Assembly (NCBI GenBank): GCA_963677765.1
Contig: OY782392.1
Coordinates: 690,001-722,000, forward strand
Direction of reading: 5' to 3'
Length of the DNA: 32,000 bases
From: Candidatus Saccharimonadota bacterium
GTDB lineage: Bacteria; Patescibacteriota; Gracilibacteria; BD1-5; UBA6164
In this document: positions 1 through 32,000 of the stretch, piece by piece
Numbering within the stretch: position 1 is the stretch's first letter
Layout: every line of letters begins with the position of its first letter
Notes under the pieces: model-generated
The model's input: the letters and a program-made list of their open reading frames with translations, nothing else
Databases searched by the model: none
What the model was told of the DNA's origin: nothing
Made by a program: the position numbers and the translations under genes

Positions 1-179
1 TTTGCTAATGCTCATTTTAGCTCACCTGACATATTATTAATTGTATTTTTTTCTTCTAAACTAACATCCAAAGATTTATCTAAAGTTTCATTATTATTAG
101 ATTGTCATTCAACGCCAGAAAAATATAAGAAATTTCCATAAAAAAGTATTTTTTTATATTTATTTATAAAATTAAACAT
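1..179 (-). CDS. hypothetical protein, N-terminal fragment (gene continues beyond the left edge)
   Basis: ATG at 179..177. The frame is open to position 1 with TGA=Gly: MFNFINKYKKILFYGNFLYFSGVEGQSNNNETLDKSLDVSLEEKNTINNMSGELKGALA... The N-terminus is hydrophobic. No family recognised. Confidence 0.4.
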
Positions 180-188
180 AGTATAAAA

Positions 189-526
189 TTAAAAATTAAT
201 AAGCTTATCCAAATCCTCCAATTCTTCTTTCCTTTCTTTTTCCTCATCAATTAAATGACTTTTAAGTCTATTTTTTATTGTGGAAATTTTATCAAGATTT
301 TTTTTGTTATCTAAAGAATTTTGATAAACAATTGCTTCCATTATAGTTTTATATATATCATTTATTATATTAACATCTATATTTTTATTAGTTAATATTT
401 TATTATATATATATATTCTATATCATTATTATCTTTTTTTAATTCAAATAATAAATTTAATACTCTCTTAACTTTATTATCATATGAAAGTAAATTAAAT
501 TGATTTATCTTTTTTTCAAAATACAT
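189..526 (-). pseudogene. small hypothetical gene apparently split by a frameshift in an (AT)6 tract
   Basis: ORF a runs from ATG 526..524 to TAA 394..392 (MYFEKKINQFNLLSYDNKVKRVLNLLFELKKDNNDIEYIYIIKY*). ORF b, in another frame, is open from 425 to TAA 191..189 (GYRIYIYNKILTNKNIDVNIINDIYKTIMEAIVYQNSLDNKKNLDKISTIKNRLKSHLIDEEKERKEELEDLDKLINF*). The two frames overlap at the (AT)6 run 405..416. Confidence 0.25.
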
Positions 527-595
527 AATAAATAAATTAATATTATAATATAATATTACCTTATTTATTTTAAAATAACAAAAAATAAAAGATAA

Positions 596-1039
596 TTATT
601 TATTATCTTTTATTTTTATTTCTTTTGTTATTTTGTTTTCTTCTAATCAACTAGGGTTTGCATTTTCAAAAATCAAAATTATATTACTTATATTTATATT
701 TTCTATATCTATTTTAGATGAAAAATTAATATAATCACTAGTCATCCAGTTTTCATTTGTTTTTGCTATATTTTGTGATAATAAATTTTCTCAATCATAT
801 AATTTTACAATGAAACTAGCTTCAAAAAACCATTTTCAAGTTGCACTTCAATTTATATGAATGTTTTTTTCTTCTATAGTTATTTCTCATTTAATTTCTT
901 TTTGATTATCTTCAAACTCTAAAGTATTTTCTTTGTTTTCTAATGTTATATTTTTAGTTTCTTTTATTGGTTTTTGTTCTTTTATTATATAACAAGAACT
1001 CATTGTTAAGCTAATTAATAATATTATTAAGGTTTTCAT
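596..1039 (-). CDS. Gmad2-like immunoglobulin-fold lipoprotein
   Basis: 147-aa ORF checked codon by codon. It has a signal peptide with a lipobox-like MKTLIILLISLTMSSC. The core GSATGKWFFEASFIVKLYDGENLLSQNIAKTNENWMTSDYINF...NANPSGL resembles the Gmad2 Ig-like domain consensus (FEA.F.v.l.d..g..l, W...f.pF, NPSG). Four in-frame TGA codons read as Gly. Confidence 0.65.
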
Positions 1040-1121
1040 AAGTTTTTTTATTTTTTAATATATTAATAATATTTAAATTAAATAAATAACAAAAATTAAA
1101 ATAAAAAACTTGTAAAAACTG

Positions 1122-1170
1122 ATAAACAGTTAATATTTATAGTATAGGATGATAAATATTAACTGTTTAT
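1122..1170. promoter_or_regulatory. perfect 19-bp inverted repeat (11-nt spacer) abutting the gpx start codon; candidate operator or 5' hairpin
   Basis: ataaacagttaatatttat (1122..1140) is the exact reverse complement of ataaatattaactgtttat (1152..1170). The spacer is agtataggatg. The gpx ATG is at 1173. The left arm overlaps a possible TTGTAA ... TAATAT promoter. Confidence 0.45.
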
Positions 1171-1172
1171 TT

Positions 1173-1652
1173 ATGAATGAATTATATAATTTAAAAGCAG
1201 AACTTCCATCGGGAGAATTAGTTAGTCTTGGAAAATATAAAGGGAAGGTAATTCTTATAGCAAATACAGCTAGTAAATGTTGACTTACTTATCAATATCA
1301 ATGATTAGAAGATTTATATAAAAAATATAAAGATGATTGATTAGTTGTTTTATGATTTCCATGTAATCAATTTGCAAATCAAGAACCTTGAGATGATAAT
1401 TCAATAAAACAAAATTGTTTGATTAATTATGGTGTTACATTTCCTGTATTTAAAAAAATAAAGGTTAATTGATATAATACTCATGAAATATTTGATTACT
1501 TAAAAAATAATTCTAATAGCTTTTTCTGAAAAAAAATAAAATGGAATTTTACAAAATTTCTTGTATCTAAAGATTGAAAAACTATTAAAAGATTTGCACC
1601 AATAGTTAAGCCTGAAAAATTAGAGTCACAAATAATTAAGTTTTTGAAATAA
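1173..1652 (+). CDS. gpx: glutathione peroxidase (Cys-type)
   Basis: 159 aa. Motifs seen: VILIANTASKCGLT, LVVLGFPCNQFANQEPG, NYGVTFPVFKKIKVNG and KWNFTKFLV. All eight in-frame TGA codons sit on glycines conserved in GPx proteins. Confidence 0.95.
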
Positions 1653-1695
1653 AAATTATAAATGAATAATTAAAAATATAATATAAAATAAAATA

Positions 1696-2073
1696 ATGAT
1701 CCATATAAACTTTTCAAATAAATGTTCAAAAGATAATAAGTTAATCACAGATATGACAGAAGAAGAATATTATCAATATAGAAGATGTCATGCGATTAAT
1801 ATTCTTAATTGATTTATTTTTTCATCAATTTTACCGATTATTATTATTTTTGTAATTTATTTAAGCTGAGAAATTAAATATTTTATTGAATATCCATATA
1901 TTTCTTGAATTATTTCTATTTTTTTTGTTCCATCTATTTTTTTTATGTTTTGGTATTTTTTTATGTTATTTTTTAATTATAGATCTGGAACTTATCTTTT
2001 AGGTTTTTTATTTTCTTTGATAATTACCTGATTTATATTTGCTACTTTTTGGTGATTTATTCATAGTTTATAA
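1696..2073 (+). CDS. small integral membrane protein, unknown function
   Basis: 125 aa with about three hydrophobic stretches (FIFSSILPIIIIFVIYL, IISIFFVPSIFFMFWYFFMLFF, LLGFLFSLIITGFIFATFWGFI). No family recognised. Confidence 0.55.
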
Positions 2074-2152
2074 AAAAGTATGTTGTTTACTATTTAATTG
2101 ATTTTTATTTAATATTATTTATAATATATATTGTTATAATTAATAAAAATAT

Positions 2153-2794
2153 ATGAATAGTTTAAATATAGAACATTCAGATCATAATAGAGAATGATTA
2201 ACTCCAGTAAAAATAGTTCATTTATTTCAAGTTTTATTTAATAAAGAAGCTACTAAGGTTTTAGATTCAGTAAAAGAATTTTGAGATATAAGTTTTGATT
2301 ATTTACAAAAAAAATGAAAGTCAGGTATTATATTAGATATTGATGAATGTATAGCACCTCATCATTGAAAAATATTAGAAAAAAATGAAAAAATTATAAT
2401 TGATTTATTGATTAAATGATGGGAAATAGTTATTTTTTCAAATATGAAAAAGTCTGATAGATATACAAATTTAGAAGAATTATGAATAAAAGTAGTAACT
2501 TCAAAGTATGCTAAACCAGATAAAAGATGATTTAATGAATGTGTTGATTTAATCTGAAAATCTAGAGAAGAACTTATTATGATTTGAGATAATTTTTTAA
2601 CTGATTGATGATCTATTAGTGCGGGAATTGATTTTATAAAAGTTGAACCAATATTTACTTTAGAAGATAAAGTTTCTTTTTCAAGAACTATTCAAATTTA
2701 TATGAGAAAAATAGTTGATAAAATCGCTGTTATAAGATGAAATATTGATTCAAAAGAAAAGTCTGAAGAAGTATTTAAAGATAGTTTTGTTTAA
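2153..2794 (+). CDS. yqeG: YqeG-family HAD-IIIA phosphatase
   Basis: 213 aa. HAD motif I is ILDIDECIAPHHG, followed by IVIFSN, YAKPDKRGF and MIGDNFLTDGG, in the order typical of the YqeG/GEP4 subfamily. Confidence 0.75.
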
Positions 2795-2806
2795 TAATGT
2801 TTTATA

Positions 2807-2847
2807 AAAAAAGACAACTAATTAATTAGTTGTCTTTTTTGTTTGTT
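2807..2847. terminator. A-tract / GC-poor hairpin / T-tract bidirectional terminator, copy 1 of a 41-bp element present three times
   Basis: aaaaaagacaactaattaattagttgtcttttttgtttgtt has stem gacaactaat/attagttgtc flanked by A6 and T6. It lies 13 nt after the yqeG-like stop. Identical 41-mers are at 5196..5236 and 13678..13718. Confidence 0.75.
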
Positions 2848-2976
2848 GTTTTTTAAAATATTTAAGGTCATAGATATCAAATTTTTTAATTTGGTATTCT
2901 TTTTTTATTGTTCTGTTTTGCTTTAATATTAAAAATATGTTTATATATTAATATATATAATATTAAATTTAATTAT

Positions 2977-5178
2977 ATGCCAATAATAAATTGTGATAAG
3001 TGCAATAAGGAATATGATATAAAAATAGAGTCATTATGAAAAAAATGAAAATGTTCAAATTGTTGAAATGAATTTATTCTAAAATTAGAACATAATAATG
3101 AAAATCATAATAAAAAAAATGATTCAAAAATAAATAATTATATGGATAAATTTAATTTTAAATACAACTTTAAGATTTTTATAAAAAAAGTTATTAAAAT
3201 CATTAAGTGGTTTTTTATCTTTTTTATTTTGTTATTTATAATATTTTTAATAAGTATTTATTTATGAAGTTTAAATTCATACAAACAAACTGATTTTAAT
3301 ATTCCAGATAATTTTTTTAATACTAAATATTGAAATGAGGATCCATATTCTGAAAAAAATTGATTTGAATTATTTATAAAATATATTAATAGATTAGAAT
3401 GAAAATCACTTTATTTTGATGCCCTTAGCAAATGCGTAATAGATAATTATGAAGAATGTGAAAAAATAACTTCAAAGCCTATTGATGATATAAAGATTAG
3501 AGAAATAAGAAAATTTATTATAAATAATAATAGTATAGAAAAAATAGCTTCTAAATATGAATTTAATGATGGTAATATAGATGCTTACAATAGAATAATT
3601 GATTATAATATATCTAATATTAATTATAAAATTAAAGATGAAAATAATTTGGATAAAATATCTTTTGATGAAATAAAACTTAAAGATTTATGAAATATAG
3701 ATTTAGATATTTTAGATTCTTATTTTAAATGATTAGATTACTTTAATAAAAATAAGAATTATATATTAGAAAAAGAATTTAAAGAATTTGAAAGATTTGT
3801 TTATTTAAATGAAAAAACTCAGGATAAAATAAATAATAAAGATTATATTTTACTAACTCCTGAATATTCAGATGAATATAATTGAGAAAATATTTATTGA
3901 GAATGAAAAGAATTAGTATATACACCTTTGATACAATATTCTAGATGAATAAGATATGTTGTGTATAAAAATTTTGAAGAATGAGAATATGATAAATGAG
4001 TGAATATTTTATTAAATTATCAAAAATTTATTGATAATTTGATGAATAAAACTGAAAATTATGTTATAAACACTTTGGTCTACATTACTATTAGTAAAAT
4101 TAATTTGGAGTCAATAGATTACTTTTTAAGTAACTATGATGTACCAGAAAATCAAAAAATTGATATTTTTGATACACTTAATAATGATATTGATGAAGGA
4201 ATAATAGAGAATTCTTTGAAGAAAGAACATTTAATCAATAGAACTATTTTTAAATATTTATACGATTCACGCTTTGATAATAATTGAAATTTAATTTGAT
4301 ATATTATTTCATGAATTAAATATAATTTTTTATTTTCTTTACGTGAAACAGAATTAATTAGTGATATAAAAGCATATAATTTAATAAAGAATAAATGAGA
4401 TATATGAGATTTTGAATGTTGATTTTCATTATATAATTATATTTGAAGAGCTGTTATTTGTAATTATTCTGCTAATTATACTACCCAATTTAATAAAGAA
4501 TTAGACTTAAGAAATTTCAGACAAAGTATACTAAATAAGTTATTAGATAAAAAATACAATAATTTAAATAAAGAAAATAGTTATAAAAATTTTGATAAAT
4601 CTGATACTTTAGAATCTTCTAATAATTTAGAAAATACCATTGAAAAAATAAATTATCACTATTCAAAAGATAAAGATACTATTTATGCTGATTGAGAACC
4701 TATAAAACAAATAGATTTTTGATCTTTTGAAATTATTCATCAACACTATGCAAAGGATAAAAATAATGTTTATACCAGTGGTAAAGTAATAAAATGAGCT
4801 AATCCATCATCATTTGAAGTTATATTTGCATTATATTCAAAGGATGATAAAAATGCTTATTTTGTAGATAGGATAATAGATAATGTAGATATATGAACAT
4901 TAACTGTTATGGATTATTCTCTTTATGCAAAAGATAAAAATAATGTTTATTTTAGATGAGAGTATTTAGAATGAATAGATTGACCTTCATTTGAGTTAAT
5001 TAATAATACCTATTCAAAAGATAAAAATAATATTTATTATGAACATAAATTAATAGAATGATCCGACCCTTGATCATTTGAGTTAATTAATAATATGTAT
5101 TCAAAAGATAAAAATAATTGTTATAAGTTTACAGAAAAAATTCCTATGTCATTTTGTGAAGATAATACTTATCATTAA
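2977..5178 (+). CDS. zinc-ribbon / single-pass membrane / DKNYY-repeat protein
   Basis: 733-aa ORF with no TAA/TAG in frame (checked line by line). The N-terminus has a CxxC...CxxC zinc ribbon (CDKCNKEY...CSNCGNEF), followed by a TM segment (WFFIFFILLFIIFLISIYL). The C-terminus carries at least 5 repeats of Y(S/A)KDKNN(V/I/A)Y...FE(L/V)I, which is DKNYY-family-like. Confidence 0.75.
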
Positions 5179-5179
5179 T

Positions 5180-5247
5180 TAATATTTCAAATACTAAAAA
5201 AGACAACTAATTAATTAGTTGTCTTTTTTGTTTGTTATTTTTTTAAT
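5180..5247. repeat. left copy of a perfect 68-bp direct repeat (candidate att site) bounding the island
   Basis: 5180..5247 is identical to 13662..13729 at a constant offset of 8482. The next 9 nt still match 7 of 9 positions of the tRNA-Pro 3' end (agtcggtga vs ggtcgggga), after which the sequences diverge. Confidence 0.85.
5196..5236. terminator. bidirectional hairpin terminator, copy 2 (inside the left direct repeat)
   Basis: Same 41-mer as 2807..2847. It starts 18 nt after the stop of the 733-aa gene. Confidence 0.7.
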
Positions 5248-5318
5248 AGTCGGTGATAGTGAACAGGATTAGAACTGAGATTGAGGAGTGGAATGGGTAT
5301 ATAAAATTATAAATTTTA
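5241..5318. repeat. imperfect ~80-bp repeat, left copy (partner at 13404..13482)
   Basis: Blocks shared in the same order are ttttaat, gattagaactgagat (5267..5281 = 13430..13444), aggag and tatataaaattataa (5298..5312 = 13463..13477). Small indels separate the blocks. Confidence 0.5.
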
Positions 5319-5452
5319 AAATAAATTAATTTACAGAAATATAAATCTTTTATCTTATAGTTATAATATCAGTTAGCTATTATTATTTTTTCAAAAAAGT
5401 TGAATATTATATCTGATAATGGTAAAAAAATATTTTTTAATTATTTTTTATT

Positions 5453-7228
5453 CTATTCTTTAATACCAAAAATATCTTTAAATAAAAACTTATTATTATT
5501 AATTGAAAATTCATGTGAAATATTTTTTATTTTTATTGTATTATATTCTTGATTTTTTAAAACATGAAACATATCATCAAATATATTTTCAGAACCTCAT
5601 AATTTAAATCTATTTAAATTAAATTGAGCCCAATTTGATACTGCTAAATTCTTATTTTTAATAGAATATCAATATCATTTGGTTTTTATTACGTTTTTAG
5701 ATATTCAAAAAAGATAAACTTTATTAATAGATTTTTCCTTTTTTAGATTAAGTTTTATAGATTGAGCTAATTTTAATAATCAATTTTCTTCTATCCAATT
5801 ATCTACTTTTAAAGCCCATGAATCTAATTTTTCTGCTAAATTACAAGCTCTACTCCTTAATTTTCTTACATCGTTAAAATGATAATCTTGCCATTTAATT
5901 TGAAATAATGCTAAATTACCTGTAACTCTATCAAAAATAACTGCATCAATATCAGTACAGACATTATTTAATGATTTTAGTTTTATATTTCAATCAATAT
6001 TATAGTATTTATTACCTGCAAAAATAGAATATAAATTATTTCTTAACCATTCTTCTCTAAAAGATGAAATATCATTTATAAATTTTGGATTTCTATGTGT
6101 TAAAATATCTATAACAGAAAAAAATGGATTTTCTTCCATGCTAGATATAGGTCTTAATAAAAAACCGTTACCAGAATCTATTAATAATGGTATAAACTTT
6201 GATGTTGATTTTTTTAATAAATTAAGATCTTCAGGTCTCAAAGTAATAGCATTTAAAGCTTCAGTAATTATTTTTTTATCAATATTGTAAAACATTGATA
6301 TTGAATTTATAAGTTCTTCAATTTTCGTAAATAAAGTAAGAGTTTGCCTTACTAAAACTTCAGGGTATTTTTTATGAGCTAGTAATGTACTTTGGGTATG
6401 TTTAAGATGAAAACTAGTAATACTTAGAATAACAAGTTTTATATCTCATCCATTAATATTTCAAATTTTTAATTTATCATGAAATCAAGCTTCTTCACAC
6501 CAATTATTAACAATCTCTAAAGCTTTTAATGAATAATGTTTATCAATTTCTGGAGTGCTATCATATTTTATCATTATTCCTTTTCATGAATCCCAAGGAC
6601 TAATCTGTTTAAGTAAACTTTTTTCAATATTATTTGCATAAAATTTTGAATAATCAAAATCACATGAAATATAAAACATTCATTCTTTATTGGAGAAATC
6701 TTCTAAATTCTCTTTATCTATACGTTCCCATTGATTAAAATATTTATTTTTTTCATCTTTTAATTCTTCTTTCAATTCAAAATATTCTATTCACATTAAC
6801 CTATCAAGATGTTGAGAATTTATATCTATATTTTTATTTTTCTCAAAAATAAATTTATTATTCTCTTTTTTAATTAACACTACATTAGCTTTTACCATAT
6901 CAATAACCCTATTTAACATAACAATAGTTCATAACTTATACAATAAATTAAATGCATATTTAAAAGATTGTTCAGTACTTTCAGAAAAAGGAAAACCTCA
7001 AGCATTAATACCTGAAAATAAGAATGAAGTTGATAAACTCCATCACATTTTTATAATAGAATTAGTTATTTCATCAGTATTAGTAGCAATGCTATGTAAA
7101 TCTAAAACTCTTAATGTTTCTGTAAATATAGTAAATTTTATTAATGAATCTGATGGTAAGCTATCTTCTATTTCAGTTAATAAATTATCTATAATTATTT
7201 CTAATTCTTTACAAATTTCATTGGACAT
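5453..7228 (-). CDS. 591-aa protein of unknown family with a C-terminal PD-(D/E)xK-like motif; last gene of the island operon
   Basis: Single ORF under table 25, with no in-frame TAA/TAG over all 592 codons (verified). The track ORFs 5990..6295 and 7043..7228 are fragments of it. It starts MSNEICKELEIIIDNLL. The candidate nuclease core is CTDIDAVIFDRVTGNLALFQIKWQD. Confidence 0.7.
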
Positions 7229-7251
7229 ATCAATAATTTTAATATTAATGG

Positions 7252-8235
7252 TTAACTACTTTTAATTTCAGTAATAAAATATTTATTTATTTCTTTATCC
7301 CACCTTATAGTATCTTCCAATATATTTATATAAGGGTTAGAAATCATCAAGGGAATATAATTTGGATTTTTAATTTCATCCCTATTAACTATATATAAAA
7401 AATATTTTTCTTTCTTATTCTTTGCTGTTTCCATTTCATTTTGTGTCCAATAAAAATAGGGAATATTTCAAGTATATGACTTTACTTCAATATACCTATA
7501 GTCATTTATTGATTCTTGATTGTCAAATGATAAAATATCATATCAAGCATTACAATCAAATGGAGCAATCCATTGAATTCATTCTTTATTATTTAGTCTT
7601 AAATTTTCATATTTTAATACGTATTCTTCTGCTATTTCTCAATTAATTTGTTGTTTCTCAATATTTTGTTTTAATTCATCAATTCATATTTTCCTTTTTC
7701 TTATTTCTGTAATAAAATATTTATCAAAAAACTTTTTCCATCAAGGATTTATTATTAGTTTCTTATTTGGAAAATCAGGATGTTTTACTAAAAAATTAAA
7801 GTCCAAAAGAAGATTTCTTATATTTGCATACTTTACTCAAAAGGCTGAATAATCAATTTGAATAGTTTTATATATTATATCATATGAACTATATTCTGAT
7901 GTTAGAATACTATAAAATGTTTCGTCTTTATGAAAAGCTAATAAAAAGCCCTCTAATAATTTTTGTTTACATAAAGTTTCACTTATAGCAATATTTCTAT
8001 ATTCTACTCATTGTTCTATTTCTTTTGAATCTTCATTTATGTAAATTATTTTTGATAATTTTAATAGAGGAATACATCAATCAAATATTCATTTATTATC
8101 AATAATCTTATTATAAAAATATCATTTTATATCTTCTTCGGTAAGAAGGTTATCATTATTTCTTAGATGTTGAAAAAGTTCCCAAAAAAATCAGGGAGTT
8201 CATAAATTATTATAATTTTTTAGCTCTTCTAGCAT
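7252..8235 (-). CDS. DUF3883-domain protein (predicted PD-(D/E)xK-fold nuclease domain at the C-terminus)
   Basis: 327 aa, translated codon by codon. The C-terminal GEIAEEYVLKYENLRL...NAGYDILSFDNQESINDYRYIEVKSYTG...WTQNEMETAKNKKEKYFLYIVNR matches the DUF3883 pattern (GYDI ... IEVK ... YyLYvV). The ATG at 8235 overlaps the SNF2 gene 3' end by 26 nt. Confidence 0.7.
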
Positions 8236-10198
8236 AGTCTTCTAATAATGATTTAATAATATCTGTTTCGTCATTATCATCTATTATTTTAAATAAAGGA
8301 ATATCTTCATCAATTATCTTTTCCATTCTTTTTACTTTATCATTTAATCTATCATTAATTACTGTATCTATAGAATCTTTTGATATTATGTAAAAGTAAT
8401 TTGTTTCAGTTCATTCTTTTAGTCCAACACGATGTATACGATCTTTTGATTGAAGGAAGTTAGAACAATTATAATCTCTTTCCATATAGATTGCATTATG
8501 GCATCATTTATGTAGTGATATTGATTCAGATACAGAAAATGGGTTTGCAATAACTAAGTTAAAATCTTGGTTATCTGGATTGTTAAATTTATCAATTATT
8601 TTTTCTCTCTCTTCTTGAGGAATTTTACCTATTAATAATTCTGATTTTATATTTAAACTCTTAAGATAATCTTGTAGTTCTTCAGCATTTTGAATAAAAA
8701 TAGTCCATATTATAACTTTTCACTTTTCTTTAGTTATTTTATCAATGATTTCTTTAACTTTTTGAAATTTTATAGGAATATTCCCATTTTTTCAAAAACT
8801 ATTTATTTTTGAAAAAATAAATGAGTCATCTATTGTTTCATTATTCAGTAAGGCAAATTTTAAATTTGGGTCTTGTTCTCAATCAATTCATGCTTCTAAA
8901 GTATCTTTTAATACTTTAGTAAGTAATTTTGGATTTGTAGCAGCTTGTCTTAAACGAATTAATTTAGCTTTATTTAAAGTATCTTTTATTGATGCATTTG
9001 GGTCCTTTGAAAATGATTCTATATATTTTCATTCAATGAAATCATATATTTCTCTTTGTTCATCTGTCATATCAACATATATAATATTCTCTTTTATTTC
9101 AGGTAATTGTAAATCTTTTTTCTTTATTCTTATAAAATAGGGATTTATATTATTTATGAAATCTTTTATTCTATTACTATCAGTACTATTTTGATTTTTT
9201 GTTAATTCTTTTAATTGGTCATAGTGAATTTTTAATATATCTTTATATTTAAAAGGGTATATAAAACGGTATAGATTAAAAATATCTTCATATCAATTTG
9301 GTACTGGAGTTCATGTTAATATTACTCTTGAAGTTGCTTCTTTTGCTATTTCGGCAACACTTTCTCACCAAATTCAATTTGGATTTTTAATACGATGAGC
9401 TTCGTCTACAATAACCATTACTTTATTTTGTTTTAAGAAATCTGTAATTTCTTTTTCAAATATATCAACTCATCAATGAGAAACTAAAGTTAATTCTTTA
9501 GGATTATTTGAATATAAATGTTCTTCTTTCTTTTTTCTAGAAATTGATATATCTCAAGATAATCTTTGACTTTCTACTTTATATCAAAAACATTCCTCAT
9601 ATTCTTTCTCCCATGGAGCAAAAGAAGATAAAGGTCAAATAATTAATAATTTATCAACATGTTTAGAATCATTTTCAGGTAAGCTTTTTAAGTATGTATA
9701 TGATCAATATACTATGGAAGTTTTTCAAGCTCATGGAACAGCAAAATTACATGAATTTTGAGAAAAAGCCATATGAAATGCTGATAACATTTGTAAAGGA
9801 TATAGAGTTCTACTCATTCATTTTTCCAATACATTTTTAAATTCTCTAAAATCAGCTTCTAATTCACCTGAATCAGAAAAGTCATTGTTTCTTATCTTTT
9901 TTGCCTTAGAAGAAAATTCATTAAAATTTTCTTGTTCTTTATTATATGACTCTAGCTCAGTTTTGATACTTGAATCAAAAATAATTTTATAATTAAACTT
10001 ATTAAAAATATTTTTTATTTCTTCAAGAATTATTATTTTATTTAGGTTTGAAAAAGGTATTTTCAATAAACTGTTATCTATAAAATAATTAAGTCTTTTT
10101 AATCATATTATTAATCTTTTATTTTCATTTATTGAAATATTGTTTCATTCTATTAAAAAATTATCTCATTTTATTGAAATATGTATTTCATTTTGCAT
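8210..10198 (-). CDS. SNF2/RAD54-family helicase (dsDNA translocase) with an N-terminal extension of about 130 aa of unknown function
   Basis: 662-aa ORF verified free of TAA/TAG. Motif I is AVPGAGKTS, motif II MVIVDEAHRIKN and motif III ILTGTPVPNG. The C-lobe reads KVIIWTIF...ESISLHKGCHNAIYMERDYNCSNFLQSKDRIHRVG. Confidence 0.9.
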
Positions 10199-10206
10199 AA
10201 ATAAAA

Positions 10207-11580
10207 TTAATTAGTTTTTATATCTTTTTCTAATTGATAAGTTATTTTTTGAATATCTTTTGTGTAAGTTAATATTTCATTTTTATCATTATCAGAAACT
10301 TTTGTTGAATTTAGTGAATTTAATAATTCAATAACTTTCTTTAAAATTGATTTTGGAGATTTTGAAAACATCATTGATTCTAAAATATTGTCTAATACTT
10401 CTATTTTTTCAATTACATCATCATTTTTTGAATTTTTATTTATCTTGGCAACAGAAATAGCATCAATTGCTTTATTAACTAATTTTAAAGGTTCATTTTT
10501 ATGGAGCTGATTTCCTAATTTTGTTTCATGATCTTCTAAGTTTTGTTTTAATAAATCATAACTATCATCTATAAACTTTGAGTCTCTACTATCTAAAGTA
10601 CTTTTTAAGTCTGGAGAATCAAAATTTATTTTTTCTTCTAAATCCTGAATTGGTATTATTTTTTCGAAATGGCTTGTTTTAAAACTCTCCCATATTTCTT
10701 TATTTCAGAAAAAATGATTTTGTTTTTGTCAGTTTGCAAGACTACGAAAACTTTTTCATTCATATTTTGCTCTTATATAATCAAAAGCAATTGTTTTTAA
10801 ATCATCTACATCACCATTATTATATCAATCAAATCATTTTGCACTTTGATTGTCATAGAAATTACTTAACCATCAAGTTAAACTAATAAATTGATCTTCT
10901 CTTCAATCTAATTGAGTATAAATTCAATTATAACCTAAATAATCTAAATAATCATCCATTGTGTTCATTACTGAAAGATATCATTCAATTGTAGCTTTTG
11001 TTTCTCACATCCAATCTGATATTTGTTCAACAGATACTCATTGATTAAGTAAGTCTTTTGATTTTAAGTATTTTTCTATAGGGTTATATCATAATTTTTC
11101 ATCTTCTCACATTTGGTAAGAAGTTTCTAATTTTTGTATCTCTATAGGATTTTCTTCTAAAGTTATATCTAATATTACTGTTTTAAAATATTCGTATTTA
11201 GGTATTTTATTAAGTAACATAGCTCTTCTATTTCAGTCAATAATTATTCAATCTTTTGTAATTATTCAGTATTCTTTTTGTCAGAACTTTTCTAAATCTT
11301 TTAATGTTTTCTGATTTCTGTCTATTTTTGATTTCCATAATAAATCTTCAATAACTAATTTTCAAGCTTCTGTATCTGATTTTATATCTCATCCTTGTTG
11401 CTCAAGGGATTTAGTACGGCTTAATATACGACCATTATATTTATTATAGATTAGATTCTTTAATGGAACCTCATAAACGTCAAAAGTTTTTAAAGCTCCT
11501 TTCCATAATAGTTCTTTTGATCAAATAGGATTTTGATTTAATATTTCAGAAATTTTTTCAATACGCATTTCTTTATTCAT
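10207..11580 (-). CDS. ParB/Srx N-terminal-domain protein (ParB-like nuclease/NTPase fold) with a long helical C-terminal region
   Basis: 457-aa ORF verified free of TAA/TAG. The hallmark motif is GIITKDGIIIDGNRRAMLL (compare ParB ..V.DGhRR...). No HTH or partition context is evident. Confidence 0.75.
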
Positions 11581-11585
11581 ATTTT

Positions 11586-13283
11586 TTAATTAAAAATTAA
11601 GTTTCAAATAGAATATATTGTAAATAAATGAGATTTTGGTATTTTATTTTTTGGAATAAAATCTATATTTGATATCAATTTATCATCTATAATTTTATTA
11701 GTAATAAACTCATATAGATAATTTCTAATATTTATAGGATTTTTAGTATTTTCTATATGTAAATCATTTTCATATATTTTTTGTAATTCTTGAATTTTTA
11801 TTTTTCAAATTACTTTATTAAATAGGTAATCTAATTCTTTTTTTAATAAGTCAAAATCTTCAATATTTTCTTTTAATACTTTTTCTAGCTTATTTATATG
11901 TTTTTTATTTATTTCAATATTTTTATATCATATTCAAGTTCAAAAGAAGACTTTTATAAACCATTTTTTTCATACTTCATTATTTTCATCGTAATTTAAT
12001 AAATCCACAGTAATATTGTTTTTCTTTAAAATAGGTCTTCTAAAGCGGGCATTTTTTTGTCTAGTTTTTGGTGAATTAAATTCATTTTCAGTAAATGTAT
12101 TTAAGTTTTTTACGTTTATATAGTGATTCTTTAGATCAATAAAACTTAAATTAGAAACCACTTCTTGTCATAACTTTATACGAATAGCTTTTGCTAATGC
12201 TGAACTTAAGTGAGGTGAAACCGCATTTCAAACTTGTCTCCATTTTGATCATTCTGATCATGTAAATTGGTAAGATAATGGAAATCACATAAGAGTTGAT
12301 ATTTCTCTAATAGTTGGTAATCTATATTCTCAATTTCATTTTCTATTATACTCAGATTTTAATATCAGAGCTTCTCTTGTGCTTGCTGATCTAGTGGCCA
12401 TTATAGTACGACATGGTTTATTTAAATTTTCTGGGAATGACATTTTTCACATACAAATATGATTTGTTTTTAAATCATTAGCTTTTTCCCATTCTATTTT
12501 ATATAATCATGTATCATAAAAATGATCTGTAAGTTCTAATCATTTTAATTTTAATGTTTTATAGTTAGGGTCTATAAATATAGAAGACTCAATATTTATT
12601 TTTTCTAAATTTGGTTTAGGTAGTTTATTTAACACTTCTCATAAAGTTTTATGATTAGAGTGAGTTATTGTAGGTTTTAAAAATTCTCCTGTTTTACACC
12701 ATTCTCAAGCAATAAATCTTTTTCTACTTTGAGGAGCTCAATAGTCTCATGAATTTAATATATCTCAATTATTCTTTACGCTTAGGGCTATATCTGAAGG
12801 ATTTTTTCAAATACTTTTAGCCCAATCTGATAAATTTAGCATGTCAAATGAATAATTTTCTTCAACATAATTTCTTGAATTTGGAACATTTTCCATATAC
12901 CAAGCAATTAATTTAGAATTTTTTTGATGTTTTTTTACAGCAATAACTCTTAAATAAGCCTCTATTAATTGTATTCATAGAGATTTATCTGCTTTTCCTG
13001 ATTTATTTGATGTTGAAAATGAAACACAACTAGGACTTCCAATGATAACTTCAGTATTTTCCAACTTATTAATTTCTTCTATATTTGAACTATCTTCATT
13101 CCAAAAATCAAGAACATTTTTAGTTATATCATTTAGATTATGGTTTAGATTATGAGTATCTATTGCTGTTTGCCAAAAATCAATTCATTTTATGATTTCA
13201 AATCATTGTTGTCTGAATCATTCAGAAAATCATCAAGCTCAACAAAAGAAATCAATTACTTTTAATTTTTTATATTTAGTCAT
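11586..13283 (-). CDS. DNA (cytosine-5)-methyltransferase with an atypical motif IV and a C-terminal extension of about 200 aa
   Basis: 565-aa ORF verified free of TAA/TAG. Motif I is VIDFFCGAGGFSEGF. Motif IV is [11 protein letters not shown] (canonical is PPCQxFS). Motif VI is MENV, motif VIII is APQSRKRF and motif X is KWRQVGNAVSPHL. About 200 further residues follow motif X. Confidence 0.9.
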
Positions 13284-13368
13284 TTTGTATTTTTATTGTT
13301 TAATTTTTTAATAATATATTAATTTTTAGAAAAAAGTCTAGATCAAATTTTTATAAATATCTATTATA

Positions 13369-13377
13369 ATTATACCA
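13369..13377 (-). promoter_or_regulatory. possible extended -10 (TGGTATAAT) for the island operon
   Basis: The reverse complement of attatacca is TGGTATAAT, about 86 nt upstream of the methyltransferase ATG. No convincing -35 was seen. Confidence 0.3.
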
Positions 13378-13403
13378 TATATGTAATAAAGTGTATGGAT
13401 TTA

Positions 13404-13482
13404 TTTTAATGGTTTGCTTTTGTTTAGAAGATTAGAACTGAGATAGGAGGTAGTTTGAATAATATATAAAATTATAATTTTA
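13404..13482. repeat. imperfect ~80-bp repeat, right copy (partner at 5241..5318)
   Basis: See 5241..5318. It lies between the methyltransferase promoter region and the right 68-bp repeat. Confidence 0.5.
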
Positions 13483-13513
13483 TTTGAATTTCTTCATATA
13501 TTCTTTGATTTTT

Positions 13514-13630
13514 TTAGTAATGTCTTCAATATTTTTCTATATTATTCAAAAATCTTTTATCTCCTGATATTATATTAGAAAATAATTCTGCTTTTAGTTC
13601 TATTCATATAAAATGAGATGTTGGTTTCAT
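13514..13630 (-). pseudogene. 38-codon ORF, possibly the N-terminal remnant of an ASCH/PUA-like domain gene
   Basis: MKPTSHFIGIELKAELFSNIISGDKRFLNNIEKYGRHY*. The stretch I.LKAELF..I.SG.K loosely resembles the start of ASCH domains (S.K.PWAELI.SGkKt.E.R). It is too short to be sure it is coding. Confidence 0.15.
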
Positions 13631-13661
13631 TTATATTTATTATATAATTATTATTTTATAA

Positions 13662-13729
13662 TAATATTTCAAATACTAAAAAAGACAACTAATTAATTAG
13701 TTGTCTTTTTTGTTTGTTATTTTTTTAAT
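13662..13729. repeat. right copy of the perfect 68-bp direct repeat, ending on the first base of the tRNA-Pro gene (the complement of the terminal A of its encoded CCA)
   Basis: Identical to 5180..5247. It contains the terminator hairpin that ends the tRNA operon. Confidence 0.85.
13678..13718. terminator. bidirectional hairpin terminator, copy 3; terminates the tRNA-Gly/Ile/Pro operon
   Basis: Same 41-mer as 2807..2847 and 5196..5236. The element is its own reverse complement across A6-stem-loop-stem-T6. It lies 10 nt downstream of the tRNA-Pro 3' end. Confidence 0.75.
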
Positions 13730-13805
13730 GGTCGGGGACGCGAGACTCGAACTCACAACCCCACGCTCCCAAAGCGTGTGCGCTAGCCAATTGCGCCAGT
13801 CCCCG
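13729..13805 (-). tRNA. tRNA-Pro (anticodon UGG), CCA encoded
   Basis: Hand-folded cloverleaf. Acceptor CGGGGAC/GTCCCCG, D stem GCGC/GCGC, anticodon stem CACGC/GCGTG with loop TT-TGG-GA, T arm GTGAG-TTCGAGT-CTCGC, then discriminator A plus CCA. 77 nt. Confidence 0.95.
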
Positions 13806-13813
13806 TAAAAAAA

Positions 13814-13890
13814 TGGTGGGTATAGGTGGAGTTGAACCACCGACCTCACGATTATCAGTCGTGCGCTCTAACCAACTGAGCTATACACCC
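13814..13890 (-). tRNA. tRNA-Ile (anticodon GAU), CCA encoded
   Basis: Acceptor GGGTGTA/TATACCC, D arm GCTC-AGTTGGTTA-GAGC, anticodon stem CACGA/TCGTG with loop CT-GAT-AA, and T arm GGTGG-TTCAACT-CCACC. 77 nt. Confidence 0.95.
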
Positions 13891-13936
13891 GTATTAATAA
13901 AAATTACGAACACAAATTACAAACAAGATTGTATAA

Positions 13937-13960
13937 ATTCGTAATTCGTAATTCGTAATT
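13937..13960. repeat. tandem heptamer (ATTCGTA)x3 in the tRNA-Gly/tRNA-Ile spacer
   Basis: attcgta attcgta attcgta att. The inverse aattacgaa at 13902..13910 can pair with ttcgtaatt in the array, giving a 9-bp stem. Confidence 0.6.
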
Positions 13961-13978
13961 ATTATTGTTTATTTTAAA

Positions 13979-14055
13979 TGGAGCGGGTAATGGGACTCGA
14001 ACCCACAACCCTCTGCTTGGAAGGCAGATGCTCTAGCCAATTGAGCTATACCCGC
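13979..14055 (-). tRNA. tRNA-Gly (anticodon UCC), CCA encoded
   Basis: Acceptor GCGGGTA/TACCCGC, discriminator T, D arm GCTC-AATTGGCTA-GAGC, anticodon stem TCTGC/GCAGA with loop CT-TCC-AA, and T arm GTGGG-TTCGAGT-CCCAT. 77 nt. Confidence 0.95.
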
Positions 14056-14084
14056 TTAGAAGTTATCTCTAACTTGCGAGAGAT

Positions 14085-14112
14085 ATTCTATTAAAAAACT
14101 TTTATAAGTCAA
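14085..14112 (-). promoter_or_regulatory. sigma70-like promoter of the tRNA operon (TTGACT-N16-TAGAAT)
   Basis: On the minus strand the -35 TTGACT is at 14112..14107 and the -10 TAGAAT is at 14090..14085, with a 16-nt spacer. The -10 lies about 30 nt upstream of the tRNA-Gly 5' end. Confidence 0.5.
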
Positions 14113-14140
14113 AACTTTTTTTATACTTTTTTTGAATTAG

Positions 14141-14172
14141 TTTAATAATGGCTTATTATAGCCATTATTAAA
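14141..14172. terminator. perfect 12-bp hairpin just downstream of folD (possible terminator or insulator)
   Basis: tttaataatggc (14141..14152) pairs with gccattattaaa (14161..14172) around an 8-nt loop. There is no clear T-tract on the folD (minus) side, so function is uncertain. Confidence 0.35.
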
Positions 14173-14179
14173 CTTGTTT

Positions 14180-15013
14180 TTATTTATTTTGAAGCTTAAA
14201 GGCCTTAAGTGTATTTTTCATAAGCATAGCAACTGTTAAAGCTCATACTCAACCAGGAACAGGAGTAACTTTACTTCAAACTAAATCAATCAATTTTGTG
14301 TCAGCATCTCAATATATTTTTCAATCAACTACAGTAAATCATACATCTATTACTAAAGCTCATACTTTTAGCATATTAACTTTTAGTATTTCAGGTTTTC
14401 AAGCCGCTACAATTATTATATCTGCTTGAGTAGTATGTTTTGCTATATTTTTTGTTTTACTATTACAGCTAATAACTGTTGCTCATGCATTTATTAACAT
14501 TGCTGTTATTGGTTTTCAAACAATATTACTTCTTCATACTACACATACTATTTTTCATTCTAACTCAACTTTTTCATCTTTTATAACTTCCATTATTCAT
14601 GCTGGAGTACATGGAGCAAATCAATTATTATCTCAAATAAGTATTTTTCATTGATTTACTGGATGGAAACCATCAACATCTTTTTTTGGATGTATAGAAT
14701 TTATTATTTTTGTAGAATTAATATGTTTAGGTAAGGGAAGTTGAACTATATATCAATTTATATTTTCATCATTATTGTATTCTTTTACTTTTGCTAGTAA
14801 TTCTCTTTCTTTTATATTTTCATCAAATTCTTCTAATCTAAAATTTATTCATACATATTCAGCCCATTTTCTCTTTTGATTTATATATCTTATACTTGAG
14901 CTATTTTTTCATACAAGAACAGCTAGTAAAGTAGGTTTTTTATTGTTTTTTGAAACTTCTGTTTTTATTTCATCATATATTTCTCATGCTAGTTTTTTTC
15001 AGTCTATAATCAT
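14180..15013 (-). CDS. folD: bifunctional methylenetetrahydrofolate dehydrogenase/cyclohydrolase
   Basis: 277 aa. Motifs: MIIDGKKLA...[61 protein letters not shown] and TPVPGGVGALTVAML. Confidence 0.95.
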
Positions 15014-15163
15014 TTTTTCTTGTTTAGTGTAATATAATTTTTTTAAAAATTATATTAATTATATTTTTATTAATTATTTAATCAAGAAAATTTTGTTTAA
15101 CTAAGTATTTGTATATATTATATTTAGTTAATATTTAAATTTTATTTTATGTTTTATAGGTTA

Positions 15164-15994
15164 ATGAGAATATTTAATATGTTCTCAAATAGAGGATTAT
15201 CTATAATAATATTGTTAGCCTTTTTTGCTTTCTGATTTTATTATTATAATAATATATATTTGAAAAATAAAATAGAGGAATCTCAATTACAAGAATCAAG
15301 TACTTGAGCTTTGGTTGAAGAAATAAAATTAGTTGAAATTGAAGAGAATATATCTAATACATGATCTAGTGTTAAAGACAAAATAGATTCTTTAAAGGAA
15401 AAATTAGATTATTATATTTATTTTGATTTTGAAAATATATCATTTAATTTTAAAGAAATAGAAAATTGATTAGAACTTTATGTTTGAGATAAAAAAGTTT
15501 TAAACTTTGATTTGTATCCAAAAGAAAATATAAATGTAAAAACTATTTATTCTTCTAATTCTTTTTTATTAAAGATAGCTAAGGATTATTATATTTATGA
15601 GCTTGATAATAATAATTTATTAAAAATGAATATATTTGTAGATATTATTTATGCTAAAAAATATAATGATAAGTATATTTTAGTTACTGATAAATGAAGT
15701 TATGTTTATAATAAAAAATCTTCAAGCATTGAATATTTTAGTTTTTTTCATGATTTTGTTTATTATAAAAACTATTATATTTGAATAATAAAAAATACAG
15801 ATACTATTAGATTAAATAATTTATGATTAGATTTAAATACTAATAATTCTATATATTTTTATAATCCACTTACAAAAGAAAAAAAATCTTTATATGATAC
15901 TAATATATCTTTGGAAAAAATATATTACTCAGGTTCTGATATATATTTTGAAGATAGTTCATGAAAAAAGTATAAATTAGAAAATTTCAAATAA
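15164..15994 (+). CDS. membrane-anchored hypothetical protein
   Basis: 276 aa with an N-terminal TM segment (GLSIIILLAFFAFGFYYY). The remainder is Asn/Tyr/Lys-rich and predicted extracytoplasmic. No family recognised. Track ORF 15512..15697 is a fragment of it. Confidence 0.65.
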
Positions 15995-16023
15995 AAAAAC
16001 TAGAATTTTATTCTAGTTTTTTT
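15994..16023. terminator. bidirectional hairpin terminator between convergent genes
   Basis: aaaaaaactagaa-tttta-ttctagttttttt has stem ctagaa/ttctag flanked by A and T runs. It overlaps both stop codons. Confidence 0.7.
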
Positions 16024-18451
16024 ATTTTGTACCTACTCTATATTCAATTTCTTTACTAACAAAATCTTTATCACGTCAGTATTTCAATCTAGATAATTCA
16101 GTAAATGCTTTTGCTAATTTATCATCTCATGTTTCAAGATAAGGATTAACAGGTATTATTGAAAAGGGAGTAGTAGGTTGATTATCTACTGCTAGTTTCA
16201 TAGTAGCCTTAAATTTATCCATATTAACTAAATCTTGATCTGAAAATGTAGGAGCATAATATTTTGCCATAAACTCTCAATCCTCAGGACCTATTTTATA
16301 ACTCATAACAGATCATACATTACCAAAAATAGCATTTTTAAGATTTAGACTTGATTTTGTTAAAGCATCACTTTGTTCTAGTTGTCATAAATATTGGTGA
16401 GCTATATTTAAACTAAGTCTATATTTTCTCGCTTCTGATAATATAGATTCTATACTATCTGTAACATAGTTTTGAAACTCATCTATATATAAGTAAAAAT
16501 CAGATCTTTCTTCTTTTGGTATTTTATCTCTTCTCATGGCTGCCATTTGTATTTTTGATACAAGAATCATACCTAGTAGTTTTGAGTTTAAATCACCAAG
16601 TCTTCATTTTGATAGGTTTACTACCAATATTTTTTTACTTTGCATTATATCAAGTATATCAAAACTAGATTTTACTTGTCATATAATGTTTCTCATCATT
16701 TTATTTGTAGTAAATTGACCAAATTTTGCTGCAAAATATGGAATGATTTCAGCTTTTTCTCTATCTCACATAGAAGCATAAGTTTTTTCCCACCAAGCTT
16801 TTACTATAGGGTTTTTTACATGTCTTATTCTATCTTTTTGAAAATCCATATCTGTAAACAATCTAACTACATCAGTTATTGCTCATCATCCTGGATAATC
16901 CATAAGAGTTAGTACCGCATTTCTAAAATAGTCTTGTAATCTTGGACCAAATATTTCGTTACCAAATAGCTTTATCATTATATTTAGTGCATCCATTGCT
17001 ACTAACTCTTTTTCATCATCATTATGTGCTTCAAGTAGATTTAATCATAAAGGTCTATCTGTATCACTAGGGTCAAAAACTATAACATCATCAGCTCTTT
17101 CTCTAGGTATAAATGGAAGTAGGTCTCTAGCTAAATCTCCATGAGGATCTATTATACAAACTCATTCTCAATTTAGGAAATCTTGTCTAGCCATAACTTG
17201 CATTATACTAGATTTACCTGTACCTGTTTGTCATATAACATAAAAATGTCTAAATCTATCTTCTTTTTTAATTCTAATATCTTTTTTTACTCATCTGTAA
17301 ATATTATGTCATAATAGTAATCATTCTTTTGGTATATTACTAGGAGCTTTTACTATTTTAAAATTTTGCCATTTTATTTCAGGAGTAGTGTTATATCTAG
17401 CATGAGGGAAGTGGAATATCGAAGCAATCTCCTCAGTATTTAAAATCATTTGTTTTAGATAAAAAGGTTTTTTAAAGTATCTAAAAATATAATTTTTTAT
17501 TAAAGAGTTTTTATTGAAATATTTTGTTGTTCTAAATTTATTAAAATCTGGGTAACTAAATTGAGTAAAACTTGAAACTATATTTTTTAATTCTGATTCA
17601 ACCATGGCTTGATTGTTTCATGTTGCTATAACTCTGATTATAGTTTCAAATCATGTTTTATCTCATTTTTCATCTACAGTTTTAGCTCTTTCTTGAGTAA
17701 GTGCTGAACTAGAGTTTTCTTCTTTTTGATTTTCTTCTCAACTAGAAGTAAGTCATTCAATTATACTTATTATAATTTTTATTGGATTTAATGTAAAAAA
17801 GCTTTTTTTACCATTAATTATTTGTGTACTTGCTTTTGAACATTTGCTTTGCCATCAATCATTTATGGGTTTCAATAATACTTGTATAACAGCTGACTCA
17901 TCTTCTTCTAATTTTGAGAAAGCTCCCAATAAGTTATTAACTGGATCTGATTCTAATTTTTGATAAGTTTTTATAGGGAAGAAAAACTCCTTTGAAGTAT
18001 TTATATATGTTGCTTCAATAAATTTTCTTTTTTTAAAAATATTTATTTCTCTAGTTTCTTCTAGTATTGCATCAGTATAAAATCAATTTACTTGTTTTTC
18101 TATTAAAAACTTATATTTTTTAGGTACTACTATATAAAAATATATTTCATTTTCATGAGCAATATATTCAAAACTTATTAAGTCTTCTCATAGTATTTTT
18201 GTTTTTATTGTATTTGAACTAAGTGATTTTAGAGAAGAAAAAAGTTGTTCCATAAGACTTATTGCTTCTTTGAAATCTTTTACAGTTTCTTTTTTCTCAT
18301 CTAAATCACTATTTTTTCTAGGTAAAGTTACTTTCAAAAATGTTAATTCCAGAGTCCTTTTATAATCATACTTTCTTTTTATAATTTTTATTATAATTTT
18401 GTATATAACGAAAACTATAAAAGAAATAGCTAAAATAAACAATAATTCCAT
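16022..18451 (-). CDS. membrane-anchored P-loop ATPase of the TraD/TraG/VirD4 (type IV coupling protein, TrwB-like DNA-binding domain) type
   Basis: 809-aa ORF checked for stops. It has an N-terminal TM segment (MELLFILAISFIVFVIYKIII), Walker A VIGQTGTGKSS, then CIIDPHGDL and VFDPSD..RPLGLNLL, Walker B FYLYIDEFQNY, and SEARKYRLSLNIAHQYL. An alternative upstream ATG at 18499 would add 16 Lys-rich residues. Confidence 0.8.
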
Positions 18452-18579
18452 TTTTTGTTTTTTAATTTTAATCTTTTTTTTATTATAACATAATTTCATC
18501 TAAAATAAAAGAAAAACAATTGATAAATTGCAAAAAAAATGTATAAAATATAATAAAATATTTTTTAAAAATTATATTA

Positions 18580-19029
18580 ATGTCAAAAATAATTTTACTT
18601 GATTCTATTCGTAGTATGCAAAATGTATGAGCAATACTTAGAAATTGTGATTGAGCTTGATTTGAAAAAATGATAATGACTTGAACTACTCCGACTCCAC
18701 CGAGAAATGATATTAGTAAAACTGCTCTTTGAGCCGAAAATGTTATTGATTGGGAGTTTTATACTAATGCAATGGATGCTTTGAAGTTATTAAAAGATAA
18801 TTGATACAAAATTTGGAGTGTTGAATTAGATGAAAAAGCAGTTGATTATAGGGAATTACATTCTATAAAAGAAGATAAAGTTGTTCTTGTGATGTGAAAT
18901 GAAGTTTCTGGAGTAAGTAAGGAAATTTTGCAAATTTCTGATAAGATTGTTATAATTCCTATGAGATGAATTAAAGAATCATTAAATGTTTCAGTTGCTG
19001 CATGAATAGTTATGTATGCTGTTAATTAA
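18580..19029 (+). CDS. SpoU/TrmH-family RNA 2'-O-methyltransferase
   Basis: 149 aa. Motifs: NVGAILRNCDGAG, VLVMGNEVSGVS and IPMRGIKESLNVSVAAGIVMY (SPOUT knot motifs). Confidence 0.85.
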
Positions 19030-19051
19030 TTTACATACAAATAAAAAAACA

Positions 19052-20974
19052 ATGAAGAAATATATATTAAAATTTTTTGTTTTCAGCTTTTTATCAATAA
19101 TTTTTCAATTTTGATTTTTAAATGTAAATGCTGCTTCAATACCAATAGAGGAGGTTTTTTCTGATATTGATACTGATTATCAATACTATAATCAATTACA
19201 ATATATGTTTGATAATTGAGTTATTAGTCCTGATAAAGATTGAAAATTTAATCCTAAACAATTGCTTAATCGTGATGAATTTGTTTGAATTGTGATGAAG
19301 GTTAGTTGTGAAGAATGTATATCTCCAGAAGTTAGCTTTGATTTGATACAAAAATATTGAGAGCAAGATGAATTATTTTACGATGTAAATAAAAATAATA
19401 AATATTTTTATTGTATAGCTTCTGCTAAAGATTCATGATATGTTAAATGATATGATGTTTGAACAGCTTGTGAAAATTGAGATGTATTAAATTGAGAAGC
19501 TCCTTTTTGTCCAGAAAATACTATTATTTTAGAAGAAGCTTTAGCTGTAGTTATGAGAGCTTCTTGAATTCTTAGTAATTATGAAGCAGAATTAATTAGA
19601 TGAAAAATATATTCATGAGAAATAACTCAAAATTTATCTAGTGATGTTTTCCCAAAAAATTCTGATGGAAGTGTTTATTCTTTTTATCCAGATTTCCAAA
19701 AAGCATTAACATATGAAGTTGTTGATTATGACTTATATGGTAATATGCAGAGTTCAAAACTTATAAATCCTTCTGAATATTTGAGACCTAAACAAGCAAT
19801 TACCAAAGAAAAATTTTTGCAAATTGCTTATGTTGCTTTGAAGGGTAACTCTTGTATAGATAGAGTAGATTCTAATTTATGATTACAAATGAATATATAT
19901 GATATGCAATGTAATCCTAATTCTACTAATTGTGATTTATCAGATTTAAACTGAGAAGATAATGTTTATGATTTTGATGCTGATGTAGCGATAACTTGAA
20001 ACGATAGTATTTCAACTGATGAACAATATATATGGAGGTTTTATAATTATAGTACATGAGAAGAAATAAAAAGATATTGAAAATATATTGATAATTATGA
20101 TTTTTTAAATGATTGAAAATATAGAGTTTACTTGAGAGTAATAAGTGATAACTGAAATACTTGAGAAGTTTATAATGATATAAATATTTGAGATTGAGAT
20201 AATTTTATTGATACACAGGTTTCAATACATGCAGATCCAATTTATTGAGTAGATACATTATTGGTTAACTTTGAAGCTATAGCAACTAATGATAATATAG
20301 TTTCTTATACATGGGACTTTTGAGATTGACAATCATGATTTTGAAAAAATCCTAGCAATGTTTATACATCACCATGAGTATATGAAGTATTATTAACAAC
20401 TGTAGATAATTGATGAAATATTAATACAGCAACTGTTCTGATATATGTATGAACTGAGAATGATCAACAATATAATTGTAGTTTACAAGATATAAATCAA
20501 TGATTATATTGATGTGAGGAAGGTGATTTAGGAGTTTATAGTATAGATAAAGAGAATGAACTTTCTGATAATGATAATGAAAACAACTGAACTGATGATG
20601 TTACAGATACCCCATTAGTTGATAGCGATTGAGATTGAATTTATGATAGAGATGATTTATGTCCTCTTATATCATGAGTAAATGTAAATGATGGTTGTCC
20701 TATATTTGATCAAGTTTGTAATATAAATTCTGATTGTTGAGATTGATATGCTTGTAATTCATGATATTGTAAGCCAATTGAATATGCAGTTACTTGTGAA
20801 TATTCTGGTTGAGATTTAATATATTGAAATGTTTCTTGTAATAGTTGTCCTTGTAATAACTTGATAGATTTTAATACAGTTATAAGAGAATGTGATATTA
20901 TTTTTCCAGCTATTACATCTCCAGATCAAAGAACTATTTATTCAAAATGAAATAATTATGAAATAAAAAAATAA
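19052..20974 (+). CDS. secreted multidomain surface protein (SLH-like N-terminal repeat, PKD domain, thrombospondin-type Ca-binding repeat, Cys-rich tail)
   Basis: 640-aa ORF verified free of TAA/TAG.
- Signal peptide: MKKYILKFFVFSFLSIIFQFGFLNVNA.
- SLH-like: FSDIDTDYQYYNQLQYMFDNGVISPDKDGKFNPKQLLNRDEF.
- PKD-like: LLVNFEAIATNDNIVSYTWDFGDGQSG...YTSPGVYEVLLTTVDNGGN.
- Ca-binding repeat: DSDGDGIYDRDDLCP.
- C-terminal Cys-rich module. Confidence 0.8.
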
Positions 20975-20998
20975 AAAAAGAGCTTAAGCTCTTTTTTT
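20974..20998. terminator. bidirectional hairpin terminator between convergent genes
   Basis: aaaaaagagctt/aagctctttttt is a palindrome flanked by A and T runs. Confidence 0.7.
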
Positions 20999-21728
20999 AT
21001 TTTCTAAAACTTTCAAGTATTTCATGTGCTATATCTTTTCATCATAATCAAAATGCTAATCATCATGCTATGGCAAGCATTGAAACAAATCATATTAATA
21101 TAGTATTAGTTATTTCTGTTGCTATTCATATTTTTGATAAAACAACCATTAGTGTAAAAAATAATATAATTATTTTTGCTCAACTAGCTATTATTTTTGC
21201 TGTTTTTTGTTTTGTTAGATCAAGTGCATGAAAGACTACTCCATATACAAAATTTGCAAATCTAACTCAGAAAAATCATATTATTATAGCTATAAATAGA
21301 CTAGGTAAGTAAGCTATTAATTCTCATAAAAAATTTTCAACTTCTTTTATTCAAATAAAAACTATAGCTAATCTAAAAAATACTAAAAATATATAATATG
21401 AAAATGCCTTTGCTGTAATTTTATCTATTTTTATTTTATCAGATATTTTTTTTGTTTTTTGTTTTGTATTATCTTCTTTTGTATTTGTTTCCTGAGTTAC
21501 ATTACTACTTAAACTTGTAAAAAACTTATCTATTAGGTTTATTATCTTGAATTTCTCAAAAATATAAATAACTATTTTATATATAATAAATGAAACTAAT
21601 ATTCATAGTCATAATATTATTAAAGCTCATATGAATTTTGGAAGATATATTTCTAATCAACTTATTATTTGTTGATATACTCACTCCATAACTCTATTTT
21701 TTATTTCCTCGAAGCTAGATTCAAACAT
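20997..21728 (-). CDS. membrane protein with conserved TM-helix repeats (MscS-N-terminal-like)
   Basis: 243 aa. Repeated units have the form ..IIGALIILGLGILVSFII.. and ..LPSLFIAIIIGFFGVRFANFV.., ending AIAGGLAFGLGGKDIA, as in the 'conserved TM helix' family. Confidence 0.65.
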
Positions 21729-21819
21729 ATATTTAATTGTTATGATTTATTATTGTTATTATGTATTTATTTTAACATAAAAACTAAAAAAATGAAATAA
21801 AAATATTTTAAAAAAAGTT

Positions 21820-21847
21820 TTGACATATTTTCTAAAATTTATAAAAT
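21820..21847 (+). promoter_or_regulatory. sigma70-like promoter (TTGACA-N16-TAAAAT) for tRNA-Gly(UCA)
   Basis: A perfect -35 TTGACA is at 21820..21825 and the -10 TAAAAT is at 21842..21847. The tRNA 5' end is at 21876. Confidence 0.55.
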
Positions 21848-21875
21848 GCTTCGTGCATTAGCAATAATGATAACT

Positions 21876-21954
21876 GCGGGGGTAACATAAAAGAGTGAGT
21901 GTACTAAGGCTTCAACCCTTGGGTGTGCGAGTTCAAACCTCGTCCCCCGCTCCA
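21876..21954 (+). tRNA. tRNA-Gly (anticodon UCA), the UGA-decoding tRNA of genetic code 25; CCA encoded
   Basis: Acceptor GCGGGGG/CCCCCGC with G1-C72, C2-G71 and G3-C70, plus discriminator U as in the tRNA-Gly(UCC) at 13979..14055. Anticodon stem TAAGG/CCTTG with loop CT-TCA-AC. T arm GCGAG-TTCAAAC-CTCGT. The D arm is atypical (ACAT-AAAAGAGTGA-GTGT, with no GG). 79 nt. Confidence 0.85.
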
Positions 21955-21969
21955 TTTTAAAAAAACTAA

Positions 21970-22030
21970 AGTAGAAAGTAAAAAGTAGAAAGTATATATA
22001 TGTTTTTTACTTTGTATTTTCTACTTTTTT
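21970..22030 (+). terminator. long imperfect hairpin plus T-run after tRNA-Gly(UCA)
   Basis: agtagaaagtaaaaagta (21970..21987) pairs with tactttgtattttctact (22008..22025) at 16 of 18 positions, followed by tttttt. The left arm contains the direct repeat agtagaaagta twice. Confidence 0.5.
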
Positions 22031-22069
22031 GATTATAATACACTTAATTTAATAAATTAATATTTAGTT

Positions 22070-22402
22070 ATGGCAAATAGTCACGGACTTACTTCGAGAA
22101 TAGTAAAAAAACAAGCAGCTGCAAGAAAACTAGCAAAAAACAAGAAAAAATCTGCTCAAGTATATATTTGAAATGAAAATCCTCAAGTAAGAAAAAATAT
22201 GTCTTACAAAGCAAGAAAACAATATTTTGAAAATAAGCAAAATTTTCCTAAGAAAAAACTTAAAACAAAAAATATTGAATCATTAATTGAACAATGAATT
22301 ATTGATGAAAGAGGATTTTTCATAAAAGGTAAAAAGAAAAACTTTATAACAAAAACTATGGTTGATCAAAAAGGTTTGGATTTTTATGGTATGCCTAGAT
22401 AA
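22070..22402 (+). CDS. small highly basic hypothetical protein
   Basis: 110 aa, Lys/Arg-rich (MANSHGLTSRIVKKQAAARKLAKNKKKSAQ...). Two in-frame TGA codons. No family recognised. Confidence 0.55.
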
Positions 22403-22405
22403 TAG

Positions 22406-22428
22406 CTCGTGATTTTCACGGGTTTTTT
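22406..22428 (+). terminator. rho-independent terminator
   Basis: ctcgtga-ttt-tcacggg followed by tttttt. Confidence 0.7.
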
Positions 22429-22452
22429 GTTTTATAAAAATAACTTAATAAT

Positions 22453-23172
22453 ATGCAAAGATTTTATTTTGAAGCTTTAGAGTCTAGTGATGATAGTGTA
22501 ACTATTAAAAATCCTGATTTACTAAATCAGTTAATAAAGGTACTAAGAGTTAGAACATGAGATGAAATTATATTTTTTAATTGAGTTGATGATATAGATT
22601 ATATTTATAAAATTATCTCAATTGATAAAAGAGAATTATATCTTGAGAAACAATGATATTTAGAAAATAATTCAGAAATTGATTTTGATATAAATATAAT
22701 AAATTCTATTCCTAATAAGTTGGAAAAGATTGAACTTATATTACAAAAATGAGTTGAGGTAGGAGTTAGTAATTTTTTATTTTTCAGAAGTAATAGAAGT
22801 CAAAAATTGCTTTTATCTCCAAATAAAATTGATAGATTAAATAGAATTATTATTGAGGCAGTAGAACAATCTTGAAGGTCTAGAATTCCAGAATTTACTA
22901 TAGTAGATGACTTAGATGTATGAGCTTTTTCTTGAGCTAATAATATCATTTTTCATACTCAAAATTCTGAGTCTATTAGCTTGAAGGATTTAGATTTAAA
23001 TAAATCCCAAGATATAAATATTTTTGTTTGACCAGAGTGATGATTTGATCAAGAAGAAATAGATATATTTACTTCATATTGATTTAAAAAAGTTTATTTA
23101 TGAAATAGGATACTAAGAACAGAAACTACTTGATTTTCTTCAGCTTTTTATATTATACAAAATTCATTATAA
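22453..23172 (+). CDS. rsmE: 16S rRNA (uracil1498-N3)-methyltransferase
   Basis: 239 aa. Starts MQRFYFE, then LRVRTGDEI, KLEKIELILQKGVEVGV, RIIIEAVEQSGRSRIP, VGPEGGFDQEE and LGNRILRTETT. Confidence 0.9.
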
Positions 23173-23175
23173 AAT

Positions 23176-23433
23176 ATGTATTATACTTATATATTGAAAT
23201 GCTCTGATGATAGTTTTTATACTTGAATTACTACCGATATAGATAGGAGGTTAAATGAACATAATTGAACAGTGCTTTGATGAGCAAAATATACAAGAAA
23301 TAGAAGACCAGTAGAGCTTGTTTATTTTGAAAAGTTTGAAAATAGAAGTCTTGCTACTAAAAGAGAAATAGAAATAAAAAAGATGACTAAAAAAAATAAA
23401 ATAATTTTAATAAATAATTTAAAAGATGACTAA
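23176..23433 (+). CDS. GIY-YIG domain protein (YhbQ/UPF0213-like)
   Basis: 85 aa: [30 protein letters not shown]...GAKYTRNRRPVELVYFEKFENRSLATKREIEIKK. Confidence 0.8.
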
Positions 23434-24016
23434 AGTAATAGGTGTTGACATGGATGAAGTTTTAGCAGAATTGGTTGATTATGCTTTGGAACATCATGAT
23501 TATAAAATTTCATGAAAAATTATAAAAAGAGAAGATATTATTGATTACTATATTCATAAATTAGTTGATTATGATTTAAGTTTAGAACAAGCCTTAGATT
23601 GGTTTAGAGATGCATTGTTTTCAGATAATGATAATTTGTCTATGAAACCTGTTTTATGAGCTATAGATAAAATAAAAGAGCATATTGATTTGTGATATAG
23701 TTTTAAAATTGTAACTGCTAGAAATTGAGATTTATTTTGAGATTATACAAGAAAATGGATAAATAAACATTATCCTAATATATTTGAAGAAATAATTTTT
23801 GCTAATCATTTTTCTAAGGAAGAAAAAACTAAATCACAAATTTGTATAGAAAATAATATAGAGCATATGGTAGAGGATAATATTGATTATGCTTTAGATT
23901 TAGCTAATAATTGAATAAAAACTTTTTTGATAGAAAAACCATGGAATTCTTCTAGAGAAGAAGTTCATCCTAATATGATTAGAGTAAAATCATGGGATGA
24001 AATATATTTTAACTAA
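23426..24016 (+). CDS. HAD-family 5'(3')-deoxyribonucleotidase-like protein (NT5C family)
   Basis: 196 aa. DxD motif IGVDMDEVLA, then KIVTARN and VEDN...A...GI..FL...PWN. The start codon overlaps the previous gene (ATGACTAA). Confidence 0.75.
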
Positions 24017-24021
24017 AAAAT

Positions 24022-24528
24022 ATGGACTTAAAAAAATATGTAAATTCTTATAAAGATTTTCCAAAGAAATGAATTGATTTCAAAGATATATCTCCAATTT
24101 TATCAAATAATGATGCTTTAAATTTTGTTATTAATAGTTTTGAAATTATGTCATGAAATCCAACAAAAATAGTTTGATTGGATGCTAGAGGTTTTATATT
24201 TTGAAGTTTATTGGCAAATAAAATGTGATTACCATTTATTATGGTAAGAAAAAAATGAAAATTACCTTGAGATTGTGAAAGTATATCTTATGATTTGGAA
24301 TATTGAACTAATGAATTTGAAATACAAAAAGATTCAATAAAAAAAGGTGATAGAGTAGTTATAGTTGATGATTTACTCGCTACTTGATGATCAGTAATGG
24401 CTTCAATTGAATTAATTGAAAGATTATGATGAGAAGTTTCTCATATTAATACTGTTATAGAATTAGAATCTCTTGATGCTAGAAGTATGCTTTCTGACTA
24501 TAAAGTTAACTCATTATTAAAATATTAA
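24022..24528 (+). CDS. apt: adenine phosphoribosyltransferase
   Basis: 168 aa. Motifs: FPKKGIDFKDISPIL, IVGLDARGFIFG, VRKKGKLPG, LEYGTNEFEIQKD and the PRPP loop VVIVDDLLATGGS. Confidence 0.95.
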
Positions 24529-24545
24529 TTATATTATTTACAAAT

Positions 24546-24590
24546 AAAAAAAAACTTATAAGATTTATATTATTATCTTATAAGTTTTTT
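24546..24590 (+). terminator. rho-independent (bidirectional-type) terminator
   Basis: A-run, then cttataagat ... atcttataag, then T-run. Confidence 0.7.
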
Positions 24591-24591
24591 T

Positions 24592-25269
24592 ATGCAAGAA
24601 CTATATAATAAAATAAAAAATTATTCTTTAGAAGATGTTTTAAAAATAGAAGAAACTGATAGGCAGTTTATAGCTTTAAAAGAATTATCATATTCAATTA
24701 ATAATATAGATTTGTATTTATTCTTAATTATTTCAAATTCTATTATATGTTATCAATTATCTGGTAAATGAGAAGATTATTGGGAAGAGTTTTCTCATTA
24801 TTTTTCAAAAAAAGAAATAAGTTTTAATAGCTTAATTGATGAATTAGCTAATTTTATTAGTAATTCAAAGAATAATAAAAGATTTGTTGATACTAAAATA
24901 AAAAGAATAAATAAATTAAAAGATTTTTGTCTTGATTTTGAATGAAAGTCAAAATTTTATTATGAAAATATGACTTTATTAAGAGATGACTTGTCAAAAA
25001 TAATGAATCAAAAAAAAGATGCAAAAACAATTACTTTTTCAGTAAAAATGTTTTGATATTGAGCTAGAAATATTTTTCCTTTTGTAAGTTATCCAAGTGA
25101 AATATCTATACCTATCGATTCTAGATTGATAAACCTATTTGAAAAATATAAGTGAGACTATTCTGATATAAATCTTTTTTATAAAGACTTATCTGAGAAA
25201 ATATGAGTTCCTTTATTGCATTTCGATGCTCTTGTTTGGGTTAATTATGACAAATTAATTAATGACTAA
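24592..25269 (+). CDS. AGOG-type (archaeal-like) 8-oxoguanine N-glycosylase/DNA lyase
   Basis: 225 aa. The pattern ISNSIICYQLSGKGEDYW..F, NNKRF...KIKRI, KDAKTITFSVKMFGYGAR and IPIDSRL ... HFDALVW matches my recollection of the AGOG family (HhH-GPD superfamily). Confidence 0.65.
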
Positions 25270-25274
25270 ATTAT

Positions 25275-26528
25275 ATGAAATCTAAATTATTAAAAATAAT
25301 ATATTATTTTTACAAAATACTAGCTAAGTTATATATTAAAAAACATAAGCCTTTTGTGATTTGAATAACTTGAAGTGTATGAAAAACATGATGTAGAACA
25401 ATTGTTTATAATGTATTAAAAAATTATCTAAAAGACAAAGTTATTTATAGTTCTCCAAAAAATTATAACAGTGAACTATGATTAGTTTTTTCGATATTTA
25501 ATCTAGAAAATTATTCTCCTTGAGTTTTATCTTTGATAAAAATATATTTTAAATTTTTATTAGAGTTATTTATCTGAAAAAAGAAATATGATGTTATAGT
25601 TTTAGAGTATTGAATTGATCATCCAGGAGATATGGATTTTTTACTTAGTATAGTTAAACCAGATTTTAGTATATTTACAAAAATGGACTATATACACGTA
25701 GAAAATTTTGATTCTATAGAAGATATTTTAGAAGAAAAGATGAAACTTATACATGAAACAAAAGATTATTCATTTATAAATTATTCTGATGAATATCAAA
25801 AAGATTATTCATCAAACATTTTTGTGGATTATTCTTATTATAATAAAGATTTAAATTATAGCTTTGAGTATAAAAAATCTAATAATAAAATATATTCATT
25901 TATAACTATATGAACTAAAACAGTTCAGACTAATTTGCTTGGTTCAGAAAATTTTGTTTATTTGTTGTTGGCTTTAGATTTATTAAAAAAATGATTTTTG
26001 CTTGATTATGAAGATAATGATTATATATCTTTTGATATACAAAAATGAAGATTTGATATTTATGAATGAATTAATGAATCAACAATAGTTGATTCTTCTT
26101 ATAATGCATGACCACAAAGTGTATTAAAAATGATTGATAATACATTAGATATAAAGAAAAATCTTTTTCAAGACTATAAGGTTTTATTTGTTTTGTGAGA
26201 TATGAGGGAGCTTTGAGTTAATTCAGCATCTCAACATAAAAAAATATTTCAATATGCTAATAAGTTTGGAGAAATAGTTAGTGTATGAAAAGAAACAAAA
26301 GAGTATTTTTGAGAACATTTATGAAATTTTAAGTATTCAATTGAAGCAGGAGAGTTTTTAAAAAAATATATCGAATTAAAAAATGATAAATTTATTATTT
26401 TATTTAAATGAAGTCAAAATACTATTTTTCTAGAAGAATCAATAAAAGTTCTATTAAAAAATCCTTTAGATAGAAATAATTTGGTTAGGCAAGATCCATT
26501 TTGGATTGAAAAAAAGAAAAACTATTAG
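25275..26528 (+). CDS. murF: UDP-N-acetylmuramoyl-tripeptide--D-alanyl-D-alanine ligase
   Basis: 417 aa. P-loop VIGITGSVGKTG, then LEYGIDHPGDM, DSSYNAGP, LGDMRELG and FKGSQN. Confidence 0.9.
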
Positions 26529-26541
26529 TTTTTCTTTTTTA
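26511..26541 (+). terminator. rho-independent terminator overlapping the murF stop
   Basis: agaaaaact-att-agtttttct followed by tttttt. Confidence 0.65.
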
Positions 26542-26593
26542 TTTTATAAAAAATTAAATATATTAAATATATTAATTTAATTAATTAAATTTT

Positions 26594-28456
26594 ATGGATA
26601 AAAATTTGTTTGAAAATGATATTAAATCTATTATTTCTTATAATAATGAAGTATTATCTTCTCTAAAAAATATGTATTCTGGTTTAGATAGTGATAATGA
26701 ATATAGGGAAATATTAGATGAGTTTTTAGATTATGTATGATTAGAAATAAATAAAGAAACTAGACTAGGGGCTTATTTTAGGATTGTTGACTTACATGAA
26801 AACTCTCTAGAGCTTTATATGGATGCAAATAATTTTGAAAAATCAAAAAAAGATGATGTTTTAAATAAATCATATGAGTATGTTAGTGATTTTTATATTG
26901 ATATACATAATAGCTTATTATCTTTTGTAAAAGATAATAATCTTTTAACAGAATTTTATAGAGAGATAGTTGAGTGAACTATAACTGTTTGAATAGCTTT
27001 TAATAATTTTTTCCCAGTATGGAGAAATCATATAATTTTTTGAATAAATAGAGAATTAGAAAATTTATTTAATAATGATTGAGAAAAAATAATAAATTAT
27101 TTAAATGAGAATAACTTATTTGATAAATGACATTGATGAGATTTGGCTGACAGATCTTACAGTGTTTTAGTAAAAGACTTAGATTGAAACTATTCTTCTA
27201 AAAGTTATTTTGATGCATTTAAATTTGAAGTTAATACTATTGTTAAATCATTAGATAAATTTATAAAAAATATATCAAAACTAGAAGATGAAATATACAA
27301 TTCTAAAGAAGAGTATATAAACTATTTGAATTCTATAAAAAATGCCTTATTAGAAAGAGATGTTGATAATCTTGTTTATAAATGGTCTTTGGTTGATGAG
27401 GCTTGGATGTCTATAAAAACTCCTCTTCAAATATCACATCCTTTGGAATTTTATGAAGACAAATATAGAAAAGCTGTTGCTCCAGAATGGGATTTAAGAA
27501 TTCTTAATAATGTTTTTGATAGTGTTGTAGAATCAGATATTGAAAATATGTACGAAAATATATTTTCAGAAATATGAATAGATAATTTTAAAAAATCTTA
27601 TGAGTTTTCAAAAGCTAATTTTAAAAGAGTACAACTATACCTTACTACTCCTATATTATATTTTTCTGCTGAGTTAACTTGATTGTTTTCTGCACAAGTT
27701 GTTCCAAATGATGAAATTATATCAGATAAATTTTGAAAAAAAATATTTGCCTTTCCTGAAATGGTTTTATCAAATAAAAGGTCAAAACCATTTATGAAAT
27801 TACAAAATATAATTTTTGATGAAAATCTACTAGATAATTATAGAAAATATCTATTTTGAGAAGATAGTTTATTTTATAAGGTTTATGATATTGAAACTAT
27901 AGGTCATGAGTTTGGTCATACTTTATGGTTGGATATAGATAGTGAATCTATAATGAATTCAAAAACAGGTGTTTTTAAAAATATAGAGGAATTTAAAGCT
28001 ACTACATGATGATTAGTCGCTTATTTTATGTGAAAAAATAAAGATGATTTATTAAGTGAGTCAGTAATAAGAGATCATGTTATAAGAACTATATGATTAC
28101 TTTCTTATAAAAAAGTAAATGAAATCGAGCCATATTATTGTGAAGCTTTAATTCATTTATCTATATTAAATGAATCATGAATAATATCGTTAGATAATAA
28201 TAAAGTATCATTGAATTTTTCAAATTATGAAAATTTAAAAGAAATATATATAAATCATTATAAAAAACTTATTAATGTTTATCTAAATAAGGTTGATGCA
28301 AATGAATTTTTAAAAGATTATGCATTTAGGGAAAATTGATATTTTATGCCTTTAGATAAAAAGTTATATAATTTTGTTGATTATTATTATACTAATTATA
28401 ATAAATATTGAAATGAAGTTGATAGTGAAACTAAAAAAGAAAAATATATTAAATAA
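26594..28456 (+). CDS. 620-aa putative zinc metallopeptidase (HEXXH) of unknown family
   Basis: ORF verified free of TAA/TAG. The only motif recognised is ETIGHEFGHTLW (HEXXH) at about residue 440. No signal peptide or TM segment noticed. Confidence 0.7.
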
Positions 28457-28470
28457 TTTTAAAAAAAATA

Positions 28471-29190
28471 ATGAAAATACTTTTTTTATTACCTCCTAGT
28501 GAATGAAAAAACTCAGATAATTCTTATGCAAAAGAAAGTCTAACTTTTGATTTTATTAAACCGTATGATATCGGAATATCTGCTACTCAAAAAGATTTAA
28601 AATGTAGTGGTGCCAGATATGAAGAATGAATAGAATTAAATAAAAATATACTTTCTTGATGAACTATAGAATCAATAAAAAGATATAGTTGAGTTATGTA
28701 TAATTCTATAGATTATTTTTGAATGTCTGAATCTTGAAAAAGTTATTTTGATGATAATTTTCTTATATTATCTTGAATGTATTGATTAGTTAAGGCTCAA
28801 GATAAAATAGGGAATTATAAGCTTCCAATAGAAACAAAATGACTATATGATTATTGGTCTTTAGATATTGCTAAAAAAATAGCTTCACTTGATTATGATG
28901 TTGTTGTTAATCTTTTACCTATAAGTTATGCTAAGCTTTTATGATTATGAACAAATTGTTCTAAACATAGAAAAAAATTAGATATTATTATTGATAGTTG
29001 AAAAAAAGTTATAAATATAAATTTTTTAAAAGATGATTGAAAGAAAATAAGTCATTGAGTTAAAAAAGTAAAATGAGAATGGATAAAAGATATATGTGAA
29101 AATTCTATAGATGATATAAAAAATTTTTCTTGAGAAATTGTGAAATTATCTGAAAATTTCTATGATATAAATATAAAGCTAAAAAAATAA
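28471..29190 (+). CDS. yaaA: YaaA-family (DUF328) peroxide-stress protein
   Basis: 239 aa. Motifs: LLPPSEGK, RYSGVMYNSI, ILSGMYGLVKAQDKIGNYKL, NLLPISY and KISHGVKKVKGEWI. Confidence 0.8.
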
Positions 29191-29210
29191 GCAAGAATTG
29201 CTTATTTTTT
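29181..29210 (+). terminator. rho-independent terminator
   Basis: ataagcaa-gaa-ttgcttat flanked by an A-run and a T-run. Confidence 0.7.
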
Positions 29211-29267
29211 GTTATATATTTTTTTATGTGTTATTATTAGTTTAAATAAATTAATAATTATCTTATT

Positions 29268-29888
29268 ATGAATAATAATAATTGGGAGACAAATTATATA
29301 CCAAGAAAAGATGAATTAGAAGATGTTGCATCAGATATGTATCCAACTGGTCATAGAAAAGCTATGCAAAATTGAACTAATTGTGTTTGAGAAATGATTA
29401 ATTATATAAAAAACTGAAGAAATATTAGGTTATTTGCAAAGAAAAGTTTTTTAAAATGAGATATAGAAGTTTATGAAAATGAATATAAATTAATTAAATC
29501 AAAATTAAAAAATATAGTTCCAAGTCAAGGTTTTGTTTCTTCATGAAATGATATATTTGTTTTTTGTTCTCCTATATCAATAAAAATAGATACTTTGATA
29601 GAAGAAAATAGAGAATATTTATTGGAAACTATTTATATGAATCCAAAACTTTATAAACAATTTAAATTTTTTATAAGAAAATATGATGAGTTAATGTCTG
29701 AGGGTAAAATTTTAGATTTATATGGTACAGAAAATTTAGTTATATCAGATGATAATAAACTGTATTATATCGATAGTTTTTTAGTCTTTAATGAATCAAA
29801 TGTAGTTAGAGAATGATCATTATATAATTTAGAATATTTAAAATCAGTTTTAAATGAAATTGAGGAAATAAAAAAAGAAGATGAATAA
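29268..29888 (+). CDS. hypothetical protein
   Basis: 206 aa. Track ORF 29595..29816 is a fragment of it. ILDLYGTENLVISDDNKLYYIDSF faintly resembles a kinase-like catalytic segment. No confident family. Confidence 0.6.
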
Positions 29889-29900
29889 TCTTCTTTTTTA

Positions 29901-30566
29901 TTATTTAGGCATTTTTTCAGTACATATATACCAGTCTTTATTTTCGTATTTTGCTGGATTTGATACAGCTTCAGCTAAAGTAGATGCAGGTGGAACAATA
30001 ACATCTGATCCAAATATGTCGTTGTTTGGCCAGTTTGCAGGAGTTGCTCTACCATTATTAGCAGACATTTGTAGAGAATCAATTAATCTAATGATTTCAT
30101 CTATATTTCTACCATTTGATAATGGGTAGTACATTAATGCTGAAATTTTTCATTCAGGATTAATTATAAATACTGCTCTAACTGTATGAGAACTATCAGC
30201 ACTTGGTTGTAGCATTCAATAGTCATATGCTATAGATGGAGCTGCTACAATTGGAAATTCTATATCAACATTAAATTTTTCTTTTATATTTAATGCCCAA
30301 GCTATATGTGATTGTATACCATCAACTGAGTAACCTATTAATTCAACATTTCTTTTATCAAATTCTTCTTTTTTTACTTGAAATGCTATAAATTCAGAAG
30401 TACATACAGGAGTAAAGTCTGCAGGATGTGAGAATAATACAACCCATTTTCCTTTGTAATCAGATGGGAAGTTTATAGCTCAAGTAGTTGAAGGTCAGCT
30501 AAAAGCTGGAGCTTGTTCTCAAATTAAAGGAACTCTAGGCATTGGCATAGTTACATTATTTTCCAT
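29901..30566 (-). CDS. peroxiredoxin (Prx6/1-Cys-like subfamily)
   Basis: 221 aa. Motifs: [71 protein letters not shown] and TPANW. Confidence 0.95.
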
Positions 30567-30606
30567 AATTGTATGAATTATAAAATTAAAATATATTTAT
30601 TAGAAA

Positions 30607-30621
30607 TGAGAATTATTCTTA
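30607..30621. promoter_or_regulatory. Fur-family 7-1-7 box, copy 1 (one mismatch)
   Basis: TGAGAAT-T-ATTCTTA, 41 nt upstream of the peroxiredoxin ATG. Confidence 0.5.
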
Positions 30622-30669
30622 TTTCTTGAAAGTATTATATTACTATATTTTGTATAGTCAAATAAAAAA

Positions 30670-30684
30670 TGAGAATTATTCTCA
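30670..30684. promoter_or_regulatory. Fur-family 7-1-7 box, copy 2 (perfect palindrome)
   Basis: TGAGAAT-T-ATTCTCA. Compare the classical 7-1-7 boxes TGATAATnATTATCA (Fur) and TTATAATnATTATAA (PerR). It lies in the divergent region between the peroxiredoxin and Fur-like genes. Both copies share the longer string aaatgagaattattct. Confidence 0.55.
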
Positions 30685-30756
30685 AAAAGATTTGATTTAT
30701 ATAATTTTTTAATTAAAATTAACTTAAATTAATATTTAAAAGTTAAGTAAAATTCG

Positions 30757-31101
30757 ATGAAAACACATTATTATAAAGAAGATATAAAAAAAATATGTAA
30801 AGATAAACATTTAACTGTAGAACAAATTTTTGAAGAAATATCAAAAATTTATTCTGATGCATGAAAATCATCTATATATAGAAATGTAGAAGAAATGGTA
30901 AAAGAATGAGACCTTAGAAAATTGGTTTGAGTTTGAAAAAAATCTTATTTTGAATCTAATTGTTGAAACCATATACATTTAGTAGATGTTAATACATGAC
31001 AAATAATAGATTTACCTGAAGATATTATTATAAAAAATTTACCTGAAAATTTTAAACTGAAAAATATGGATGTTAAATTGTTTTGAGAATTTAGTTCATA
31101 G
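30757..31101 (+). CDS. short Fur-family transcriptional regulator (PerR-like by context)
   Basis: 114 aa. A winged-helix segment reads LTVEQIFEEISKIYSDAGKSSIYRNVEEMVKEGDLRKL, then HIHLVDVNTG. The usual C-terminal CxxC pairs are absent. Confidence 0.65.
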
Positions 31102-31147
31102 AAAAGATTTTTATTTTGGGAGGAGGAAAATAAAAATCTTTTTATTT
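31102..31147 (+). terminator. 16-bp perfect AT hairpin with G-rich loop, followed by a T-run
   Basis: aaaagatttttatttt-gggaggagg-aaaataaaaatctttt followed by tatttt. Confidence 0.6.
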
Positions 31148-31171
31148 TAATTTATATAAATAAAAATTATT

Positions 31172-31630
31172 ATGAAGCTTAATTTAGAAAATAAATATTT
31201 GATTTTAGAAAATAATTCAGAAAAAGAACTTAGTTTAGGAGATATATTATCATGAGATAATACAATTTTATTTTTTTATCCAAAAGATAATACTCCATGA
31301 TGTACTATTGAAAATAAAGATTTTTCTTGTTTGAAAACTGACTTTGAATCAAAATGATATAAACTTATTTGAGTTTCTAAAGATAGTATAGATAGTCATA
31401 AAAAATTTGTAGAAAAACAATGATTAGAAATTAGTTTAATATCTGATCCAGATTTAATATTACATAAAGAACTTTGAGCTTATTGAGAAAAAAATAACTA
31501 TTGAAAAATAGTAGAGGGTGTTATTAGATCAACTTTTATAGTATCTTGAAACTGAGAAGTAGAAAAAGAATATATAAATATTAGAGCAAAATGACATGCT
31601 GAAAGGATATTAAAAGAAATTTCAAATTAA
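31172..31630 (+). CDS. bcp: thiol peroxidase Bcp (peroxiredoxin Q)
   Basis: 152 aa. Motifs: ILFFYPKDNTPGCTIE, IGVSKDSIDSHKKF, LISDPD and RSTFIV. Confidence 0.9.
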
Positions 31631-31658
31631 AACCATGAGTTAATACTTATGGTTTTTT
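31629..31658 (+). terminator. rho-independent terminator
   Basis: aaccatgag-ttaata-cttatggtt followed by ttttt. Confidence 0.65.
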
Positions 31659-31675
31659 ATTTCTAAAAAATTAAT

Positions 31676-31703
31676 TTGACTTTTATTTATTAGCACATAA
31701 TAT
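31676..31703 (+). promoter_or_regulatory. sigma70-like promoter of clpB (TTGACT-N16-TAATAT)
   Basis: The -35 is at 31676..31681 and the -10 is at 31698..31703. The -10 lies inside the CIRCE element. Confidence 0.45.
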
Positions 31704-31716
31704 ATATGAGTGCTAA
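31690..31716. promoter_or_regulatory. CIRCE-like HrcA operator
   Basis: TTAGCACAT-N9-GAGTGCTAA compared with the consensus TTAGCACTC-N9-GAGTGCTAA. The right arm is perfect and the left arm matches 7 of 9. It lies 28 nt upstream of the clpB ATG. Confidence 0.6.
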
Positions 31717-31743
31717 TTTATTTTAGTTGCTAACTATTTAATT

Positions 31744-32000
31744 ATGAATGTAGAACAATTAAAAGAAAAAACAAAGGATGCTTTAAAAAAGTATTGAATA
31801 GATTTAGTTGAAAAGGCTAAGTCTTGAAAAATAGATCCTGTTATAGGTAGAGAAGAAGAAATAAGAAGAGCTATACAAATATTATCACGTAGAACTAAAA
31901 ATAATCCAGTATTAGTATGAGAACCTTGAGTTGGTAAAACTGCTATTGTCGAATGAATAGCTAAAAAAATTAGTGAGAAAGATGTTCCTGATAATTTGTT
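31744..32000 (+). CDS. clpB: ClpB-type AAA+ chaperone, N-terminal part (gene continues beyond the right edge); apparently lacks the usual N-domain
   Basis: [85 protein letters not shown]. The [27 protein letters not shown] block normally begins at about residue 150 in ClpB. Here it begins at about residue 28. Confidence 0.85.

Follow-up and report, generated by a model that had tools for sequence, protein, structure and literature searches.

The segment between positions 5248 and 13661 of the analysed window (32,000 nucleotides of contig OY782392.1, positions 690,001 to 722,000 of the forward strand) is probably a non-autonomous, strain-variable, CIME-like defence island that accreted at a tRNA hot spot in a code-25 Gracilibacteria genome. 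In genetic code 25, UGA is read as glycine. The view of the segment as accessory DNA acquired at the 3' end of a tRNA-Pro gene is supported; what was observed directly are the repeats that bound it, its gene content, the absence of a recombinase, its variability among relatives and the distribution of its gene cassette. A first-pass annotation had proposed either a decayed integrative element or a cassette mobilised in trans, and this is still the best reading of DNA carrying no recognisable integrase, transposase or excisionase.

Positions 5180-5247 and 13662-13729 are identical at 68 of 68 bases, as had been claimed, with no exact extension on either side. The tRNA-Pro(UGG) gene, intact at this end of the island (Rfam score of 58.5 bits), was located by ARAGORN and Rfam at 13729-13805 of the minus strand, and the right copy therefore ends at the last base of the tRNA, in agreement with the earlier description. 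The left copy runs on with AGTCGGTGA, to be compared with GGTCGGGGA at the true tRNA-Pro 3' end, and the reported 7/9 match was reproduced. Shuffled sequence contains roughly 2.1 matches to the tRNA-end 9-mer with two or fewer mismatches in every 64 kb, which puts the chance of an in-register match at about 3e-5; because such a continuation is improbable by chance, the effective length of the repeat is 77 nt (75/77 identical). A repeat search returned a longer alignment of 95 nt at 91% identity, and the gapped extension toward the T-loop was weak (13 of 500 shuffles scored equally well). The left repeat (5180-5256) thus comprises 16 nt, a 34-nt palindrome (5196-5229), an 18-nt spacer and the tRNA-like 9-mer, and the right repeat (13662-13738) the same 68 nt followed by the true tRNA end. 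The putative displaced tRNA-Pro fragment at the left end, in direct orientation and in register, is only 9 nt long; both of its mismatches fall within the tRNA part, so that any crossover lay in the terminator. Judged by its sequence, the repeat is a duplicated terminator and not a duplicated piece of tRNA.

The locus had been described as a textbook case of site-specific integration at a tRNA 3' end, and this stands as far as the repeat and the accessory DNA are concerned. However, the resemblance is only marginal because nearly all of the perfectly identical stretch is downstream terminator and just 1 nt of it belongs to the tRNA, and a target tRNA that was split by integration and then restored was for this reason rejected. 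For the tDNA islands of Islander, crossover sites have been mapped in the T-stem or anticodon region (PMC4383910). The present segment shares with them a place at the 3' end of an intact tRNA gene, a repeat reaching into the tRNA end, accessory strain-variable content and a possible tandem arrangement at one tRNA gene, but differs in that only 9-10 nt of tRNA are repeated, with 2 mismatches, the identity being that of the downstream terminator, and in that no tyrosine integrase was found inside the island.

The bidirectional terminator that had been predicted within the repeat was recovered as a perfect 34-nt palindrome, AAAAAAGACAACTAATTAATTAGTTGTCTTTTTT, called as a terminator, with A6/T6 tracts, no bulged bases, folding energies of -17.6 and -16.2 kcal/mol on the two strands (z = -3.8 and -5.1) and a U-tract on both. 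In a distant Gracilibacteria MAG (L006/L014), the only GTDB representative genome with the 20-nt core of the hairpin in a Gracilibacteria context, the hairpin is single-copy and abuts tRNA-Pro, and its stem is compensated (TACAAC/GTTGTA replaces GACAAC/GTTGTC). The stable hairpin, the U-tracts and the compensatory change are those of an intrinsic bidirectional terminator, and the core of the repeat is the native palindromic two-way terminator of the tRNA operon. A third copy of hairpin and spacer, missed by the first-pass annotation and here called H3, is located at 2807-2857, after a HAD-type gene (2153-2794) and before a gene encoding a DKNYY protein; it carries the 34-nt palindrome without a single change, and its similarity to the 68-bp repeat extends over about 50 nt at 96%. 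No further copies were found within the 32 kb window, and the hairpin may be a dispersed repeat elsewhere in the 1.05-Mb genome. H3 seems to be an older, slightly diverged copy, and with it the locus looks like a tandem array (HAD gene, DKNYY gene, defence genes, tRNA-Pro) and not like one island. The DKNYY gene (2977-5178, plus strand) encodes a 733-aa zinc-ribbon / DKNYY-repeat membrane protein (Pfam DKNYY, 2.6e-33) without relatives above 39% identity in 5.8 billion clusters; the protein was found in no other assembly. Given the position of H3 after the HAD-type gene, it resembles an inserted module and not a native neighbour, and is probably cargo of a previous module with H3 and the left repeat as its boundaries.

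Three similar palindrome-containing repeats between gene modules would also suit an integron-like cassette array with the hairpins as attC sites, a reading that we consider barely credible: neither IntI nor any tyrosine recombinase was found in the 20 window genes scanned, which cover every gene from 596 to 21728, the perfect palindrome with its flanking tracts fits a terminator, whereas attC sites pair imperfectly and have extrahelical bases, and the modules lie in opposite orientations, one of them consisting of five genes in an 8-kb operon that has an upstream region of its own. An integron gene cassette was accordingly rejected.

The island is bordered on its right by a minus-strand tRNA operon (13729-14055) comprising tRNA-Pro(UGG), tRNA-Ile(GAU, 13814-13890) and tRNA-Gly(UCC, 13979-14055), which lies downstream of folD (14180-15013). 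In close relatives (92-96% nucleotide identity; the folD relatives span at least five sequencing runs), similarity to the window breaks off either precisely at the 3' end of tRNA-Pro or at the hairpin. Four of them (L001-L004, ~96%) align from folD to window position 13727, beyond which another terminator and unrelated DNA follow; in L005 (95.7%) the hairpin still follows tRNA-Pro; and L007 (92%) reads gpx, MarR, SAM-methyltransferase, hairpin and AATGGT, with no equivalent of window positions 1690-13677 and no DKNYY gene. The hairpin-spacer-tRNA junction of the right repeat is identical in L005 and L007. Neither the SNF2 gene of the island nor the DKNYY gene was found in relatives of 92-96% identity, and the 90% cluster of the SNF2 protein consists only of the source contig and one contig from sample ERZ1673962. 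In more distant company, L081 carries serine recombinases at the locus, and L084 carries RloB/AAA_15, an OLD-TOPRIM protein with a UvrD-like helicase and an EcoRI-type methylase. The empty site predicted earlier, with the 733-aa gene, one repeat and tRNA-Pro in succession, was never found, the relatives holding other content, and no circular-junction sequence was found. Of the simple gene / terminator / tRNA ancestor that had been envisaged, the single-copy hairpin at tRNA-Pro is supported by L006/L014, whereas the 733-aa gene does not look like the native neighbour.

These comparisons bear on two further readings. Under the first, which we regard as improbable, the locus is native and non-mobile, local duplication or gene conversion supplied each convergent gene pair with the copy of the terminator that it needs, and what lies between the copies is an ordinary set of strain-specific genes, so that the repeats are not insertion footprints. 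All three hairpins do occupy positions that call for a terminator, the composition shows no anomaly, and similar A/T-flanked CAACTAATTAATTAGTTG hairpins exist in unrelated low-GC genomes; however, 68/68 identity with an in-register tRNA-like continuation is not expected from independent terminators, the outgroup MAG is single-copy, the content between the copies is missing from the 92-96% relatives, and the cassette is, from its phylogenetic distribution, clearly mobile horizontally across phyla. Under the second, a chromosome reading DKNYY / one repeat / tRNA-Pro and a circle of 8,482 bp (block B_L ... c, with a single repeat) were threaded together by the assembler through the shared 68-mer. 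Reads shorter than the island should give the same graph for both arrangements, and short-read contigs of relatives stop at the hairpin, that of L005 within the palindrome and that of L007 precisely 55 nt (one k-mer) past the start of the hairpin. Such ambiguity is nevertheless very improbable, as the five genes include no replication initiator, the 1.05-Mb source contig suggests a well-resolved assembly, and the cassette is chromosomal wherever its context is visible.

The cargo had been described as a five-gene operon, and five co-directional minus-strand genes were indeed obtained with table 25 (5453-13283). The absence of a recombinase held for the five proteins, the intergenic translations and the flanking genes: no match to the Phage_integrase, Resolvase, Recombinase or transposase families was obtained with the five proteins, their neighbours or the six-frame translations of 5230-5470 and 13270-13680. 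A cognate integrase may be encoded elsewhere in the 1.05-Mb genome. The 38-codon open reading frame noted earlier, MKPTSHFIGIELKAELFSNIISGDKRFLNNIEKYGRHY, is present on the minus strand at 13515-13631 (read by eye, table 25), and had no Pfam or NCBIfam match and no tblastn match among the loci searched. Composition, which had been suggested as a check, gave no island signal: GC content, tetranucleotides and codon usage are those of the host (codon-usage JSD of 0.017 for the island, compared with 0.013 +/- 0.003 for subsets of host genes), and TGA is the main glycine codon in all island genes.

With no recombinase present, general homologous recombination without any att-site function has to be weighed. 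A circle, or DNA donated by a sister strain, with the same terminator would have crossed over once through RecA in the 68 bp (Campbell-type), or a double crossover in conserved flanks would have swapped the whole region, the repeat being then simply the length of shared homology. We consider it unlikely. The perfect identity is long and stops where homology stops, the host-like composition fits exchange among close code-25 relatives, and the cassette is found elsewhere in unrelated, integrase-free contexts; but why the sequence abutting the tRNA should be the one duplicated, why relatives break exactly at the tRNA-Pro 3' end and why the element-side arm starts with a tRNA-end-like sequence that is kept in a distant relative are left unexplained, and for RecA a substrate of 68 bp is short. 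Since the perfect identity extends over 68 bp, RecA-type recombination, or an assembly graph threading a circle into the chromosome, would leave the same picture as integration. The CIME-like reading draws on the cis-mobilizable elements, a class of decayed ICEs or IMEs described in Firmicutes (PMC5704250). As in those elements, repeats that may be attL/attR-like are kept, genes for integration and transfer are lost, an apparent tandem array stands at a tRNA 3' end and the DNA would be movable only with outside help; unlike them, no ICE/IME remnant (relaxase, coupling protein or integrase pseudogene) was detected in the island, and no partner element with an integrase at the same site was seen within the window or is otherwise known.

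The internal imperfect repeats reported earlier (5267-5319 and 13430-13483) were found to be ~85% identical with small indels. The left one belongs to a non-coding block of ~115 nt kept in the distant relative and overlooked in the first-pass annotation (block B_L, 5248-5368, plus strand), which starts with the tRNA-end-like bases and has as invariant elements AGATTAGAACTGAGAT, TATATAAA.TTATA and a TATAAT box. It aligns with positions 12004-11899 of L006 at 72.6% over 113 nt, with a local score of 96 that was reached by none of 500 shuffles (mean of 49 +/- 5). Block B_R (13411-13483, plus strand) is a shorter and more diverged second copy, scoring 76 against the L006 block (shuffle mean of 39.5 +/- 4.9). 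Neither a conserved RNA fold nor an Rfam match was found for block B. In the outgroup it lies across one small gene from tRNA-Pro, where the distal end of an island would fall, and it may itself be a native promoter and not an arm of an element. No hairpin precedes the second copy, and a tandem-array history therefore needs an extra deletion.

For the CIME-like island, the proposed intermediate is a circle bearing '...c / terminator hairpin / tRNA-Pro-end-like bases / block B...', which would have crossed over with 'terminator hairpin / tRNA-Pro 3' end' on the chromosome at some point within the 68 identical bases. Such a crossover would duplicate the terminator sequence on both sides and leave the tRNA operon with its terminator. 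A similar earlier event may have placed the older hairpin copy before the DKNYY gene, in which case the locus reads as a tandem accretion, with the proposed order HAD gene, H3, DKNYY module, repeat and block B, gene 5 and four-gene cassette, block B and 178 nt, repeat, tRNA-Pro. Further movement would depend on an integrase acting in trans, on an incoming element integrating alongside, or on RecA acting on the 68-bp repeats, and it is this need for outside help that would make the element CIME-like.

Four of the five genes form a cassette. The first (11586-13283, minus strand) encodes a C5 cytosine DNA methyltransferase of 565 aa (Pfam DNA_methylase, 2.6e-33; PADLOC MTase_II, 1.8e-45), which covers profile positions 1-322 of 324 of PF00145 with 116.3 bits (cut-off of 22) and has a C-terminal extension of ~200 aa. 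The second (10207-11580, minus strand) encodes protein X, 457 aa with a DGNRR motif, for which no family at default thresholds and no PDB sequence match was found; orthologues hold the same position in L009-L013 and L080, and the only ParB-type match (ddrB-ParB, E = 0.19, weak) was obtained with the Flavobacterium orthologue, so protein X may be called weakly ParB-superfamily-like. The third (8210-10198, minus strand) encodes an SNF2-family ATPase of 662 aa (Pfam SNF2-rel_dom, 4.3e-27, and Helicase_C) with full-length relatives at 60-65% identity in several phyla. The fourth (7252-8235, minus strand), overlapping the SNF2 gene by 26 nt, encodes an N-domain of ~180 aa and a NOV_C/DUF3883 nuclease-type domain (Pfam NOV_C, 1.7e-16); the same N-domain is found in a TIR/SEFIR-fused orthologue in Sulfurimonas, and the effector domain is swappable between NOV_C and TIR. 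The upstream region (13284-13357, minus strand), likely a promoter, is conserved with the code-25 relatives L009 and L010 and forms the right edge of the cassette proper, nucleotide homology to these relatives running from 13357/13348 to 7272/7181. The order methyltransferase, X, SNF2, effector is kept in Flavobacterium, Sulfurimonas, a Streptococcus prophage record and the code-25 relatives, in contexts that all differ and with the SNF2/fourth-gene overlap in every case, and neither an integrase nor a tRNA was found near the cassette in the three loci with sizeable flanks (L010, L011 and L012).

Domain content and neighbourhood lead us to predict a defence-type cassette and island. As in defence islands and hot spots near tRNA genes, two defence-type units lie side by side and other defence genes occupy the same locus in relatives, but here the setting is a code-25 Gracilibacteria genome of ~1 Mb in which every island gene is recoded (TGA = Gly). 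Self DNA would be marked by the C5 methyltransferase, the SNF2 ATPase together with the weakly ParB-like protein X would scan DNA or translocate along it, and the NOV_C nuclease domain, or TIR in another phylum, would be the effector. Operons that combine a DNA methyltransferase with an SNF2-type ATPase and an effector of nuclease type are also a feature of DISARM class 1 (DrmD/DrmMI), Zorya (ZorD), Hma and BREX (BrxHI/BrxHII). However, DrmA, DrmB (DUF1998), DrmC (PLD), the Zorya membrane proteins and PglZ/BrxC are absent, and no model recognises protein X or the N-domain encoded by the fourth gene. PADLOC contains no model for the cassette, its matches being partial and generic (best ZorD, 1.7e-21 over 190 aa); DISARM was rejected on partial DrmD/DrmMII matches and the lack of DrmB and DrmC, and a weak partial DrmA match falls on the C-terminal helicase domain of the SNF2 protein (9.2e-07). 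The cargo is possibly undescribed. There are two more ambitious readings, to which we attach little confidence: the locus would exemplify a portable attachment module of recombinase-less cassettes, and the cargo would be a widespread but so far undescribed defence system. The module, 'hairpin - tRNA-Pro-end-like core - block B', would define a family of code-25 cassettes that bring their own two-way terminator, stack in tandem beyond tRNA-Pro and are moved in trans by a recombinase encoded elsewhere, and the system would combine the C5 methyltransferase, the weakly ParB-like protein, the SNF2 ATPase and an adaptor domain with a NOV_C/TIR effector. If the second reading is true, the system would have crossed a genetic-code boundary and been fully recoded.

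Downstream of the cassette lies gene 5 (5453-7228, minus strand), whose 591-aa product belongs to an unannotated family of ~600 aa with a conserved, PD-(D/E)xK-like TDIDAAI...LALFQLKWQD motif in the alignment; 107 relatives were found with a 151-aa fragment, and no Pfam, NCBIfam, PADLOC or PDB sequence match was obtained. The model of a homologue (pLDDT of 92) gave no significant PDB fold match and no recombinase-like one, its weak top matches being PD-(D/E)xK nucleases; gene 5 is probably a separate PD-(D/E)xK-like nuclease-type defence gene, which would act as a second nuclease independent of the cassette. One gene 5 homologue adjoins AbiEii.

The 68-bp direct repeats proposed in the first-pass annotation to bound the island (5180-5247 and 13662-13729) were confirmed as identical at 68 of 68 positions, the right copy meeting tRNA-Pro(UGG) (13729-13805, minus strand), which is followed by tRNA-Ile, tRNA-Gly and then folD. 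The left copy continues as AGTCGGTGA, the tRNA counterpart of which is GGTCGGGGA; a match of this kind is expected approximately 2.1 times per 64 kb, and the chance of finding it in register is therefore about 3e-5. The true repeat length is thus 77 nt, with 75 of 77 positions identical. At its core lies a perfect palindrome of 34 nt carrying A6/T6 arms, which folds strongly on either strand and was scored as an intrinsic terminator. This hairpin is concluded to be the two-way terminator native to the tRNA operon and a convergent gene, because on contig JAQUZB010000004.1 of a Gracilibacteria MAG (loci L006 and L014, whose folD is 75% identical) the hairpin directly adjoins the 3' end of tRNA-Pro, with a stem altered on both sides (TACAAC/GTTGTA), and its 20-nt core has a single match within that MAG, as searched in the GTDB representative collection. 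Among GTDB genomes this (L014) was the one relevant match to the 20-nt core, the remaining matches being dismissed as chance or convergent hairpins of unrelated low-GC organisms, and the exact hairpin 26-mer had no match in the GTDB representative genomes, a collection without the source genome. In the closer relatives L005 (95.7%) and L007 (92%) the junction of hairpin, spacer and tRNA is identical to that of the window; other terminators occupy the position of the hairpin in L001-L004 (approximately 96%) and in L082 and L083.

Under the simplest account, incoming DNA arranged as a preceding c, hairpin, core and block B would have met a chromosomal hairpin adjoining the tRNA-Pro end, with exchange taking place within the 68 identical bases; since both mismatches lie on the tRNA side, the crossover would have fallen in the terminator. 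The insertion footprint would then be the tRNA operon's own terminator. Homologous recombination through the 68 bp would use the same identity and is regarded as unlikely. A third hairpin copy, H3, was located at 2807-2857, between a HAD-type phosphatase gene and the 733-aa DKNYY gene, with the palindrome exact and about 50 nt matching at 96%, and no copies beyond these three were found within the 32-kb window. A native locus in which the terminator had simply been duplicated would likewise hold several copies, and is considered quite improbable. H3, as the older copy, and the strain-specific DKNYY gene together suggest an earlier insertion of like kind, which would have begun a tandem array at the locus. 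The sequence following H3 was also examined as a decayed tRNA and rejected, ARAGORN being negative and similarity to tRNA-Pro absent.

The product of the DKNYY gene (2977-5178, plus strand) has a zinc ribbon at its N terminus and DKNYY repeats at its C terminus, as well as a membrane helix; the repeats are visible as an 87-nt DNA periodicity at 4652-5124, and no relative above 39% identity was found in 5.8 billion protein clusters. The exact empty site predicted in the first-pass annotation was sought via this protein, which was present in no other assembly searched, and did not turn up; short-read contigs cannot cross the 34-nt palindrome, and the L005 contig terminates inside it. An assembly graph that threaded a circle through the shared repeat would produce the same arrangement, and was given only a very small chance of being correct. 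Comparison of the island with its flanks, as had been proposed in the first-pass annotation, found it to be host-like: GC content, tetranucleotides and codon usage gave no compositional signal marking it out (Jensen-Shannon divergence of codon usage 0.017, vs 0.013 +/- 0.003 for subsets of host genes), and this result is of no help in choosing among the alternative explanations.

Variability beyond tRNA-Pro was assessed using related loci. L001-L004 could be aligned with the window from folD to 13727 and diverged completely afterwards; in L003 (1787-2145) another hairpin, GAAGAATCTTCAATTTTTGAAGATTCTT, comes after tRNA-Pro, and beyond it are approximately 300 nt of AT-rich DNA that lack ORFs and match nothing in the window. 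L007 (ENA assembly ERZ1673962) matches window positions 573-1689 (lipoprotein and glutathione peroxidase genes) at 92%; next come genes of the MarR and SAM-methyltransferase types, directly followed by the hairpin, the spacer and AATGGT, the tRNA-side version of the junction, so that this strain lacks an equivalent of 1690-13677. The 90% cluster of the island SNF2 protein contains only one other contig, L008, also from sample ERZ1673962, which is 99.89% identical over 4.5 kb; relatives of folD occurred in at least five sequencing runs. Two more distant relatives were informative. L081, a Gracilibacteria MAG locus (GCA_013368515.1), has a pair of serine recombinase genes past tRNA-Pro (7262-9941, about 2.5 kb beyond), and the last 23 nt of its tRNA-Ile (4411-4433) recur as an exact copy 128 nt downstream (4539-4561); both features are indicative of further integration events within this same tRNA cluster. 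A different defence island is present at the same spot in L084 (GCA_045107135.1, 2816-12316), comprising RloB/AAA_15 genes, an OLD-TOPRIM gene with a UvrD-like helicase gene (Gabija-like) and an EcoRI-type methylase gene. Because the content past the tRNA operon differs in this way among relatives, the stretch beyond it is, on sequence grounds, a recurrent hot spot, and the locus serves as a concrete case, amenable to testing, of a site next to a tRNA in a UGA = glycine genome at which defence genes vary by strain and species. The earlier reading of site-specific integration at a tRNA 3' end is partly supported. Canonical tRNA-gene islands (PMC4383910) are among the closest matches to the island, from which it differs by its unsplit tRNA and absent integrase; a more exact likeness is to CIME-type integrase-less remnants, with accretion at one att site (PMC5704250). 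An integrase-less island flanked by repeats is an architecture already known.

The most interesting loose ends are the conserved block B, the gene 5 family of approximately 600 aa and the unnamed four-gene cassette. The left copy of block B (B_L, 5248-5368) is 72.6% identical over 113 nt to L006 12004-11899; the local alignment score was 96, whereas shuffled sequences averaged 49 +/- 5 and in 0 of 500 cases reached 96. In L006 the block occupies the upstream side of a small DUF4395 gene, which is the sole gene separating it from the hairpin and tRNA-Pro, and in both the window and L006 block B starts with tRNA-end-like bases. The right copy (B_R, 13411-13483) is shorter and more diverged, and 178 nt separate it from the right repeat; these 178 nt were considered as a remnant of a DUF4395 gene, given the position of that gene in L006, and showed no similarity to it. 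Block B could represent either a native promoter region or one arm of an old attachment site common to elements targeting this position. Interpretation as an RNA was rejected (no Rfam match, no consensus fold on either strand), as was a decayed tRNA (ARAGORN negative, similarity to tRNA-Pro weak past the first 9 nt). In IMG/VR viral contigs the hairpin core had 0 matches and a block B 15-mer had 39, none of which extended past those 15 nt; a phage attP was therefore not found. By eye, both copies (5283-5300 and 13445-13466, plus strand) hold a strong Shine-Dalgarno-like GGAG/AGGAGG, a start codon and a mini-ORF of 3-4 codons ending in TAA (ATG GGT ATA TAA and TTG AAT AAT ATA TAA), which may be a coincidence.

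The claim that no recombinase lies within the island was upheld: the Pfam matches of its five proteins were limited to DNA_methylase, SNF2/Helicase_C and NOV_C, and six-frame table-25 translations of both non-coding island ends gave no match even at E = 10. The genes flanking the island encode housekeeping or surface proteins. Gene 5 (591 aa), searched using a TGA-free 151-aa fragment, belongs to a collinear family of approximately 600 aa with 107 relatives and a conserved motif, TDIDAAI...LALFQLKWQD; one homologue adjoins an AbiEii gene. The AlphaFold model of a homologue was confident (pLDDT 92) and had no match in the PDB better than E = 0.16; its weak top folds were Card1, Cdn1, Can2, AddAB and R2 endonuclease, all PD-(D/E)xK nucleases, with no recombinases among them.

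In the four-gene cassette, the SNF2 ATPase has relatives of equal length and 60-65% identity in Flavobacterium, Tenacibaculum, Sulfurimonas, Halarcobacter, Hellea and Pacebacteria, spanning Bacteroidota, Campylobacterota, Alphaproteobacteria and Patescibacteria. Wherever the full operon could be read, the gene order was constant (C5 methyltransferase, X, SNF2, fourth gene), and an overlap of 20-26 nt between the SNF2 gene and the fourth gene was present in all genomes examined (window 8210-8235; orthologous loci L011 11973-11998, L012 11973-11992 and L080 4170-4195), which suggests translational coupling. Protein X (457 aa), a fixed component in all relatives, carries a DGNRR motif, and its Flavobacterium orthologue gave only a weak ddrB-ParB match (E = 0.19). 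The fourth protein has a common N-domain of approximately 180 aa, whose fusion partner is NOV_C/DUF3883 in the window and Flavobacterium proteins and TIR/SEFIR in the Sulfurimonas one; DUF3883 is among the domains treated in a census of PD-(D/E)XK phosphodiesterases (PMC3424549). The fifth gene is variable, being gene 5 in the window and HNH_2-like in Flavobacterium. Two code-25 loci (L009 and L010) are 78.7% identical at the nucleotide level to the window from 13357 to approximately 7200, lie in other genomic contexts and contain neither gene 5, tRNA nor block B; in L010 the fourth cassette gene is seemingly split in two pieces. Around the cassette, neither integrase nor tRNA was found in L010, L011 or L012, the three loci whose flanks are sizeable. 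In L080 (Streptococcus phage Javan191 record, 1-5105) X, SNF2 and the fourth gene stand at the very start, the record boundary probably cutting the methyltransferase gene; this record is a predicted Streptococcus equi prophage (Firmicutes) annotated mostly with hypothetical proteins. No model of the cassette exists in PADLOC 2.0, Pfam or NCBIfam, the PADLOC 2.0 matches being generic and partial, and no named system matching the gene set was found in the literature searched. We infer its function, and read the cassette as a putative methylation-marked defence system with a swappable effector; if it does work in defence it would constitute a new family, with the nuclease-like gene 5 as a second candidate.

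The uncultured Gracilibacteria combine tiny genomes with a genetic code in which UGA specifies glycine; to our knowledge, little is known of their gene gain and loss or of mobile elements able to cross the code barrier. The window (22% GC) has almost no ORFs under table 11 and dense coding under table 25, and in every gene TGA is the main glycine codon and GGN is rare. On alignment with standard-code orthologues, the TGA codons of island genes stood opposite Gly in 14 of 23, 15 of 20 and 20 of 29 cases. A tRNA with anticodon UCA (21876-21954, plus strand), labelled tRNA-SeC by ARAGORN and present also in L006 and L082, is most likely the code-25 tRNA-Gly(UCA), because TGA is the main glycine codon of every gene here. 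The source contig measures about 1.05 Mb. Its folD-encoded protein shares 65% identity with the counterpart in Candidatus Gracilibacteria bacterium HOT-871 and 71-76% with those encoded in NCBI MAG assemblies, including L006/L014 (Candidatus Gracilibacteria bacterium). An 825-aa membrane-anchored ATPase (16022-18499, minus strand) with HerA/DUF87 and weak TrwB/TraG-like matches is conserved (as DUF8128 + DUF87) beside folD in every relative examined, and was therefore assigned as a core gene rather than as part of a mobile element.

Follow-up and report, generated by a model that had tools for sequence, protein, structure and literature searches.

A four-gene methylase cassette and a predicted nuclease as two candidate defence modules on a tRNA-Pro island

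The five genes on a small island at a tRNA-Pro gene are, on balance, probably two defence modules that are transcribed together: a four-gene, restriction-modification-like system based on 5-methylcytosine and a second effector, E591. The evidence comprises observed gene structure, folds, motif conservation, co-occurrence statistics and a domain swap; a defence function is proposed because of gene composition and context. A sequence-only reading had taken the five genes for one candidate defence system. Its description of the locus as modification-linked, restriction-like and unnamed has held up, and nothing in PADLOC 2.0, NCBIfam or Pfam matches it as a named system, but the genes split into two modules and the conserved unit is four genes (Dcm, ParB-fold, SNF2 and NOV_C), not five.

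Gene layout, genetic code and island

In the window (the whole 32,000-nucleotide stretch of DNA that was analysed), five intact minus-strand ORFs are present where the sequence-only reading had placed them once TGA is read as sense; standard table-11 ORF calling fragments the region. The features are as follows.

A565, 11586-13283, minus strand: 565 aa, C5-cytosine DNA methyltransferase, first cassette gene
B457, 10207-11580, minus strand: 457 aa, ParB/Noc/KorB-fold protein
C662, 8210-10198, minus strand: 662 aa, SNF2-family ATPase/translocase
D327, 7252-8235, minus strand: 327 aa, adaptor domain plus NOV_C/DUF3883 nuclease domain
E591, 5453-7228, minus strand: 591 aa, predicted Upx-like nuclease, separate module
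Cassette upstream leader, 13284-13348, minus strand: blastn homology with the related contig L093 stops here
Left island repeat (att-like), 5162-5256, unstranded: 95 nt, 91% identity to the right copy
Right island repeat, 13644-13738, unstranded: covers the last ~10 nt of tRNA-Pro
tRNA-Pro(UGG), 13729-13805, minus strand: found by ARAGORN and Rfam

The ORF coordinates bear out the tight packing that had been described, with a 5-nt gap, an 8-nt gap, a 26-nt overlap and a 23-nt gap from A565 through to E591. No terminator-like hairpin was found within the five-gene block, and this, with the 23-nt gap before E591, indicates that the five genes are co-transcribed in the source organism. The sole terminator-like site downstream of E591 is a hairpin at 5195-5230, in the left repeat.

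Three observations support TGA as glycine (genetic code 25). TGA codons stand at glycine positions that are canonical in Dcm motif I (FCGAGGFSEGF), in the Walker A motif of SNF2 (GAGKT) and in LTGTP; 8 of the 15 TGA sites of E591 fall in columns that are at least 90% glycine among standard-code homologs; and a tRNA encoded in the window combines the anticodon UCA with an acceptor stem and a discriminator base (U73) of the tRNA-Gly type. Every motif that the sequence-only reading had quoted was found in the five proteins.

The island and tRNA context that had been claimed was also confirmed. The island spans 8.4 kb between 95-nt direct repeats, which contain a terminator hairpin and the final ~10 nt of tRNA-Pro, with the 3' end of this tRNA gene at one boundary. 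tRNA-Pro(UGG), the first of three tRNA genes in the order Pro, Ile, Gly, is the apparent integration target, and the genes around the island are housekeeping genes.

The four-gene cassette

The cassette is widespread, horizontally spread and restriction-modification-like, and has no name. Colinear A-B-C-D order was found in 57 of 80 genome loci from many phyla, with most of the others interrupted by contig ends, and synteny was retained in all four of the cassette contexts looked up. All four proteins have full-length homologs sharing 33 to 58% identity across phyla, with catalytic motifs at least 90% conserved. A Dcm ORF is present in 75 of the 80 loci, and those lacking family A upstream carry a different Dcm family downstream. 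When co-occurrence of the five families was checked, as the sequence-only reading had itself proposed, an E591 homolog was present in none of the 80 cassette loci and in none of the four further contexts.

Of 59 complete loci, 18 have Vsr immediately next to the cassette. The other neighbours are genes of defence islands: HNH, MADS components, SoFic, AbiD, PDC candidates and a methyl-directed REase. The cassette is chromosomal: no close ortholog was found on 72,556 plasmids, and a search of 50,697 phage records returned a single case, at a prophage edge. The leader travels with the cassette, as blastn against L093, a related code-25 contig, showed homology across window positions 7181-13348 at 78.7% identity. 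In L093, A, B and C are intact and D is frameshifted.

A565 was confirmed as a C5-methyltransferase by its match to Pfam DNA_methylase (2.6e-33). The methyltransferase domain spans aa 7-367 and is followed by a C-terminal extension of ~190 aa that is kept across the family. Full-length identity to the first cassette gene of unrelated genomes is 43 to 51%, and motifs I, IV (with its Cys in GSPxC), ENV, QxRxR and GNxV are at least 90% conserved in 68 sequences. Motif IV of A565 reads P-S-C, the canonical form being P-C. Among PDB entries, DNMT1 is closest in sequence to the N-terminal region. No Vsr gene was found in the window.

B457 and E591 have no match in Pfam (for B457, its ParBc model included), NCBIfam or PADLOC, so structure prediction was needed to assign them. 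The B457 family, the unannotated signature gene of the cassette, has more than 2,076 homologs forming 1,606 clusters at 50% identity, and the ParB-like assignment is supported by an AF2 family model (pLDDT 90.6) for which the top 32 Foldseek matches in PDB are all ParB/Noc/KorB/Spo0J. These matches have modest E-values (2e-4); their query-normalised TM is low, as nothing in those structures corresponds to the C-terminal half of the protein. The layout is a ParB-N nucleotide-binding domain, an HTH and a long helical C-terminal region; D115-G-N-R-R119 is invariant, and 11 of 47 family members have weak matches to the ddrB-ParB model. The modelled nucleotide-binding domain and HTH fold, with the invariant GxRR arginines, appear to be shared with the CTP-dependent clamps ParB, Noc and KorB, but B457 has no ParA partner and has an extra helical C-terminal region of ~200 aa.

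The SNF2 assignment of C662 was borne out by matches to Pfam SNF2-rel_dom (4.3e-27) and Helicase_C (1.3e-11), the N-terminal ~130 aa being without domain assignment. Identity to cassette orthologs is 54 to 58%, and GAGKT, DEAH, LTGTP and QSKDRIHR are at least 90% conserved in the family. D327 consists of an unassigned N-terminal adaptor domain of ~200 aa and a C-terminal domain (aa 202-286) that matches Pfam NOV_C/DUF3883 (1.7e-16), again as had been read from the sequence; all 113 of its homologs are standalone proteins of ~320 aa. That this domain is a nuclease is supported by the conserved D...ExK, within GYD...RFIEVKS...NE, and by published experiments: the NOV_C domain of HmaA is a Mn2+-dependent nickase needed for anti-T4 defence (PMC11232893), and catalysis by YenY4I resides in its DUF3883 domain (PMC6765204). 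In 6 of the 80 cassette loci TIR replaces NOV_C on a homologous N-terminal domain.

Comparison with named systems

No description of the cassette was found in the open-access papers searched. The closest named system is Hma (HmaABC, alias 'Type-1 BREX-related'), which likewise combines an SNF2 motor, a NOV_C/DUF3883 nuclease and a methyltransferase, together with an NTPase, and PADLOC matched D327 to the HmaA C-terminus (8e-6). However, HmaA joins motor and nuclease in one polypeptide of ~1,180 aa whereas the cassette always encodes them separately. The partners differ as well: HmaB is a DUF1156 methyltransferase and HmaC a DUF499 ATPase, while the cassette combines its motor and nuclease with a ParB-fold protein and a C5-Dcm and contains neither a DUF499 nor a DUF1156 protein.

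DISARM, Druantia II, BREX and Type I/III R-M also bring together a self-marking methylase, a nuclease and a helicase or translocase. The DrmMII (DISARM) and DruM (Druantia II) models match A565, and those of DrmD, ZorD, DpdE and BrxH match C662, in each case at the generic-domain level only. Searches with Pfam, NCBIfam and PADLOC found no DrmA, DrmB (DUF1998), DrmC, DruE, PglZ, BrxC, HsdS, HsdM or Mod here, and, to our knowledge, these systems all lack a ParB-fold component. Dpd and Dnd do place a ParB-superfamily protein (DpdB, DndB) within a DNA-modification defence locus, Dpd with SNF2-like helicases too, but they rely on TGT/7-deazaguanine or sulfur-transfer enzymes, which the cassette lacks, its modification enzyme being Dcm. 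B457 matched neither the DndB model (PF14072) nor the PADLOC DndB/Dpd models. Mza (mzaABCDE) and the related systems of Dcm, Z1 and DUF4420, with or without AIPR, are Dcm-based like the cassette; the window has no Mza gene, and E591 did not match the MzaA-E models.

E591, alternative explanations and proposed mechanism

The family of E591 is likewise unannotated, with full-length homologs of ~600 aa at 30 to 52% identity. The suggestion that the fifth protein is nuclease-like is supported by a PD-(D/E)xK-type beta-strand core, an invariant D...QxK and a fold match. With the AF2 family model (pLDDT 90.0), the best and sole significant Foldseek match was Upx (PDB 9wuf; E 4.4e-5, TM 0.31), with no similarity found at the sequence level. 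T425-D426-x-D428 and Q443-x-K445 are invariant, and their counterparts in the model lie at the ends of neighbouring beta strands. At the position of the Asp or Glu of PD-(D/E)xK nucleases, E591 carries Gln. Upx, a single-protein defence nuclease, also has its PD-(D/E)xK-type core near the C-terminus but, at 1,272 aa, comprises a middle domain as well as two nuclease lobes, and has ExK, not QxK.

Upx senses phage terminase (PMC13601566), and E591 could similarly be an autonomous single-gene defence, activated by a phage protein and independent of Dcm, its proximity to Dcm reflecting island clustering only. The fold match and the copies lying solitary among housekeeping genes, in Halomonas and other genomes, fit this possibility, which we nonetheless hold to be rather unlikely. 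Unlike Upx, E591 relatives typically lie beside Dcm and Mza: of 56 well-flanked loci, 39 (70%, a raw count) have Mza and/or Dcm/Vsr no more than three genes away, Mza and its related systems being the commonest neighbours (30/56), and the tight same-strand orders Vsr-Dcm-E591-MzaB and Dcm-E591-Vsr are more specific than generic island clustering. Since the family is habitually found with Dcm, Vsr and Mza modules, attachment of E591 to a Dcm-led operon is probably not accidental.

It is improbable that the five genes are one obligate system with E591 as an integral second effector of the same machine. Co-transcription and the general association of the E591 family with Dcm would suit such a machine, as would the same five-gene arrangement in L105, a second sample of the same organism (96% identity), and the decayed E591 stub in L093, which makes the linkage older than one strain. 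However, L105 is the only one of 80 E591-family loci with the cassette, which is missing from the other 79, so that the two are joined only in the source organism; E591 is likewise missing from all 80 cassette loci and the four looked-up contexts, and L093 has lost it while keeping A, B and C intact.

We also give little weight to a non-defence epigenetic or genome-maintenance role, with motor-assisted methylation (as in eukaryotic DNMT5 and DDM1/LSH), ParB-type DNA organisation and a repair nuclease. ParB-family proteins organise DNA, Dcm and the SNF2 ATPase are strictly coupled in cassette loci, the N-terminal region of A565 resembles DNMT1, and some loci lie among housekeeping genes. Against this, the distribution is patchy and suggestive of horizontal transfer, with 50 to 60% identity across phyla, the effector can be swapped for TIR, the neighbours are defence-island genes, the island is accessory in a ~1-Mb genome, and NOV_C is a defence nuclease in HmaA (PMC11232893).

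Least probable, and very unlikely, is a mobile-element establishment or anti-restriction module (DarB-type methylase-SNF2 dyads, DdrB-type ParB) shielding incoming element DNA and not the host: phages and conjugative elements do encode polyvalent proteins in which ParB, methylase and SNF2 occur together (PMC5512222), the weak sequence matches of the B457 family are to ddrB-ParB, the island is integrated at a tRNA gene and one cassette lies at a prophage edge, but polyvalent modules have adenine methylases fused in giant delivered proteins with MPTase or ArdC domains (PMC5512222), whereas the cassette has separate genes, a C5 methylase that frequently has Vsr at its side (which points to long-term methylation of the host), an effector of its own (nuclease or TIR), no close ortholog on the 72,556 plasmids, and chromosomal or defence genes with few recombinases at its flanks.

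For two co-transcribed defence modules, we infer the protein roles and order of events as follows. In module 1 (7252-13283), Dcm would methylate target sites in host DNA and so mark self, as the intact catalytic motifs and the frequent dedicated Vsr repair gene suggest. The ParB-fold protein would be the sensor or loader at DNA sites, contacting unmodified DNA with its HTH domain. It might work as a nucleotide-gated clamp, in the manner of ParB, Noc and KorB, or else as an NTP-regulated nickase, as ParB domains of other conflict systems do; it could also be a methylase regulator, as proposed for DndB, or a nuclease or NTPase and not a clamp. The SNF2 ATPase would translocate along double-stranded DNA, and the NOV_C PD-(D/E)xK subunit, docked through its N-terminal adaptor, would then nick or cut foreign DNA. 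In the sister subfamily the same adaptor carries TIR without NOV_C, and the sensing part may therefore also be coupled to an output of the abortive-infection type that depletes NAD+. E591, which makes up module 2 (5453-7228), would most likely act as a second effector, helped by cytosine methylation of the host or dependent on it.

Genetic code and island structure

In this window of approximately 20% GC, translation of the gene region with the standard bacterial code (table 11) yielded only fragments. Once TGA was treated as a sense codon, the five minus-strand genes that had been described in the sequence-only reading were recovered as intact open reading frames (ORFs), with an exact match of coordinates:

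11586-13283, minus strand: A565, Dcm methylase, ORF with TGA as sense
10207-11580, minus strand: B457, predicted ParB-fold protein, ORF with TGA as sense
8210-10198, minus strand: C662, SNF2 ATPase, ORF with TGA as sense
7252-8235, minus strand: D327, NOV_C (DUF3883) protein, ORF with TGA as sense
5453-7228, minus strand: E591, 591-aa protein, ORF with TGA as sense

Three lines of evidence support TGA encoding glycine (code 25) in the window. TGA codons are found at glycine positions in motif I of the Dcm and in the Walker A and LTGTP motifs of the SNF2 protein. E591 has 15 TGA sites, 8 of which align with positions at which glycine is at least 90% conserved among standard-code homologs. The third is a tRNA with a UCA anticodon:

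21876-21954, plus strand: tRNA with UCA anticodon, labeled 'SeC' by ARAGORN

The acceptor stem of this tRNA (G1-C72, C2-G71, G3-C70) and its U73 discriminator are those of the tRNA-Gly(UCC) in the window, identifying it as the tRNA-Gly(UCA) that reads UGA as glycine in code 25. It scored below threshold with the Rfam tRNA model, and the Rfam scan identified nothing besides tRNAs. Public copies of code-25 proteins (P0001 and P0039 to P0042) are mistranslated with TGA as tryptophan, containing approximately 6% Trp and 1% Gly; tryptophans therefore stand at conserved glycines, and homology or structure work on such deposited sequences will be degraded.

Terminator-like hairpins were found only in the island repeats and beyond the tRNAs; as none lies within the block, the five genes are probably carried on one transcript in the window. 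A promoter scan of this AT-rich DNA gave no signal above shuffle expectation. The description of the region as a repeat-flanked island beside tRNA genes was upheld, as direct repeats sharing 91% identity were found, which contain a terminator hairpin and the 3' end of tRNA-Pro. A second, shorter direct repeat is present just inside both island ends:

5162-5256 and 13644-13738: direct repeats of 95 nt
approximately 5268-5320 and 13428-13482: second short direct repeat, GATTAGAACTGAGAT...TATAAAATTATAA
approximately 13527-13643, minus strand: 38-aa ORF between the second short repeat and the right 95-nt repeat

The second repeat resembles a degenerate tRNA T-arm segment, and its order relative to the 95-nt repeat differs between the island ends; it may be a record of more than one integration event. 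No integrase was found on the island, and the genes on either side are housekeeping genes. Two other genes in the window were recorded. One (2908-5178, plus strand) encodes a 756-aa DKNYY-family protein with a zinc ribbon at its N terminus, and the repeats in its 3' part (4652-5124) are four diverged 122-nt units that correspond to the DKNYY repeats. The other (16022-18499, minus strand), surrounded otherwise by housekeeping genes, encodes an 825-aa membrane-anchored HerA/TraG/TrwB-like ATPase with DUF87 and weak matches to coupling-protein domains.

A four-gene cassette and its components

The five genes had been proposed to form a single system. This was not borne out, as the conserved unit comprises four genes, and no E591 homolog was present in any of 80 fetched cassette loci. 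A colinear arrangement of Dcm (~560 aa), the B457-family protein (~460 aa), SNF2 (~650 aa), and NOV_C (~326 aa) was found in all four contexts looked up (Methylophilus, an Erysipelotrichaceae genome, a Parcubacterium, and a JGI contig), with each protein a full-length homolog, the C-terminal extension of Dcm included. Across the fetched loci the colinear order was found in 57 of 80, most of the others being truncated by contig ends, and a Dcm ORF was present in 75. Loci that lack the A565 family upstream carry a different Dcm family just downstream. This variant was seen at L021, L027, L030, L039, L041, and L092, with convergent orientation in some loci; L021 apparently lacks any fourth (nuclease) gene. 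L092 is from Streptococcus phage Javan191 (positions 1-6607), and in Streptococcus equi the variant is located right at the border of a predicted prophage. The catalytic motifs of all four proteins are at least 90% conserved (63 to 80 orthologs).

The cassette is widespread, occurring in at least 185 genomes of representative species that span more than ten phyla. In a scan using one genome per species, 185 were found to encode a relative, the hosts belonging to Patescibacteria, Bacteroidota, Campylobacterota, Proteobacteria, Acidobacteriota, Bacillota, Chloroflexota, Verrucomicrobiota, Melainabacteria, Omnitrophota, and Caldisericota. The patchy distribution, yet 50 to 60% identity across phyla, points to horizontal transfer. 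No close orthologs were identified on 72,556 plasmids, and 50,697 phage records held a single one, at the edge of a predicted prophage. Besides vsr (see below), neighbors of the cassette are defense-island genes, namely, HNH, MADS components, SoFic, AbiD, PDC candidates, a methyl-directed REase, EVE, MazG, and Abi_2.

The identities proposed for the Dcm, SNF2, and DUF3883 proteins were confirmed by Pfam domains. A565 is a C5 cytosine methyltransferase (PF00145, 116 bits against a cutoff of 22) whose motifs I (FxGxG), IV (catalytic Cys), VI (ENV), VIII (QxRxR), and X (GNxV) are at least 90% conserved across 68 orthologs; its motif IV reads GSPSC, with serine in place of the usual proline before the cysteine. 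Vsr repairs T:G mismatches left by deamination of 5-methylcytosine (5mC). Of 59 complete loci, 18 have a vsr gene directly beside the cassette, and in 15 it is the gene immediately upstream of dcm on the same strand, implying that the Dcm methylates host DNA; no Vsr is encoded in the window. In one 749-aa database protein (P0074), the C-terminal half of the cassette Dcm (corresponding to A565 residues 278 to 529) is followed in the same reading frame by a full B protein. The fusion may be genuine or an artifact of gene calling, and it is weak evidence of a partnership between the two.

B457 belongs to a very large and strongly conserved family with more than 2,076 matches, the best 120 of which are all full-length at above 50% identity and come from distant phyla. 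Clustering at 50% identity gave 1,606 clusters (E ≤ 1e-3). Family members were annotated as "hypothetical" wherever looked at. B457 had no match in Pfam, NCBIfam, or PADLOC, and no ParBc, DndB, ddrB-ParB, or DUF262 model scored above threshold; weak ddrB-ParB matches were obtained for 11 of 47 relatives (best E value, 1.3e-4). Structural models of both the B and E591 families were made from standard-code relatives (60% and 52% identical, respectively) rather than from the window proteins. In a Foldseek search of the PDB with the B-family AF2 model (pLDDT 90.6), the best 32 matches were all ParB, Noc, KorB, or Spo0J, with target-normalized TM scores of up to 0.60, and spanned the nucleotide-binding N-terminal domain and the helix-turn-helix (HTH). 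The DGNRR motif is invariant in the family. The ParB-like label given to B457 is thus supported, and the modeled N-terminal fold, Arg-rich GxxR motif, and HTH place it as a predicted member of the ParB/Srx superfamily. The C-terminal ~200 residues are modeled as long helices with no matching structure. Searches with sequence profiles of both families against PDB sequences returned nothing useful. A divergent second B paralog (38 to 39% identity) adjoins the cassette in L055 (6436-7590, minus strand), L084 (6355-7617, minus strand), and L083 (14343-15485, plus strand).

C662 is an SNF2 ATPase with SNF2-rel_dom and Helicase_C domains, in which Walker A, DEAH, and motifs III and VI are present. 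The proposal that D327 is a PD-(D/E)xK nuclease is supported: PF13020 (NOV_C/DUF3883) was matched at 60.5 bits against a cutoff of 22.1, and the catalytic pattern D...ExK...E is conserved as GYD...IEVK...NE. There are two experimental precedents, as NOV_C is the Mn2+-dependent nickase domain of HmaA that is required for anti-T4 defense (PMC11232893) and DUF3883 serves as the catalytic domain in YenY4I, a restriction enzyme (PMC6765204).

The fourth gene encodes a TIR domain instead of NOV_C in 6 of the 80 loci. Over its N-terminal ~190 aa, the TIR-type protein shares homology with the N-terminal domain that NOV_C-type proteins carry in other loci, making this an effector swap on one adaptor domain. 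Replacement of the whole gene was considered, as BLASTP of the L076 TIR protein against D327 found no similarity, but was rejected because of its N-terminal homology to the NOV_C proteins of L083, L085, and L089. Effector swapping is typical of immune systems. The loci concerned (L072, L074, L076, L077, L078, and L080, from Bacteroidota, Gammaproteobacteria, and Melainabacteria) form a sister subfamily whose B protein is shorter, with the final ~50 residues missing.

The E591 family

Members of the E591 family are alignable over their full length at 30 to 52% identity, contain no Pfam domain, and are always annotated as "hypothetical"; E591 itself had no match in Pfam, NCBIfam, or PADLOC. Relatives were found in Bacteroidota and Gammaproteobacteria, with at least 283 in metagenomes. 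Of 80 E591-family loci, only one also had the cassette, and it belongs to the organism of the window. L093, a related code-25 contig, has all four cassette genes at 74 to 83% identity to the window, and its nucleotide homology stops 47 nt into E591, where a decayed stub (NAICK*IEIITENLL) remains ahead of other genes. The linkage of E591 to the cassette therefore originated in this lineage, and one branch has since lost it. Elsewhere on L093, the NOV_C gene (6944-7920) is split by a frameshift near 7570, and a DndB-family (ParB-like) protein is encoded at 8591-9757 in the gene run downstream of the cassette.

The sequence-only reading had regarded E591 as nuclease-like, which the structural data support in part. 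The sole significant PDB match of the E591-family model (pLDDT 90.0) is Upx, a defense nuclease that senses phage terminase (PMC13601566). The Foldseek match to Upx (9wuf) has an E value of 4.4e-5 and a probability of 1.00 over 630 aligned columns, but a query-normalized TM score of only 0.31; Upx has 1,272 aa in three domains with two PD-(D/E)xK lobes, whereas E591 corresponds in size to a single lobe. Residues D426/D428 and Q443-x-K445 are invariant, and the equivalent residues in the model lie at the ends of adjacent strands. Against this, the middle core residue is glutamine rather than aspartate or glutamate, no sequence similarity to Upx was found, neither E591 nor 33 relatives matched Upx in PADLOC, and there was no PDB profile match. 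Matches to Can2 and Card1 were weak (probability of ~0.2).

Genes for Dcm (19 of 126), Vsr (14), and AIPR (12) dominate the ORFs flanking E591 homologs, and four recurrent partner clusters correspond to MzaC, MzaE, MzaB, and MzaD. Among 56 loci in which four or more ORFs flank the E591 homolog, Mza components lay within three genes of it in 30, Dcm or Vsr in 22, and either in 39 (70%). E591-family genes are often inside a same-strand run with these partners (e.g., L094, L095, L097, and L136), in orders such as Vsr-Dcm-E591-MzaB-MzaC and Dcm-E591-Vsr. A simple type II restriction-modification pair of E591 with the Dcm family of A565 was rejected, as the Neptunomonas Dcm has only one motif in common with A565. 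Mza-type systems have a core of Dcm, Z1, and DUF4420 (PMC9523054), and none of 33 E591-family members matched the MzaA to MzaE models; E591 is thus a neighbor of Mza systems rather than a member, and the family may be an unrecognized accessory component of Mza-type systems. Its absence from other cassettes and frequent position beside Dcm, Vsr, and Mza show E591 to be a module that can be separated from the cassette and that markedly favors Dcm-based systems, attached in the window to a different Dcm-led system. The region combines a four-gene cassette that is widespread but unannotated with an accessory gene that is specific to the lineage and comes from another unannotated family. This ~600-aa Upx-like family, as a habitual companion of Mza and Dcm/Vsr, offers a testable lead on how nucleases are deployed by Dcm-based systems.

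Relation to named systems and proposed mechanism

PADLOC assigned the operon to no named system, and the signature genes of DISARM, Druantia, BREX, Dpd, Dnd, and type I and III restriction-modification were not found with Pfam, NCBIfam, or PADLOC. The closest system is Hma (Type-1 BREX-related), in which a methylase and an NTPase accompany an SNF2 motor and a NOV_C nuclease. However, HmaA carries SNF2, Helicase_C, and NOV_C in one polypeptide, whereas C662 lacks NOV_C and all 113 D327 relatives are standalone proteins of ~320 aa, with no SNF2-NOV_C fusion among them; neither the DUF1156 methyltransferase HmaB nor the DUF499 ATPase HmaC has its domain in the operon. For DISARM (DrmA, DrmB/DUF1998, and DrmC/PLD), the cassette gave only generic domain-level matches to DrmD and DrmMII, with no DrmB or DrmC. 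The operon lacks DpdA (TGT) and DndACDE, its DpdE matches are generic SNF2, and B457 falls outside the DndB and DpdB families. Type I and III systems have N6A/N4C-type methylases, whereas A565 is a C5 enzyme; no HsdM/HsdS/HsdR or Mod/Res was found, and weak ResIII matches are confined to the SNF2 core. PADLOC detected no BREX PglZ, BrxC, or PglX, and the Druantia signature genes are not in the operon. Polyvalent proteins of phages and plasmids also combine ParB, SNF2, and methylase domains, but their methylases are adenine methylases inside giant delivered proteins (PMC5512222). No named system with the composition of the cassette was found in the open-access papers and preprints searched, and a description elsewhere is possible. 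The cassette was classed as a predicted defense system of the methylase-motor-nuclease kind that is a member of no named system. Defense based on methylation is supported by the flanking vsr genes, the swap to TIR, the defense-island neighbors, the signs of horizontal transfer, and the near absence of close orthologs from plasmids and phages. The earlier interpretation thus stands as to a modification-linked, restriction-like system outside the named ones, but the five-gene unit gives way to a four-gene cassette with a lineage-specific E591.

From these components, the Dcm would mark host DNA and the ParB-fold protein would engage unmodified sites, as either a nucleotide-gated clamp or an NTP-regulated nickase. 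The SNF2 motor would then translocate, and the NOV_C subunit, docked via the adaptor domain, would nick or cut; the TIR variants suggest that the sensor part may also trigger NAD+ depletion. E591 would probably be a second nuclease effector, spared or licensed by host 5mC. A bolder proposal, which we hold tentatively and consider somewhat unlikely, is that a ParB-type nucleotide-gated clamp is the non-self sensor or loader of a methylation-based immune system, loading on unmethylated target sites, recruiting SNF2 and handing over to NOV_C or TIR, with the E591 family as an unrecognized 'half-Upx' nuclease that would be an accessory effector common to several Dcm-based systems (the cassette and Mza). 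If true, ParB clamp sensing would be a principle undescribed for any restriction-modification-like system.

The cassette is common and missed by current defense-finding tools, and it is mechanistically distinctive in bringing a ParB-fold component to methylase-motor-nuclease immune systems and in its effector swap, with the change from nuclease to TIR linking restriction-like and abortive-infection outputs. Standard-code orthologs occur in cultivable bacteria (Methylophilus, Chryseobacterium, Flavobacterium, and Paenibacillus), making direct tests feasible. In the organism of the window, the cassette is accessory DNA of a rare kind for a code-25 (CPR-type) genome of ~1 Mb, and its presence on such an island suggests strong selection there.
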